A stretch of 63,814 nucleotides of DNA, filler included. It is 5 parts of 5 records of this genome, joined end to end, with 100 filler letters (N's around TTAATTAATTAA, not from the genome) between each part and the next. Parts side by side here need not be neighbours in the genome. Positions count along the whole stretch, not along the records: positions 14,051 to 20,416 come from SRR20825019_579; 4 more parts are not named here. One strand, 5' to 3'. A model generated the notes under the pieces. The model was not told the origin of the DNA. It did no database searches and worked only from the letters and a program-made list of their open reading frames with translations. How positions within the stretch are numbered: the first letter of the stretch is position 1; each line of letters opens with the position of its first letter. Position numbers and translations under genes: made by a program. This document shows, piece by piece, positions 1-63,814 of the stretch.

Positions 1-1520
1 CGCTTGACGAGCAGCTTTGCCTCCAGCTCCTTGATCTCGGAAGCAAGGGAGCTGCGGACCACCTCGTTCTTCTCCCGCTGGGTGCGAAGGCTCTTGGTTT
101 GCTCCTCAATCTTAGTTTGTGTCTTCTGTTGACGGAGCTGCAGGTTTTGGACCTCTTGCTCCGAGTGTGACAGTGCGCGAGTAGCGCGGTCCAGATCAGC
201 ACGTACCTTCTCGCTTAGCTGTTCGATACGGGAGGTGGTCTCCATGAGGTAATTGGTGGTGCGACGCTCCTCCTCCCGTTGATTGCGGTACAGCTCGTCC
301 TCCTGGCTACGGTAAACATCGGCAAGGCTCTTAATGTTGTCCAGTAGTTCGTTGTGGGCATCCTTACCGGTGATCAGTGTCTTAGAGGTGGCACGGTCCT
401 TCTGGAGGATGGACTCGGCAAGCGCGGGTAGCTTGGCATTGAGCTCCTCAGCCTCCTCAAACCGCTCATTGTGGACCAGCTCATCAACACGAAGGTTCAA
501 TGCGTCAAACTCCTCAAGGGCGGCACGGCGGGCTGTGATGCCCTCACCAACACCACGAAGGAGAACTGAAAGCCGCTCCTCACTCGTACCTAGCTTACGC
601 TTGGCCGAGGCTAGCTCGCGGAGGTGTCGCTCATTCAAAGTCTCGTCCTCATCGTCAGAATGTTGGGGGGTTGTCTTGTGGGACGGTACCTCACTAACAT
701 CCTGCTTCTTAACATCCTCAAACTTAGCTACGGGATCCCCAAAGGTTGTAGGGGCTGCATCGAATGTGGCAGTTTCAAATCCCTGGCTCGGCTCAGCAGT
801 GTCTCCCCATCCACCGCCACCAGTCTCAAAGCCTGCATCCTCAGTGGCAAAACCTTCAGAGGCGAAGCCGCCCTCAGCGGCAGGGGCACCCCAGTCATCG
901 CCGCCTCCACCTCCCCAGCCAGCACCCTCAGCCTCTGGTGCGGCATCATTACCCCACCCACTGTCGACAACACTGTCAGTGGTCTCAGCGGCGCGCACAG
1001 GTGCGACCTCAGGGTGATCGACAAGGTATGGGTGTCCCTCGGGAAGGTCGAGGGTTCCGGTGGGCTCGGGGCCGTACTTCTCCTCTAGGGCCTTAAACAT
1101 CTCCACCTCCTTACCTTTGTAGCGGCTAAGAGCCACATCTACATCCGCAAGCTTCTCGGGGCGGTACTCGTTATAGAATCGTACAAGTCGTGCACGGTTG
1201 AGAGCAATCTCAGGGGCCTCAGTACCCTTGTAGGCAATGGCGGCGGCAACGGCGGCCTTCTTCTTCGACCGGGACAGACCACCTCCTGCAGCGGCAGCAG
1301 TCACGGGGGGCTCGGGCTCAGCAACGGCCTCGACAACGGGTGCAGACTCCGCCTCCGCCTTTCCCTTTCGGGCTCTACGGGGCTTGGTGACAGCCAAACC
1401 GCCGAAGAGGTCCTCACTCCCAGCCGCCTCAGACGCAGGTGCCTCAGCAGGGGGTGGCTGGGTTGGAGAATCTGCAGTTTTTTTTGTGGTGGGCTTACTC
1501 CCACCGAAGAAACCCATCAT
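1..1520 (-). CDS. Coiled-coil protein with a protist-type helical motif (RLVRFYNEYRPEKLADVDVALSRYKGKEVEMFKALEEKYGPEP); 3' end runs off the window
   Basis: Not in the ORF track because there is no stop in the window. Read manually from ATG at 1520 (MMGFFGGSKPTTKK...). An AG acceptor lies ~10 nt upstream, and the strand matches all neighbours. The C-terminal part is heptad-rich, with a UVR-like segment DELVHNERFEEAEELNAKL. Confidence 0.75.
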   Translation of the reverse strand, partial: MMGFFGGSKPTTKKTADSPTQPPPAEAPASEAAGSEDLFGGLAVTKPRRARKGKAEAESAPVVEAVAEPEPPVTAAAAGGGLSRSKKKAAVAAAIAYKGTEAPEIALNRARLVRFYNEYRPEKLADVDVALSRYKGKEVEMFKALEEKYGPEPTGTLDLPEGHPYLVDHPEVAPVRAAETTDSVVDSGWGNDAAPEAEGAGWGGGGGDDWGAPAAEGGFASEGFATEDAGFETGGGGWGDTAEPSQGFETATFDAAPTTFGDPVAKFEDVKKQDVSEVPSHKTTPQHSDDEDETLNERHLRELASAKRKLGTSEERLSVLLRGVGEGITARRAALEEFDALNLRVDELVHNERFEEAEELNAKLPALAESILQKDRATSKTLITGKDAHNELLDNIKSLADVYRSQEDELYRNQREEERRTTNYLMETTSRIEQLSEKVRADLDRATRALSHSEQEVQNLQLRQQKTQTKIEEQTKSLRTQREKNEVVRSSLASEIKELEAKLLVK

Positions 1521-1633
1521 TGGCAAATTCTACGGATAACAATAGTCACTATCAGGTCATATAGGTTAAGGCAAAATGAGATAATAATAATATACATAGT
1601 TCAATTTGTAATGCTCTACGATATCAACGGTTG

Positions 1634-3655
1634 TTACACTGAGAATCCGAGTAGGAGTCGGATGGGGTTCTGTTCGGCGTCCGCAACGTCCAATGGGTCC
1701 TCCTTCTTGTTGGCAGAGGCACCCTCAGAGCGTCGGACGGCAGCCCTCTCCAAGTCGGGTTGGTAGAGCTCCGCCGATAGGCCCCAGATACGCACCACTC
1801 CCCTGATGTCGCCTGTAGCGACAAGGCGGGGGTTGGCGGGGTTGAATGACACCCTGAGGACGGGGATACCGCTGGCAGTGCCCTCGGCAGGGGTTGTCTG
1901 AGAGGAGGAGGCATCAAGTGATACTACGGGCTTAGACTTGTCCTTCTCAAGGTCGTAAAGGTGAAGAGAAGAGTTACGTGACACACACGCAACCACACCT
2001 GGACGGAAGGGTGAGAACTGGGCGTCGTATAGGAAGTTGTTCTTTGTGGTAGCTCCGAAGGCAGTCTCGCCGCTGGTAGGTGGCTCGAGGCTGCGAAGAG
2101 CGTGGCGCTCGAGGACAGAGTATAGACGGATACAACCATCACTACTGCACGATAGGAAAACGTTCCTGAAGAAGGGGGAGCAGTCCACGGCATGGACTGG
2201 TCCGGTATGAGGGTCATAGGGATCAACGTCTAATGGGCGACATCCGTGGTCGTTGACAGGAAGAGCGGCGGATGTAACGCCAGGCTTGGTGCGAAGGATC
2301 TCACCCGTCTCTACTCCCAGCACCATAACGTTATCAACAGAGGGGGCAATACCCGCCGTCTTGACGAAGCTGAGACTCTGCACGCCAACAAGGGCACGCT
2401 TCTTGTTGTGGACCTCATATGCCGCAGCGCAGCATGACTCTTCGTCAGCACGGTCCTTGCCCAACTTACGAATACGGCGTCCGATGGTGGGGTTCCAAAA
2501 CAGCACTTTACCGTCCTGCGACGAGGAGCATAGAATGAAGGAGGATGAGGACTTTTGATTGGGGACAGAGGCGGTATTCATAAGCCATTGAAGATGGGTA
2601 ATGGGCTCCTTAACAGTGGCATGGGAACTGGCATTCTTGGTACCGCTCTCAACGGTTACGAGGCTGGTCATCTCGGGGGTGCTGTCACCATCGCCATCCC
2701 CACCGGCCAGGTTGCACACCAGCACTTCCCCATTGTAGGTACCGATGGCAAGAACCGAGGGCACTACGGGGTGGAAGGCAACGGCGGTGACGAATGCATC
2801 CGTCTCTAGCACCACATCGGCATTGTAATATGCTCCTCCCATACCCTCACCCGAGATTGCAGTGGAGGTGGATGAGGACGCCTTCGTGGCTACGTTCCAA
2901 ATGGAAACGAATCCCTTCTTCTTGCTCCAACCGACACAGTCAGTACGACCATATCCAACGGCGAGGGATGACCCTGTGGCATTCCAGCCCAAAGCTGTTA
3001 CATGGTAGTAGTTGACGAGACTCTCGTTGTCCTGATTACCATCCTCCTCTACCCGCTCAACCTTCTTCTTCTTTTTCTTGCTGACGGCAGCAGCAGCAGC
3101 CTCAGCGGCAGCGGTTGCAGCAGCTGTTGATGAGGTGGGAGGGTGCAGGGTGTAGGCGCATGAGATGGCCTCAAGCTTATCGGTAGACCAATTAGCATTG
3201 TACCCCTCATAGTGGTTAACGAGGTTGGTAAGGGGGTTCCCATCAGCCCCGGCAGGGCCTCCTGGGGCAGTGTTGTTGCGGAGTAGCACATCGTACAGCT
3301 CGTCGGCAACACCCTCTAGGAAGTCGGCAACCTCGTCCTCCTGGTAGTGGGGCTCCCCGTTAGTGGGGCGGTACACGTACTGCATACCCTCAATAGATGC
3401 AGATGGTACACAGTCACGACGCACATCGCCACCAACTGCCTTGTCTGAAGGGGGGACGGATCCCTCATCGTCGTCGGGCTTGGCACCAAGCATTGCGCTC
3501 AGAACAGTTTGGGTCTCGATTTCTGCGACACGTAGCTTTTCCGTCTGGGACTTTCCATTTGAGTATTCCTTGGCTTGTTGCCATGACGACTTAACATGGG
3601 TGTCTACTGACTGTAGCCCACCTGATATGGCGGTGTCGTGTTGGACGGCAGACAT
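1634..3655 (-). CDS. WDR34: WD40 dynein-2 (retrograde IFT) intermediate chain, WDR34/FAP133-like
   Basis: TALGWNATGSSLAVGYGRTDCVGWS resembles the WDR34 signature; repeats such as AVDCSPFFRNVFLSCSSDGCIRLY and DAQFSPFRPGVVAC are typical of dynein intermediate chains. Confidence 0.8.
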   Translation of the reverse strand: MSAVQHDTAISGGLQSVDTHVKSSWQQAKEYSNGKSQTEKLRVAEIETQTVLSAMLGAKPDDDEGSVPPSDKAVGGDVRRDCVPSASIEGMQYVYRPTNGEPHYQEDEVADFLEGVADELYDVLLRNNTAPGGPAGADGNPLTNLVNHYEGYNANWSTDKLEAISCAYTLHPPTSSTAAATAAAEAAAAAVSKKKKKKVERVEEDGNQDNESLVNYYHVTALGWNATGSSLAVGYGRTDCVGWSKKKGFVSIWNVATKASSSTSTAISGEGMGGAYYNADVVLETDAFVTAVAFHPVVPSVLAIGTYNGEVLVCNLAGGDGDGDSTPEMTSLVTVESGTKNASSHATVKEPITHLQWLMNTASVPNQKSSSSFILCSSSQDGKVLFWNPTIGRRIRKLGKDRADEESCCAAAYEVHNKKRALVGVQSLSFVKTAGIAPSVDNVMVLGVETGEILRTKPGVTSAALPVNDHGCRPLDVDPYDPHTGPVHAVDCSPFFRNVFLSCSSDGCIRLYSVLERHALRSLEPPTSGETAFGATTKNNFLYDAQFSPFRPGVVACVSRNSSLHLYDLEKDKSKPVVSLDASSSQTTPAEGTASGIPVLRVSFNPANPRLVATGDIRGVVRIWGLSAELYQPDLERAAVRRSEGASANKKEDPLDVADAEQNPIRLLLGFSV

Positions 3656-3761
3656 TAAATCTACTTATTGAATATTGAAGGGGATTAAATATGACAAATA
3701 CAGTGAATACGTCATGATATCAAAAACCCACATATGACGAAGAGGTTACATTAAAAAGTTA

Positions 3762-4148
3762 CTATTTTGATTTCCTATCCTTCGCTGACTTGGCGAGGGC
3801 GGCCCTATTATCCTCCCTTTCCTTCTCGGCCTGAATCCTCGACAACTGGAACACTACCGGCATACCGGGCTGGGGGGACTTGGGTGTGTGCAGCATTTGA
3901 AGGAACGATCCAGCCCTCTCTAGTACGAACCTCTGCCTGTCAGGGTCAGACTCCTCGCGGTGTGCCCTCCAGGAGTCGACCGTCCGCTTCTTTAAAAACC
4001 TCTTTGCGTGTCTAGATTTGACGGTGATGTCAATAGAGCGGTAAATCATCCTCAACAGGCTGTAGGGGGTGTCGATGCTAAGCTGTTGCTGCTGCCCAGT
4101 GGGGGCGTGGGGAACAGGCGAAAAACGCGACATTGAAGTGCGGAACAT
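3762..4148 (-). CDS. Small basic protein, LYR-motif-like, possibly mitochondrial
   Basis: 128 aa; N-terminus MFRTSMSRF resembles a presequence; LRMIYRSI is LYR-like, followed by a helical segment. Confidence 0.5.
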   Translation of the reverse strand: MFRTSMSRFSPVPHAPTGQQQQLSIDTPYSLLRMIYRSIDITVKSRHAKRFLKKRTVDSWRAHREESDPDRQRFVLERAGSFLQMLHTPKSPQPGMPVVFQLSRIQAEKEREDNRAALAKSAKDRKSK

Positions 4149-4255
4149 ATTGCTAAATTACCTTTGATTATTAGGAGGGCAAAAGTAAACTACTCAACTA
4201 CACTTTATAATAAACTCCCTACTGAAACAATATTCAAATGAATGTGCAATCAAGA

Positions 4256-5233
4256 TTAGTGCAGGCATATAATTTCGTAATGGCCCGGTCGATAGAGGAC
4301 CGCTACATTGGGCCCCTCGGGGTTGGAGAAGAGGGGCTCCTTCATTACCCCATTCAGTTGGCCGGCCATCCCTGCCAGCACCGATCCATCAAATGAGTGT
4401 ACTTGGCACTTCATACTGCCCCTCTCTACCTCCTCCATGGCATTGTTGTCGAGGTATACAACCTCTACTCGCAGATTGAATAGGGCACACAGGGAAAGGA
4501 TGTGGAATTGGTCGGAGTCTACACCAACAGGTTCGACCTGTGATTCACAGAAGGCGTCGACAATACCCTGATCACTACCATCGGCAATGGCATTGAGGAT
4601 TTTGGTCTGGGCGGCAGGTGACAGGCTGTCCATGTCCGTACCAGCGATAAAGGGGGAGAAGGCGGCGGCATGTCCCCGCAGGAACCACGACTGGGCCATC
4701 CTCAAGAAGTAGATCAGGTAGTCGGCAGTCCCCTTGACAGATACGGCATCCATCACCACCTTGGCAACATTGGGTGTACCAACGGCCTTAAGTACCTCAT
4801 CGATGGTCTCCTCTGTCACTTCAACAAAGTCTTCCATATAGTCCCCAAACTGCTGCACCAGGGGTGCCTTGATGGCGGATACGTACTCACGGAGTGTGGT
4901 GCCTGCCTTACCTCCCGCTGCCGCATCAACAGCGATGCCCTCTAGTAGGTGGTAGAGGAAGCTACGCAAGAAGCAGTTTCCGTCGCCTGCTACCTCCCTG
5001 ATGCCCTTGTACGAGGGTTGCCCAAATACCCAGCGCAGCTTACTTTGGAACATGGGGTTGCAATCGTTGAAGTTGGTCAATTTGGTAGGGTCAGCTATAA
5101 CTGGCCCAACGACGTGAGATGAGCGAAGGGCACCTTCTGCAGCGATGGCGCTCCTCTGTGCATCAAGACACGCTAGAATATCAGGCTCAGTGGAGGGGGC
5201 CTCGATGGGTTGTTGGGTAGGCTCCTGGCTCAT
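4256..5233 (-). CDS. Otubain-type deubiquitinase (peptidase C65)
   Basis: Catalytic Cys motif IREVAGDGNCFLRSF and His motif LYRPGHYEI. Confidence 0.92.
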   Translation of the reverse strand: MSQEPTQQPIEAPSTEPDILACLDAQRSAIAAEGALRSSHVVGPVIADPTKLTNFNDCNPMFQSKLRWVFGQPSYKGIREVAGDGNCFLRSFLYHLLEGIAVDAAAGGKAGTTLREYVSAIKAPLVQQFGDYMEDFVEVTEETIDEVLKAVGTPNVAKVVMDAVSVKGTADYLIYFLRMAQSWFLRGHAAAFSPFIAGTDMDSLSPAAQTKILNAIADGSDQGIVDAFCESQVEPVGVDSDQFHILSLCALFNLRVEVVYLDNNAMEEVERGSMKCQVHSFDGSVLAGMAGQLNGVMKEPLFSNPEGPNVAVLYRPGHYEIICLH

Positions 5234-5464
5234 TTACAGGTGTATGTTAATGACAGTAGATCTAAAATGAAAGGGAATTTTCAGACATAAATAAATACCT
5301 TGGTATCAACATATATTACACATGAAGAGAGAGTGAAGAGGTGTAGGTTGTTATAAGGTTCGGCAGGTTAGTTGTTAACACTACGGCGCTACTTACGCCA
5401 CCTGAAGGACCCGTGAAGATGGCCCACGCGACCCCTCCTACTCTTTACGTACATGTTAACGCAA

Positions 5465-6487
5465 CTATAGCTTGGCGTTCTTGCTGTAGAGGACAGCCTC
5501 GCGGTACTTGTACTTCTCCGACACCTGCTGGGCTAAAGCAGCCAGCTCGGGGGAGGCACTGCATACCATGGCCTTGTCCATCATGTCGAAGTCACGCTCG
5601 GACTGCTCAGGGGTAAGGTCGCCCTTCTTGTAGATGGGGGCGACGATACCACCAGCCTCCCTAACAATGATGGTAGCGGCACAAGTATCCCAAGCCTGGA
5701 TTCCGGTCTCAAAGTAGAGGTCAAGACGACCGCATGCAACGGAGCACATATCCATGGCAGCGGAGCCGTACCCACGAATTCCGTGGCAGCGACGCTGAGC
5801 GAACTCCTTGGTGACGCCCATAATGGCGTCGATGGCGGCGTTGCTACGGTTGTAGCTGGTGTGGATGCAGACGAGGGCCTTGGTGACGTCCTTGCAAGCA
5901 GACACGCGGCAGGGGATTCCGTTGCAGAACGAGCCCTTTCCACGGATGCCCCAGAACACCTCCTTCATGATGGGAAGGTTGACAACACCCATGACGGGCT
6001 TCTTGTTGACGGAGAGGCCAATGCTCACACCACAGTCGAAGGAACCGTGGACGAAGCTGGTAGTGCCATCGATGGGATCGACCACCCAGGTGGGCTCGTC
6101 GAGGAGAGGCTCATCGGCCTTGGACTCCTCGCTGAGGACACGGAAAGGAACGGTACCGTCCTTATTAGCCTTGGAGCCGGTGCTACCTCCGACTACGGAG
6201 TCAGCACGCTGGACACCCTCACGGCGACGGCGCATGTTGAAAAGGTCGCACTCCTCTTTGAGGGTGGCAAGGACGATATCCTCACACTTCCTGTCATACT
6301 GGGTGACAAGGTCGACGGAGTAGGCCTTCTCATCAATTTCAAGGGGCATGGTGGCACGCTTGTCAATGCACTCGCGGATGAGAGAAGCGGCCTTGGCAGC
6401 GGCAATCTTGGCCGCCTCAAGGAGCACCTCGAGGTCATAGGGGGTAAGGCCCCACTCAGCGAGCTCCTCCATCAGGGCCACGGGCAT
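5465..6487 (-). CDS. Inositol monophosphatase
   Basis: Motifs DLVTQYD, SEE, WVVDPIDGTTSFVHG, GSAAMDMCSVACG and WDTCAATIIVREAGG. Confidence 0.95.
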   Translation of the reverse strand: MPVALMEELAEWGLTPYDLEVLLEAAKIAAAKAASLIRECIDKRATMPLEIDEKAYSVDLVTQYDRKCEDIVLATLKEECDLFNMRRRREGVQRADSVVGGSTGSKANKDGTVPFRVLSEESKADEPLLDEPTWVVDPIDGTTSFVHGSFDCGVSIGLSVNKKPVMGVVNLPIMKEVFWGIRGKGSFCNGIPCRVSACKDVTKALVCIHTSYNRSNAAIDAIMGVTKEFAQRRCHGIRGYGSAAMDMCSVACGRLDLYFETGIQAWDTCAATIIVREAGGIVAPIYKKGDLTPEQSERDFDMMDKAMVCSASPELAALAQQVSEKYKYREAVLYSKNAKL

Positions 6488-6610
6488 AGAGATGTGTAAA
6501 ATACTAAAATGGGATGGAAGGAACGTAATTCACATGATGTAAAAAATAATAATAAACATAGCGGCATAAGAGCACATCAATTTTAAAATGGTGCGAATTT
6601 ACTAACCTAC

Positions 6611-6883
6611 CTAGGGCTTGATCTGGCGGCAGTCCTCTCGTCGACACCACTCGTCCTCCTTCTTGGGCTCGGAGCACAGGGGGCAGTAGTACCAGTCGGT
6701 TTGCTTCATGTGTCCCTCCTTCCAGGCAGTGCCATAGTATTTCTTAGAAATCTCGAAGTGGCTTCTCTTCTTCTTGGGGGTTCCTCCCTTGTTTCCTAGT
6801 AAGATGGCGGTGGTGGCCAGCGCCCTATATTGTACCGAGGTGATAGCGCCCGAAGAAAAGGGCACCGCTACTCGACGAATCAT
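6611..6883 (-). CDS. Mitochondrial ribosomal protein bL32-like zinc-finger protein
   Basis: The true start is probably ATG 6883 (MIRRVAV..., just after a CCTAG acceptor). TPKKKRSH followed by CPLCSEPK-x5-C-x4-C parallels the bL32 pattern AVPKKK...CPxCGEPK...CxxC. Confidence 0.6.
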   Translation of the reverse strand: MIRRVAVPFSSGAITSVQYRALATTAILLGNKGGTPKKKRSHFEISKKYYGTAWKEGHMKQTDWYYCPLCSEPKKEDEWCRREDCRQIKP

Positions 6884-7017
6884 TGATTTAGACGTGCTAC
6901 TAGGAAAAAGGAGAGGGGGGTATGAACGTAGCACAGCAGTATCATATTGTCGTTAAGACATAACAGACAAGTGAAAGTGGGCGATAATAATAATAGTCAT
7001 GTAGTGATATCTAATAA

Positions 7018-7758
7018 TTAACGACGACCGCTGATCAGTCGGTTCCGCCTGTGGAGCTCCTTAGCGTATCCAGGCTGTAGCTTGGCCATTACAAGCTTGA
7101 GGACCGCAATAACTACGAACATGGCCACCACGTACCGCACCTTGTGGGTGATCACGCTCTGCCACCCCTTCTCGCCCTCCTCCTTGACTAGTAGGTAGGT
7201 GGTGGCGGTGGTGTGCTCCTCGCTGCCCACCACGGAGTTAAACACAGTGAACATTATTTGAGAGGGCACGGCCGCAATAGAGCACAGCTTGGCACCAACA
7301 CATGCCCCTGACCAGGTCCACATGAAACCGTTTGCGTGAATGGAATCGAACACCATAACATCCAGGACGATGGAGTGGCCGGCTATGGATAGGGGCTCCT
7401 TTGTGTACCTCTCCTCGTTATGCAGCACATGGGCGTTATCACCAGGGTTGGCACTAGTCTGGTCTCCAACGTTAATAGTGAAGGCGGTGTACTTGCCAAC
7501 AAAAGTTTCATCCGCATCGGACGATACGACGCTTCCCGACCATGTACCGTTCATCAAGTTCGCAGCCGAGAAGGGAGGTGGGGACATGCTCCAGAATGCC
7601 AGGATGGCAATGGCGCCGATGCCGACGATAACAATAATGGCGGTGGCTAGATTGGACACCTTGGGGGGAGGGGGTACCCTGGGGGCAGCAGTGGCCTTCT
7701 TACCCAGCAGGAATTGGCGGGCTGCATCGTTAGCCGACATGGTCTTCTTGGCCTGCAT
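7018..7758 (-). CDS. Hypothetical membrane protein (two predicted TM helices)
   Basis: Hydrophobic stretches LATAIIVIVGIGAIAILAFW and YVVAMFVVIAVLKLVM. Start moved to ATG 7758, after a pyrimidine tract plus AG. Confidence 0.65.
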   Translation of the reverse strand: MQAKKTMSANDAARQFLLGKKATAAPRVPPPPKVSNLATAIIVIVGIGAIAILAFWSMSPPPFSAANLMNGTWSGSVVSSDADETFVGKYTAFTINVGDQTSANPGDNAHVLHNEERYTKEPLSIAGHSIVLDVMVFDSIHANGFMWTWSGACVGAKLCSIAAVPSQIMFTVFNSVVGSEEHTTATTYLLVKEEGEKGWQSVITHKVRYVVAMFVVIAVLKLVMAKLQPGYAKELHRRNRLISGRR

Positions 7759-7884
7759 TGTGTAATACTGATAGGGAGGGAGGTAATATTTGATAGAAAG
7801 TTCATAATATTTGACAAACAAAGTCAGTATTGTAGAATCAATAATGTAGAAGTCTAGAAGTATACAATTATAATAATAAGTTGG

Positions 7885-8199
7885 CTAAGGACTGTCGAGT
7901 TTAGCCTTCTTCTTCATTTGCGATAGTTCAGCAGTTTCTTGAAGCCTCCTTTCTTCCCGTGCGGATGCCAGACGTGTCTTGTACTTCTCAAGTGCAGTAT
8001 TGTAAACGGAATTGTAGGAGGCTACCATAGCATCCTTATCCAGCAGGGATGAGTAGTCAGCAGGGGGGTATGGCTCGGTGCGGGGGGCGATGATGGGGAG
8101 GTCCCTATCAACCCTATCCTTCACCTCACTGTACGGTATCGATGGGGTCCATGCGAACCGCTCATCGATGGCCTGCCTCCTAGCCTCTAAGTCAGACAT
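7885..8199 (-). CDS. Hypothetical protein (104 aa)
   Basis: The ORF fills the gap between AT-rich spacers, on the array strand, with the acceptor CCCCCGTAG just upstream. Confidence 0.65.
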   Translation of the reverse strand: MSDLEARRQAIDERFAWTPSIPYSEVKDRVDRDLPIIAPRTEPYPPADYSSLLDKDAMVASYNSVYNTALEKYKTRLASAREERRLQETAELSQMKKKAKLDSP

Positions 8200-8305
8200 G
8201 TGTTAGCTACGGGGGATGGAAATATATAAAGATTTTTGCGTAAAATGAAATGTTTAAAAAGAGGGTCAATAATATTGTAAACTTCATAAATGTTAGTTCT
8301 ATTCA

Positions 8306-9148
8306 TTAGATACGTGTGCAGAGGGCGGTTGCTACCACCACGCACAGCAGGGCAATGGCCCCCACCCACATACAGACGGGCACCGAGAAGACACTCCTTT
8401 TAGACTGCCTCACGGGCCCGAATGCCGAGTGGTGGAAGTGCTCTCCGAAAGTGGGCTGGGAGGGACACCTGAGTTGGTTCGATATGTCCTCAGCAGTGCA
8501 GGACTCCAGGGCTAAGAGTGGATCCGCATCGTCTTTACCTAATAGGGCGATGGCATTGAAAGAGAAGAAATTACCCCCCGCCGCTGCCTTCCTCTGTACA
8601 TTTACCCTATCCCTCGGCACTGCATTGACAGCCTCCATAAAGGCCGATGAGAGTACTACGGGCCTGGGGGCGGCCACTGGGGCAGGGGCTTGAGCCAACT
8701 CCTCAAGGGTGGTACCGTTACGCCTAGCAGTGCGCTCCTTTTGCTGCACTGCCTTCTTGGCTTCGGCGGGAGTCATGCCCTCAGCAATGTAGGCAGCTAG
8801 TGCCTGCTGATGGGCTGCCTTTCGCTGCTGGATCTCGTCGTTGGACAGCTTAGGCTTCTCAACCCACTTGTGTACTCCCCGGTTGGGATTAGCAGTGTCC
8901 TCCATGTCACCCATAGCATGGGTTGGGGCCTTGGTGGCAGTGGTGGTAGTAGGCTGCTGTGCGGCCCGTTGGGGAGACTTACTCCTATCGTTGGCCACCT
9001 CCTCCTGTGGAGAGGAGGGGGATGGCTGATGGGGAGGTGGGCTCATACCGCCCCGTAGCATGCCACTGGGCATGGGAGACAGCTCCTTGGTGTCGGCCCT
9101 AGATGGTCCACGGGAGGTCCTTGCCGAGCTCGTTCTCTTTGGTGGCAT
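8306..9148 (-). CDS. Hypothetical tail-anchored protein
   Basis: Disordered N-terminus and a C-terminal hydrophobic helix VPVCMWVGAIALLCVVVATALC. Confidence 0.65.
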   Translation of the reverse strand: MPPKRTSSARTSRGPSRADTKELSPMPSGMLRGGMSPPPHQPSPSSPQEEVANDRSKSPQRAAQQPTTTTATKAPTHAMGDMEDTANPNRGVHKWVEKPKLSNDEIQQRKAAHQQALAAYIAEGMTPAEAKKAVQQKERTARRNGTTLEELAQAPAPVAAPRPVVLSSAFMEAVNAVPRDRVNVQRKAAAGGNFFSFNAIALLGKDDADPLLALESCTAEDISNQLRCPSQPTFGEHFHHSAFGPVRQSKRSVFSVPVCMWVGAIALLCVVVATALCTRI

Positions 9149-9358
9149 ATAATCTAAAAGGGGTAACTACACATTAACATATTCATAGTTACTAATAATT
9201 GATAACATTCAGAGCAAAGGTATGAGTAATATGAACTTTAATATCATAGGATATATGTATGTGTGATCCTCGGTGTAAGGATACGGTTCAAGTTGCACTA
9301 GTCATAATTGTGACTGGAAAATACGTTATTGGCAGGTGTTTGTATGTCGGCGTTTTTA

Positions 9359-10705
9359 TTAGACGCGTAGGACGATGTTGTTGTATGCCTCGGCGGTAAG
9401 GACGCTGTGCTCCTCCATAAAATGCCACACCTGGTCATGGAAGAACTGGGTAACAACGGCAGGGGCACCGCTACCCGCGATGTAGGCCAGCAGCCACACC
9501 CACCGTCCGAGACCACCGTAAACCAGCTCATGAAGGACATCAGCCTCCGATGGTCCCTTGGTCTCGGGACCCACGGTGGCGGTGAAGTCCCGCACGTAAG
9601 TGGCGACCATCTCCTTGAAGTAAGTACCGCGGGATGCGGGGGAGGTGTGAGAGATGAGGAACTGGCCAAGCTCCTGGGGGCCGGATCCAACACCGACCAC
9701 CTCCCAATCGAGGAGGACTAGGTCCCACTTATCCTCCCCGAGGCTTACTACCATCAGGTTAGCTGGGTGGAAGTCGCCGTGGACAATAGTGTACCCACAG
9801 GGGCCCTTGTGCATGTGGTCGGTGAACTGCTGGAAGCTAGCATTGCCCAACGCCAGCTCCATCATGTCGGCGAGCTGGGGGGCCACCTTGACGTCGTTCT
9901 TACCCTCGTTGGCGGCGAGGAACTTCTTCCATGCGTTGGCAGCAAGATCGGCATAGATCTGGTAGGACGCCTGGTTCTCGCCCTTCAGTACCCAGTCGGA
10001 GGCCCGTAGCCATGGACGATCACCGTTGACATCAGCCTCGGGGTCCTTGAGGTCGGAGAGACGGCTGGGGCTGATCCGCCAGAAGTTACCATGTAGGTTG
10101 GCAGCCTCGGATGCGGCACGGATAGAGACATCACGCTCGGTAACAGCGGGGAAGCCGGCGGTGATGGCGGCCAGATCCTTACCCCAGTTGTGTACGGAGG
10201 TGCCTCCGAAGAAGTATCCTGCCTGCACACCGTTGTACCTAGACTCGAAGGGGATGGGGGTCCCATCGGGGAGGGTAAGCTTGGTGGATGTGGCGAGGGT
10301 GAGATCACCCATAACCACTACCTTGTTGCCAACGGCATCATCGTTCTGAGCTCCGATGAAGAAGGGGAACATCGTGTCGTGGGGGGTATCGGGGCAGATG
10401 AGCTTCTGGAGGGCCATATCCCTAGCAAAGCGTGCCTCACGGTTAAGTCCCACCTGCTTGGTGGTGGCACGAGATGAATCGCTATCCCTGGTGGCCTTCA
10501 CTACTAGGGGGATGTCGCTGATGGGAGTACCGTCGACGGTAACCTTGGCCACACCCTTTAACATCATCATGCTCATACCGCCGGCGGTGGCGGTCACATC
10601 CTTCAACTCCATTGCAGCTACAACTACCTGGGCCCCGTCGGCAGCATGCTTGGTGATGAACTGCTTGACTAAGTTACCTGCCGTCTCGGTGATTTGATCA
10701 GCCAT
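9359..10705 (-). CDS. APH/choline kinase/ecdysteroid-kinase-like phosphotransferase
   Basis: VVK lysine, NREARF, Brenner motif TIVHGDFHPANLM and LLDWE. Start at MADQ (10705), after a long pyrimidine tract plus AG. Confidence 0.85.
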   Translation of the reverse strand: MADQITETAGNLVKQFITKHAADGAQVVVAAMELKDVTATAGGMSMMMLKGVAKVTVDGTPISDIPLVVKATRDSDSSRATTKQVGLNREARFARDMALQKLICPDTPHDTMFPFFIGAQNDDAVGNKVVVMGDLTLATSTKLTLPDGTPIPFESRYNGVQAGYFFGGTSVHNWGKDLAAITAGFPAVTERDVSIRAASEAANLHGNFWRISPSRLSDLKDPEADVNGDRPWLRASDWVLKGENQASYQIYADLAANAWKKFLAANEGKNDVKVAPQLADMMELALGNASFQQFTDHMHKGPCGYTIVHGDFHPANLMVVSLGEDKWDLVLLDWEVVGVGSGPQELGQFLISHTSPASRGTYFKEMVATYVRDFTATVGPETKGPSEADVLHELVYGGLGRWVWLLAYIAGSGAPAVVTQFFHDQVWHFMEEHSVLTAEAYNNIVLRV

Positions 10706-10835
10706 GGATATATAGGATCTTTTAAGGAAGGGGGAGGGAGAAGGGAACAATAGTGAAATGGGAACAATACATAATAATATTTCATTAAAATAATAGATAC
10801 GCAATGTTAGCTCCCAATGGTAGGTAGACCGCTAG

Positions 10836-13049
10836 CTAGCAGTCGATACCGGGCACGATACGAAGAGCCACTCCCTCCCCGTCATCATCCCCGACCGATG
10901 CGATACCACGCCCACCCTGAACAAAGGCAATGCCCTTGATGGTGTTGTCCTCTCCAGTGGCTGTGAACTTGGGGTGCAGGTTGGACCACTGGGCAACGAC
11001 TGTGAGACCAAGCTGCTCGTCAGATCCAGCTCTGGGAGGGGCGGATGCCAACAGGGTGACGCGGCGGTCGTGGATGTTGGTCAGCCCAACCACCAGTCGG
11101 AACGTAGAGTGGCTCACATTGCCAGACTCCTTGGGGCTGTACACCACAATTGCAGCCGACACAGAGGATACCCCGTAGGAGGGGTCGCCCTTCATACCGG
11201 CCATAGCTGGCACTTGGATGTGGGCAATGGGTATCTTGGGGTTGACGGTGGTCTGTGCAATCGATGTGATGGTCGACTCATGGGTACCAAGTCCGAAGTA
11301 ATGACGGTATGGGTTGCGGTCACCCTTCTTGAAGGAGGAAAGGCCTATGGCATCCACGTCGTACACACATACGTTACCACCTTCATCAGCTGTAACGACG
11401 AAGGATGGGATGTGGATCGAGCCACTATCCTTGGCTCTCTCAATGGGCAAGTGGGGCTGCACCATAGCCATCCCAACCACAACGGATCTCCCTCCGTCGA
11501 CCCTCTTCAGAACCATGGGGGAGTGCCCCCCGCCCAGATCAGCCCCCAGTGACTGCAGGGAGCATAGCTTGTCGGTACTGAACCAAGGATGCCTAGAGGC
11601 GCTAGTGGAGGATGGGAAGCGGTTCACTAACAGCTGGGATATACGAGGCTCCAGAAGGAAGTCCCCTGCGTAGAGTAGGAAGGGGTCGGATGCCACAATG
11701 CACGTACCACTGCCCACACTGAACTTCTGCACCTGGCCATAGTTGGCGGTGGGGGCATCGCGGTGAACGGCCGACACTGCGCCATCTGCCTTAGATACAA
11801 ATACCAGTATACTACCCATGGTGCGGTCGGAGATGGCCAGGGACGACTTAACGCCCTGTCGGAGGGACTCGCCACACTGGGGGGCTACGGGGTGCTCAAG
11901 GTGAGAGGCAAAAGAGCTAAAGAGGGATAGGCCATCGCATTTCCATACAGGCACGTTTCCGGGGCGGTGGTACTTCCACAACACCTGGGCATGCACCTGG
12001 GCAAACTTTGACTTGCCAGTACCCGTCTCACGGTACAGCCTCATAATAACGTAAGTGTCGGTGGTGGACTCGCCAACGACGACGTATTCATTAGAGTCGT
12101 CTAGAATGTCGGCGGCACCCTCAGCGGCCGATACGGCATGGGAGGCAGCGGTGGGGTTGATGAAGGAGGAGGCACCCAGGGGGGAGCTGTGCTGGAAGGC
12201 TGCGATGGACACATCTACAGGGGATACCCCGGTGTTGGGGTCGGCAGCGATATTGAGGGCGGTGCCGAGGACTTTTCCTAGGGGAAGGAAGTAGTCGACG
12301 GCCTGGGACAACTCGCTACCCTTCTCCATGAAGGCGGCCGTCTTGCCTTGTGGGTACACCCTTGCATCTTTCGATTGGCGACAGGATATGAGCAAATACT
12401 GCTGGCCGGGGCTGACAGCGAATGCACCAATGTGTACAGGGAATCGTGCCCCCTTTGAGGACCCCTTGTAGCTTTTCTTTAAGGGTGCCTTGGTGTTGAG
12501 GAGGGTAGAGATGGGTGGGCCCATCAGGTTGGAGGTGGCATTGGGGGCGGTGGTGGAGGCCTTGTCAACTAGTGCACGGAGCTCAATCTCCTCCTTGGAT
12601 ACTGCCGGTGAGGGGGCGGGGGCGGTGGCGGGAGTAGTAGGAGTGGACACAGTGGGGGTAGTATCAGCAGCTGCGTCATTAGATGATGACTTGCCCGCTG
12701 TTGGCTGCTTCTTGGCCTTCTTACCCTTCTTCATCTCCGCCAGCTGCTTATCAACTTCGGAGGAGGAGCTAAATATGCGAATGGCGTCGAATAATAGTTT
12801 GCCCACGATGATGGCGATGAGCCCCAATATACCATAGATTGCCCAGTCTAGGGTCTCCTCTCCATATGCCTCCTTTAGGCGGTCGACGAGGTCGGCAATG
12901 GTCTCGATGGGCTTCTGGTTCGGTATGTCGGATAGGGTGGCCTTGTCGTTGCGCAGCAGCACCCTCTCAACGAAGAGAGTGGCGGTATCACGCAGCAGGC
13001 GGCCGAGGTTGGTTGCGATGGTGAGGGCCTTGTCAGGAACGGCGTCCAT
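10836..13049 (-). CDS. Single-TM protein with a divergent beta-propeller (TBL2-like architecture)
   Basis: TM segment WAIYGILGLIAIIVGKLLF, a Lys-rich linker, then beta-rich WD-like blades (VVTADEGGNVCVYD; IKGIAFVQGGRGIASVGDD). Confidence 0.55.
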   Translation of the reverse strand: MDAVPDKALTIATNLGRLLRDTATLFVERVLLRNDKATLSDIPNQKPIETIADLVDRLKEAYGEETLDWAIYGILGLIAIIVGKLLFDAIRIFSSSSEVDKQLAEMKKGKKAKKQPTAGKSSSNDAAADTTPTVSTPTTPATAPAPSPAVSKEEIELRALVDKASTTAPNATSNLMGPPISTLLNTKAPLKKSYKGSSKGARFPVHIGAFAVSPGQQYLLISCRQSKDARVYPQGKTAAFMEKGSELSQAVDYFLPLGKVLGTALNIAADPNTGVSPVDVSIAAFQHSSPLGASSFINPTAASHAVSAAEGAADILDDSNEYVVVGESTTDTYVIMRLYRETGTGKSKFAQVHAQVLWKYHRPGNVPVWKCDGLSLFSSFASHLEHPVAPQCGESLRQGVKSSLAISDRTMGSILVFVSKADGAVSAVHRDAPTANYGQVQKFSVGSGTCIVASDPFLLYAGDFLLEPRISQLLVNRFPSSTSASRHPWFSTDKLCSLQSLGADLGGGHSPMVLKRVDGGRSVVVGMAMVQPHLPIERAKDSGSIHIPSFVVTADEGGNVCVYDVDAIGLSSFKKGDRNPYRHYFGLGTHESTITSIAQTTVNPKIPIAHIQVPAMAGMKGDPSYGVSSVSAAIVVYSPKESGNVSHSTFRLVVGLTNIHDRRVTLLASAPPRAGSDEQLGLTVVAQWSNLHPKFTATGEDNTIKGIAFVQGGRGIASVGDDDGEGVALRIVPGIDC

Positions 13050-13194
13050 GATATGGTGTTGTGAAGACTAAAATGGGGATACAAGACGTTATACCTGGTT
13101 AACAACATTATAACTTTCAACTCAAAATAAAATAAAATAACACTTAAAAACAAAAAATCTAAATTGTACTCTACACTTTAATCGAAACTGGACT

Positions 13195-13950
13195 TCATAC
13201 AACACGAGGAAAAGCGATTTGGAGAGTTCCCCCAAAACTACCTGTAACAAGGGAGGGGGTCGCAGAACCGTCGCCAACAGCAACGAAGCATCGAAGGACG
13301 TCCCCGTGGGTGGTAGTGCAGACAACCGACGGGGTGGTGTACACAACGGAGCGTTTCATAGTGGTGGCCATCAGCATGGCCTCATCCTCAGGGGTAGCCA
13401 CTACACATGCTGCCAACCGCCTTCCGATTTCTGAGGGCAGTGGTGCATCTTGGTTGTCAAACCGTTGGATGACATCATCCAGATCTACCTGACAGATGGA
13501 TCCCGAGTCGTACGATACAAGGCAGTGGGAGCCTGCGATGACTACATCAGATATCCAGGGGGTGGACTCATCGGATGGTGGGTTGGGACATGCCATCTCG
13601 CACATGAGGTGGTGTTTACTAGGCACGGTCACATCCCACACAAATCCGGGCCCGTTCCAGCAACCAACCAATAGGAGGAGTCGGGTGGGGGTTGAGTACA
13701 TTGCAACCTGCCGCAGGGGATTACCAAATGCAACGTCCGACACAGTTGAAATCACCGCCGCTTGCCGAACAGAGATGAGTGAAACTGCTTGACGTTGGGC
13801 TGCTGCAATAATAGTGTCACATGCCCGGTGGATGGCCTGCATTGTCTTGACTGCTCCTTGTAGTGCGACCACATACTTTTGGCCGAATGATCCCCAATTC
13901 GGAATCACGGCCACGTTGCGGATGGTGTAGAAGGAGCCGTCTACACACCA
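13195..13950 (-). CDS. Beta-propeller-like protein, 5'-truncated by the contig edge
   Basis: WD-like blades (LLVGCWNGPGFVWD; LVTGSFGGTLQI); the frame appears to continue to the contig end. Confidence 0.5.
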   Translation of the reverse strand, partial: WCVDGSFYTIRNVAVIPNWGSFGQKYVVALQGAVKTMQAIHRACDTIIAAAQRQAVSLISVRQAAVISTVSDVAFGNPLRQVAMYSTPTRLLLLVGCWNGPGFVWDVTVPSKHHLMCEMACPNPPSDESTPWISDVVIAGSHCLVSYDSGSICQVDLDDVIQRFDNQDAPLPSEIGRRLAACVVATPEDEAMLMATTMKRSVVYTTPSVVCTTTHGDVLRCFVAVGDGSATPSLVTGSFGGTLQIAFPRVV

Positions 13951-14050
13951 NNNNNNNNNNNNNNNNNNNNNNNNNNNNNNNNNNNNNNNNNNNNTTAATT
14001 AATTAANNNNNNNNNNNNNNNNNNNNNNNNNNNNNNNNNNNNNNNNNNNN
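13951..14050. other. Artificial contig linker
   Basis: N44-TTAATTAATTAA-N44, with stops in all six frames; base composition changes abruptly across it. Confidence 0.98.
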
Positions 14051-14090
14051 TGTAGCCCTATTTTTTTTAGCCCGTGTTATACGCTTTTCA

Positions 14091-14231
14091 TTAAAGAGCA
14101 TGAACATTTCTTTTTCTCCTTACCGATATTGATAATTCGGTAAACGCACGTTTAAAATAATCCCCTTTTTTCTTTTTGATCGCTTTGCTCTTTACCACCA
14201 CAGGAACGAGGATGGTAATGTGCAAAAAGCG
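14091..14231. repeat. Left sub-terminal inverted-repeat blocks with hairpins
   Basis: 14091-14112 is the reverse complement of 20299-20320 (21/22); 14153-14176 is the reverse complement of 20263-20286 (24/24). Local hairpins at 14120-14143 (TTACCGA/TCGGTAA) and 14181-14231. Confidence 0.85.
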
Positions 14232-14237
14232 ACAGGT

Positions 14238-15812
14238 TCATTTTCTCATCCTCTTTCTCGTGAGTTTAACTCTGATTCCAGTTAGCTTTTCCAAATCTTC
14301 ATTGTTGATCCCCAAAGTTGGATTTAAGATATTAAGATCATTTGTAGAAAGTACCTCCTCAATATTTTTTTTGTTCTCGAATATTTCTGTAAATGTTTCA
14401 AATTGAGTTTGACTTATTTTAGAATAAGGAATTGGCAATCCTTTAAACTCACTAGGAACTAATTCTAAAACACCTCCACCATAATATCTTCCGTCAATTT
14501 CAGCGAGCAATAGAGTAAGGGTGTTATAAAAAGAATAGATAAAGCTGTTTATGTCGTAACCATTTCTCATACCAACCTTATATGCAGAATCAGTTACTAA
14601 AGCATTCGAATCATTCTTCAATAACTTTGGATATAAATGACTTCTTTTAAAGAAGAACGCTTCTGGTCTTTCAGCAATATTTGGAATGACGTACCAATTA
14701 TTTCTGATTTTACATTTGTACCTATTTGGAATACCTTCTTTTACACCAAGTTCAAGATATTCGTTTAGTTTTTTGGAAATTTTATCGGTATCGTTAAGCT
14801 GTAACAACTTTGTAGGTCGATTATTGTTTTTTAGGATTTCAATGTCTACCTCTGAAAAAACCACACTACCGTTAACGAACAAGCCTTTTTGAATTATTGG
14901 TTTAGTATATTTTGATAGATTAAATTGTTTTTCAGTTTCATTATCTATAATGAAAAACTTATTGGCGGCAGTAACAATTCCAGGCTTAGAGTCTGAGTAA
15001 TAATTAACATTTTTGAGCTTACTTTTTAAGTTATCTATAAAAGTTAATTCATCTGAAGTTAAGAAGTGATGTGTCCATTTTACTTTTGAAGAAACGAGTA
15101 AGTCATTATTTCTTAAAACAAAATTATTCTCTTCTAGTGTTTTCTTAGAATCTATATTAGCAAAAAACTCGCCTTTATTTTCAGATTTTCGGTACGCGAA
15201 TAGGACAATTGTATCTTGCCCTTTACATTCAAACATAAGATCATTGAAAGTGAAAATTTCTATTCTTTCAAATTGATTTTTTAAATATTCTCGAACTTCC
15301 TCAGCAAACTTTACTTGTAATAATTCAGAGGGAAGTACGAATGCTAGAACACCATTATCTATTAATAATGTATTCGCCTTAATAAGAAATGTTGTCCAAA
15401 TATTTTTAACCGAAGCATCCGTTAACCCCGCATCATTATGAATTTCTCGAATTAGTCCAATTTGTTTTTTGGTAAGTCTGTTTTTCTTGACATACGGTGG
15501 GTTTCCGACAATAGCCGAGTACTTTTTAGTGTCTGAAAATTCTAAAAAGTCGATCCCGATAAATGAAGAGTTCTTTTTATTCCATTTTTTAGAAGCTTTA
15601 TCTAACTCATCTTGATTAATATCCAGTGCGGTTAAGTTAATGGAAACGGAATCGTCTTTCTTCAGTTCTTCTATGAATGATCCATCACCTACACTTGGTT
15701 CTAAAATGGACATACGGGTTCTTCCTTCAAAGTGAGAGAGTACTCTCTTTGAAATGAATTCTGCCAAATATGATGGCGTGTAATAAGAACCAGTATTTTT
15801 TTTATTTGTCAT
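14238..15812 (-). CDS. N6-adenine DNA methyltransferase, gamma class (Eco57I/TaqI-like) with a C-terminal TRD
   Basis: Motif X TGSYYTP, motif I ILEPSVGDGSF, motif IV GNPPY and LAFVLP, followed by a C-terminal target-recognition region. No PD-(D/E)xK domain is apparent. Confidence 0.93.
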   Translation of the reverse strand: MTNKKNTGSYYTPSYLAEFISKRVLSHFEGRTRMSILEPSVGDGSFIEELKKDDSVSINLTALDINQDELDKASKKWNKKNSSFIGIDFLEFSDTKKYSAIVGNPPYVKKNRLTKKQIGLIREIHNDAGLTDASVKNIWTTFLIKANTLLIDNGVLAFVLPSELLQVKFAEEVREYLKNQFERIEIFTFNDLMFECKGQDTIVLFAYRKSENKGEFFANIDSKKTLEENNFVLRNNDLLVSSKVKWTHHFLTSDELTFIDNLKSKLKNVNYYSDSKPGIVTAANKFFIIDNETEKQFNLSKYTKPIIQKGLFVNGSVVFSEVDIEILKNNNRPTKLLQLNDTDKISKKLNEYLELGVKEGIPNRYKCKIRNNWYVIPNIAERPEAFFFKRSHLYPKLLKNDSNALVTDSAYKVGMRNGYDINSFIYSFYNTLTLLLAEIDGRYYGGGVLELVPSEFKGLPIPYSKISQTQFETFTEIFENKKNIEEVLSTNDLNILNPTLGINNEDLEKLTGIRVKLTRKRMRK

Positions 15813-16393
15813 TAATGTTTAAATAGCTTTTGGATATAGTCATCATAGGTATTGTACAACAAAATTAACCTGTCTTTCAAATTATTATCATCTGGCATTT
15901 TAACAACCAGTTCGCGAAGTTCTTTAATTAATTTATGAAGTTGTTCAATATTCCAAATTATTTCATGTTGCGGTTTGTATAATTTCATTGCGTTATACAT
16001 CCAGTCACCTAATTCCGTTTTTGGTTTTATTCTACCAGAGTTCAATCGCTCAAATTGGTTGACATACTCTTCCTCGCAAGGGTCAATAAATCCTTTGTTA
16101 CCATAGTTATGAGTTTTCTCATTACCTGTTGGCCATTTTGCGCGTTTAGCATTATTGCAAGATCTACAAGAATAAACGAGGTTCGAATAATCAGTGTCGG
16201 TAATACTAACTAAATGTTTTCTTGGTACAAAATGATCAATCTCAAACCAAATGAACCTCAAATTATCAATATCATTACAATAACCACATCTGTTCTTGAA
16301 ATCTAATTTTAAATTGTCTCTATGTTCACTATGAGAACTAACCGTAATCGTAATGTCTCTTCGTTTGGGAGTATGTTCTCTAAAAATGCTCAT
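15812..16393 (-). CDS. HNH endonuclease (Zn-binding)
   Basis: CGYC...FEIDHFVP...YSNLVYSCRSCNNAK; its stop overlaps the MTase start (TAATG). Confidence 0.92.
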   Translation of the reverse strand: MSIFREHTPKRRDITITVSSHSEHRDNLKLDFKNRCGYCNDIDNLRFIWFEIDHFVPRKHLVSITDTDYSNLVYSCRSCNNAKRAKWPTGNEKTHNYGNKGFIDPCEEEYVNQFERLNSGRIKPKTELGDWMYNAMKLYKPQHEIIWNIEQLHKLIKELRELVVKMPDDNNLKDRLILLYNTYDDYIQKLFKH

Positions 16394-16396
16394 TAT

Positions 16397-17047
16397 TTAT
16401 TTCTTGTTTCCTTTTTTTAGCTCATCTAAAATTTCTTTTGTTTGCAACACAAATTCATTCAACTGAGATATTGACTCTGGTTTAATTAAGTTTGCTCTGA
16501 TTTCTTTTCCTTCGGGCTCTAATTCGTCCATTAAAATGAAAAGCTTTGTCAATTGTTCTTCCTCTTCAGGCTCAAGATTGGATTCGTTCTTTTTCTTGAC
16601 TAATTCTTCAATTCGTTTTTCTGTAGTTGAAATTTTTCTGTAATAGCCTTCTATATCACTTCTAATTTTAGCTTTGAGAATTTCTAAGGCTTCTTCACTT
16701 TCTCCGTCCAAATCACCTTTACCATTAATTATATGAACATCATCCATATGATTTATGGCTTGGGGCTCATATGATGTAAGCATGGTTATTGGGAAATGCG
16801 GTCTTATGTTTTGAATCGCTGCAACGATTTTGTTGCCATTAAAATTAACATCTCCTTCTTCATCTAATAAGTAGTCTGTAACAATCCCATCGGGATTACT
16901 TTCAAATGCTTTTTGCAAAATACTTTCGACCGTAGATTCTGAACTTACCTTAATTCTCGTTATATCAAAATCATTTTTAAATGTCTGATAAAACGTATTC
17001 AGCCAAGCATCGCTTTCGTCAATATATACAATTCGGTATTTCATCAT
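16397..17047 (-). CDS. Response-regulator receiver domain with a C-terminal helical/coiled-coil extension
   Basis: IVYIDES acidic pocket, phosphoacceptor in GIVTDYLL, ITMLTS and a conserved Lys (INGK). No HTH output domain. The start overlaps the kinase stop. Confidence 0.85.
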   Translation of the reverse strand: MMKYRIVYIDESDAWLNTFYQTFKNDFDITRIKVSSESTVESILQKAFESNPDGIVTDYLLDEEGDVNFNGNKIVAAIQNIRPHFPITMLTSYEPQAINHMDDVHIINGKGDLDGESEEALEILKAKIRSDIEGYYRKISTTEKRIEELVKKKNESNLEPEEEEQLTKLFILMDELEPEGKEIRANLIKPESISQLNEFVLQTKEILDELKKGNKK

Positions 17048-19485
17048 CTCGTTTTGAAAGTTATTTTATGTTTTAAACCATTTTCAATTCCAATAATGGA
17101 GATTGTAGAGTTGTTGTATTCTTCAATGATTGATTTTACAATATATAGCCCTAATCCAGTTCCAATAACATTTCCTGTTTTATCTTTTTTTGAAGATTCG
17201 AGTAGTTTGAATATTTCTTCAGGATTATCATGGTATTGTTTGTCCAGTCCTTTACCGTTATCTGAAAACGTTATTTCTATATTTTCACCAACTGTTATCC
17301 AAGATATTACAATTAATTTTGGATGGGAATTTGATCCTTTAAGATAATTCATGGAGTTGGATAACAGATTATTAAAAATTGAATCCATGTCTACCTCAAA
17401 TGCTCTTATTGTGTTCGAACGATCATTAGTCCCGTTTAATTCAATTTGAATATTCCTTTGTTCTAGAGCCTTTTTCCAAGTTGACTTAAAACCTTCGAAG
17501 TATTCACCAAAGTTTAAGTTGCTTCGTTCTCTTTTATCTCGTTTTAATGTATTCAATGAGTATTCTAGCCAATGTTTAAGTTTTGTATCTTCTTCTTGAA
17601 TTAACTTAATCATATAAAAAGGATTGTCGTCCTTATCTAATTTTGTTAAGCTTTTTTCATCTAAATGATTTTTTAGTTCTCTAAGCAAGAATGATGTTCT
17701 TGGAATGAGCCTTGATCTTAAACTTTTTACTTCATGAGCAAAAGAAGAGATAATAAGTCCTACACTCGCTAAGTTTCTGAGAAGTCGAATTTCGTCTTCT
17801 TTTTCTTCAAGTTCACGGGTAAGAATTTGAACTCCTTCTGCTAAGGTTTCTTCCGTTCTTGACGAAGTGTTATCATTTCTAGAGTCGTTGCTCTCCGAAG
17901 TGTTACCATTTTCCGATTCACTTCCGCTATTGTTTTCTCTCTCCTCTTTTTCCTTTTTTATTCTGTCAGCCTCTTCTTGTGCCTTTCGCTTTGCTTCTGC
18001 CTCCTTATTTTTCTTTTTATGGAGCTCAGAAAGGTGAAACATAATTGTATTTCTATCCTTTTCAAAAAAGGAAATGGTCTCTTTTAGAATATTCACAAAC
18101 AAAGTGAATACATCATTTTCAATAATTCCTTCACGCCCTGACTTATCTTGAAAACTCAAATTATGAATTCTAGAGATATTTATCGTTCCAGCAATTTGGT
18201 TTGGTCTTATTCGATAACCACCTAATCTTTGACCTGCGCCACCAGGACTCTGAGATTGACGCTCTCCTAGTTTTAACCAATCTTGGCCGTTTTCTCCATA
18301 TGGTCGGATTCTAAAATCATCTCTAAAGATTTTCACACCTCCAAATCGTTTAAGCCAAGACTTTCTATTGGCACTTTTAAAAGAGTTATATGGATATTTT
18401 TTCAAGTCTCCATCATTGCTGTCGTCAGATATTGTGTTTTTTAGGAAATAAAAGCTAAATCCAAATTCCCCTACTTTAGAAATTAATTCTGCTTCTATAT
18501 CATCTGATAAAATTGCACTTAACGGCTTCGTGATCGTTATTGTTTTTGCTTTAAAATCCTCAAGGCGATATGGGTATTTTTTCATATCATCATAGTCGAA
18601 AACTTCTGAATATCTGTTTTCAAGAGCGTCAACATCAAGTTCATTTCTCGTTATGTTAACTTCGAGTGTGCCGCTTTCATTTCCGCTGTATTTCGCTTCT
18701 ATTTTATAATCATAATCATCGTAATATGCTGTTTTGACTTTCCCATATTTATCATAATCTTCTGTTGAAAAGAGGTAGATTTCAAAATCAGATTGTTCTT
18801 TGGGAGGCAGAAGCATTTCAAGGTTGCCGAAAAGATTTGCCAATTGTTCATCCGTCCAATTATCGTTTAATTCGGATATTTCAATAATAGTTCCTGTTTC
18901 AAATGAATCATCTTCAATTATCTGTTGTAATTGATCTTGACTTCCAAATTTGGTGATTAATTCATTTTTAAGATTCAGATTGGGTCTTGGTTCAAGATCA
19001 GCGTTAACCTGAGAAACAGTTGTTCCAGACTGGTCAAAGTCTTGCCAATTTACTTTCCAGTATAGCCCTTCATTTTCCTTGGATGATAATGTCTGTAATT
19101 CTGTGACAAGCCCAAGACGGTTTAACGCAAATCGGCCAATCCCTTTTGCTCCAGTTTTAACTCTACCATTTTCAGAAAGATGTTCGTATAGTTTGTCATC
19201 CGTCCCGATGGTCATCCATTGATTCGATATGATGTGGTTTGTCATGCCATGACCATTATCAATCATGTAAATCCTACTTTTCTTGGAGTTGACTAATTTA
19301 GTTTTTTCACCATCTTCATTTTCAGTTATATCATAAACCAAATCAAAAATCAGGATACACTTTTTGCTATCTGCATCATAAGTGTTTTTAACTAACTCAA
19401 CTATGGCACCTTCCTCGTTAGAAAAATTTTCTAAGCCAATTAATTTAGCAGTTCTGGCAGATACTTTAAATGGTATTTTTGACAT
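17044..19485 (-). CDS. Cytoplasmic histidine kinase fused to an N-terminal GHKL (MutL/MORC-like HATPase_c_3) ATPase
   Basis: N-terminal GHKL motifs ELVKNTYDA, DNGHGM, GAKGIGRFA and TGTII; S5-like GGVKIFRDDFRIRPYG; a coiled coil; H-box SSFAHEVKS, N-box IFNNLLSNS, G1 FSDNGKG and G2 GTGLGLYIVK. Start taken as MSKIPF (19485), 4 nt after the HTH stop. Confidence 0.92.
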   Translation of the reverse strand: MSKIPFKVSARTAKLIGLENFSNEEGAIVELVKNTYDADSKKCILIFDLVYDITENEDGEKTKLVNSKKSRIYMIDNGHGMTNHIISNQWMTIGTDDKLYEHLSENGRVKTGAKGIGRFALNRLGLVTELQTLSSKENEGLYWKVNWQDFDQSGTTVSQVNADLEPRPNLNLKNELITKFGSQDQLQQIIEDDSFETGTIIEISELNDNWTDEQLANLFGNLEMLLPPKEQSDFEIYLFSTEDYDKYGKVKTAYYDDYDYKIEAKYSGNESGTLEVNITRNELDVDALENRYSEVFDYDDMKKYPYRLEDFKAKTITITKPLSAILSDDIEAELISKVGEFGFSFYFLKNTISDDSNDGDLKKYPYNSFKSANRKSWLKRFGGVKIFRDDFRIRPYGENGQDWLKLGERQSQSPGGAGQRLGGYRIRPNQIAGTINISRIHNLSFQDKSGREGIIENDVFTLFVNILKETISFFEKDRNTIMFHLSELHKKKNKEAEAKRKAQEEADRIKKEKEERENNSGSESENGNTSESNDSRNDNTSSRTEETLAEGVQILTRELEEKEDEIRLLRNLASVGLIISSFAHEVKSLRSRLIPRTSFLLRELKNHLDEKSLTKLDKDDNPFYMIKLIQEEDTKLKHWLEYSLNTLKRDKRERSNLNFGEYFEGFKSTWKKALEQRNIQIELNGTNDRSNTIRAFEVDMDSIFNNLLSNSMNYLKGSNSHPKLIVISWITVGENIEITFSDNGKGLDKQYHDNPEEIFKLLESSKKDKTGNVIGTGLGLYIVKSIIEEYNNSTISIIGIENGLKHKITFKTR

Positions 19486-19489
19486 TTCA

Positions 19490-19699
19490 TTAACCTTTGG
19501 TGGATACAAAAAGTTCTCTAATATCTACTTCCAAGAATTGAGCGAGTTGATAGAACACCTCAACGGATGGTTGTACATCATTTGTACACCAACGAGAAAC
19601 AGTTGATTCCGTTTTGTTTAAGCGCTTAGCAATTTCTTTTGAAGATATACTTTTCTCAGCTAAAACGGCTTTTATCCTATTGTAATTTATTTTCTCCAT
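19490..19699 (-). CDS. XRE/Cro-family HTH regulator (69 aa), controller-protein-like position
   Basis: MEKINYNRIKAVLAEKSISSKEIAKRLNKTESTVSRWCTNDVQPSVEVFYQLAQFLEVDIRELF is the typical Bacteroidota small XRE HTH. Confidence 0.9.
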   Translation of the reverse strand: MEKINYNRIKAVLAEKSISSKEIAKRLNKTESTVSRWCTNDVQPSVEVFYQLAQFLEVDIRELFVSTKG

Positions 19700-19871
19700 T
19701 ATGCAATGTAATTGCTGTTTGGTGTAAATATACAGACTCTTAAATACTTCAAAATCGGCAGGAATTATAGTTTCATGCAAATTACCACGCATAAAAACGA
19801 AATAAAATTTGTTTGAATCGAAATTAATTGTAATTTGGTCTAAAGTTATTAACACCAAAAGCTAATTATCT
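19700..19871. promoter_or_regulatory. Divergent promoter region with Bacteroidota-type -33/-7 like elements
   Basis: Plus strand: TTTG (19808-19811)-N19-TAATTTGG (19831), one mismatch to TAnnTTTG. Minus strand: TTTG-N17-TATATTTA. Palindrome GCAAT-N3-ATTGC (19703-19715) next to the HTH start is a candidate operator. Confidence 0.4.
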
Positions 19872-20180
19872 ATGTCCAACAAAGAATTAATCATCAAATT
19901 GATCCAACAAGACTTAAAACACTGCCAATTAGTCGTTGGATTAGACCAACTCGGTTTAGAAGCATCAGACAAACATTGCCTTGAATTGTTAGACATTGTA
20001 GCCGACCTAATGCAAGTTCCCGCAGGGAACTTGGAATTCGATTGGGGTAGAGTGTACATCACTTATATGTCAGAATGCACGGGCGTAGAAGTTGAGTCGA
20101 CATCCGAATCTCTTCGACCATACGCAGAATATTGTTACAACGATTTATGCGAGATTTTAAGTTCAGCGAACGGACGTTAG
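19872..20180 (+). CDS. Small acidic hypothetical protein divergent from the XRE gene
   Basis: 102-aa helical ORF (MSNKELIIKLIQQDLKHCQLVVGL...) with an AT-rich upstream region; no recognised domain. Confidence 0.75.
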   Translation: MSNKELIIKLIQQDLKHCQLVVGLDQLGLEASDKHCLELLDIVADLMQVPAGNLEFDWGRVYITYMSECTGVEVESTSESLRPYAEYCYNDLCEILSSANGR

Positions 20181-20193
20181 TTCTACCGCGATC

Positions 20194-20374
20194 TGCGTGG
20201 GAAAAATAAGTGCATTACAAACTGACCGTAGGGAATTTGTAAATGCTCTTATGTGCGTGGGCAAAAGAAAAAAGGGGATTATTTTACCTTCAATCAATAA
20301 GAAATGTTTATGCTCTTTAACCTTGTTTGGGTGCTATCTACTCTGGGCTTCTCTCGGACATGGCGCACCCAAAC
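20194..20374. repeat. Right sub-terminal structured region: hairpins plus inverted-repeat blocks
   Basis: Hairpin 20206-20252 (ATAAG-GCATT-ACAAA / TTTGT-AATGC-CTTAT) flanked by TGCGTGGG direct repeats (20194, 20254); IR blocks 20263-20286 and 20299-20320; perfect 10-bp stem GTTTGGGTGC/GCACCCAAAC (20325-20374). Confidence 0.85.
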
Positions 20375-20416
20375 TGTTGTTGCGTATAACATCTGGCTAA
20401 AGATACCCCTTTATAT

Positions 20417-20516
20417 NNNNNNNNNNNNNNNNNNNNNNNNNNNNNNNNNNNNNNNNNNNNTTAATTAATTAANNNNNNNNNNNNNNNNNNNNNNNNNNNN
20501 NNNNNNNNNNNNNNNN
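20417..20516. other. Artificial contig linker
   Basis: N44-TTAATTAATTAA-N44. Confidence 0.98.
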
Positions 20517-20532
20517 CCCCCCCCCCCCCCCC

Positions 20533-20993
20533 GGGCTCCTGTGATGCTGTCCAATCCACGTGCATCCGCCACCTACCACGACTACAAAGAGTGGAGGCAC
20601 AATGGCCATGGTTGCTGCGATCGGAGTCAATATCCAGTGGCGGACGGGCACAAATTTTTGATTCCATGAGCATAAAGGACCGACCGCGCCGCGAGCACGA
20701 GCCCACAAAGCAATCTATGCGTAGAAAGGTTCCACGTTAGTTTTCGCCTTAAGAATATCCGGAGAGAAATCGCCGATTGGCAACAGGTCAGGAGAGTGAC
20801 AAGGAGAGTGACTTACAGCGCGGACACCTTGGTATCCTACAACCTCCAGCAGGAAGATGTGAAACAAGGTCGTGATAGAAAACACCGGCACGAACACAGC
20901 AGTCAGGATGACCCCCGTGCCGGCCATGACAATCCTTCTCTCAGGAAATACACGAGACAGGTTGTTCATTAAGTCACTAACATCATAAATCAT
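20533..20993 (-). CDS. Spliced membrane protein, 3'-truncated
   Basis: Hydrophobic exons (IVMAGTGVILTAVFVPVFSITTLFHIFLL; IAATMAIVPPLFVVVV) separated by a GTAAGT donor near 20815; boundaries are approximate. Confidence 0.4.
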
Positions 20994-22388
20994 GAACGGA
21001 TACGTTTCGAAGGCATGTCATGTGCTTGGGACTCAGAACTTCTTTTCTTGCCAGGTGGCACTTTGTGGTTGCGCCGAAAGGCGTCATGTCATGGCCGATT
21101 GTACTGAGCTTCGTCGAGAAATTGAAAGGCTCTCTGAATGGCCACTAGACTGATGACTAGTGTTAAAGGGGGACTCACCCGCGTTGGCCTCAGGCCCGGA
21201 GGCGCGCACCGACGGCCGGGGCGGGGGCCACCGGGTTCCCGTTCTAGCGTGTCGCGCCCGGGCCGCCGCGCCCGGGCCGGCGGAGCACGGCCCGCCCCGG
21301 CCCGGCGGGCGGCGCCGGCGGGCGGCGCCGGCGGGCGGCGGCAGTTGGTCAACCGTGAGCGAAAAGTTTGTTGCCGATCGAGGCTCCGAGGCCGGAGGTT
21401 CAGTTCAGTGGCGTGCCGAGTCACCGTGGTCGTTGCCGGGGGTTTGATTTGCGGCGGAGGATCCCCGGCTCAGCATAGCGAATGCGGATTCGGAAACTCC
21501 GACCTCTGTTACCACCGGGTAATTTCACAACTCAAACCGCCGGATGAGTGCCAATAGACATCGCACCACCTCGTGGCTGGGGAGCAGACTTCAGAGGTAC
21601 GAGGCGGTCACTAGTTGAGAATGTTGTACCTGCGGGGTGGGAAAGTTCGCAGGCTGGTTTCTCTCACCGTGGACAGGCGCACTCAGATCAGGAACGGCGA
21701 TGCTTGAGCCCCCCACCCGCTCACGGTCGGCCGGCTCGCGGACCTGGGCTGACGTCCGGCCACGTTGTCACGGATCTGCTGCGCGTCCGACGCAATCAGT
21801 GGCCGCGGTGACAGTCCGGTTGGTCGGACCGGGGCACCGGGCCGCCGCGCCACAAACTCACATCAGTGATGCCCAGAAACCAAAACCACCCCACGTCAGA
21901 TGAGTGCGCCGGCTAGCCCGCGGAGTGCGAGCCTGGCTGCTTGGCCAGGGCCGCCTTCGGTGCCCGCGCGGACCACTCACTGGGCCGGCTGAGTGCGGAC
22001 TGCCAGCGCGGCCCGAAGGGGGCCCGGGCGGCCCCGCGCCGATGTGAAGCCAGGCCTCCGGCCTGCTTCCGGCCATCGCCCGGCCCGCCGCCACCCCCAA
22101 TATCCCGTCAGGATCCGACCGAACCACAGTGGGCAGTGTGCTGAGCCGTCACGCCGGCATGGACCACCTCCATGCCGTCACCACCGACACTGAAGGGCGT
22201 ACCAGCGTGGGCCAGTATGGGACCCCCCCCCCCCCCCCCAAACCTGTGTTTAGCAAATGCTTTCATTCCTGCTCACCCTACTACGACAAATATAAACCCG
22301 CCCAATGTCAAGGTCTCGATAGTATCGCAAAGCAACACGAGAGGAAAGACTGCCTCCCTGGTGGTGCAGAAGCGGATCAGGGAAAACG

Positions 22389-23507
22389 ATGTTGACTGGA
22401 AGTGTGCTGAGCAGGGCTGAAATGTCCCAGCTGTCATCGCGGCTGCGAGGGTGCATGTACGGTTTCTTCATTGGAGATGCCGTTGCAATGCCTATATATT
22501 GGTGGCTGTATGGCAATGAAACAAAGCGCAACAAACCTGAGAGCGATGAATGGATGGCCACACTGCATGCCCGGGGACCTAGAAGGTCAATGGGTGGCCG
22601 CTTTGCACCAGAAGTCGCATACGATACTGCCGCGGGTATCAACAGCATAAACGCTTCTTTCGGAAAAGATCGTTTGGGAAAGCGGGTGTCTCGAGACATA
22701 TGGGGCGCCATGTCGCAATGTCAAGATGGCTCAGTCCCCATTCCAATTGGGCATATGAGTGAGGACGCAGTGGTGGCGAGGGCCGCTATGAAGAATTGGC
22801 CGAAGTTGTCTACATTCCACAAGGAGCTTCCCCTGGGCCGACCGGCCGCAAATGCTGAACTGCCACTGATGCTGTCAACAGATGCTCTGCGTGAGTTGAG
22901 CATCGTTCCAGCAGTAGTTGTTTACGGGGCAGCCTCAGGCCAGTCATTGGACAATATCATCAAGCAAGCGTCAGCCGCGGTGTCCCTGTGCAATCGATCT
23001 TCGATTGCCCCGACAGACCACTTCGTAAAGCTCCTCCATATGGTTTTGCACGGAGCAAGCCTTACAGAAGCAGCAGAGCAAGTTGCGCAAGTAGCAGGAG
23101 TGGATGCTCGTGCCAATCCGTGGTACCAAACCGGGGAAATGAACCTGAACCTTTACCAGGACTCCACGCTCCCTTCTCTCCTGCAGATGTGCTACCATCT
23201 TGGCCACGATGTTGATCAGAGTGCAGAAAACGGAAAAATGGCACAAAGGGCAGTGGAGAGCGCCCTGCTGGCCTCCGCGAATGCCGGGGAGGAGAATGTT
23301 GCTCGCGGTGCGCTTCTTGGGAGCCTGATAGGCGCTCGAGCCGGAATCGAAGTGTTCGCAAAAGGTGGCCGCATGAGATCAGGGCTTGCAGACAGCGAGT
23401 CACTCATGAAGGAGATCAAATCTTTCGTGGCCAGGGGCACAGCTTCCCACGCTGGGAAGCCCGAAAAGCGCAAGTACAAACCCCGAAAAAAAGAGGTAGA
23501 ATCGTGA
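22389..23507 (+). CDS. ADP-ribosylglycohydrolase (DraG/ARH)-like protein
   Basis: N-terminal LRGCMYGFFIGDAVAMP and C-terminal SANAGEENVARGALLGSLIGA; the 5' end may include an upstream exon. Confidence 0.75.
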   Translation: MLTGSVLSRAEMSQLSSRLRGCMYGFFIGDAVAMPIYWWLYGNETKRNKPESDEWMATLHARGPRRSMGGRFAPEVAYDTAAGINSINASFGKDRLGKRVSRDIWGAMSQCQDGSVPIPIGHMSEDAVVARAAMKNWPKLSTFHKELPLGRPAANAELPLMLSTDALRELSIVPAVVVYGAASGQSLDNIIKQASAAVSLCNRSSIAPTDHFVKLLHMVLHGASLTEAAEQVAQVAGVDARANPWYQTGEMNLNLYQDSTLPSLLQMCYHLGHDVDQSAENGKMAQRAVESALLASANAGEENVARGALLGSLIGARAGIEVFAKGGRMRSGLADSESLMKEIKSFVARGTASHAGKPEKRKYKPRKKEVES

Positions 23508-23641
23508 GGTTTCAGAGCACAATGCATCGGTCCTATATATACCCAGCCCCCCGCGGCCCACGACAACAACTGACTGACAGCAACTGACCGGTTGAGGTCT
23601 GTGTTTTGGCTTGATTTATCTACATATAATTGTGTTCACCT

Positions 23642-25554
23642 CTACCTGAGGGTGCGGTCATCTGGGCTCGCGGAAGTTGGTCGGTCCATGGCCATCATAA
23701 GCGAATCAACACGAATCGGCGCTGGTTTAGGATTCATCGGTGGCTAGAACAAGAGTGAATAACCTAAAAAAGAATAAAATACATTGCTACATATGTAAAC
23801 ACGTACCCATTGGCCTTGCAACGACGCATGAGTGATGCAATTAGAAATAATATTGCCGGCTTGAATGGCCAAGGTCTGCAATACAATCTCATCCGTCCGA
23901 CTGAACGTTCCCTCGTGTGTGTTCATCACATGGAGGGCCGCGAGGACATCACCCTTCTGATTCGACACAGGAATACAGAGTACCGCCTAATCCATGTTAG
24001 AAACTAGTCTGCAGTAGCATCGTATACGAATCGTACCTTAGTTCCATACCCAGTCACCCTCTCGATGGCCGCATCAAAGCGCGGATCAATATATGCGTTC
24101 TTGACATTGAGCGACTCTCCAGCCTTCAGGACATATCCAGGGATACCACTGCCAATGTCAAACTGGCTATGCTTGCCTTCACCCAGAAGGTAGGTCCAGT
24201 AGTCATCCTTGTTCTCTCCGAGGATAAAAATATTCGAGGTGTCCGCATCCACAAGCTGCTTCGCTGCCTCGCATATCTTGTTGACGCTTTCATATACATC
24301 AAGATCTGAGCTCATCAGCGACGATGCTTCAAGCAAGTGCTCAACCTGTAACAGAATGAGGACATGAACTCCTCCACGATCTTGCAAATGAATCACCTGT
24401 CGGTAACGAGTAACCAAAGTCTTCATCCATTGCCTTCGCTCAGGCTTCGGCAATGCCTCTAATTTTTGGACGAATTCGTCTCCACTCATTGCCTTGTTAA
24501 TGAAATCTTGGAAATACAAAATAATATTCGGGTCCACGGTGCCGCCCTCCCCTCCGGCTCCCTTCTTCTTCCCCCCGCGCTTTGGACTCTTACCACGCAT
24601 TCTCATACTCTCATCATTTGCGTGTTCAAACTTGGGCATCTCTGTTCAAGACTTCAGCCCACCAAATTTCATCCATTCGCAATCATGCTCACCAGCTCCA
24701 GTGTGGCTATCACAGATGGCATCCTGGACGATGCTTGTCACAGTAAGAGGGTCCATATTCCTCAAGAGACCCACAAATTTCATATATGACCGGACCTGGG
24801 CAGCCAGTCAGCATATTCGACAATACCATTGCAAGCACCAAGTTTCTCACATCCTCTGGCCTCAGTCCGTATTGCGAGATCCGTGGGAACGAGTCTTCAC
24901 TATAGTCTAAACTCTGACTGTGGTTGACGGACGCACCCAATCCACCAATACCAGAAGGTCCGTGGCTTTCCTGGGATAAGATGCTTTGGCTTGTGGCCAG
25001 TCCTCCATTTCCAGATGTGTTGTGCTGGTCACGAAGCAACCGCGATCTCGGCGCGCTGTTTGGGCGTACCCTGCCACGGGACTCGGTGCTGTCATTAGCT
25101 CTGTACTCCTGCCTCTCGTCAAGCTGGTGCCATGTCAATCGCCCACCATGCAACTTAGTCTTCGATCACATGACATACCGATGCCTCCCCGTATCCTGAC
25201 TGGGTCGTGGATGTGGACATATTGGCACTCCTGCCATTCCTGCCTGCGGAAGTCGGGCGTCGTCGCCCGGCAGATCGTGGCCTGCGCGGAGGGCCGGACC
25301 CATACAAGTTGGCGATAGGCGAAACATAGTAACTACGAGGGCACGACATGTCGATGCCGGGCTTATTCTTGGCCAGCTACAACGAATGATTCAGGGTTTT
25401 GTCCGCGCCTACCCTCCAACAACTCAACGCGTACCTTGCGATGGTGGTCTGTGTGGTTCTGGGCGATCAGGTACTGCCCTCCCAAGTGCGTGTTGCTTGG
25501 AGCGAAGTTCCGATCATGGGCTTTCAGCGTTGTGCTGAAAATAGCGTGCGACAT
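23642..25554 (-). CDS. Spliced GAF-domain protein (PDE-type GAF)
   Basis: ICEAAKQLVDAD...GIPGYVLKAGESLNVKNAYIDPRFD...GYGTK/AVLCIPVSNQKGDVLAALHVMN...FSRTDE. Introns at 23744-23806, 23987-24036 and 24346-24396 restore the frame; the 5' exons are approximate. Confidence 0.8.
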
Positions 25555-26988
25555 TCTGCCACAAGCTCTCCTTTGGATGGTATCCCTGTGCTTGATATAT
25601 GTATATATCGACTCACTCGCTCAGGGGTGAACAGTGACACCGCGGGCCATGACACTGGAATCTCGACAGTCTCACTCGGGCGACTATCCCTCAGTACAAT
25701 CGGGGTCCGGCCTACCGCCGGCAGGATGCTGTCACCGGCCGGCTCCGGATGAGTATGCGCCAGCCCTGCGACCTAAACTGAAAGCCTGCGCCAAACGAGG
25801 CCATGAGGACCGGCCGCCTGTGGCCACCACCGGTCACCGTATTTCTCCCCCGCCGCACCTTGCCAGCCGTGGGGCCGCCGTGTCGCCGTCCACACTGCCG
25901 CGGGGGCGACTCCTCCGGCGCCGCGGGGCCGGCGGGTCACTGGCTGGTTATCGCTGCCTCAGTGTCGTGGAGGCCGGGGGCGTCCTCCCGGGTACTGACG
26001 GCCCGGGTGACTCATCAGGCAGGGACGAGGTCACCCGTCCGGGCCCGGCCAGCCGCTTCGCCCCGCCGCCCGGGCCCGGCGGGGGCCGCGCACTGCCGCT
26101 GAGCGGCCACCGGGCGGCGCCGGCCGACACGCGGCACGCTCCGGATCGGCGGACCCGGGACAGTGGGACCACGCACGGTCCTGGCGGCGCCACAGCCGGC
26201 GCCCCGAAGGCCCCCGTCCGCCGGCGGCGGCCCTTTGCACGCCCCCAGTGGCGGGGGGGCCGCACGGCGGACGGCTGACTGCCGGCTGGCTCGTCCCAGT
26301 CGTGACTCCGACCGCCTGCGGTGGATGACGGATCAAAATAATTTGAATTTGAGAACTTTTCTCCCAACAGATCCAATGAAGCCATCCTCGAATACCTCGC
26401 GGTTAACTCAGAAGATAGCGAATATTCTTGCCCTACGCGAGCGGCCGTCACGGCCGGCGGCGGCGGCAGCCGCCGGGCCAGCCTGCGGATCACAGTCATG
26501 ACCGTGCGTGAACAGTGCGGGGCGCCCGGCTGGGCCCGGCGGGCGCCCGCCGTCGCGGCGACACACTTTGCACTCATGGGGGTCCATGGTGCGGCCGTCA
26601 CGTTACAGTAGGCGGCGGGGCGGCCGGCCGGCCGGCGGCTCAAGCCCCTCCGGCCGGCCGCCGGGCGACCGTTGGGCGGGAGCGCGGCGGCAGTTGTCCA
26701 TGGGCCCGCCCGGCCAGTTCAGTCCGGGTGTGCGCGGGCTAGTGGGGCCTCGGCCGCCGGGCCGGCCGGCTCGCTTCAGGCCGGCTGTTGGCTGCTGCCG
26801 GGCCCTGTAACGGGGGCTGTGCCGTCTGCCCGACTCGCAAGCGCCGCGCCAGAGCGGCCATGGGAAGCCAGCCGCCGTGGTGGCGCCTGATGGAGAATTC
26901 TTCCGCCCTGTCGCTTCTCGTTATGTATATATGCACGTTCTGCACAAACCAGTGAAATTCAGAGCGTTCAAGGGGAGGAACCTGCAAT

Positions 26989-27900
26989 ATGGCGAAGGGA
27001 CTTCCTCTTATATTTTTTCTTGTGTGCGTGTTGGCGCTCTCCCAAGAGGCTGGCGCCACACTAAGAGGAAAAGACATCAGGTCCAGACTGGCTAGTCGGG
27101 TGTTCCCGTCTCACGTTATGAACAACTGGATGATGGAGGGTTCGAATATATGGGACAAGGAGGCAGAGAGTGCTTTCCTTCAGGTGGCTGCTTTGGTTGA
27201 CGATGGTCATGTATTGAGCAAGGCTGGGGACAAAGGCCAGGCTAAGATCCACAACAACAACCCGGAAGTAGCAATTTCGCGTGATGCCAATCAGAAGGCA
27301 ATCGCAGATTCGGAAAAGACTTCAACGTAAGTTTTTGTCTTGTTTAGTGTGTGCGGGCTTGTGTGCTGATATTCTTGTCAAGTGGGAAGGCTCCATCATG
27401 GGACCAGCCAACAGAACACCACGGTGACTGGCTGTCGGAAGGGCCCAATGGTGGAAGCAAGGGGCTTAGGGTAACGGGACTGGAGCGTGCGGATCCGAAT
27501 GATCCAAGCGCCAAGAAGGCTGCGCAGTTTGCCACCTTGGATTTGCAGTATGGGCACCATGGTCAGACGTATACCAGCTCGCGCGCCCCTTGGAAGCTGC
27601 AGACAGTAGAGAGCGCCGCGAAGGAGGTGGGTAGAAACTGATGAAGAGTGCACTGTAGCGTATTAATTCTCTGCCTAGTCTCCGAAGGGAACTCGGTGGT
27701 TTTTGACCATCAAGGTCGAAGATGGCCTTGGGGCGACGTGGAGGGAGCAGGTGGTTGTGTATCAGGATGCCCCAGGTGTGTTTTTACTGTCTTGTATCGC
27801 GGTATGTGCTGATGGATTGGGTAGGCTTTGGCGAAGGCTTCAAGGTTCTCAAGCAACATCTTGTGCGTCTTTCACTAGATGCCCACACAGAAAGCAAATA
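26989..27900 (+). CDS. Secreted protein with a C-terminal cystatin-like domain (4 exons)
   Basis: Signal peptide MAKGLPLIFFLVCVLALSQEAGA. Introns 27327-27382, 27627-27678 and 27776-27824 give GLERADPNDPSAKKAAQFA...WKLQTVESAAKESPKGTRWFLTIKVE...EQVVVYQDAPG, a cystatin helix-plus-sheet pattern. Confidence 0.7.
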
Positions 27901-28029
27901 ACATTTGATCTAGTAGGATACATCAGGGAGTTTAGTTCTTTTCGGGAAATACGATTATTGTGGCGGAGCGCCGAGTCATATTGTTGTCCGAGCGTTTGGA
28001 ACATGCGGCGCGTCTTGAGATTCATGCCG

Positions 28030-28929
28030 CTACAGCTCATCCTTGGCTTCCGCAGCCTCGAGTATGTTCTGGGCGCCTTTATAGGCTTTGTCTATCAGTG
28101 CCTCCATATCAGAAGGGCTCGTTCGAGTTCTCAATGGTTCGTTTTCTTTGGAGGCCGCCGCTTCCTTTGCTTCAAGAAGCGCCTCGGCCTTGCTAAGTTT
28201 TTCCTCAAAAATGGCAAGGTATTGCTGGAGTTACATTAATAGGGGCGAGATCGTGAGTGACGGGGCCTCACATTGTACAGCTTAGATTCGGGGCATGACT
28301 TGGCAGCTTTCACATGCGCCTCGAGCGCAGCAGCAAGCTCTCCATCATGTTCCAAAACCCGCCCAAGGTTGTGTAATGATATGCAGTGCTCAGGCTCATC
28401 CCGCAGATATTCCTGCAATGATCGCCTGCACTCATCCATCTCCGTTGAGTTAGACAAGGGCAGACAATATCTTACACCTCGATGAGTTTACCTTGTTCAG
28501 GTGACAGTTGAGGTTCGCTATGTTGAGCTTGGAGTACATGCGGACCTCGTCTCCCTGACGCACTCCTTTCTCATACCAACCCAAGGCCTGTCTGAAAATT
28601 AGTACTTCACTCACTACTTGCACAATGCACAAACGCACGTCTTCCCATTTTCCCAGCTTAGCAGTAATATTACCTAATTTCTCCATGATCTCGGAGCTCT
28701 ACAGGCTATATTAGACTGATAAACCCCTCAAGGAAGGACAGGGGCCACTTACTGATTTACTCAAATCTAAAGCCATTCGGGTTGTCTGAAGAGCAGCACT
28801 CCAGCTTTTTTTGGAAATGAAGTCGTCAGCCTTCACCAGAAGACTGCGAGCATCTTCGGACAGATGGGCTTCACCACAGGATGTTCCAACCACAAATAAG
28901 CCAAGTATCACGATAACCACCTTCATCAT
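28030..28929 (-). CDS. ER-resident TPR protein (signal peptide plus KDEL), multi-exon
   Basis: Signal peptide MMKVVIVILGLFVVGTSC; TPR-like SLHNLGRVLEHDGELAAALEAHVKA; the last exon ends AEAKDEL-stop. Confidence 0.75.
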
Positions 28930-29612
28930 GCAAAGGTCCAACTGCAGCACTGCACTCAAAAAGGCTGTACAAAATATTTGAGGGAAGGGGACGCGCGCTG
29001 GCAAGATTCATGTCCGGCCGGGGTTAGTTGGGGTACTTGCCGCGTCGTCAAGGCGGGGGTGTGGAGGTGCAGCAGGACGACGGCGCGCGCCGCCGGTCGA
29101 GCAGCGGGGGCCCGCGGCGCGGCCCGCGGCGCGGGGCCGGCCGGCCGGCCGGCCCGCCGCCGCCACCGGTGAGCCTCGAGGAGAGGCACGGCCGTTTTCA
29201 GCGATTCATCGATTGTTACATGTCACATATTGTCTGAAATTGACTATCTGTTCATTTCGTGCGAGGTCTGCCAAGTTCCCGCCGGGTCGCGGGCGGCCAC
29301 TGCAGGTGCTTCCGGTTCCGTCGTCGGGTGCCGGAGTCGCCCGCCGGGCAGCGAGCAGTGGCTCCCCGGGCCCCGGACGGAAGCGGGGCCTCGACGGCAC
29401 CATGCCGGGCACAGTAAGCCAGCAAGGGGAACAGCCATCTGATCGGGAGCGGACCGGCCTACGGCCGGCCACCAGGTGGTTGTCGTCCCTCTCAGTCTGC
29501 TCAGCGTGTGGCGCAACTCCCGGCGCCCGCCTCACCTCACTGGCCAGGACTTGGTGGCGGGGCTGCACCCGGCCGGCTGCCGGAGGCAACCGCTGGGTAT
29601 CATGGTCGTCAT

Positions 29613-32600
29613 ATGCCGGCCGTATGTACGCGCGGGCAGCACAACTTGGAGAGTACGGTTAGGCCAGAAGAGTTGTTCACTCCTGCTCGTCAGCCTTCTG
29701 GCTGTGGGCTCGTGTTTCGCACATCACTCCAGTCACATAAGTAAGTGGTGGTTGTGACGACTCTACTAACACGCATACATACCTCACAAGAGCCAGGTTT
29801 GGCGGCGGGAGACTTACTATGGGGGACGGCTTCCTATCATATTCCAAGGCTTTCCATGAGAGTGGCCGAAGCATTGCATCAGGGTCGGACACTTCAAGAT
29901 CCCCTTTGCCTACACCTCACTACCCGAATGATATCCCAAGTCTAAGTGAGGCATTCAATGAGTTGGAGAAAGGAAGCGCCCGGAGTATGGCACATAGTAC
30001 TGGAACTAAATCAGATCTTGGGCAAGTATTGGAGGACCAGCAGAATGAACCCTCACCCGTTGAGCGGAGGGAGGGCAGTTGGCCCAATAATGACGGATTA
30101 TCGGTTGGAAGCGGTACTCAAGGGGGAGAGGGGTCCGTGGCTGGGTCTGTTGGGGGTGGTCCGGGGCCATCGGGGGCAGGCCTCATGAAGCTCACCGAGG
30201 ATGAGTCCAATGATATGGGGGCGGCGACTGACGCGGAGCACTTGGTCGTGCTTGAAAGGATGATGGCGGAAAGGGAGGAGGCGTACAAGGAAACGTTTCC
30301 AGACCTGTACGCCATGGAAACCCTATCCTTGGACAAACCGGGGGAAGTATCTAGCGAGGCGGGCGCAGACGAAAGCGCGCCAAAGCGGTCTCTTGATGAT
30401 GCGGCGACTGATGCAGCTCACGAAGAAGAGGAGGCGGCACAGGCCACTGTCAACGGTCCGAGCGTTATGGAAGTTGCCTCGGAGGCCTCCGATACGAATT
30501 ACGCTGAAAGTCTTGCGTCCAGGAATGGCGCCGGCGGTGCAACTCCTTACCGTCCGGGCACTGCTCCGGCCAAGGTGCGCCGAGGGTCTCGTGGTCCCAT
30601 TACAAACCAGTTAATGCTTGAAGCGGGCGATGAGGTTCACTATCCCGTGGACCAGCGGACGGCAGAGGTAGTCCTTTATGGTTTTCCTATCCGCCGACCA
30701 AAATCAGCCGCGATAGCATATAATCGAACTCTAGAGCGCAGCGTCGTGGCTCCATCCGCGAGCCCGGCTGGTGTGACAAGGAAGTCTCAGACATCTCTGG
30801 CACCTGGCATTCGGGAAGAGCTTTCAACGGTAACATCTAAAGTGCCAAAGGTAAGTGTGATGCGGATGTCATAATGCATTGTCTCACTTAGACTTGACTC
30901 AGGGAAAACCGTCATTGTACAGACCAGCAAGCGCGGGGGTGACGTCAACGAAACCGTCTCCATCATTCGTGGCACGTCCCGGCTCTGCGCACCCCACTCT
31001 AACTCCAGGATCCATTGATACCTCCATTCGAGTCCCATCTACTGTCGTCTCACCTTTGGATATGATCATCAAGACCCCCAAGGTGGCAACCCGGGGCGGT
31101 GGGTTCTCGTCTTCCATTGCTGGCCAGAACCGAACCATTCACGAAAAGGTCTTTGAGAATGCACCACGCAATAGTAACAGTGCTCGTGGAAAGGACCGTA
31201 AGAAAACCCACCTTGGTGGAGGGTTTGGACCCAAGCCGATGTCTCCATCCCCTATGAATTGGTCTCAGGAAGTGGCCGAACCCGATACGTCATTTGTTAG
31301 TGCCCCGACCGCACACTCGTCCACCAGCACGGACCGTGTTATCTACAATTCTCGTCTCCATCCTTCGCAACTGGACAAGCCTAATATATCGGTAGAAGCG
31401 ACTGGGATATACACTAATGGATCGGTTCCAGTATCTCCAACTCGGCTCGTTGGAGATTCAAGGGTGCGTCCTGAACACTCCAGCGGTATTCGTATGATGA
31501 CGGAACCTCCTGTCATCGTGCCGACATCGGCTGTTCCCGCTCCCTACAACTCCAGGGCCTTTGCGCCTTCGTTGAACTCTCCGCAGCTTCGCCACTTGAA
31601 GGGCCAGGGCGGTTCCACCAAGAAGCCTTCACCAGGCGCTGGCGGCTTTGAGGACACGCTAATGTCCACTGAGGGTACCTTTACCAAGGACTTGAAATCG
31701 GGAATCCCGGAGTACCTCTCACAACTCTTTCCCACCCCGTTCAACTCGTATGAGCTAGACACTCACCAACTGGCCAAGTACTACCAGCGTTTGGTGGACC
31801 AGATACAGGAATACGTTGGAAAGGCGCCATACTCGGTGAATGGGGAGATACCCGTGCCCGCAACGCCAATAAGTGATAATCCGTTCCACCTGGACAGCCA
31901 TGCTGCGCTCAAGAAGGACTATCCTCCTCTCATGAAGGAGTTCACCGAGAAAGAATTTGCGGCTATGGACCGGCCTGACCCCAGCCTCCTTCCGGGCATG
32001 AATCAGGTAGAGCCGCTAAGTATCAAGAACATGGTCATTCACAAGAACGATCCGATGAACCGGACGATCCGCCTGCAGCACAAACGCAATAGTATTTCTC
32101 CGCCTCCCAACGCTTCGCACCAGCACTTAACTCCAATCAGGCATCCTATTGTCCACGTAACACCCATCGCTGACATGCCGACCGAGCCTGAGGTGGAAAT
32201 TGGGGAGAATGAGTACGGTTTGGACTACACGCAAACAGGCCAGGGGGCTTTGTCTAAAGATACGATGGAGGATGAGTTTATTAGTGGGAGTGCAATTCTC
32301 CCTCCTACTACGGGCAGCGACAAATTTTTGGGGCAAGAAAATGATAGCGAGTATATGATGGTGTCGCCCAGCATGTCGTTCAGCATGTCGCCCTCGCGAA
32401 AGACCTTTGGGGGTGACGATGCAACGTTTGGAAACCCCGACTTCGAGGCTTCTGTGACGGGCCACCAGGCGCCCGTCATGACGGGCAAGGCCCAAGAAAA
32501 GGGAAAGGTGCTGCAAGAGAACCGGAAGAGATCCAGCAAGGCATTGAAGGGAATGAATATGGCGGTGAAACTTTCGACGGACGCTGTGATCAAGAGCACT

Positions 32601-34235
32601 CCCGGTGGTAAGGACCCCGAGGTGACATTCTCAGGGAATCTCCCCATGCACGGATTGGAGAAGGGTCGTGCCAAGTCTAATGGCTGCGAAACCAAGGATG
32701 CAACAGTCGCACTGGAGGTATCTGATACTCACTATGGGCAGGATCTTGCCTTCATGTCCGTGGACACAGAGGACTCCTACAGCCCAGAAAAAGTCCTCGA
32801 ATCATCGCGGGATCGCGGTCAACGTGCTTCGTCAGCCCCTCGCCGTGCGCCGCTCCCCCCCAAACCCGTGCGACCGCCCCCGGTTAGCACTGATCTAGGT
32901 GGTGATGCGAATTCAGTTGTGCGATCGCCCACGCTTGATCAATTGGCAGCGACGGTTGTGATAGGAGATGGGATATCCTATGACGAGAGGCCTGTTGGTG
33001 GTAGATTTTCGTCGACTCGGTCAGTCACCCAAGCGTCCTCTGTCAACGCGCAGCACCAAGGCTACGTACTGCGATCGCGCAAGGTTCCGAAGAGTCCCTC
33101 CATGACCACCCGGGCGTCACGCTCTATACCGGAGGTCCGTGCTGACATCGATCCTAGCGCTGTGGAGTATGACCTTATGGTTAAGCGGATCAGCAGCCTT
33201 TCTGCTGATCAGCAGTCTTTATATCTCCCTCTGGTCCTCGAGGAGGGGTTGGCCGAGGGCAGCTATGTTGGGGAAAATATGGACCAAAGACACATCTCCC
33301 CTAGTAAGAAAGTGAGGAAGGGGTCCCAGGGAGAACCCACTCCGAATTTCATGGTCCGTCCGTGGTCTGCATCATCGACCGCGCCTAGTAATGCCCCCAG
33401 CAAGGACGTGGCACATGCACCGCAAAAGATTGAGCTAGTCCCTGTTGGAGAAGCGCGGGGTGAACCCGTGTCGTACAAGGAAGAACCTGTTGTCAATCAG
33501 CAAGGGATTGTATCGTCGAAAACTGAGGAACCTCTATCCGAGCAGGACTGTATGCAGCAACCTCCTGACAGTGCCATGTCAGCGTCACGCTCGCCTCGCT
33601 CTCCAAACGTGATGACCTCTCGATCAGGCTCTAAATTGTCCGAAGACGGTGGCCGCACCGACACTGAAAGCCGCCCCGCTGTCACCTCCGCACGGAGTAC
33701 TTCCTTCAACCCAACCATCGAGAAGATCCCGCTGGGTGACATCTCCAATTCTCCTCCCCAGCCTCTCAGCCGGCCCACTAGTGCGAAGTCGCCTACCAGC
33801 CGGAAAACGATGTTCCAGCGCCCGACCACTGCCCCCTCCCGCCGGCAGCATTCCCCTGTGAAGAAAGGTGTTGTCCCTCCACCCTTCGACGAATTGTCTA
33901 GCCTCAACAAGAATCCTTCATTGGAGTATCAGCCACCGGTGTCGCTAGAGGGGAGTTCATCTTCATTCACGGCCTCAAGTATGGAGAGTGGCCGGCCACA
34001 GTCTACCCAGCGAACCGGCCGTACGGCCGGCACAGCCAATCCTATCCCGGAATATGACTTCGGTCCTGTGGGAACATATGAGGGGGAATCTCACCTCATG
34101 CGAGGGACCAGGGCCACGGTGAGGCTTGAGAGCTTCTCCAAGTGGATGGACAAGACCCGGCGTGTGCGTGAGACCAAGACCGTTGGCGACTTCTATCGTG
34201 GTGTTCGCCTGAAGTCACTGAAGGTCATCAAATAA
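29613..34235 (+). CDS. Large disordered S/P/R-rich protein (3 exons)
   Basis: Introns 29741-29790 (GTAAGT, TACTAAC branch point) and 30851-30902 join the 29819 and 30879 ORFs in frame; recurrent RPxSA/RPxTA motifs; no folded domain recognised. Confidence 0.7.
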
Positions 34236-34367
34236 GCCCCGAGAAAAGGGTAACGTTTATGCGGCTCAGGAGATGAAGATTCCTTGTCCCCAACAGGTAC
34301 TGACAGTGGCGGGAATAGATTATGCGTATCTATAAATTACCTAAACGATCAATGGTGTTTTGATCCG

Positions 34368-36054
34368 TTATGTCACTTTGCGCGCTGTCTTGTAGCTAAG
34401 GATCGGGAGGAATACTGCGACGATGCGGCACAACTTAAGGTCGACAAGGTCTTGCACAACCCCGTCCACATCCTTATATGCAGATGGAGCCTCCTCAAAT
34501 ATCAGATTCGGGTCGTTACACACCACACGGGATCCAACCGCTGTTTTCTCGAGCTCCCTGGCGCTATACCGACGCTGGTTTTGCTCGCGGGCTTTGGTCC
34601 TACCCTGCGACCTCCCGGCTCCGTGCGCCAACGAATATGCTGCCTTCTCCGCTTCAGAGGTGTCTGTGGTAGGCATCACGACGTAGGACCGACTGCCGCG
34701 CGAACCAGGAATAACTGCGGCCCCCACATCTCCCGGCGCAGCACCCTTCCTATGCAAATATGTACGTCCAGCCTCGCATCCGATCGTTGCGAAGTCTCTC
34801 TTCACGACATTGTTGTGCCAGATGTCAAGTACTTCCGACCCTTCTGTGCCGAGATGCTCCATGAATCTCCGCGCAATCAGTTTTCTATTCACCCGAGCCC
34901 ACTGGCAGGCATGGTCATGCCTTGCCATATAATCCTGGAACCCCTCCATCTCGGGCGTCAGGCCCACAGGACCGTGCGTAGTCATATGCTGCTCCAGAAC
35001 AGATGATCCAAGGCCTCGCGATCCACTGTGGACTAACAAATACAAGCGATCTGGAGAAATTCCCAGCTCTTCACATGCGGCCGCATCCACTATAGTTTCG
35101 AGTGATTGAAGCTCAGCAAAGTGATTCCCCGCCCCGATAGTACCCAAGGATGTCTGGTCATAGTTTGACATGGCTTCGACGCCATGCTCAGCCAATAATG
35201 CAGCGGCATCACCCTCCCACGGGCCATCAATGTCCATATTCTTCACCCACCGCTCTACTGTGCGCTCCTTGTCCGCACTGTCCGCACGCAAGCTCGTTTT
35301 TGTCAGCAGCATGCCACATCCAATGTCACCTCCCACCAAGTGGGGGTAAACCCAGCCATCCTGCACAGAGGATTAGAGTCAAGGCAGCGATGGTCACGAC
35401 ATGCCTTACCGTGACGACAGCTGTGCCTATGGGATAGGATGGGCCGGGATGCAAGTCTGGGAGCCCTACCGCCATGCGCACGCCCCTCAGGTTACGCGCC
35501 GTTTGCTCCAGCTGCTTCACTGCATCTTCCTCGATAGGTGTGTTCTTGGCAATTACCGTCACGACAGCTCCGGGTGATCCACACAGACTCTTCTCAGTAC
35601 TAGGCTCGGCACTTTTCTTCCCTCCAGACCCAAAACAGAAGTCTTCACCAGCTAATAGTCAAGAATGGCACACAGTGAGAATGGCTGACTTTTCATAGTG
35701 CTTAGCTGCTTACCAGAAACCACAACAACGCATTGAGTCCCGGGGCTATGTTCCTGCGCCGCAACATCGGTGAGAAAGCATTTTCAGCGGTAAAGGGCGA
35801 TCTCACCTCCCAACTTTGAATGTCCTCGGCGCTTAGTTCCTCTCCAGTTATTCTAAACGCTCGTTTCATGTTCACTCTGCGGATATCACTAAAGTTAAAA
35901 AAGAGTCGAACTTTCACGGTTTTACATTTGCCTACTTGAGCTTATTCTTTGCAGCAGTGCATAGCTCCTTGAAACGGTCAGCCGACTTGAGCACAACAAC
36001 CTTCCGTTCCTTGCGGTTTTGGTTCTTCACAAGCTCCACCGCTAGGGATACCAT
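34368..36054 (-). CDS. rtcB: RtcB-family RNA ligase of the short RtcB2 (PrfH-associated-like) type, with an N-terminal extra domain; spliced
   Basis: Intact motifs PDLHPG, GGDIGCG, GTIGAGNHFAELQ, LVHSGSRG, HNN, HRKGA, IPGSRG, SLAHGAGR and EEAPSAYK. Intron 35361-35409 joins the ORFs; further introns lie in the N-terminal domain (MVSLAVELVKNQNRKERKVVVLK...). Confidence 0.88.
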
Positions 36055-36903
36055 ATCGATCTGTTCTCTTTCGACTGTGCAGGAATCGTAGTAAGCGTCC
36101 CCACTTTTGTACCAACAGCCACAGACTGTACGACATGGGCAGGACTGCAATACCACCAGACTGGAATTCTCGGCCTAGTGCCGGGCGAGGTCGCTGACTT
36201 CGACCGGTGGCGATTCTCAGTCTGACGAGTGCTGACAGACTAGTTGATGATCTGAAGTGAGGGCGCCAGCTCAAATGGTCGCCCACGACTCGTCCCCCAG
36301 CCCCGCCCGGCTCGCCTTGTTCCGGAAGCGAGGCCGGGTGACGGTGCCGGCGCCCCAGACTCAGTGCGCAGCGGCCCACCCGCGGGCGGGGGGCACACCG
36401 AGGCCCGGCCCGGCTCCGGCCCTGCGCCCAAACTGGGCCCGGGCCGCCGGCCGCCCCCCCCCCTGCAACCGGCCGCCCTCCTCAGAGACTGCCGGGCCGG
36501 GGTGCGAGCCCCACGCACCGTCACGCCCCCGGCGGGCCCCAGGCGCGAAGAAGCCTCGATCACGACGGTAGTACGGTTCGCCGGTTCCGGCTTGAGTCAG
36601 GAGGTCCGGCGGGCCATACCGGGGGAGCGCCGGCGGCGGGCGGGCGCGCGGCACGCCGGCCGGAACTTTCCTCGTGCCCGATTATGATCGGGCCCGGCCT
36701 GAAGCCCCCAGTCAACCAACACCCCCGAACTGGAACATGGTTGTTCGGTTACCTAACTAATCCGGTGAGTGACGGATCGGATGATTGGACGACGGAATGC
36801 AGAATGAATCAAAGCGCTAAGCGATCTAATAAATGTATCTATTCAAGAAACAAAGCCGCATGCAAATGAATCAAACGCACTCTTATGGGATGGTCTGTCT
36901 ATT

Positions 36904-38515
36904 CTATGATGATTTCTCCAAGTTTCTCCTCACGGTGTGGCCCCGGAAGGCCGCCTGGATCGATGTTGCTGCACGCTCCACGGACGCATCGAGTTCAATC
37001 TCAGCTGCCATATTTCCACTGACCCCGCGTCAGCATCTCAAGCGACTAGTTAATATTCACAGGCACTTACATTGTAGACTGATCAGGGCAAGGGCGGATG
37101 GGCTCCAATGTCCTCTTCCCTTCCGACGTGTTGATGTACTCTAAAACAGCATTAGGCAATTTTCCAAGGCACTGTGCAAATACACGTACTCGTTGATGGT
37201 GATTGTGTTCCACGGGATGACTTCCCGGGAGATGCCGTTGATGATTGCTCCGTAAATCCCGTGTAACTATGCTCATGTGACGCTCCACCGTGGGAGCCAT
37301 GCAGGTAGCTCTCCTCTCCTGCCACTGAGCCCGCATCGGACATGGATGTCAGGTTGTCGCCAGTGTCCATCAGGTAGTCTTGTCCAACCCTAAACACCAT
37401 TATGTGCGTGGGTTTCCTCGCAGGAGGCTTCCGTGCCATCGGAGCTGCGCTTGCAGCTCTGTTATTCCCCATTCCCGTTCCCGTTCCCATTCCCATCCCG
37501 CTCTTCATATTCCCTGCCATTGGTGCGGTAGAGGGCCGCATAAAGTTCTGGATGTAGTTGCTTGCCATCTGGGACAGTTCATTTCCTCCCCGCGTGATCT
37601 CAAGAGCGGTGCTCGGTCGGATAATAGACATATTCTCACTGTTATCTCTCTGTTGCGCCTCAAACTTTTCCCTGCTTTCATGAATAATCTTATCAGCGAG
37701 AATGAACCGTTTCGATGTTGCCTTATCCATTGATTTCCTGCACCAGTCTGATCAGTCGAGAATCGGGAAGAGCATACGGCATACAAACTTACACCAAAAA
37801 TGAACTCGCCTTGCGGTCATCGTTCATAGTTAGGTTTCGCAGGGTTTTCTTGGACAGGGCCACGTTCAATGGGATTGCTGAAGAGCGCATCAGCTTTGCT
37901 GGGTTAAACTCTGGCCCATATTGAATGTTTTTCTTTCGTTCAAAAGGTGTGTCATATTCCCTGATCCTCCTTTGCATGTTACTTAGCTGCTTCACGTGAG
38001 CCTCCCAAATAGGATCTCTTCCCTTCCGGCGTTGTGCCGACTGAGCCCTCGCCCTACAAAACTTCAGTATATATAATATGCTGAGAAATATAGACCTACA
38101 AGTTTGACGTCTTCGGTCTACTGTTATCGATTCCCTTTCTGTCGAACACTCCCTTCGAGATCTGCTCGATTCTCTGCTCAAAATTTTTGGTTTCTTGAAA
38201 CTTGAGGGGATCTAAGCTGAGCCCCCTCTTCATGGCACGATCTGTGAGGAATATTAACCACAGTACATCTACAGAGGCACCATGGCACTCACTGTAACTT
38301 ATCCGAGATGCCGCAGAGTGATCATACTGCTCGGACAACACGCTCATCTTCGGGCCATATTTCTTTTGGCTTGTTGGTTGCGCTCTCATGGCGTTTCGAT
38401 GGTTGGACCAATGATCAAATACCATCCCACGACCCCCCACATTTCGGGAGTCTGGGGTGAAGATGCCACTCGTGGACACCATGTTTCCAAACTCTTCCTT
38501 GTTAAACACGAACAC
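36904..38515 (-). CDS. Multi-exon protein with a C-terminal IQ calmodulin-binding motif
   Basis: Chain of minus-strand exons with GT-AG borders; the last exon reads ERAATSIQAAFRGHTVRRNLEKSS-stop (IQxxxRGxxxR). The start is uncertain. Confidence 0.7.
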
Positions 38516-39928
38516 TCAAGGAACAATCCCTTAAATAAGCACATACTTCCAGCCGCCAAATTCGGCCGTAGTGCGTTGGTGACAGGCAATGACCGATTGG
38601 CGGAAGCACTATCTCCTGGACGCTAAGAGGGCAGGTGGAGTGTAGAACTCCGCTCAGTCTGGTGCAGTTTCGGAGGCTTGGGCGGCCACCGGGCGGGTAC
38701 AGTCGCGGACTGGCCCCATCCTCAGCCGTCAGTCTGTGGGACTGTCGGAAACCGCCCCCTGCTGGCCTGGCTGTCAGGGTGTGCGGTCCCTCCCGGTCCG
38801 GCGCCGGCCGCGCGGCCGCGGGGGTGTGGCCCAGCAGCCCGGCCGGCTGCCGCAGGCGGCAGGCCGCGCCTACCAAAAATGCCACTGAGGCGGCCGGCGG
38901 GCTGGTGGCGTCCCTGGGTTCTGTCCGACGGTGACAGTGAGCGCAAGGCGGGCCGAGGGTGGTGCGGACCCGCGGGGCATGCGGAGCCGTGGTTGTCGTT
39001 CCACGCCCTGGTCACGACGACGCTCAGCAGACCGAAGTCTGACCGGCAGAGCCCCCGGGGGCGGGCGGGGCCCGGCCGGGCCGGCTGCCGGGACGAGGCC
39101 AGTGAGCCAGCCCCGCCCGCCACCCGATCCTGAATTGTCCGGCAACGGGGTGGTGACACACACGAACTGAACTGCTAGTAACATATTATACACTGATAAT
39201 GACGGGTGGTCTCTTTCTCACCCAAATTTGGCGGGAACCGTCGGAAGCCGGGTTGGGCCGGTGACTGAGTGAGGCACTCAGCCGGCCGCCCACAAAGGGG
39301 ACGGGCGGGGGGCGGGGCCGCGCGGGTCTCGGCGGCGTACACTGCCAGTGCCCTACTCAGCGTCACTGAGAGCCACCGCCACCCTCCCTGCCGCCGCCTT
39401 TGCTGAAAGGCGGTATTGACTAACCGCCCGTTCCGGACCGGCCGGGCCCACGACTCGCTCCTAGCGACTCGCTCCCCTTAGTTGTTGATTGAGTTCCGAC
39501 CACCTGTAGCGAAGAGCGTAAGCAACGACCCGGCTTCGCGGCTCAGCCTGCCAGGGGCTGCTGCACAGGAGTAGAGGGCCTCGCTCACTGCCTCTGGGGG
39601 GCGTTCCGCCAGTCAGTGCCCCCCTTCGAGACGGCCTGGCGTCCTCTGTTGGCTCGACCCGTGAGGACGAGGGGCGAGTGATCAGTGAGCAGAATGCGGC
39701 CCCACTAGAGGGTAAGCGTATGTCTCTTTGGTGTTCTTGGGGCTGCGCTTTAGCTAGTCGACGAACTGTCCCCAAGTCATGTCACTCGGCCCCGACACAG
39801 TCACTCAGTGCTCGAACCAACTATTAAAGCGCAAGCGCAGTGATATAACTCCAAGACAGTTGGGGCTGCGTCCTGTGTTTTCTGCTTCTCCACTTGTTTG
39901 TGTTTTGCCTGAAACCGCCCAGGGAGCT

Positions 39929-41998
39929 ATGCAAGAAAAGTTGAGGAACTCACCGTCTTTCATAGGAGGGCCCTACGCCTAGATGCACTGAGACTATTCG
40001 TGTGACCTGTTACGATGCCCAATGGGGTTTCGCCACTCGGCCCCACCATAATGTCCTTGGTGGTGCTCCTCTGTTATAGTACCCTTGGACCGTGCACATA
40101 TTTTCTGGCGGATAGGTCCGCATTTACTATTTAAGTCTGCTGAGTACCATTAGTCCCCTGTGGTCATCCACCATGGACAGCCCAAGGGTAATTATGCGCG
40201 AGCAGTGTGATATGCATAGGAGAGCCTGTCCTAACTCGCAACTTCAGTTGTTATCCGCACTGACACATGCATGGAAGAAGACTCGAAGAGAGAAAGTTGT
40301 CACGCCGCTTGGGGACGTAAGTTCTCTGCTTTATTGCCTCTTGATGCTTAAAGGATCACACAGCCTCACCCGAATGGAGTAAGCTTATCAGAAATGAGGA
40401 GGTCTTTTGCAGACGTTTGCAACGCCCCATTTGAAGACTCTATCATGCGGTATACTGACGTGTTCAAAATAGAAGACAAAAAAGTGATGTATATATACGA
40501 CAAGAGGGATAGAAGGTATTGATTGGTTTAAACACCTAAGCTTGGGCTAATTCTGTTCAGAACCCGTGATGCTAGGAGACAGCTAAGAAAAGAAGATATT
40601 GCTAGTTTCAAAGAGAGAATGGAGCTCTCCTCGCTGGACCAAGGTGCTCGACGGCTGTCACGCACGATTTGGCTGGTTCGTTGCGATAGTTTACATATTG
40701 GTGGCAACCTCTCACTTGGAGTAGGCTGCCTATATAGTAGATTCAATGGAAAAGGCATTCCAGTCTTCTGCAAGCGGTGACCAATTGACTCCCAACCTCA
40801 GTGAGCTGGGTAATTTTCCCTTTGAAACGAGTGACGAGCTTGCGCCTAACATAAATGCACAGGGGTACGCATGAGAACACATGACAACAATCTCGCTCTC
40901 TATTCATATTTTCTGTTTGACAAGACAAAGACTTTCATCCAAAAACTCCCCACGTACTTCTCATTGCGGGTAAGGAGGGAGAGATGCGTTGGAAGAAGCC
41001 ACACCTAACATCGCTAAAGCTGCCAGAAAGTATATCCCTAACAAGTGCTGGACGACGCATTTTAGACCATCCAAGCGAGATATACCTGTCCAAAGAAATT
41101 ATGTCCATATTGATCTCAAAGCTTCAAGGGCATCTGAAGTCGCCTTGTAGCACCATAGAGCCCGATATCTCTGAGTACGCATCAAGACAAATAGCTAATC
41201 AAAATCAAAAGCGGCGCGACAGTGAAAGATATGCACTTGAAAAACCTGACTTGGTACAAGTGGAATGGGAACGGTGCCAGAGCCCAAGTCCTTCATCATC
41301 ATCGTTGTCTTCGGCACTAAGTTCTGCTTCGTCTGCATCGGGTTGGAGCCCCCAAGTTATAGAGAGTGCGCCTTGCGATGCCGGCGAGGCAGCATCTGCC
41401 AAGGACTCCAGTGAAATAACTGCAGGTGAAATTGCAGAGCTCTTTGTGGACAACGCTCTTTCTAGTATGCTAGTTTCGAAACTGGCGGATATGGTCGAAC
41501 AGAGGCTCCAGTCTACTGGCCAGGTCCTCACAGAACCTCTATTATCTCTAGTAGCTAGACATTCGCACATGTTTTTAGTATTCAACAACAAGCAGGCTGT
41601 GATGCTATTGAAGGGTGAGTTACAGGAATGGTTAACTTCCAAGTGTATTCTAACGATAACGATTAGATGTCTACGAATCAATGTTTCATGCTAAGGAATG
41701 CCTTGGATCAGGAAACGTCTCCTCGTTCAACCATGCCCCTATGGAGTCTAGGCCTAGTTGCTTCTACGGAACTGCCCTCAAGTATGATCATCGCAGCGAG
41801 AAGAATGTCTGCGTGATCCGTCCGAAGGCTATGCAGCCTGAGACAGTGGAAGTGGCCCCGTACAAGCTATTCTGTCCTGATCCAGTGTGGAATTCAGACA
41901 ACATTTCCTCGTCGTGCTGGAAAGACACAACTTGTCTTATGTCCTCTATTGCATCTGCTGAGTTTGAGCATGTTCAAATGATCCTATCCTCCCTTTAG
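39929..41998 (+). CDS. Probable multi-exon hypothetical protein
   Basis: Plus-strand ORF fragments (40984-41694, 41681-41998) with coding-like composition; exon structure not resolved. Confidence 0.35.
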
Positions 41999-42138
41999 AC
42001 GTGACTCGCAACACCGGATCTGCACTATATCGTATCGTTTGTATTACTGTATCACTCCGTATTGTACACAAGAATATGCCATCACCTATAGCTGGAATAC
42101 ACATGTCAGTCGCGTAGGGTCAAGTCCCTTGTGAAAAC

Positions 42139-43202
42139 TTACAATTTCTTGATAAACTCGTCAACAAGCATATTCAAGCTCCTTGCCTGGACTACATCTT
42201 CTATCGTCAATTTATGATCATCAGCCTCATAGTTAAGCACATGGTATATCATTTCGACAACATTCTCTGCGGCATTCCGACCTTCCGTAGCCAATATGGA
42301 AATCTTCATAAGCTTAATCACGTCTGCCCTAGAGTGCTCTCCAGTACCAGATTTGTCCCAGACTTTCCATATTTCTACACGCCCACCGCGATCAGCTTCC
42401 CATTTACTGAAAGAATGCCCCCCTCCCCTCCCTATCCTTTCACTTACTCTCTAATTTCTCATCCGGCTTCAATGGCCTGAACATTATGATAGTAGATAAG
42501 AGATCTCTCCAGTCAATGACGCCGGCATCTTCCTGGTCAAAACAGACAAAGAGACGGTCCTAACGGTTGTCAATCATAGAGATCTATTACTAGGAACGAG
42601 TGTTCATACCAGGATAGGGCGATCTCCCACCTTGAAAGCTCTCATAGCATCACCTGAAGGCCATTTCTATAAGCCACCAACAACATCGCCAAAGCAACCC
42701 GTACCTAGTTGTGGCTTGTCGATAAGATCTGGAATATTAGTATCACGGAATCGCTTCATGATCTGGTCCGGCTCCGCTGCGTGAACTACGCATAGAGTCA
42801 GCAATTGAGCCATGCCCTTGCCAAACGAATGAAGCACATACGTCCGGCAAGTCTATCGTCATCCCCTAGATCCAACAGTAAGGACTGTTTTTCTAATGTA
42901 GTTTTGGAAGCTTGCAGGCCTAGAAAGGGCCCCTGAACATCACTGAACGCAATGACCTCCCGTCTCATCTGCTCCTCCGTTTTCACATGCTCTTTCACTG
43001 TGGTGCCCGCTCCAGGCCCGAACCTTTCCGGTCCATCTTCGTTGTACATGATGGTTATAGTCGACAGTTGCTTGACGTTGTTGGGTGACCGCCCTTCAGT
43101 CGATGACCTCCTCAACAGTTTCTTCTTAGGTGAGGGAGACCCATGACTCCCTCGTCGTCCTACACTGGAGCCAACCGAGGTCTCACTCCCGGTAGGCTCC
43201 AT
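42139..43202 (-). CDS. Calcineurin-B/NCS-like EF-hand protein (degenerate loops), multi-exon
   Basis: The spliced product contains DRLFVCFDQEDAGVIDWRDLL...DEKLEEIWKVWDKSGTGEHSRADVIKLM, an EF-hand pair pattern. Confidence 0.7.
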
Positions 43203-44102
43203 TGGAGATCAGTATTTCTGCCATAACCCACTAGCCACATCCATGAATCTTTATAAGTGACACAGCAGGAGTGGGTTACTCCTAAGACAACAAACAGCCA
43301 GACGTCGCAGCCAATTGACACTATTGGTTTGGCTGGGGTTGGGAAGCCTCGGCGCGAACCTCGGCGGCCGTAGCCTCGGGCCTGGGCCCTACTGCGTGTT
43401 GTACGGATGCCAGTAAGGCACTCTCAGTCGGACCCCAAAGGCCATCGTATGCAACTACAACAATAACAACCACCACCTCCGATGACTGTATGAGCCGGCC
43501 GCCACGTGGACGCGGGCGTGTGCTGCATGTGGTAGGACTTGTTTGTGATCGCGCCAGCTGCTCCGTGGGGCCGGGCGTCACCGGGCGGGACTCGGGTCAG
43601 GCGGAGGATCGCGACCCACGGCACTCCTCCAGCGACCAGCTGACTCTGAGCGCCGGCGGGCCCTTGGCGGTGGGAGATGATGATCTCCCGATCGGACGGA
43701 TGGAAGTTTACTCAGCTTGCTTCAGTTGGACAATTGTTTAGAAGACAACAGGAGTTTTGCCATCCGACCCAGGCATCATGTAGTGCCTATTTTTGGTATG
43801 TTGACCTGTGACCCGCCGCTAGTAGCCACACGCCGACTGCGGTCGGCTCATCACGGCCGGGGGCGACGCCTCCCGGGCGGGGCGCCCGGCCTGGCCCGCG
43901 GCGGCCGCCGGCGCGCGCAGCGGGCGGGCGGGCGGCCGGCGTCACCTGTGCCCGCCAGGGACACCGGGCAGCGCCCCGCCGGGCGGGCCATCAATGCCCG
44001 AGGTCCGCCCGCCGAGTTCATCAGGCCCGTCGGCGTCTCAGTCCCGTTGCCCGCCGCCGCCGACGAGGGCGGCCCCGCGGGGGCGGGGGGCTGCCGGGGG
44101 GG

Positions 44103-44202
44103 NNNNNNNNNNNNNNNNNNNNNNNNNNNNNNNNNNNNNNNNNNNNTTAATTAATTAANNNNNNNNNNNNNNNNNNNNNNNNNNNNNNNNNNNNNNNNNN
44201 NN
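44103..44202. other. Artificial contig linker
   Basis: N44-TTAATTAATTAA-N44. Confidence 0.98.
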
Positions 44203-45608
44203 TCGCTGAGAGGGGAGGCTGCCTCAGGAGCAGCATCAGCAACAGCGTGGTCGCTTGTTGAATCTATTTCCATGGGCATCAAGCTGGTAGATAGGGATGC
44301 ATCCAACATCACTGCACCAACACCACCAGATGCTGGCGATGGTGGCGATGGCGTCATTTGTCGATGTGAGGATAAGGAGGAGGTTGGTTGTTGTTGTTGG
44401 TACCTACCACTCCGCTGTCCTAGGAGCCGCTCCCTGAGGAGGGAGTCAGGTGCTCCCCCTGCTCTGATTGGGGGTAAACCACCACGATCTAACCCCCCAT
44501 CACCATGTCCTGTTTGTTGGTTGTGGTGAAGGGGGAGGAGGCTTTGTAGTAAGGGCTTACTCTCAACAACAGGACGTGGCGACGAGACGTCATCGTTCTT
44601 GCCATGAGGGTGAAGATGGTTGATGTTAATGGAGGGTCTGACGATAAAGGTGTCGTCGTTAAGTGCCCTTCCTCCCCCGCCAACAACACCACCACGGATA
44701 CCTGCCAAGGTCGATCTACCTCCGTTATATTGGTGGTCAGTGTCGTTCCCTCCCGCCGCCTGGTGGGCTCTACCTACCAGACTACTATATCCGCCTTGAT
44801 TATTACTACCAGTCATTTTTCTGTCGACTACTACGGCTGTCAGGGAGGGGTATCTAGATTCGTCAGCATAGGGGTCGTCGTGGTGACTGTATGACTGATG
44901 ATTGTGGGATGGAGCAGTACCACCAGCGGTGGCATTGACCGATTGAAGAGGGCTGCGTGGAGAGGCGTGACCACCAGCACCTCCCTCAAACTGTTGGTGA
45001 CGATGTTGTCGATGGTCTTGAAGTTGCTGGCGCTGTTCAGGTGAAAGGGGGCTGTAGGGGTGGGGGACAGTGACACCTGATCTCGCCAATTGTGCGGTTT
45101 GGGTGTTGTAGTAGCGGTCGGCATACATATACCTTTCAATATCTAAATCGTCATCATCAGTGGCGGTTGGTGTAGAGGAGGCTCCATCTTCCTTGAATCG
45201 ATCACCACCACCATCGACCCCACTACCGGATTGGAGTGTCAGTGTCCTCTTTGCTCGAAGAGAAGACTCGCTGAGGCTAGCAGATGCTGCTCCAGGACTC
45301 ATATAGTTTCCCAGTGAGGATGAAGTGGATGACGATGACAGGGCATCCCCCTCATTTTCATCATCGTCACTATCTTCACTCTCCCAGTCCGGTGGCAGCA
45401 GTCCTGCGGCGGCATATACTTGATTAGCAACACGGGAGTGGTGGAAGTGGGAGGAGACGGGTAGCTCGTCTGGGAGTCCAGTTGTATGAGGTAGAGGGGA
45501 AGGAGGGTCCCCATAGGGCGATGCCCCCTCTACCATCCGCTGATCCCTCATGTAAGCGCTGAGGGTGTTGAAACGACCAGTCTCGGTATCATTTCGATTG
45601 TACTGCAT
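44203..45608 (-). CDS. Low-complexity hypothetical protein, 3'-truncated
   Basis: Intronless ORF open to the contig end; the stop at 44151 in the ORF track lies in the linker. Confidence 0.6.
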
Positions 45609-45936
45609 AACTGAGTGTGTTGGTGTTGGTGTTGGTGAGCGCTTTTTTTTCTGATTAAATGTAAATATGTGCTGTGTGTGTTTTCGATAAAAAGTTTACA
45701 GGGGTGAGTAAGTATGTTGTCTCAAGGTGAGGGATCTAATCTAAATTAATATGTATCCTTTGTGTAGAGGGAATGAAGAGGGAAAGAGCAATGTATCATA
45801 GTGCAGACCAATAACTAAAATAAACACAACACACAATCATCAAGCAGGCGCAAATTTGGAAAATTGTATTGTGTGATGTCACTAACTAACTATAAAACGC
45901 ACTTCCTCTCATTCTTCTTTTTTCGCCGCTATAATC

Positions 45937-48042
45937 TTAGAACATGGAGCTACCGTCCATGCTGCTGATGCTCTTCGAGACGTCTACTCCGTCGCTGGAA
46001 GAGACAGAGGGGGCACGGGCACCACCAGCGGTCGACAGGGATGCTGCCAATGCCACATCTGCCGCCATAGTACTACCCGAAGTAGCAGCATCACCACTAA
46101 CACCGACGACATCACGGTGGGCGTCACGGATTCCGCTTGCGGAGAAGACGCTAGGGTGTAGGGTCCTGGAGGTGGTAATCACACCAGACTCGATACTACG
46201 AACGGTGGGGAAGAGGCTATCAATCAGCTCGGAGCGCTTCTCGCGTTGACGCTGCATTGGGGCAGAGAGGGTGCTGGGGACTCCGGTGTGGGGGAATCGG
46301 ACGGATTGGGATACGGGCTTGTGGATACGACGCTGAGCGAGGAGCTTGCTCTCAAGGGTATCTCCAGGTTGTCTGAAGGTCTCCTCGACGAAGCGAGCAT
46401 TCCTGTCGAAGTGGAAGGTGAAGCCCTGCTCGGACGCGGTCATGGCGGTGGGCTTACGGTTCTCTGGGAGGTAAGCAACACGCACGTTTGCGTTCATATC
46501 CGAAGGCTTGGATTTCCTCATGTAAGGCATAGGCTGCACCTCGTACGAGACGGTCTGAGAGACGCTCAGCATCGTCAACCACTCTAGGGCCCTCTCGCAG
46601 TACATTTCGATGTAGTTGGGGGCATTGGCAACGGCATCCTTCTTGGCCTGCTGGGACTTAAGCACCAAGTCGGTCTTACCGTCGTTACGGAATCGAGCAA
46701 GACGCACGACGAACGATACATCCACATCACGGAATCGTCGAGATAGGTACGAGATGGCACTCTCGCCGGCATAGCGAGGAATGACGCTCTCATTCACATT
46801 GAGGCCATCCTCGAGTACGCCATCCACCTCATCACGGCCAGTAAGTAGCTGTGTTACTCCCTCAGCGATAGGTGTCACGTTCTTAGTAAGGGATAGACCG
46901 TCGGCCATCGAATTCTGGTATGCACCAATCTTCTCACCCTTGGCTAGAGCAGCCTGGAGCTCCTTTCCGACACGGACATGGATATCATTCTCGAGGAGCT
47001 TGGACTCAACGAGGAAAGCATAGAGAGTACGAGCCTCCTCAGAGCACCCATTATCTAACAAAAACTCCATCGCCATGACGGCCAGGGAATACATAGTCTG
47101 TGGCTCGATCTCGGCCCTGGCGACCTTATTCTCATAAAAGCGTCCACGAGCGACGTTGTACACCCACATGACACGGCTACGGTTCTTGGCCTTGATGGCG
47201 CACTTCATGACGTTTGTCAGGACTTGGTTGTCGCGGGCAATGTAGAAGAGCCTAGCGGATCCCTCCTCGAGGATGGCCACGGCATCCCCTAGCTTCGCAC
47301 CAGGGATGCAGGCAGCAGTGAGAGCACGGTACACCTCCACTGGTGGCACAGACACGAACTTACGGTACTCCTCGCAGGCAGCCTTGAGGTGGCCGCGGCG
47401 GGCAAGCTTGACGACCTTCTTGGCGAGGCGGACGTCCTCAGGGAGCATAGCGGGGCGGTTATCTTGAGACCCAGCATTGATCGGGGCAACACTCCTCCTG
47501 AAGTAGTGGTCCTCCTGGAAGAAGGGACCACGACGTAGCCAGCGGTAAATACGTCCTCGAGAGTGGATCGTGGCGGGGTGGAGACCCACACGGTTAGGAT
47601 CGTCGTGAGTGATCTTGTCATGGTCCACAACAGCCTCCTTATCGTTAGCTCCAATGTAGGGATCGTAGGAGTGAAGAAGATCGTGGGTAACACGATGACC
47701 CTGTCGGGCTGACATCAAACTGACGGGGGTGACGAGTGCCTTGGGGCCGAGGTCGATGTTAGGCATGTACTTCTCGAGTTCATGCTTGGGAATCAATGTA
47801 GTCTGGCGCTCTTCCAGGGAGGCAGTCTTCATGGTGGTGAAGGGGGACTCGGGGTGCTGGCTTCCAACGTTTGGGCGACCCTTACCCCACCACTCGTCCA
47901 GGTCCTTGGGGATGATGTTCTCCCTTCGGTGGATTGCGGATTGCCAGGGGGTACGACTGCGGGGGGCGTATTTAAGAGTAGCTAGGGTAGATTCATGGTT
48001 TAAGGTACCACGACCCTTAGCGAAGGTGTATAGCTTAGACAT
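45937..48042 (-). CDS. Helical-repeat (PPR-like) protein, possibly a kinetoplastid mitochondrial ribosome/RNA-associated protein
   Basis: 701 aa with strongly biased codons; PPR-like helices (PPVEVYRALTAACIPGAKLGDAVAIL; VLTNVMKCAIKAKNRSRVMWVYN); basic N-terminus; pyrimidine tract plus AG upstream. Confidence 0.55.
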   Translation of the reverse strand: MSKLYTFAKGRGTLNHESTLATLKYAPRSRTPWQSAIHRRENIIPKDLDEWWGKGRPNVGSQHPESPFTTMKTASLEERQTTLIPKHELEKYMPNIDLGPKALVTPVSLMSARQGHRVTHDLLHSYDPYIGANDKEAVVDHDKITHDDPNRVGLHPATIHSRGRIYRWLRRGPFFQEDHYFRRSVAPINAGSQDNRPAMLPEDVRLAKKVVKLARRGHLKAACEEYRKFVSVPPVEVYRALTAACIPGAKLGDAVAILEEGSARLFYIARDNQVLTNVMKCAIKAKNRSRVMWVYNVARGRFYENKVARAEIEPQTMYSLAVMAMEFLLDNGCSEEARTLYAFLVESKLLENDIHVRVGKELQAALAKGEKIGAYQNSMADGLSLTKNVTPIAEGVTQLLTGRDEVDGVLEDGLNVNESVIPRYAGESAISYLSRRFRDVDVSFVVRLARFRNDGKTDLVLKSQQAKKDAVANAPNYIEMYCERALEWLTMLSVSQTVSYEVQPMPYMRKSKPSDMNANVRVAYLPENRKPTAMTASEQGFTFHFDRNARFVEETFRQPGDTLESKLLAQRRIHKPVSQSVRFPHTGVPSTLSAPMQRQREKRSELIDSLFPTVRSIESGVITTSRTLHPSVFSASGIRDAHRDVVGVSGDAATSGSTMAADVALAASLSTAGGARAPSVSSSDGVDVSKSISSMDGSSMF

Positions 48043-48385
48043 AGTTGTTGTTGTGGGCTTTGTGTGTGTGTATGTGTTTTTACACAGTCACTAAAAATGC
48101 TACTTCTACTTTTAGTTTAGATTTAAAAAGGAAAAATAATAGGAGGGAACGAGATGGATAAAATGAAATACAAAAAATCATCATAGAACAACGTTGAACA
48201 TTTTTAAATCATGATATTGTGTCAATTTTGATTGGGGTAGCTATTGAAAAGTTTACTTCAAAGCGTGTACATAGTAGTGTGTAAATACTGAAGGCTATTC
48301 TCTTTCGTCGTCCCAAGTGTTACAAACCAGGGTGACGAAGGGCTTTCAATATTCACTACGTGGGGTGGGTGTTGCTTTCATACTG

Positions 48386-51300
48386 TTATTGTTGAGGTTT
48401 TTGTTTTTGTGGTTTCTGTTGTTGATGTTGCTGTTGCGCGGGTTTGGTGAGTGCTGCGGCAGCACCAGCAGCAGGTGTCTGGGACTCCAATATGAGCCTC
48501 TGCTGGAGCTTACTCCAAGCCAACTTCCTAAACCCCCTACTCTCCATATGTTGCTGCATGTCCACTCTATTAACATCGGATGCGTGGATGTGGAAGAGGG
48601 TAGATCTGCCGTCCGTGATGGCCAATGGGACCGGTGATGGGCGCATCTTACTCCCAGTACCATAATGACGATGTCGTTGTTGTTCATAACCAGCTCCTTG
48701 GTGTGGTCCTTCTTCTAGAGATTGACTAGTGAGTGCGGGTAGGGCAGTATCACCAATTGCCCATGGGAAGGCAGAGGTGGCGTTGACAAAGTCCACAGCA
48801 GCATACACATGTAAGAGGTCCTTCTGGATGAGAGCACCCTCCTTGGACATATCATGCGGGGCAGTAGTAGAAGTTAAGTTGGGAGTTGAAGCTGAGATAA
48901 TGGGTGCAAGTTCAACCAAGCAGTAGCGAAGTAATCCGAAGACTTCCCGTAAGGTGGTAGGCTGTGGTGCGGAAGTGGTGGTAGAGAACACCGGCACTCC
49001 AAGATCCTGAACACGGGCCAGTACTGCATCAACTGCAACGCTTCTGGAGTTGGCCACATTCACGGGGCGTCTATCTCGCAAAGATGCCGAGACTGTTGTA
49101 GCCGCCCGCGCTCCTGACGACCGAGATGACACGGATATAGTATCAGGTTGTTGCCTTGGACCAACGGGAACAGCAGCAAGAGGTGGGGTGGTAGATGAAA
49201 GTGGGGAGGCGGATGATGAGGAGCCACTCATCTGATTGATGTGACCTCCACCATCCCCAAGGGTAGTAGGTGGAATCAGGGGAGATGTAGGTCGGGTTGA
49301 GAGGTGTGTGATCGAGGGGGTTGTAGTGTTGTTGGAGCCCATGCCCAGGGATAGGTCCTCCACTGATACCCCCTCATGCTGTTGTTGATGATGTTGGCGA
49401 CGACTTCCACGATCCTCAGTGATAGTAGTAGTATTAGTAGTGGTTTGGCTCCCATCATCGTCCTCGAGGAGATATGGAGGTAGTGGAGAGACGAAGAGAG
49501 ACCTCCACCGACCTAGATACGACTCCTGTAGGGCCTTAAGCTCCACAGAGGTGACAAGATGCACAGACGGGTCACTCTGTTGGTGTTGTTGTTGTGGGGG
49601 CGCGGCATGTACGAGCTGTAGCAGATTGTACAGGAACCGATGGAATAGCCCCTCATCCCTATCACCGCTAGATAACGTCTCCATAGCTACTGAGCTTAAG
49701 GATGGCATTGGGGGCCACATGTTGGGATTGAAACTACCACCGCTATGATGTTGAGTACATCCCCCTCCATCGCGAAGGGTGGAGGAGGCAGCAACCACAC
49801 CAGAAGCTAGCACTTCGGAATCTACTGATGTAGATAGAATTGGGGAGGATGCGGATGCGGTCCCTCCGAAGCTTGATATAGACTCCGCGGCCATATGGAG
49901 ACGAGGGGCGGATACAGGCATGACGCCAATGTACTCCTTCCTTCGGTGGATCGCCGTTCGTACCCTAGCAGCAACATCCGATCCAATCGACTGGATCTTG
50001 GCACTGATCACTTCCAGTGATGACTTCCTCTTTACCTCCATGGCCTCGATGGAGCGTACCACGTCGATGGTACCGTAAATAGATGAGCACAGGTGGGAGA
50101 ATCGCGCATCGACATTACATCCTTGTAGGGGATCAACCGATGTGGATGCGGTTGATTTTGTCTTGATGTTGGCAAACATCATTTGGATAAGGGCCTCGGA
50201 TCGTTCCCTCGTAGGCTCTCCACGGATGTGATGATGAACCGCAATACCCTCAGTCTCGAAGTACGGCGACCCAGTCAGTGGCACTGTCGTCAAAATATTC
50301 ACCAGCAACTTCAGAATAGAATGTTGAGCTGGGGCCTTCATTCCCAGTTGTTTACGGTAGGTTGAGTCAAGGATGGCGGATTTGTCTAGTGCCGTACGGA
50401 CGGCATCCTCTAAGGTACCAGCTAGGCGGATAATCTCAACATCGTGTTCAGGACCACTTGTAAAAATGAGATGGAATGGGCTAGACATGCCCCCATCTCC
50501 ACCATCCCCGCCACCAGCAGCAGCACCTGCCCTATTTTGCTGACTTCCAAATGCTTGATCTCCCACAACACCACTCGTCGGAAGTGAGGGGGACATAACA
50601 TCGCTGACGCTCTGCTCAAGATCAACACATACCTGCTGAAGTTGCCTCACCACATTAATCGCAAGTAGATCATAAAGTTCGATCAGGGACCGTGAATATC
50701 GCATAATAAGAGCAAGCTCATTGGCTATGTAATCTGGCTCAGAGAAGCGTCTCCAAGAGGCCGCAGGGATCAACAAAGTATCATGACCTCCGCCATTTGG
50801 ACCTCCGCTCTCAGCAGCACCCCCGAAGTTGGAGCTAGTCCTGGAGACATTTCCTAGTGGAGAACTCAGTTCACATTGTGATGACGTAATATGAGTGCCG
50901 GTGACCTCCTCAAGTGCTTGGCGGATATCCTCTTCCCTCTGTCTATCAACGATATAATCATCTCCACCCCCGACCCGACCATCATCGCTCATACCTGCCA
51001 AGACGTAGTACCCACCGACGTTATTAGCCGATAAGAACGATTGTGACTGGGAGGGCGATGTGGATGATGGGCGCGGGGTTGAGTTGGTGGAGGGTGTGTC
51101 GTCATCGGCATCAGCCGCCTCGTGAGCAGCCTTGAGGAGACTGAAGAGGGGGCCAGATACCATTGCACTAAGATCAAATAGTGACAGTGTTGAATTGCAA
51201 CGATTCACAAATACACTGACACACATCTGCGCCATGATGAGGTTAGACTCGAGGAGATCGTGCGAGAAGATTCCGTGTTGTTGTCGGAGCTGATTCTGGG

Positions 51301-54300
51301 TTGCATGAGAGGGCGGTGCTGTCTTGAGCTGATGAGCGCTGGTAGCAAGGGATTGCCGCATGACGCTCTTGGCTATTTCAAAGGACTCAATCTGAGATCT
51401 GAGATTATCGACGTGAACAGCATGAAGTTGCTTCTGTACGCCAGTAAGGCGCTTGAAGGCATCGGAGAGCGGCGTTGAGGAGCTGCCAATATCACATAAA
51501 AGCGACAACAGGAAGGCATGTGCATCGTAAGCAGAAACACCCGTAGATGATGTAGAAGTTGGGGAAGCAGGGCCGCGATTCCGGGCTGGGAATAGCCGGT
51601 ATAGGTTACTGTTGAGGCGAAGGGAGAGTGCCCCAATGGAGGCGTCTAGAGAGGGGTAAAGCGGTGCCTTGTTGTTCCGAGAGGTGCTCGTCAATAACCC
51701 TGGTACTGCACTACACATAGTAGTAGTAAAACTCTTGTTAGCCTTCTGGAGGAGATGTATGGATGGTAGGAGTGATCTGTGATCGAGTGGGGACTGGTGG
51801 GGGGAAGTATGACGGGGTGGTGGAGAGTGCGTGGCCGAGGGGTCCTGGAAAATCCCTAATGTCAGGCAGTTCTTGGCGGCTGCGATCTTGTGGGATAGCA
51901 TTGCGAAACCAGGGGAGTATGGCGCTCCAAGGACGAGACCCTTGGAGACGACCTGATGTCGGAAAAAGTACCTCCTCACCCCCGCCTTTTGGGCATACCC
52001 ATCCATGACAGCAGATTGGGCTCTTTCGATGGGGTATAGGCATACATCCCTCCACGGAGAGTAGTTGCTGCTGCTGTTGTTTGGGTTGGGCTTTCGGAGC
52101 TGGGGTACGAACATTGCAGAATCGATACCAGCAGTGTATCGCTCAAGGTGTTCTAAGCCATCCACAACCAATGCAGAAGCACCAAGGCGATGCGCGTGTT
52201 GTTGGCGATGGCTAGTAGCACACTCCATAGCGTACAAGCTCTCCTGTAAGCTCATCGGTAGGAAGGAGGTAGCGAAGCCTATTCCTACAATAGTCTCCGC
52301 ACGGCTACGGAGCAATCCCAGCCCCTCATTCGCAGCAGAGAAGAGGGTACTGAAGGCAGCTTCAGCTCGATCGAAATGCCCATCCTTACTTGTCCCCGCT
52401 GCATTGATATTCATCAAGAGTGAGCACTGGAACACCTGCTGCTGTATACGTTGTAATAGTGCAACATCACTCCCACCCTCGTCACCAGCAACGAGTTCAA
52501 TCACGGGTGCATAAACGCTCGAGATGTGTGCACTGTTGTTGGTGTCATCTCTACTACCACCACCACCACTACCTTGGGTAGTAGTAGTTGAGGATGATGG
52601 GAAGTAGAGTGGGAGTTTACTAGTGAGTGGAAGCATTAAGGTTCCCCGTGTGGTGCCCATAGGAGCTGGTCCTAGAGCCGACTTATTGGAAGCAAGTGAC
52701 GCACTGCTGCTCAACTGTGCTGATTTACCCTGGCCTTCACCCTGTGGGTCGGCAATGAAGCTGAGATTGAGGGGCGTGCACGATACCTGATACATGTCCG
52801 CTGGGGTAGGCTCTCCACCACTCCGACCCTCTCCGCGGAAGGGCAGTAGCTTTGCATCTGATGTGGGCAGTACTGGTAGTGTAGACATCACCCCTTTGTG
52901 GGATGTGGCACGGGCTAGTACAACAAATACAGGAGAAGATGCGATGGTGGTAGATGAAGTAGATGCAGTAGTAGCAGCGTCAGTGGTGCCGTCCGCCTCT
53001 TGGGAGTGCAGGTCGAGTGAGGGAGAGTAGGGGGACTGTCGGGTAGTGTGTCCTGTGGATGCAGCAGCAGCACCTGGCATGTTCGTCGTAGCTTTCGAAG
53101 CTGAACTTTCAATCGTGACCAGAACATCGACACCTCCGATATTGTTGTTGTTGCTGGGGGAGGTTGTTGTTGTTGTTGTTGATGTGGGTGTTGGATGTGT
53201 GTTGGCCCTTAGGGGGGTGTATGCCGCGAATGCTATCCTCTGACATTCCTTGTCGAATTCAGCAGGGTGAGGGGGGCCCGTGGTCGACACCACACCCGAT
53301 GTGAAGCCTTCTATGGAGACGGTGCTAGATGTAGGGAAGACGTCCACGCGGGACCTACACGCTGTAAGTAGGAGGGACGGGCATCGATGCCCTGATCCAA
53401 CCTCCTTTGACCAACCCTCTGAAATTGTAAGCACACCAAACCGACCATCGCCAATAGTACTACTATTAGCTGCGAATTGTGAATGCGCAGCCAGTTTGGG
53501 TAAGCCCAGTCCGCCGAAGTTGGGGAGTGGGGGTTGGGTTCGAGAGGAGGACATTGTGTGACCACCTAATGGGGAGCTTGATGCCTGGGCTGCAGCGGGC
53601 ATGGTAGCTGGCAGCTTGGGAGACGCGTTTGAAGAAGTGGCACAGGAGGCCTTTCCGACACATGACAATAACATAGTGGTGCGGGTATAGGCAGAGATAT
53701 AGGCATTGGAGACTCCCAACACAGAGATGTTGTTCTTTGAACGAAGTCGGTCCTCGAATCCCCTGTACTCCTCGTCATCACTTGTGTTTGGGGCGTCGTC
53801 ATGATGTTGTTGTGGTGCCCGACGGCGAACAAATGGGAAAGACAACACAGCAGAGTGAGTGTTGTAGAGGCCATACCCGGGGTGGGAGGTAGCAGTACTC
53901 ACAACACACCGACTCCTGCAGTGGTGTTGTTGTTGTGGTGCTAATGAGCCGTTGAATACCGCACCCAGCACACTTGACAACATAGGAGAGCAGCATGTTG
54001 GTGATGGCGATGTATCAGCAGAGATGATATGATCGGCACCGGGGATTGTCACCAGCTCACTTCCCACGAAGGCTGTGAGAGTGATACGACCGCCACCAGC
54101 AGCATTCGAAGACTTCGGAATGTTGATATTGGTGTTGTCGCGGGGTGATGATGTTGTTGTAGGTCCCATTGACCGATGTCGATTACTAACAGTGGCGTGA
54201 ATGGATGCAACACGTGTAATAACAGCAGCAGATAATGAAGAGGGGTTGTATTGGCCATCAGTAGGAGGTTGTTTGGGTGTGCAAACAACCTCCCACTCGA

Positions 54301-56655
54301 CGATGAAGAGTGGAGCACCACGGCGGGCTTCGGCAACCATGCTAGGGTCTTTAGAGGCAGAAGGGTACACATCCACAACATCACCATCACCTCCTCCTCC
54401 TCCTCGACTACTGTTCTTACCAGAGAAATTTACATCCTCTCGTGAAGTACCTGCAGATATGGCAACACTACTCAAGTTTAAGAAGTGTGACATGGAACGT
54501 CGGGATCGAAGAGCGCCCAGGGGGGGAGGTGGGACGTCGTCCGCATCCTCATCATCATCATTATTGTTGTTTGAGGTGGTGGTAGGGGCAGGGGGAGGAG
54601 GAGGGGCGATAATGGAAGCAAAGTAGCCACTGCTGGCAGCATTGGGAGATGCGAAGATAGAGGAATCCTGATCGCTCAGAATCGACACCAACGTTCCAAT
54701 TCCAGCCTCATCCGCGTCATTGGAAGAGAAAATGGAGACGTTACGTGTTCGAGTTCGCTGAGTATTTCCAGTTGGAAAGGGAGAGGAGATGCTCTCTTGG
54801 CGACGTGCATTACCAGTTCCTCCTCCACCACTACCCCAGCCGGTAGGGGTTGGGGTAGTCGATGCCTGAAGATGTTGGTATATCAATTCAGTATCACCAC
54901 CATGAATACTTGCATTTGCCCCAGGGAGGCCAAAGTCGCCCGGGAGGGAGGAGGACGCATCCGCAATAGTTGTCAGGACGCCCATGAGCTCCTTGGGATT
55001 GGAGGTGCGTCGGGTGGTGGTGGCTCCGCCCGGAGATTGTGGGACGTCTTGGCTGTAGGAGGAATTCTTAGTCCTAAGAATACTCCCACGGGGGCGGGTA
55101 ACACCATTGTTATCTACCTCACTCCCACTACCCCCCAACTTTGGGGTAGGAGGAGCCGTCTTGCTGTCAAGCACCTGACTATTGTTCTCACTGCGGTTGT
55201 AGGTGTTGTTGTTGTCGGGGGGGCCAGGGTGGAAGGATGCAGAGCCAAACATGGCAGTGGATGCGATACTGTATTCGGGGTCGTTACACGCAGTCGAGGC
55301 CATCGAGAAGTTACTTGCACTACGATTGTAAACAGCAGACGACTCACCGAGGACACCACTTCCACTTAGTGTGCTTGCTACACCACCAAGAACACCACCA
55401 CCACCAACACCGCCTCCCTGTGCCCATCGACGACGCTGCTCTTCGACTATCCTCCTCGCCCGTATATCCGCCACTGATCCTGTTGTAGCAATACGAACAG
55501 TAGGTAGTCCGGACTGGTGCACTGACATGACATTCGACACCCTTACAACCCGTAGATGGCTTATAGTAGAACCATCCCCCGAAGGAGGATGTGACAGCTC
55601 CGGTGCAGTGACATTTACCACCACGCTGAGGAAGGTGAAAAGGCGCTTAGAGTAGATAGTCCATGACGGGGGGCGGATGAAGGACCCCCGCATAATCATC
55701 GACCCCCCGCCACCGATCGTCGACCCAGCCATGGACCTCCTCTTACGAAGACCAGCGTACTTGGATCGTGATCTTGGAGACAGCCTCTCGAAAGTATCGC
55801 TGTCGTCGCGGAAAGTTACTGACCGGGCGTTTGGATCGGTAGAGTTGATGAAGGGATTCTCCTTTGAATACACCCCACTCCTCGTCCCAACACCTCCCAT
55901 TGGGGGCAACACAGGCCTCCCACCACCATTACCTCCATTCAATGTGGAAGTGAAAGTATTGACCTCAAATAAGGAAGTTACATTGGGGTTGGTGCCCCGG
56001 CGGGAACCCGCAGTAGCTGATGCTGGCAAGGATGGTGTGTGTGGTGCGGATGCTGCGAGCTCCGTTGAAAGGATTTCAGGAAGATTCTCTGTACCGTACC
56101 CAGCAGCACCATCAAACGACCGTCGATACGAGTTGTTATTATGATCTGCTGAGATGGGTCGTAGGGGAGGATTTATAGGTGAGTTGAAGGGAGAGGAGGT
56201 AATGTTTTGGTAGAGAGAGCGATGGGTGATACAGGGAGTAAGGGAGCGGGAATCGCCCTCCACAATGGCGCATAGCGTCCGAATGAACTGCTGCCCATCA
56301 TCTGCAAGCGTCTGTAGAATTAACACAGGCATCGAGATGTGGCCTTCTGATGGTAGAGGTATCATACGCGGTGGCGGGGTAGGATTGCCACCCACACCAC
56401 CATGCAGGGAGGATGTTGCGGTGTTGGTTGCATCACTTACAGCTAACGACACACGACGACCTCCTGGGCCACTGCCACTGGCATCGGTCCCCACCTCACG
56501 CTGCCCAAACAAGCTAGTAAACCGCTGGCTACCAAACCCACCACTCCTCTGTGACCCTCCACCCCATCCACTGCTGAGATCTACGATTTTCATAGAGCCA
56601 CAACTTGGGTTTGTGCCTGGTGCGGCGAGGTAGGAGTCCTCCCTGCCACTATTCG
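48386..56655 (-). CDS. Giant low-complexity hypothetical protein (>2735 aa), probably 5'-truncated
   Basis: 8.2-kb uninterrupted ORF; the frame stays open upstream of ATG 56593 to the contig edge. Confidence 0.7.
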
Positions 56656-56755
56656 NNNNNNNNNNNNNNNNNNNNNNNNNNNNNNNNNNNNNNNNNNNNT
56701 TAATTAATTAANNNNNNNNNNNNNNNNNNNNNNNNNNNNNNNNNNNNNNNNNNNN
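56656..56755. other. Artificial contig linker
   Basis: N44-TTAATTAATTAA-N44. Confidence 0.98.
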
Positions 56756-57185
56756 CCGCATCGTCGCCTCGATGTTCCCGATGGGCCAACGCGGGCGCGA
56801 TCCGGCCTATACGCGGCAGGTCCTCAGCGACCGGTTGAAATGGCTGCATCCCGACCTACGCGAAGACTTGCGGTGGGAATTTTTCTGGTACGGCGAGTTG
56901 GACATGCAGCGCAAAACCATCCCGCGCCTCTATGCACTGGCCCCCGGCATTGTCGCCATGACGGGCCTGTCAGGGCGGGGTGTGCCCACCGGCTCGATGA
57001 TCGGGGGCATCCTGTCGGATTGGGCGATGGGCGTGGCCGAGGCGGACCTTGATCTTCCGATCGAGCCGCTGCAATCGCAGCCGCTTTATATGTCCGTGGC
57101 GCCGCAGGCAGCCCTGCGTGGCTTTCGTCTGCGCGACAACCTGCGCGCACGCCGACAGGGCGCGCCCTTGCCACCCCATGCCTGA
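56756..57185 (+). CDS. FAD-dependent oxidoreductase (DAO/PuuB-like), C-terminal fragment
   Basis: FFWYGELDM...TIPRL...GLSGRGVPTGSMIG, the DAO-family C-terminal motif. Confidence 0.8.
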
Positions 57186-57235
57186 AACATTCATAGACCA
57201 GACCGGCCATATGCGCCGCACCAAGGAGACTACCC

Positions 57236-58600
57236 ATGCCCGGACCCAAGCTGGACCCCGTTGTCAGCGACAGTGTTTTGCCCATTTCCGTCGATGTCGT
57301 CATCATCGGCGGCGGCATCGCGGGCGTGTGCACGGCACTTGAACTGGCCGACCGGGGCCTGAAGGTCGCAATCTGCGAAAAAGGCCAGATCGGCGGCGAA
57401 CAGTCCAGTCGCAACTGGGGCTGGGTGCGCCTGACCCATCGCGATCCGCGTGAACTGCCGCTGATGATTGAGGCGGTCAAGATCTGGGAAGGGCTGGACA
57501 AGCGTATCGCCGGGAAAACCGGGTACAGCCAGTGCGGATCGACCTATGCCATCGTCAGCGATGCCGCCCTTCAGGCCGAACGCAAAGCGCAGGAGGAATT
57601 GGGAAGCTACCAGATTCCTACGCATCTGATGAACCGCGAAGAAGCTTTGACGCATTTGCAGGGTTATGACCCTGACGCCCAAGGGCTTATCGGTGCCCTG
57701 CATTGCCCACGCGACGGGCGCGCTGAGCCGCAGATGGCGGCGCCGGCCATTGCCCGTGCGGTGCAGGACCGCGGCGGCACGGTTCACCAGAATTGCGCGG
57801 TGCGCGTGGTCGAAACCTCCGCAGGCAAGGTGTCGGGCGTGGTCACCGAACAGGGGCGCATCGCCTGTGATGCGGTGCTGGTGGCGGGTGGCGTCTGGTC
57901 GCGGTTGTTCCTGCGCAACATCGGCATCTACCTGCCGCAATTGCGCACCCGCAACACCGTGTTGCGCACCGACGCGGTCGAGGCTGGACCGCAAAGCAAC
58001 CTGAAAACCACGTCTTTTGCCATACGCAAGCGTATGGATGGTGGCTATACCGTCGCCTCGGCCGTGCCCAGCCGTTACCAGTTGACGCCCGACAGTTTCC
58101 GGCTGTTCACGGCCTATCTGCCGACGTTGAAAAACGAGTGGCGGTCGATCCGGTTGGGGCTTGGTCCTGCGTTTCTGGACGCACTGCGCACGCCGCGCCA
58201 TTGGACCGGCGACGATGTGACCCCGTTTGAAAAGACCCGCATTCTGGACCCTGAGGCCGACGCGCCCTACATCGACAAGACACTTGCCATGGTCAAGAAA
58301 ACCTTTCCGGCGCTCAAGGATGCGACCGTCGCGCAGCGATGGGGCGGATACATCGACGTTCTGCCGGACCTGATCCCCGCGATTTCATCCACCGAAGGGG
58401 TCAAGAACGGCATTCCCGGCCTGTTCGTGGCCACAGGTTTTTCCGGACATGGCTTTGGTCTGGGCACCGGGGCAGGGCGTCTGGCAGCCGAGCTGATCAC
58501 CGGACAATCGCCGGTGGTCGATCCGACGCCCTTCCGCCTGCACCGTTTTACCGACGGCACCAAAATCTCGCCCATTCCGGTGATCACAACGCCGCAGTAA
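57236..58600 (+). CDS. FAD-dependent D-amino-acid oxidase family oxidoreductase
   Basis: VIIGGGIAG, EQSSRNWGWVR, WGGYIDVLPD and GFSGHGFGLG; RBS AAGGAG upstream. Confidence 0.93.
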   Translation: MPGPKLDPVVSDSVLPISVDVVIIGGGIAGVCTALELADRGLKVAICEKGQIGGEQSSRNWGWVRLTHRDPRELPLMIEAVKIWEGLDKRIAGKTGYSQCGSTYAIVSDAALQAERKAQEELGSYQIPTHLMNREEALTHLQGYDPDAQGLIGALHCPRDGRAEPQMAAPAIARAVQDRGGTVHQNCAVRVVETSAGKVSGVVTEQGRIACDAVLVAGGVWSRLFLRNIGIYLPQLRTRNTVLRTDAVEAGPQSNLKTTSFAIRKRMDGGYTVASAVPSRYQLTPDSFRLFTAYLPTLKNEWRSIRLGLGPAFLDALRTPRHWTGDDVTPFEKTRILDPEADAPYIDKTLAMVKKTFPALKDATVAQRWGGYIDVLPDLIPAISSTEGVKNGIPGLFVATGFSGHGFGLGTGAGRLAAELITGQSPVVDPTPFRLHRFTDGTKISPIPVITTPQ

Positions 58601-58667
58601 GGGCCGGTTGGCTTTGGGACGCGGGCTGCTAGACTGTCCGTGCCCCCAATCGGTGAACTGACGCGAC

Positions 58668-59189
58668 ATGGACGATCTGGACGACCGGGACATATGGATG
58701 CAAGGCGCGGACGCGCCCGCCTACGCTGCGGGCACTGTCGGGATGCGCCTGATACCAGAGGGTGCCGGCTGGGCCGAATTCCAGCTAGAGATCGACGATA
58801 TGGTCTATCTCGCCCGTGTCTCGATGGCCTTGGGCAATCCGCGCGGTCAGATCCGGGGCTTTTTCGATGCGCTTTGTGCAGGCACTTCGGCGCGCATGGA
58901 ACTGTGCGACGAACCGGGCGAGACGGTTGTGATTGCACAGGCTGCCGATGCGCGCGGACGTATCACGCTGGAATGCTGGAACCACCACCCGACCCATGCG
59001 CCCAGACGTGAGGTTCATATCACCTGCCCTGCAGATGAACTGAGCGTGTCGATGTTCCGCAACTTCGATGCCCTCAGAAAACCGAAACCGATGCAGGCGA
59101 AACGCCCCGCTTGGGTACTGCCCGTTATCACCGCCGTTGCGGGGCTGGTTGCGGGCGTCCTCCTGTCGAACGGGGGCGGCTGGCCCTAA
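58668..59189 (+). CDS. Hypothetical protein with a C-terminal TM anchor
   Basis: 173-aa ORF ending WVLPVITAVAGLVAGVLL; its stop overlaps the gpgS stop (convergent). Confidence 0.6.
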   Translation: MDDLDDRDIWMQGADAPAYAAGTVGMRLIPEGAGWAEFQLEIDDMVYLARVSMALGNPRGQIRGFFDALCAGTSARMELCDEPGETVVIAQAADARGRITLECWNHHPTHAPRREVHITCPADELSVSMFRNFDALRKPKPMQAKRPAWVLPVITAVAGLVAGVLLSNGGGWP

Positions 59190-60409
59190 TCCGAAAACTC
59201 CTTTTCATCCGCGACGGCAGCCGCGCGCAGATCGGCCAGAAAGCTGGCGTCGGCCGAGTGGACACGGTTCCATGTCGGGATGAAGGGTGTCTCGTGCGGG
59301 TTGTCCAGAAACGTCTGGCCCGCGCGCATGATGTTTTCGGCAAAGAGCTCAATTGCCAGCTCTTCCTTGTGCCGGTCGATAGTCAGCCCGTTCATCTGCG
59401 CATCGGTGTAATAGGCCTCGAGCAGGTCCAGCGCACAGCGGTAATAGGTCGCTTTCAGCGTGCGGAACACATTGGGCGTGAACACGGTGCCATCGGCGGC
59501 CAGCTTGCGGAAGATCGCCTTGCAGATGTCGGTCGACATACGGCTCAGGCCTGCACTTGCGTCTTCGGGGCTCAGATCCTGATGCTTGTGGTCATAGTTG
59601 TCGGCAATCTCGACCTGGCAAACCGCCTTGGGGGCCAGATTGCGCCAGGCTTCGGACAGCACGCCGATCTCCAGCCCCCAGTCTGACGGAATGCGCAGAT
59701 CGGGCAGGATGCTGGTGCGCATGGCGAATTCGCCGGACAGCGGATAGCGGAAGCTGCGCAGGTAATCCAGATAATCGCGGTCGCCGACCACCCGTTTCAG
59801 CGCAATCAGCAACGGGCTGACCAACAGCCGTGTGACGCGTCCGTTCAGCTTGCCCTGACCGACGCGGGAATAGAATCCCTTGGCCACCTGATAGGGAAAC
59901 GTCGGGTTGGCCACCGGATAAACCAGCCGCGCCAGCATTTCGTTGGTATAGGTGACGATGTCGCAATCGTGGATCGCCATGACCGAACTGTCCTCGCAGC
60001 CGATCAGATAGCCCAGCGACGACCACACATTCTTGCCCTTGCCCTGTTCCATCGGCGCAAGCCCCAGCGCATCCAGCCGCGCGCCCAATGCTTTCATGCG
60101 GGGGCTGTCGTTCCAGATCACGATGTGGTTCTGGTTCAACCCTTTGAAAAACTGCTGCGCGTGGCGAAACTGGGCTTCGTCGGCGCGGTCCAGACCGATG
60201 ATGATGCGATGCAGATAAGTGACCTTGGCCAATTCGCTCAGGATCAGCGGCATGGCATCGGTTTCCAGTTCGGAATACAGACACGGCAGGATCAACGAGA
60301 TTTTGCGCGACTGGGCAAAGGTCTCAAGCTCATAGGTCATCTCATCCAAAGAGCGGGTGCGCAAATTGTGCAGCGTCGCCACGTTCCCGTTCTGGTGAAA
60401 ATCTGTCAT
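59186..60409 (-). CDS. gpgS: Glucosyl-3-phosphoglycerate synthase (glucosylglycerate synthesis)
   Basis: MTDFHQNGNVATLHNL, LILPCLYSEL, GKGKNVW, HDCDI, NGRVTRLLV, YPLSGEF, DWGLEIG and YDHKHQ. Confidence 0.88.
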   Translation of the reverse strand: MTDFHQNGNVATLHNLRTRSLDEMTYELETFAQSRKISLILPCLYSELETDAMPLILSELAKVTYLHRIIIGLDRADEAQFRHAQQFFKGLNQNHIVIWNDSPRMKALGARLDALGLAPMEQGKGKNVWSSLGYLIGCEDSSVMAIHDCDIVTYTNEMLARLVYPVANPTFPYQVAKGFYSRVGQGKLNGRVTRLLVSPLLIALKRVVGDRDYLDYLRSFRYPLSGEFAMRTSILPDLRIPSDWGLEIGVLSEAWRNLAPKAVCQVEIADNYDHKHQDLSPEDASAGLSRMSTDICKAIFRKLAADGTVFTPNVFRTLKATYYRCALDLLEAYYTDAQMNGLTIDRHKEELAIELFAENIMRAGQTFLDNPHETPFIPTWNRVHSADASFLADLRAAAVADEKEFSD

Positions 60410-61206
60410 GGGTGGCGTCCTTGTTCAGGGGGCAATGAGTCAACGAAATCCAGCACCGCGCGGTTCCAGCCTTCGGGGCCGGGCAGGGTGGTGCGCGTGA
60501 TACAACCCGCGGCTTCGGCGTCCAGCGGGGGCAGGGGCGTGCGGTGCGGGTTGGCTATGATCACGCCGTGGTCGGCGGATTGCAGCATTTCGATGTCGTT
60601 CGGCGCGTCACCCAGGGCCAGCGTGACCTGCGGGCGGCATGTGGCAATGATCTGGGCCATCCGGTCGGCCTTGGTCTGGCCAAAGGACAGCGTCAGGAAC
60701 CGCCCACCTTCGCGGGCGGTTATGCCGTGCTGCTCCAGAGCCTCAAGAAACGCGGTGCGTTGGGCATCGGTGCCGCGCCAAAGCCCCGGTTCGGAAAAGG
60801 CGCGCGTTTTGGCGTCTTGCGCGTCGGCGGGGGGCAGGCCGGTTAACTTCGCCACCCCCGCAACGTCCAGATCGCCAAAGCCTTGAAACAGCCCGCGCAA
60901 GTCATCGGGCAGTTGGTTCAACGCGGACCGCAAGCGCAGATACTCGGTGTCGGCTGGCGTGTCCGTGGCCTGTGCATCCAACACGCCCGCGCCGTTTTCC
61001 ACGATGGCGGGCCAGTCTTCCAGCCCCATCTGCGCGCGCAATCCGATGATTTCCGGCGCTGTTTTGCTGCTGGCCAGCACCACGCCCGCACCGATGCCGC
61101 GCAGGTGCGCCAACGCTGGGCGGGCGGCATCCCACCGGTACGTGTCGTGCGAAATCAACGTGCCATCGAGATCGCTGAAGACAAGAAGAGGAAGCGGTTG
61201 CTGCAT
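60406..61206 (-). CDS. gpgP: HAD-family mannosyl/glucosyl-3-phosphoglycerate phosphatase
   Basis: FSDLDGTL, ASSKT, IVENGA, RAFSEP, GGRF and LGDAPNDIEML; ATGA overlap with gpgS. Confidence 0.88.
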   Translation of the reverse strand: MQQPLPLLVFSDLDGTLISHDTYRWDAARPALAHLRGIGAGVVLASSKTAPEIIGLRAQMGLEDWPAIVENGAGVLDAQATDTPADTEYLRLRSALNQLPDDLRGLFQGFGDLDVAGVAKLTGLPPADAQDAKTRAFSEPGLWRGTDAQRTAFLEALEQHGITAREGGRFLTLSFGQTKADRMAQIIATCRPQVTLALGDAPNDIEMLQSADHGVIIANPHRTPLPPLDAEAAGCITRTTLPGPEGWNRAVLDFVDSLPPEQGRHP

Positions 61207-61277
61207 TTGGGATCAGTCTGGGACTTGCTCGTCCCGGTCGCAACCCGCCGCGGCACCGATGCCTGTTTTTTAGGCAG

Positions 61278-62150
61278 TCAGGTGAACTTGCGGAACAGCT
61301 TGGTCTGGTCGAACATCGCTTCCAGCTCTTCCATGCGTCCCTTGGTGTCGTCCCAGCGCAGGTTTTGCACGGCTGAGATCATCGTTTCAGTCAGCAAAAG
61401 GGTCGTGGCGGCTGAATCCCACGCCGAGGGCACCACGATGCGACTGCTAAAGCTGATGTCGGCCAACTGATGCACGGGCGATCGCCATTGATCCGTGAAC
61501 AGAATGATCTTTGCGCCCTGTGCATGGGCCATCTCGGCCAGTTTCAGGGTGTTGTTCTCGTAACGGCGCACGTCAAAGATCACGAAGACATCGCCGGGTT
61601 TCACGTCCAGCAGATAGTGCGGCCATGCGTTCGACGTGGACTGCACGTGGGTGATGTTGGGGCGGATCACCTGCATGTGCAAAAACAGGTATTCCGCCAG
61701 CGTGTGCGTCACCCGCCCGCCGACAATATACAGGTGATGCGCCGGATCACCGACCAAAGCGCATGCTTTATCAAAGGCTTGAGGATCAATCTGGCCCAGC
61801 GTGTGCCGGATGTTGTCAATCACTGCGTCGGTAAACGTGTTCAGGATATGCCCCGACGGCGCGCTGTCGGCCCATGTGTCGTGTTTGGCAATCGGCCCTT
61901 TGACCTTGGCGCGCAGTTCCTCGCGCAGTTCGGCCTGAAATTCGGCATAGCCTTTGAACCCCAGCTTTTGCACCATCCGCGCTACGGTGGGGCCGGACAC
62001 GTTGGCATCCAGCGCCAGTTCGGTCAGCGGCCCCAGCCCCGAGATTGGGTAGTTTTCCAGGATGGAATGGGCCAGCTGCCGCTCAGCACGGGTCAGATCG
62101 TCCAGCTTCTGCTGGATGCGGTCGGATATCGTAAGCGCGTCTGACGACAC
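61278..62150 (-). CDS. MurR/RpiR-family transcriptional regulator (HTH plus SIS)
   Basis: LTRAERQLA...ELALDANVSGPTVARMVQKLGFKGYAEFQ; GTG start at 62150 with a GGAGG RBS. Confidence 0.92.
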   Translation of the reverse strand: MSSDALTISDRIQQKLDDLTRAERQLAHSILENYPISGLGPLTELALDANVSGPTVARMVQKLGFKGYAEFQAELREELRAKVKGPIAKHDTWADSAPSGHILNTFTDAVIDNIRHTLGQIDPQAFDKACALVGDPAHHLYIVGGRVTHTLAEYLFLHMQVIRPNITHVQSTSNAWPHYLLDVKPGDVFVIFDVRRYENNTLKLAEMAHAQGAKIILFTDQWRSPVHQLADISFSSRIVVPSAWDSAATTLLLTETMISAVQNLRWDDTKGRMEELEAMFDQTKLFRKFT

Positions 62151-62164
62151 GGGCGCCTCCTGTT

Positions 62165-62220
62165 TGATCGAATATTTTTCACACCAAGTTTGGCTGATGG
62201 ATATTTTCACAATTCTGTTG
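62165..62220. promoter_or_regulatory. Candidate RpiR operator repeats in the divergent intergenic region
   Basis: Two AT-rich direct repeats ATATTTT(T)CACA (about 62172-62183 and 62201-62211) in an otherwise GC-rich contig. Confidence 0.35.
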
Positions 62221-62265
62221 ACAGATGGCCGTCGAGGCAAGCACTTTGTGAGCGCAGGGGGTGCC

Positions 62266-63039
62266 ATGACAGACGCAGACGCAACTCAGATACCAATCGC
62301 ACAGACAATCAATTCCTCGGGCACTTCGTCCGTTGTCTTGGTCTGCGAACATGCGTCGTGCTTTATTCCCGAGGCACTTGACGGGCTGGGCCTGTCCGAC
62401 GCGGCCAAGGTCAGCCATGCCGCATGGGACCCCGGCGCGCTGGGTGTGGCGCGGCAGATCGCCAAACGTCTGGATGCGGTGCTGGTGGCCAGTTGCGTGT
62501 CGCGGCTGGTGTATGATTGCAACCGTCCGCCCGAGGCACCGGGGGCCATGCCCGCCAAAAGCGAAATCTTTGATGTGCCCGGCAATGCGGCCCTGACCAC
62601 CGATCAGCGCGCGGACCGGGCGGCGACATATTATGTACCGTTTCGCGACCTTCTTGTACAAACTGTTGCAGCCAGACCGGCGCCGGTGCTGGTCACCATC
62701 CACAGCTTTACCCCCGTTTACAACGGTACGCCCCGCGCGGTCGAGATCGGTGTTCTGCACGACGCCGACACGCGGCTGGCTGATGCCATGCTGGACATTG
62801 CGACCGCCCACACCTCGGCAGACGTGCAGCGCAACGCGCCCTATGGGCCCGGCGACGGGGTAACCCACACCTTGCAGGTTCACGGGACTGCCCACGGCCA
62901 CCCGAACGTGATGATCGAAGTGCGCAACGACCTGATCCAGACCGAAGAACAGCAGGCGCAGATGGGCGACATGCTGGCCGAATGGCTGAACGATGCCTGT
63001 GGGAAACTCAACGCTCAGGGGGTCGCATGCAGCGCATGA
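62266..63039 (+). CDS. N-formylglutamate amidohydrolase family protein
   Basis: VLVCEHAS, HAAWDPGA, SRLVYDCNRPP, IHSFTP and MIEVRNDL; start at ATG 62266. Confidence 0.92.
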   Translation: MTDADATQIPIAQTINSSGTSSVVLVCEHASCFIPEALDGLGLSDAAKVSHAAWDPGALGVARQIAKRLDAVLVASCVSRLVYDCNRPPEAPGAMPAKSEIFDVPGNAALTTDQRADRAATYYVPFRDLLVQTVAARPAPVLVTIHSFTPVYNGTPRAVEIGVLHDADTRLADAMLDIATAHTSADVQRNAPYGPGDGVTHTLQVHGTAHGHPNVMIEVRNDLIQTEEQQAQMGDMLAEWLNDACGKLNAQGVACSA

Positions 63040-63596
63040 TGCGTGGATTTATTCGCGGGGTTGATGCCGTCAACTACCGCTTGGGCCGGGTCATGATGTA
63101 CGGGATTTTCGTGCTGATGGGCGTGCTGCTGTGGTCATCGGTCAACAAGGTCTTTTTCCTGCCGTCGCTTTGGACGCTGGAAATGGCCCAGTTCATTATG
63201 GTCGGCTACTATATCCTGGGCGGGCCCTATTCGATGCAGATGGGCGATCACGTGCGCATGGATTTGCTCTATGGCGACTGGTCGATCCGCAAAAAGGCAT
63301 GGGTCGATATGTTCACCGTCCTGTTGCTGATCTTCTACCTTGTGGTCCTGCTTTATGGCGCCATCAGTTCGACCGCCTATTCGCTGGGCTACTGGCAGAC
63401 CGAGCCGCTGAGTTACCTGTTCGGCGTCGTCACCGGCACCGAGGAAATCGGGCGGCTTGAACAATCCTCGTCCGCCTGGCGACCCTATCTGTGGCCCGTC
63501 AAAGTCGTGATGATCGTGGGCTTTTTCCTGATGATTTTGCAGTGCTTGTCCGAGCTTTGCAAAGATGTGCTGCGGCTGAAGGGCCATGAGATCTGA
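63036..63596 (+). CDS. dctQ: TRAP transporter small permease subunit
   Basis: WTLEMAQF...GGPYS...HVRMDLLY and four TM helices; ATGA overlap with the upstream gene. Confidence 0.9.
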   Translation: MMRGFIRGVDAVNYRLGRVMMYGIFVLMGVLLWSSVNKVFFLPSLWTLEMAQFIMVGYYILGGPYSMQMGDHVRMDLLYGDWSIRKKAWVDMFTVLLLIFYLVVLLYGAISSTAYSLGYWQTEPLSYLFGVVTGTEEIGRLEQSSSAWRPYLWPVKVVMIVGFFLMILQCLSELCKDVLRLKGHEI

Positions 63597-63814
63597 TGTC
63601 ATATGAATTGATCGCCACCCTGATGTTCTCGACGATGATGCTGATGCTGATGACAGGTCAGCGTGTGTTCGGCGCCATCGGTTTTGTCGCTGTCGTCGCG
63701 GCCCTGCTGCTGTGGGGCGACAAGGGGGGCTATGACATCGGCTTTTCCGCCGCGATGAAGCTGATGAAATGGTATCCGCTGCTGACGCTGCCGATGTTCA
63801 TCTTCATGGGCTAC
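63596..63814 (+). CDS. dctM: TRAP transporter large permease subunit (partial)
   Basis: TGATG overlap; MSYELIATLMFSTMMLMLMTGQRVFGAIG...LLTLPMFIFMGY. Confidence 0.88.
   Translation, partial: MSYELIATLMFSTMMLMLMTGQRVFGAIGFVAVVAALLLWGDKGGYDIGFSAAMKLMKWYPLLTLPMFIFMGY

Follow-up and report, generated by a model that had tools for sequence, protein, structure and literature searches.

The attC sites of integron cassettes are imperfect palindromes, about 57-141 nt long, that can be folded as hairpins. The closest described relatives of the locus reported here are the sedentary chromosomal integrons and the integrase-less clusters of attC sites known as CALIN, as these are defined by IntegronFinder (Cury et al. 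2016, PMC4889954; Neron et al. 2022, PMC9024848); in the account of Cury et al. the largest known integron cassette measures about 2 kb. Integrons have been reported from Bacteroidota (PMC8618304), one of them, in Salinibacter ruber, being described as complete (PMC9024848). According to Darracq et al. (2024, 10.1101/2024.07.02.601686), the sedentary chromosomal integrons of Vibrio hold anti-phage defence cassettes that are streamlined small systems fitting the size constraint. Our locus is a contig at positions 14051-20416 of the window, the whole stretch of 63,814 nucleotides that was analysed, and it has 33% GC compared with 53-61% GC in the window's other contigs. We are fairly confident that it is one complete cassette, about 6.3 kb from core to core, of an integron-like array in a Bacteroidota bacterium. 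The host is probably a low-GC member of the Flavobacteriaceae that accompanies the sequenced high-GC organism, and the operon (minus) strand is likely to be the canonical direction of the cassette.

The two ends of the contig are complementary half-sites. On the minus strand it starts ...TCTTTAG-CCAGAT-GTTATACGC and ends GCGTATAAC-ACGGG-CTAAAAA..., and the cores match exactly over 10 bp (14075-14084 with 20382-20391). The core box GTTATACGC at 14076-14084 is, on the operon strand, the AAC box GCGTATAAC at the 3' end of the cassette, while the core box GCGTATAAC at 20382-20390 is the G|TT box that opens it. Beyond these boxes lie the inner halves of the palindromic site, at 14051-14075 and 20391-20416, which pair with one another. 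In the 63.8-kb window GTTATACGC occurs exactly twice, at these two places, lying 25 and 26 nt inside the ends of the contig; 0.25 occurrences were expected, and at least two matches anywhere arose in 3 of 100 shuffles. The duplex formed by the terminal 34-35-mers has an energy of -25.3 kcal/mol, a value reached by none of 500 shuffles (-9.3 +/- 2.7), and the complementarity of the ends recorded by the first-pass annotation is confirmed by these figures. The start of the cassette complements its own R'' box at nine of nine positions, or ten with the flanking base, as in crossover at G|TT. The terminal sequences also agree with the earlier description of the core as non-canonical (GTTATAC rather than GTTRRRY): it reads GTATAAC/GTTATAC, its third base being a purine, and keeps only the AAC/GTT of RYYYAAC/GTTRRRY. 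Pairing of the half-sites leaves one T bulged and one position mismatched, with no evident match to the canonical attC pattern of extrahelical bases and an unpaired central spacer. A search of Rfam returned no family of such sites and no relevant match.

The position of the contig ends reflects the assembly. In the k=31 graph the contig is a unitig whose two ends each lie k-1 = 30 nt beyond a branch point (14081 and 20386, both inside the cores), so the breaks fall 25-26 nt outside the cores because of the 30-nt overlap of that graph. The earlier proposal that repeats had broken the assembly there was sound in principle, but the 25-nt margin to which it drew attention is itself a k-mer artefact. 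The same 6366-nt unitig is present in the public runs X1 and X2, at depths of 19.1 and 16.6. Its left 30-mer (14051-14080) also starts a contig of 2003 nt and is part of a 68-nt unitig (depth 30 and 33 in X1 and X2), and its right 30-mer (20387-20416) recurs identically in a contig of 2677 nt and in a 36-nt unitig (depth 39 and 35). Near-copies of this right-hand stretch, differing at one to five positions, lie at the ends of contigs of 2003, 2841 and 6198 nt. A search for the terminal motifs in the source runs, as had been suggested, found at least five contigs that share half-sites, with the branch points inside the cores; two of them carry halves at both ends, and the 2003-nt contig resembles the window contig in having them there.

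Any multi-copy palindrome yields unitigs bounded by inverted halves, and the ends might belong to a dispersed intergenic palindromic repeat of the REP/BIME or MITE type that breaks the assembly, leaving 6.3 kb of ordinary, immobile chromosome between two copies. No recombinase is seen in the source contig, and 23 of 25 homologous operons lie in ordinary contexts, beside terminator-like hairpins or unrelated repeats, as this explanation would have it. Copy number speaks against it. All of the long contigs that share site halves have depths of 13-21, the depth of the shared unitigs is no more than roughly double that of a single copy, and two or more units are two-ended within 2-6 kb; these depths and spacings point to a small, clustered set of sites within a single genome. 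The other source-genome units share the flanks, their alignments with the window stopping at 14080 and 20386, and they differ just before TAAC (...GTAC-ATAAC and ...GTCGT-TAAC). The 6 nt beside AAC/GTT therefore vary between units, while the window box matches that at its own far end. Together with the behaviour of the operon and of one of its neighbouring genes in other genomes, described below, these observations make a dispersed repeat an unlikely explanation. That the contig is broken at its sites is best explained by neighbouring cassettes that carry near-identical sites.

Homologues of the operon (HTH, GHKL-kinase, receiver-like, HNH and methylase genes) were found at 25 loci, all in Bacteroidota, with 60-78% amino acid identity. 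In two of them the operon is a single unit of 5.8-6.2 kb in an array of AAC...GTT palindromes: in Sungkyunkwania multivorans (L010) it is unit 846-6617 of a chain of seven, and in an Edaphocola metagenome-assembled genome (L021) it is unit 7581-13737 of a chain of three. The palindromes that separate these units measure 46-133 nt, their spacer being longer by about 4 nt on the GTT side, and every unit opens with a reverse-complemented copy of the box at its own far end. Across 14 units the own-end boxes agree at 83 of 84 variable nucleotides, compared with 26 of 66 when the two boxes of one site are set against each other; the figure of 83 of 84 is partly circular, since exact box matches were the criterion by which the 14 units were detected. 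In 20 shuffles each of L010 and L036 the chains were of at most two, compared with four observed; the three-unit chain of L021 was equalled in length by 4 of 20 shuffles, and its support comes from the boxes being placed at clean palindromes. The own-end rule also holds for five further single units, located on small contigs of the L010 genome, and copies of one unit without an ORF there carry covarying boxes, GTTACGTGC with GCACGTAAC and GTTAGGTGC with GCACCTAAC. Most boxes of L010, L036 and L021 have the pattern YAYAAC. Of the homologous operons, two thus have ends of the array type; at the other 23 loci the chain test detected no array (chains of two or three were within the shuffle range) and the end sequences of the window are absent. 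The rule-obeying array units that the operon forms in two other genomes speak against a dispersed repeat.

A complete site of the window's kind is found in a metagenome contig, L026, at 2306-2386: a 78-nt hairpin from GCGTATAAC to GTTATATGC, with a 4-nt bulge on one side (-19.6 kcal/mol, z -6.1). Window positions 19881-20390 are 89% identical to L026 1802-2314 and the similarity ends exactly at the core; a dispersed repeat would not be expected to place the block of the 102-aa gene in another context with its breakpoint at that point. The end module and this gene are accompanied by different cargo in L026. A full site for the window can be estimated from a metagenome contig of run X6, in which position 20374 is joined via about 55 nt to 14051-14110. 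It would measure about 83 nt, and like the L026 hairpin it lies within the range of attC lengths. The X6 junction has the form expected of a circle or tandem junction, and it could instead represent a neighbouring cassette with a similar start. It is carried by one contig, at a depth of 2.7.

The inverted repeat recorded by the first-pass annotation is real but is far longer than was described, with two further blocks inside each core. The left inward arm (14091-14176) consists of blocks at 14091-14115 and 14153-14176 with a small local hairpin between them, and the right inward arm (20263-20374) of blocks at 20263-20286 and 20296-20320. The outer pair (14091-14115 with 20296-20320) matches over 25 nt at 92% and the inner pair (14153-14176 with 20263-20286) over 24 nt at 100%; the blocks are separated by indels, among them a 50-nt hairpin (20325-20374) found at the right end only. 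Long inward arms of this type are not a feature of classical attC, and they are absent from the operon cassettes of L010 and L021 with which the window was compared. The core complementarity of the window is part of a longer inverted duplication with arm blocks of about 22-25 nt. Such a duplication could yield complementary cores without any circularisation.

Two further explanations turn on the inverted ends. The contig might be a non-autonomous element resembling a transposon, with imperfect terminal inverted repeats of 110-170 nt (core, 22-nt and 24-nt blocks) and a palindromic target, mobilised in trans; three colinear inverted blocks at both ends, one of them 24 nt long and perfect, are in keeping with this, as is the association of end module and 102-aa gene with different cargo in L026. 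Against it, domain searches found no transposase in the contig, its flanks are inverted rather than direct and give no target-site duplication, the other source-genome units share the flanks and not the arms, the arm in L026 is on one side only and homologous cassettes have no arms. We regard such an element as quite improbable. A fold-back chimera made during library preparation or assembly would also generate inverted ends on a contig that is short and foreign to the main assembly. Against a chimera, the two ends differ by substitutions and by indels of 12-55 nt, four runs that carry the labels of different organisms contain the identical unitig, a run from another study contains part of it, and one end recurs in an independent metagenome contig; an artefact is very unlikely.

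The reading of the contig as an integron-like cassette raises the question of how closely the system resembles the known integrons. As in sedentary chromosomal integrons and CALIN, units are separated by imperfect palindromes of about 45-135 nt, one end of which reads ...AAC and the other GTT..., the first bases of a unit complement its own far-end box in the manner of a G|TT crossover, the sites of one genome are near-identical and, in a relative, a tyrosine recombinase that matches integron integrase best adjoins an array junction. A canonical integron with divergent attC sites and an IntI protein bearing the IntI-specific domain would account for the AAC...GTT ends, for the attC-like site lengths and for the observance of the cassette rule, and the reports of integrons in Bacteroidota (PMC8618304, PMC9024848) lend it some plausibility. 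The differences are in the core, the recombinase and the cassettes. The core is mostly YAYAAC/GTTRTR here, compared with RYYYAAC/GTTRRRY. The one recombinase found next to such an array, in the L010 genome (G005), is a 280-aa IntI-like tyrosine recombinase with the array lying 3' of its gene; its best family is the integron integrase model TIGR02249, matched in two stretches at 197 bits, below the cut-off of 265. Aligned with IntI4 (2a3v), it covers only residues 10-180 and 246-319, as far as the C-terminal tail, with 28 aa in place of the 65 at residues 181-245, and it is without the IntI-specific segment. This genome, which is that of a relative rather than the source, thus has no adjacent IntI with the specific domain, and no recombinase is encoded within the window contig. 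Classical cassettes measure up to about 2 kb and usually hold one promoterless ORF, whereas those described here are of 5.8-6.3 kb with five or six genes and include divergent units, the window cassette having six genes on two strands. Its unusual size, already remarked upon, is about three times the classical maximum. Taken with the cores, these features make a canonical integron a very doubtful explanation. The proposal of a mobile integron cassette therefore stands as regards repeated palindromic half-sites and the behaviour of a multi-unit array, but the core and the arms, and the recombinase found in the relative, are not those of a canonical integron.

The count of six genes given earlier is correct, although they are made up of five operon genes on the minus strand and one real gene on the plus strand. 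In the direction of the operon, the first encodes an XRE-family HTH regulator (19490-19699; HTH_3, 3.1e-11, at residues 62-116 of the listed ORF). As listed this ORF reaches 19858; it has an internal methionine at residue 54 and homologues match residues 54-117 only, and the ATG at 19699, giving 69 aa, is likely to be the true start. The second gene (17044-19509) encodes an 821-aa protein in which an N-terminal MORC-type GHKL ATPase of the BbrUII family (HATPase_c_3 at 33-164) is fused to a C-terminal histidine-kinase module (HATPase_c at 707-805, with histidine-kinase models matching 551-818). A 216-aa protein follows (16397-17047), its similarity to receiver domains being weak (PF00072, E 0.0034, below the cut-off); it is conserved at 24 of the 25 homologous loci, the exception, L002, ending inside the GHKL gene. 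The last two genes encode a PtuB-like HNH nuclease of 193 aa (15812-16393; PF01844 2.1e-8, PtuB 1.4e-14) and an Eco57I-type N6-adenine DNA methyltransferase of 524 aa (14238-15812; PF22837 6e-37, PF07669 6e-16, PADLOC MTase_II 3.9e-141). The divergent gene (19872-20180, plus strand) encodes 102 aa with 90% identity to the L026 ORF and has homologues in 5 of 401 Flavobacteriaceae genomes; its product matched no family model, and a 66-aa ORF overlapping it on the minus strand is probably spurious. The consensus of the Bacteroidota-type -7 motif is TAnnTTTG. The contention that the cassette has promoters of its own was not substantiated, for the region between the HTH gene and the 102-aa gene has no TAnnTTTG motif.

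GHKL/MORC-type ATPases were reportedly linked to restriction-modification systems by Iyer, Abhiman and Aravind in 2008. Like these and the BbrUII/HgiDII family (NF050001), the operon has an N-terminal HATPase_c_3 module with a methylase and a nuclease as neighbours. It differs in that the ATPase carries a fused histidine-kinase module and that a receiver-like protein and a PtuB-like HNH nuclease come after this fusion protein. Methyltransferase and nuclease are encoded together, as in type II restriction-modification and defence operons, and judged by its sequence the cargo appears to be a complete operon of the restriction-modification type, with a presumed function in defence, plus the divergent 102-aa gene. 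PADLOC had no model that matched the 821-aa or the 216-aa protein. The MADS system was considered as an identity for the operon and rejected, its mad1 and mad2 models giving only weak matches. The Vibrio cassettes of Darracq et al. likewise hold cargo of the defence type in a chromosomal array; the cargo here, from Bacteroidota and with other sites, is a full operon of five genes that spans about 5.5 kb.

The cassette is bounded by halves of imperfect palindromes of about 80 nt, arranged as box-AAC ... GTT-box, in which the 6 nt beside AAC/GTT are specific to the cassette. By analogy with integrons, a tyrosine recombinase may cut the site at G|TT while it is folded or paired, allowing the cassette to leave as a circle and to re-enter. 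We propose that recombination at G|TT explains why the cassette opens with its own far-end box in reverse complement; both this mechanism and a recombinase in the source genome are postulated from the integron model. It is possible, and we suggest it tentatively, that Bacteroidota possess a sister system of integrons, not yet described, in which an IntI-related recombinase without the IntI-specific domain acts on hairpin sites with YAYAAC/GTTRTR cores. Such a system would be free of the small-cassette limit and may move complete anti-phage operons of about 6 kb and several genes, as single cassettes, between Flavobacteriaceae and Chitinophagaceae. The window cassette would then be a symmetric, double-ended form. 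If so, the same end module and box would come after each of its terminal genes, so that excision, inversion or insertion in either orientation would be possible.

The 6366-nt contig at 14051-20416 is probably a mobile cassette that belongs to an array in the genome of a Bacteroidota bacterium. The first-pass annotation had proposed this from the contig's ends, and the proposal is largely supported, with the amendment that the system is integron-like rather than a canonical integron. Two features make the cassette remarkable, its size and its cargo, a complete defence operon. Its GC content is 33%, against 53-61% in the neighbouring contigs of the window (which is made up of five unrelated contigs with N/TTAATTAATTAA spacers), so it is a stray bacterial contig in the assembly of another organism. 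The 6366-nt sequence is present, identical, in four public runs (X1-X4) of one study, each labelled as a different organism, and one run of a second study contains part of it. Since runs of differently labelled organisms share the same unitig, the source bacterium is a companion or laboratory contaminant common to the study of runs X1-X4; no RNA run was found among the listed runs that contain the contig. Megablast searches of plasmid and phage collections gave no match to the whole contig, a terminator scan of it found no terminator-like site, and Rfam and tRNA scans of the contig and of L026, a metagenome contig that shares its right-end module, gave nothing relevant, the sole match (JPX_2, E 0.82) being due to chance. 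Elsewhere in the window, the contig at 20517-44102 is bounded by a run of C at its start and a run of G at its end, both of which resemble read artefacts.

The ends that had been described are present: the minus strand starts ...TCTTTAG-CCAGAT-GTTATACGC and ends GCGTATAAC-ACGGG-CTAAAAA..., and the complementarity of the two 10-bp cores is exact. The core 9-mer occurs twice in 63.8 kb, both times at a contig end (25 and 26 nt inward), and the terminal 34-35-mers form a duplex of -25.3 kcal/mol, compared with -9.3 +/- 2.7 in shuffled sequences, none of which (0/500) reached that value. The inverted symmetry continues well inward of these cores: a block of 25 nt (92%) and one of 24 nt (100%) are present at each end. 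These arm blocks are colinear and are separated by indels, one of which is a 50-nt hairpin at the right end only (20325-20374; 10-bp stem). This hairpin has the right arm on one side and the core on the other, and the left arm lacks it. The same hairpin is found at about 2247-2297 of L026, with one mismatch in the stem and no compensatory change. Inverted arms of this kind set the window cassette apart from attC sites, to which they are foreign. A transposon bounded by terminal inverted repeats would also show such symmetry, a reading that we consider improbable. The window's end blocks were found in none of the 25 homologous loci described below, and the inward arms are absent from the operon cassettes of L010 (Sungkyunkwania multivorans) and L021 (an Edaphocola metagenome-assembled genome); a search of IMG/VR gave no copy of the 22-nt block. 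Downstream of the methylase gene on one strand, and of ORF102 on the other, lie the same module and AAC box, which makes the window cassette symmetric. An inversion-type event between two like-ended cassettes could have been the origin of this symmetry, which alone could account for the complementarity of the cores in the window's case.

Contigs of four runs were aligned onto the stretch 14051-20416. The 6366-nt unitig has a depth of 19.1 in X1 and 16.6 in X2, and each of its ends shares exactly 30 nt with other unitigs, the k-1 overlap of an assembly graph with k=31. The left-hand 30-mer is also the start of a 2003-nt contig and lies within a 68-nt unitig (depth 30/33), the right 30-mer is also the end of a 2677-nt contig and lies within a 36-nt unitig (depth 39/35), and near-copies with 1-5 mismatches terminate contigs of 2003, 2841 and 6198 nt. 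The graph paths diverge at 14081 and 20386, positions that fall within the two cores. That the contig is an artefact is extremely improbable; the identical sequence was recovered from four runs. All of the long contigs have a depth of 13-21, so they represent several single-copy units of one genome with near-identical sites; the shared pieces are just about two-fold deep, so the family of sites is small, and because site halves are found at both ends of two units (6366 and 2003 nt), the sites are clustered. The bases that precede TAAC vary with the unit (...GTAC-ATAAC in one, ...GTCGT-TAAC in another), and those of the 6366-nt contig, GCGT-ATAAC, match its own other end. A contig of depth 2.7 in the metagenome run X6 links 20374 to 14051-14110 by way of about 55 nt; the site completed in this way is about 83 nt long. 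This junction has the form expected of a circular or tandem cassette, the alternative being a neighbouring cassette with a similar start. X5 and X6 cover the contig with low-depth fragments only, and these fragments have further loose ends and a joint between 14550 and 18897 that are not interpretable.

A complete site was found in L026, the one match when metagenome contigs were scanned for the 24-nt block. Positions 1802-2314 of L026 are 89% identical to 19881-20390 of the window (ORF102 and the right arm), and the similarity stops exactly after GCGTATAAC. Past that point L026 carries a complete 78-nt hairpin (-19.6 kcal/mol, z -6.1) that ends in GTTATATGC; its context on the other side differs, consisting of a 480-aa ORF and another XRE gene. 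About 500 nt beyond GTTATATGC lies GCATATAAC, its exact complement, so that the interval from GTTATATGC at 2378 to GCATATAAC at 2877 is a possible second unit with a box match of 9/9. After GCATATAAC no clear second hairpin was seen before the end of the contig. The second unit is suggestive only, because just a short 8-bp palindrome is present there.

The first gene on the minus strand of the window cassette is that of an XRE HTH protein (probable true start 19699). The second encodes an 821-aa protein whose N-terminal part is a MORC-type GHKL ATPase and whose C-terminal part is a histidine-kinase module. The remaining three encode, in order, a receiver-like protein of 216 aa, an HNH nuclease similar to PtuB and a methylase of Eco57I type. 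This gene content predicts a defence system of the restriction-modification type that includes a two-component-like switch; no PADLOC model matched the 821-aa or the 216-aa protein, and no relative of the former was found in IMG/VR. A genome scan identified 25 Bacteroidota loci (L001-L025; Flavobacteriaceae, Chitinophagaceae, Saprospiraceae, Bacteroidales and others) with an 821-aa protein homologue that is 60-78% identical. Across these loci the HTH/GHKL-kinase/receiver-like/HNH core is kept and the methylase is exchangeable: its identity is 65-78% in seven complete genes (an eighth gene of this group, from L009, breaks off after 25 aa), about 39% in two and about 20% in two, with no match in the rest. 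This pattern suggests that the specificity gene may undergo modular exchange among the 25 loci. ORF102 (102 aa; 19872-20180, plus strand) has a counterpart at 1790-2101 of L026 whose protein is 90% identical. Each of the two genes diverges from an XRE HTH gene, and behind each lies a conserved non-coding module of about 200 nt that is common to both places. Among 401 Flavobacteriaceae genomes, five contain homologues of ORF102 (35-44% identity), with three copies in one of the five; the downstream module is not recognisable in these five, and ORF102 has no family in Pfam, NCBIfam or Atlas.

A self-similarity scan of the homologous loci found chiefly terminator hairpins and unrelated repeats. 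Downstream of the operon in L001 (a Dokdonia metagenome-assembled genome), positions 6900-8140 contain a CAACTT microsatellite, short tandem repeats containing TAGTC and a repeated 53-nt hairpin; these bear no relation to the window's sites and were rejected as belonging to a different family. A chain across the operon of L004 was also rejected, its AAC box lying within the loop of a terminator hairpin. An RNAfold site finder with TAAC/GTTA ends was dropped as too noisy, as was an alignment-based scoring of arms, which is too strict because the stems contain G-T pairs; a box-chain test was used instead. It asks whether the first bases of a cassette complement the box at its own far end, a signature of crossover between G and TT.

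By this test the operon of L010 is a unit (846-6617; start GTTGTACAC, end GTGTACAAC) within a run of seven, six with a box match of 9/9 and one of 8/9, and that of L021 is a unit (7581-13737; GTTATGCCT ... AGGCATAAC) followed by two more. The units at both loci are divided by clean AAC...GTT palindromes of 46-133 nt. Among 14 units, which were picked by requiring exact box matches, 83/84 of the variable positions (six per unit) agree between a unit's start box and its own end box, against just 26/66 between the two boxes of a single site; the independent evidence is that the box matches tile as chains, with site-sized gaps, at real palindromes. In L010 and in L036 a chain of four was observed and shuffles reached two at most (20 trials each). 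The chain of three in L021 was reached by 4/20 shuffles, so that array rests on its palindromes. Dispersed palindromic repeats, a reading that the palindromes themselves would allow and on which the matching of boxes across whole units bears the other way, are an unlikely explanation. Five more single units on small contigs of the L010 genome follow the box rule, and a GC-rich unit of about 385 nt that lacks an ORF is present there as at least four cassette copies (L037, L038, L039 and L010 8168-8552) whose boxes covary, differing between copies and still being complementary; one copy is a hybrid (8/9). Just like the window's contig, the small contigs into which the array of this genome is broken have site repeats at their ends. 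The longer spacer is the one next to GTT in both L010 and L021, whose operons are in the sense direction; in the window and L026 this is so only if they are read on the minus strand. Between the window and L026 the central part of the site does not go along with the ORF102 side. These two lines of evidence weakly suggest that the canonical cassette direction may be that of the operon (minus) strand.

The L010 genome encodes a 280-aa tyrosine recombinase at the start of its contig C5, and the 3' end of the gene is about 50 nt from an ...AAC junction. The AAC there (L034 1-160) is followed by about 35 nt of sequence with a small hairpin in it. These 35 nt recur after an AAC box on contig C8 (L035, about 600-660), where no recombinase gene is nearby; this junction sequence is a candidate duplicated attI-like site. 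The best family of the recombinase is the integron integrase TIGR02249, at 197 bits in two stretches (cut-off 265), and its alignment with the solved IntI4 (2a3v) covers residues 10-180 as well as 246-319 with the C-terminal tail. A stretch of 28 residues takes the place of 65 in IntI4, so the recombinase is without the IntI-defining segment; the extra domain is described as the defining feature of IntI in one study (10.1101/2022.02.06.479319). This evidence covers one genome; no comparable recombinase gene was found in the window or at the other homologous loci.

To our knowledge integrons are held to be nearly absent from the Bacteroidota, and integron cassettes are held to be small. They have been reported from the phylum only rarely, one such report being PMC8618304, and the IntegronFinder 2.0 paper lists for Bacteroidota a single complete integron, that of Salinibacter ruber, besides In0 elements (PMC9024848). 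The largest known cassette was about 2 kb according to a 2016 account (PMC4889954), making the window cassette about three times the size of the largest classical one, and defence cassettes of Vibrio arrays are described in another report as streamlined to suit small cassettes (10.1101/2024.07.02.601686). The core of the window cassette departs from the classical attC core RYYYAAC/GTTRRRY. A canonical integron, to which the family of the recombinase would point and from which its missing segment and this core depart, is quite improbable. In the part of the literature that was covered, no account was found of an array system in Bacteroidota whose IntI-like recombinase is domain-less, and an earlier description may exist.

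In three genomes, which represent two Bacteroidota families, one five-gene defence operon appears to form a single cassette of about 6 kb, and the sites that bound these cassettes would escape standard integron criteria. If the proposed mechanism is true, the range of cassette capture would be wider than has been thought in host phylum, site grammar, recombinase type and cargo size, and it would provide a route by which whole defence systems may spread among marine and soil Bacteroidota.

Follow-up and report, generated by a model that had tools for sequence, protein, structure and literature searches.

A candidate Ambrosia-like anti-phage operon on a contig most likely from the Flavobacteriaceae, with possible gating of its nuclease at the protein level

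The closest described counterpart of the operon presented here is the Ambrosia system, which a literature search (subscription journals and bioRxiv supplements lay outside its scope) found in one preprint only (bioRxiv 10.1101/2025.09.30.679545). Ambrosia is made up of five parts: an XRE regulator (AbrR), an N6 methylase (AbrA), a kinase/HATPase (AbrB), a receiver (AbrC) and an HNH protein (AbrD). According to the available text of that preprint, the system defends P. aeruginosa against two groups of phages, and every gene is needed. Mutation of the phospho-accepting aspartate D60 abolishes defence, a reporter is induced by infection, and no host toxicity is reported during defence. Phages grown on the AbrA methylase are still sensitive to Ambrosia. 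The authors state that AbrC carries a helix-turn-helix of the winged kind (wHTH) and propose a transcriptional model; their HMM thresholds are 100 bits for AbrA, 500 for AbrB, 150 for AbrC and 200 for AbrD.

Several other systems resemble parts of this operon. For the paraMORC-like elements HEF_HK (PF19191) and Response_reg_2 (PF19192), the architecture of the kinase and its restriction-modification (R-M) neighbourhood were predicted earlier (PMC8011034). As in the present operon, the kinase described there is soluble and combines HATPase_c_3, an H-box and HATPase_c, with an adjoining receiver and an R-M neighbourhood. However, neither PF19191 nor PF19192 matches the proteins described below, and PF19191 stayed under its cut-off in 3/3 genomes with close relatives. 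The family also differs in its 600-aa receiver-like query protein and, as far as the available text goes, in having mostly C5 methylases. ParaMORC ATPases have likewise been proposed as R-M components (PMC2292703). Their paraMORC1 operons place a C-terminally extended GHKL ATPase beside methylases and HNH nucleases; they are predictions only, and that paper mentions no receiver (0 occurrences), whereas the present operon has one.

Detocs (DtcA-DtcB-DtcC) shares the transfer of phosphate from a kinase to a receiver (bioRxiv 10.1101/2023.01.24.525353). Its effector is activated at the protein level, and mutants of the histidine or the aspartate lose defence, so that it sets a precedent for this mode of activation by phosphotransfer. 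In Detocs the effector is fused to a receiver and a stand-alone buffer receiver is present as well, while the operon described here has one receiver and a separate HNH protein. Detocs acts by abortive depletion of ATP, and the consulted text of the preprint does not mention a methylase. Septu and Retron-Eco7 PtuAB (PMC12673091) are similar in that the HNH protein described below is related to PtuB, but that protein falls below the PtuB cut-off and is accompanied neither by the ABC-ATPase PtuA nor by a retron. PMC12137116, the Tiamat preprint and a preprint on the P. aeruginosa defensome, as far as their available text goes, serve as background only.

The operon lies in a window, the whole stretch of 63,814 nucleotides that was analysed, which consists of five contigs joined by N-linkers. 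Its own contig (positions 14051 to 20416, 6366 bp) is bacterial, has 33% GC, is flanked by N-linkers and carries a repeated sequence at both ends. A single public sequencing run contains it as one unbroken record and is possibly where it comes from. Since the contigs on either side have 53-61% GC, the neighbours in the window are not the genomic context of the operon. The nearest relatives of its kinase are found in Muriicola and Dokdonia (78% identity), and for this reason the contig is most likely Flavobacteriaceae DNA within a mixed assembly.

Five genes, all on the minus strand, occupy most of the contig. The sequence-only reading had described them as co-directional and tightly coupled, with intact catalytic motifs, and both statements were borne out. 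The open reading frames lie where that reading placed them: 4 nt separate the stop of the XRE gene from the start of the kinase gene, the kinase stop codon overlaps the start of the receiver gene, receiver and HNH genes are 3 nt apart, and the HNH and methylase genes overlap by TAATG. The GHKL, H-box, receiver, HNH and NPPY residues are all present. A divergent open reading frame of 102 aa (19872 to 20180) also lies on this contig; family searches with it gave no match, and it is absent from 25 close loci, so it is not counted as part of the operon.

The first gene (19490 to 19699, minus strand) encodes a small regulator of 69 aa with an XRE/HTH_3 domain (Pfam HTH_3, E 7e-12), whose role would be like that of AbrR. 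An alignment of upstream regions made to look for a conserved operator showed a short common stretch before one XRE subgroup, but no clear operator in the window.

The second gene (17044 to 19485, minus strand) encodes a soluble fusion kinase of 813 aa that resembles AbrB. It consists of an N-terminal MORC/MutL-type GHKL ATPase, a middle region, an acidic linker, an H-box with H584, and a histidine-kinase catalytic domain; Pfam places HATPase_c_3 at residues 25-156 and HATPase_c at 699-797. The GHKL residues E30, N34 and D76-G78-G80 and the H-box residues H584-E585 are invariant or nearly so across 15 relatives.

The receiver, an AbrC-like protein of 215-216 aa, is encoded by positions 16397 to 17047 (minus strand; start at 17047 or 17044). 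It has a REC domain, weakly matched by Pfam Response_reg (E 0.003), with D57 as the phospho-site, and a C-terminal domain of three helices. Residues D9, E10, D57, T90 and K109 are kept in 82-98% of 125 family members, and D9, D57, T90 and K109 each in at least 96%. The AlphaFold2 model (pLDDT 78) places the helices after REC at residues 117-154, 159-175 and 195-212. The receiver fold is matched by structure (Z 14.8, rmsd 2.1, 117 residues aligned); such matches extend mainly over residues 1-140 and so hardly probe the fold of the tail. A search of the Atlas with the tail gave no usable match.

The fourth gene (15812 to 16393, minus strand) encodes a zinc-binding HNH nuclease of 193 aa, AbrD-like and related to PtuB (Pfam HNH, E 2e-8), which ends in C-terminal helices. 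Its motif residues C36/C39, D53-H54, N71 and C76/C79/N80 are intact. It matches the PADLOC model of PtuB with E 1e-14 and scores 27.7 bits against the NCBIfam PtuB model, below the cut-off of 150. The last gene (14238 to 15812, minus strand) encodes an Eco57I/TaqI-like N6-adenine DNA methyltransferase of 524 aa with Pfam Eco57I and M_Eco57I_C domains and an intact NPPY motif. Its matches include PADLOC MTase_II PDLC03267 (E 4e-141) and M.BseCI (E 3e-18).

The sequence-only reading proposed a phosphorelay-linked defence operon, and the genes do move as a unit. Twenty-five close loci were found in genomes by means of the kinase. Wherever these contained the necessary downstream DNA, the receiver came next (23/23), followed by the HNH gene (22/22) and a methylase gene (21/21). 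The reverse search gave the same picture. Among 400 sampled Flavobacteriaceae genomes, 14 matched the HNH protein, and in 14/14 it stood in the order kinase-receiver-HNH-methylase (two of these genomes overlap the kinase set, and in one case the contig breaks off within the kinase gene). Three of 400 sampled Bacteroidota genomes had full-length matches to the receiver, once 11 genomes had been set aside in which long proteins matched by their receiver domain alone, and all three showed this order. Kinase, receiver, HNH and methylase genes are thus a conserved unit, and the gene set is beyond chance, since its order recurs in unrelated genomes.

Two parts of that reading held within limits. It had counted the XRE gene in the set of five: this gene immediately precedes the kinase gene in 18 of the 25 close loci and is adjacent in 11 of the 14 Flavobacteriaceae loci (counted with a profile from the window's own XRE protein, so that others were possibly missed), and it is a frequent yet optional partner. 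It had also named the occurrence of the kinase/receiver pair apart from the HNH-methylase pair as evidence against itself. In close loci they are always linked. Distant kinase relatives (22-27% identity), however, stand beside an MBL hydrolase or a cytosine methylase, or in neighbourhoods where HNH was not found; the wider kinase family is therefore not tied to HNH.

The operon shares with Ambrosia all five parts in one cluster, as given in the accessible text of the preprint: XRE, N6 methylase, kinase/HATPase, receiver and HNH. It differs in its host, Bacteroidota as opposed to the Gammaproteobacteria from which Ambrosia is reported, and in its order, in which the methylase comes last and not second (R-A-B-C-D, as the Ambrosia gene names suggest). 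The receiver tail differs as well: it is modelled as helical and predicted to bind HNH, whereas a wHTH is stated for AbrC.

The sequences of the tested Ambrosia proteins were not obtained, so homology was judged through a proxy, a clade reached via a Klebsiella plasmid and named Pseudomonas proteins. The Pseudomonas proxy clade, whose order is methylase-kinase-receiver-HNH, fits the description of Ambrosia, and the phospho-accepting aspartate of its receiver is at position 60 in 4/6 loci (5/6 if L061 is read from its second Met). The kinases are 26-29% identical over about 815 aa (best 29% over 825 columns, E 1e-81), the receivers match by profile with E 1e-18 to 1e-26, and the HNH protein matches this gammaproteobacterial family with a profile probability of 98.8. 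By these comparisons the kinase, receiver and HNH proteins are homologous to those of the proxy clade. The methylase seems to belong to a different family from that of the proxy clade, which stands in for AbrA: BLAST gave no match to the 423-aa proxy methylase (best E 0.42).

No adjacent XRE gene was seen in its loci, so the proxy clade is perhaps sister to the Ambrosia locus that was tested. Its receiver model has an all-helical tail, at odds with the wHTH stated for AbrC if the AbrC that was tested is not from a different clade. None of the proxy-related clusters listed had a member named P. aeruginosa, the search for the tested locus gave no match in E. coli DNA, no relatives were found on viral contigs, and a plasmid search with the proxy receiver returned Klebsiella only. 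As far as sequence comparison through the proxy can carry it, the operon is a rearranged relative of Ambrosia, with the same parts but a different order and no winged helix. The five genes had earlier been taken to match no named, characterised system; Ambrosia, with the same parts, has been validated against phages.

The operon is very probably an anti-phage system of the Ambrosia kind. The preferred reading is that of an Ambrosia-like operon from a Flavobacteriaceae bacterium, with protein-level gating of its nuclease. In this reading the kinase would use its N-terminal MORC-type ATPase clamp to sense a state of the DNA during infection. The kinase would autophosphorylate H584 and hand the phosphate to D57 of the receiver. 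Phosphorylation of D57 may then rearrange a complex of receiver and HNH protein, by which the nuclease would be freed or activated against phage DNA. The methylase would be tied to this core through its mark on the DNA, and not by a fitted protein contact, and the mark would more likely be a trigger or a licence for the target than classical self-protection. The XRE protein would repress the operon. Chances that the whole chain holds as written are about evenly balanced. An abortive-infection variant, which had also been suggested, is not favoured, as the available Ambrosia text describes defence without host toxicity.

The place of the methylase can be judged from its exchange between loci. 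Compared with the window's methylase, those of the 21 close loci fall into 7 at 64-78% identity, 2 at 39%, 11 at about 22%, which are of a 612-aa type, and 1 that is cut short. At least three PADLOC families and the 423-aa type occur across loci. In a kinase tree the group with 612-aa methylases is nested within loci of the Eco57I type (a quick IQ-TREE run with long-branched distant rows, of which only the Bacteroidota part was used). Five loci whose cores are only 25-42% identical carry methylases that are 76-79% identical. The methylase is thus an exchangeable module, always attached and drawn from several families.

The same pattern appears in the identities of whole sets of proteins. Among 34 Bacteroidota loci (561 non-independent pairs), those of kinase, receiver and HNH correlate with one another with rho 0.88-0.90, and that of the methylase with each core protein with rho 0.04-0.06. 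For all 43 loci, a set that leaves out loci with a truncated or split gene, and also L090 and L091, which duplicate genomes already included, the values are 0.84-0.89 within the core and 0.31-0.37 with the methylase, again from non-independent pairs. Because core identities correlate and methylase identity does not, kinase, receiver and HNH would form a three-protein core with fitted contacts, to which the methylase would be linked through DNA.

A serious rival, though an unlikely one, keeps the gated nuclease but lets the methylase mark self, as the sequence-only reading had supposed. The core would then attack unmarked DNA, and methylase families could replace one another by recognising the same motif. 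Unrelated methylases can indeed have a common motif. The methylase is of a type II family and present in 21/21 close loci, and among relatives at 64-79% identity its C-terminal half, presumed to recognise the target, is no more variable than the catalytic half. The proposal that ParaMORC ATPases are R-M components (PMC2292703) and the unharmed host of Ambrosia (bioRxiv 10.1101/2025.09.30.679545), both as given in the available texts, also fit self-marking. Against it stand the phages that remained sensitive after growth on AbrA alone, although the activity of AbrA alone is not evident in that text. Nuclease and methylase identities are moreover decoupled: a nuclease identity of 72-74% goes with a methylase identity of 41-42%, and a nuclease identity of 38-42% with a methylase identity of 76-79%. 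At one locus (L001) the catalytic N of NPPY is replaced by K beside an intact core; this comes from one MAG and could be an error. The cut methylase of L003 runs mid-gene into a cation-ATPase fragment and was left out of the evidence, as it may be a misassembly. Methylase decoupling and the Ambrosia phage result, the latter as far as the preprint text reports it, weigh against classical type II R-M and leave self-marking doubtful.

Direct control of the nuclease by the receiver, as claimed earlier, is supported by a model of the two proteins. Prediction of the receiver-HNH complex gave ipSAE 0.73, 0.73 and 0.72 in three runs (median 0.73), and the best of three controls reached 0.02. The runs share at least 93% of their contacts, with a partner pLDDT of 87 or more. 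The mark applied to such complexes was reached by 51/78 solved pairs, 2/108 mismatched pairs and 7/44 blindly picked neighbour pairs. Among solved relatives the HNH protein found generic matches only (E 0.014 or worse), so a pass by mere likeness is less probable, though possible.

In the model the receiver tail (residues 145-210) packs mainly against HNH residues 139-190, including the invariant P141, Q142, E158 and Y186, and also against residues 46-48 and 76-82, on or near the helix that bears N80. Among close relatives, conservation of the tail interface exceeds that of the remaining tail (0.85 against 0.70, p 0.014), and in the HNH protein the interface stands out weakly (0.70 against 0.61, p 0.10), both before any correction for burial; across the wide family the tail interface shows no excess (0.39 against 0.39). 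For PtuB, the available text of PMC12673091 states that defence requires the C-terminal domain, which probably serves to form the complex. A literature search, with subscription journals and bioRxiv supplements outside its scope, found no paper on a receiver-HNH complex. The two proteins probably do bind each other. The model is compatible with inhibition as well as activation, and is silent on the effect of phosphorylation and on blocking of the active site.

The predicted interface bears on a weaker rival, transcriptional control as proposed for Ambrosia, in which the receiver, phosphorylated, would turn on the methylase and nuclease genes during infection. In its favour are the wHTH that the authors ascribe to AbrC and their infection-induced reporter (bioRxiv 10.1101/2025.09.30.679545, as far as its text is available), and also the XRE gene that leads most close loci. 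The receiver models of the window and of the proxy clade, however, both end in three helices and show no beta-wing or winged helix. No Pfam HTH or other DNA-binding domain matches the window's receiver, whose tail is instead the predicted HNH-binding surface, and induction could come from the XRE protein alone. Transcriptional control by the receiver is accordingly improbable here. Protein-level gating is favoured over the published transcriptional model because of the predicted complex of tail and HNH and because the core diverges together without the methylase.

As the system itself is not new, the value of the discovery is modest. What is new is the prediction that the signalling protein holds the nuclease itself, a contact that would alter the view of how such systems are switched on. 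The predicted interface opens the mechanism to direct testing, and natural loci with near-identical cores and different methylases, or the reverse, are ready experiments on gating and the methyl mark. A wider generalisation, rather unlikely, is that Ambrosia-type systems are phosphorylation-released nucleases. The clamp would read methylation independently of sequence, any adenine methylase could be plugged in, and the receiver would be a phospho-switchable antitoxin or activator acting on a separate HNH protein. If this is true, the published transcriptional model would have to give way to it, and the paraMORC-kinase fusions would gain a biochemical function.

The operon is found well outside the Flavobacteriaceae. 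All seven plasmid records with the HNH protein also carry the kinase, and six of these loci were inspected. The order kinase-receiver-HNH-methylase recurs on plasmids of Bacteroides, Bacillus, Salipiger and Ensifer, and a methylase-first order is found in Deinococcus and the Pseudomonas clade. Some copies are broken, in the receiver (L022), the kinase (L025 and L030) or the methylase (L003). Cassette ends resembling attC were considered as a family trait, an idea that was rejected because the 44 loci held 4 such sites where shuffled sequences gave 6.8. A patchy, mobile distribution is usual among defence systems. It is thus very improbable that the locus holds an addiction module, an anti-plasmid module or a decaying passenger instead of a working anti-phage system, as its patchiness (14/400 and 3/400 sampled genomes), plasmid carriage and broken copies might suggest, when all motifs are intact in the window's copy and phages are blocked by Ambrosia, which has these five parts too, in the available account (bioRxiv 10.1101/2025.09.30.679545). 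The Ambrosia design extends well beyond the Gammaproteobacteria, to about 3.5% of the sampled Flavobacteriaceae genomes and to plasmids of Bacillus, Alphaproteobacteria and Deinococcus.

The ends of the contig that carries the operon (window positions 14051-14176 and 20263-20416) pair with one another as inverted blocks. One pair, 14153-14176 with 20263-20286, is identical at 24 of 24 positions. A second, 14091-14115 with 20296-20320, matches at 92%, and a third consists of a 10-mer at 14075-14084 and 20382-20391. In the public sequencing run X1, a second record of 2003 bp has the same end words as the operon contig at both of its ends and 1936 different letters inside, and the right end is common to further records of that run. 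In a record from another run, X6, the right end of the contig runs back into its left end. The operon may be the content of an exchangeable cassette lying between palindromic repeats, or of an element with terminal inverted repeats. Cassette-type ends are not a general trait of the operon's relatives in a scan for attC-like sites across 44 of their loci.

The assembly is a mixture of organisms, since the other four contigs of the window have a GC content of 53-61% and those that were read contain eukaryote-like ORFs.

Beside the operon, a divergent plus-strand ORF of 102 aa (19872-20180) has no family match in Pfam, PADLOC or NCBIfam, and no counterpart in any of the 25 close loci found with the window kinase. 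Upstream of related operons in four genera (L006, L007, L010 and L014), the opposite strand carries the same series of ORF lengths, about 309, 205-225, 280, 195, 800, 95 and 95 aa. This pattern of lengths is suggestive of a common conjugative or integrative element.

In the related locus L001, the methylase (4920-6647) carries K at the position of the catalytic N in its NPPY motif, alongside an intact kinase, receiver and HNH nuclease. If the letter is real, this locus is a natural test case.

Distant relatives of the kinase are also found on plasmids. On a Burkholderia plasmid (L031:3622-8791), one lies with a methylase, a receiver and, where the HNH nuclease is expected, an MBL-fold hydrolase, an effector swap. 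Another occurs on Campylobacter conjugative plasmids (41 records matched); in the one examined (L033:4989-9442), it is accompanied by a receiver of 340 aa and by a cytosine methylase in convergent orientation.
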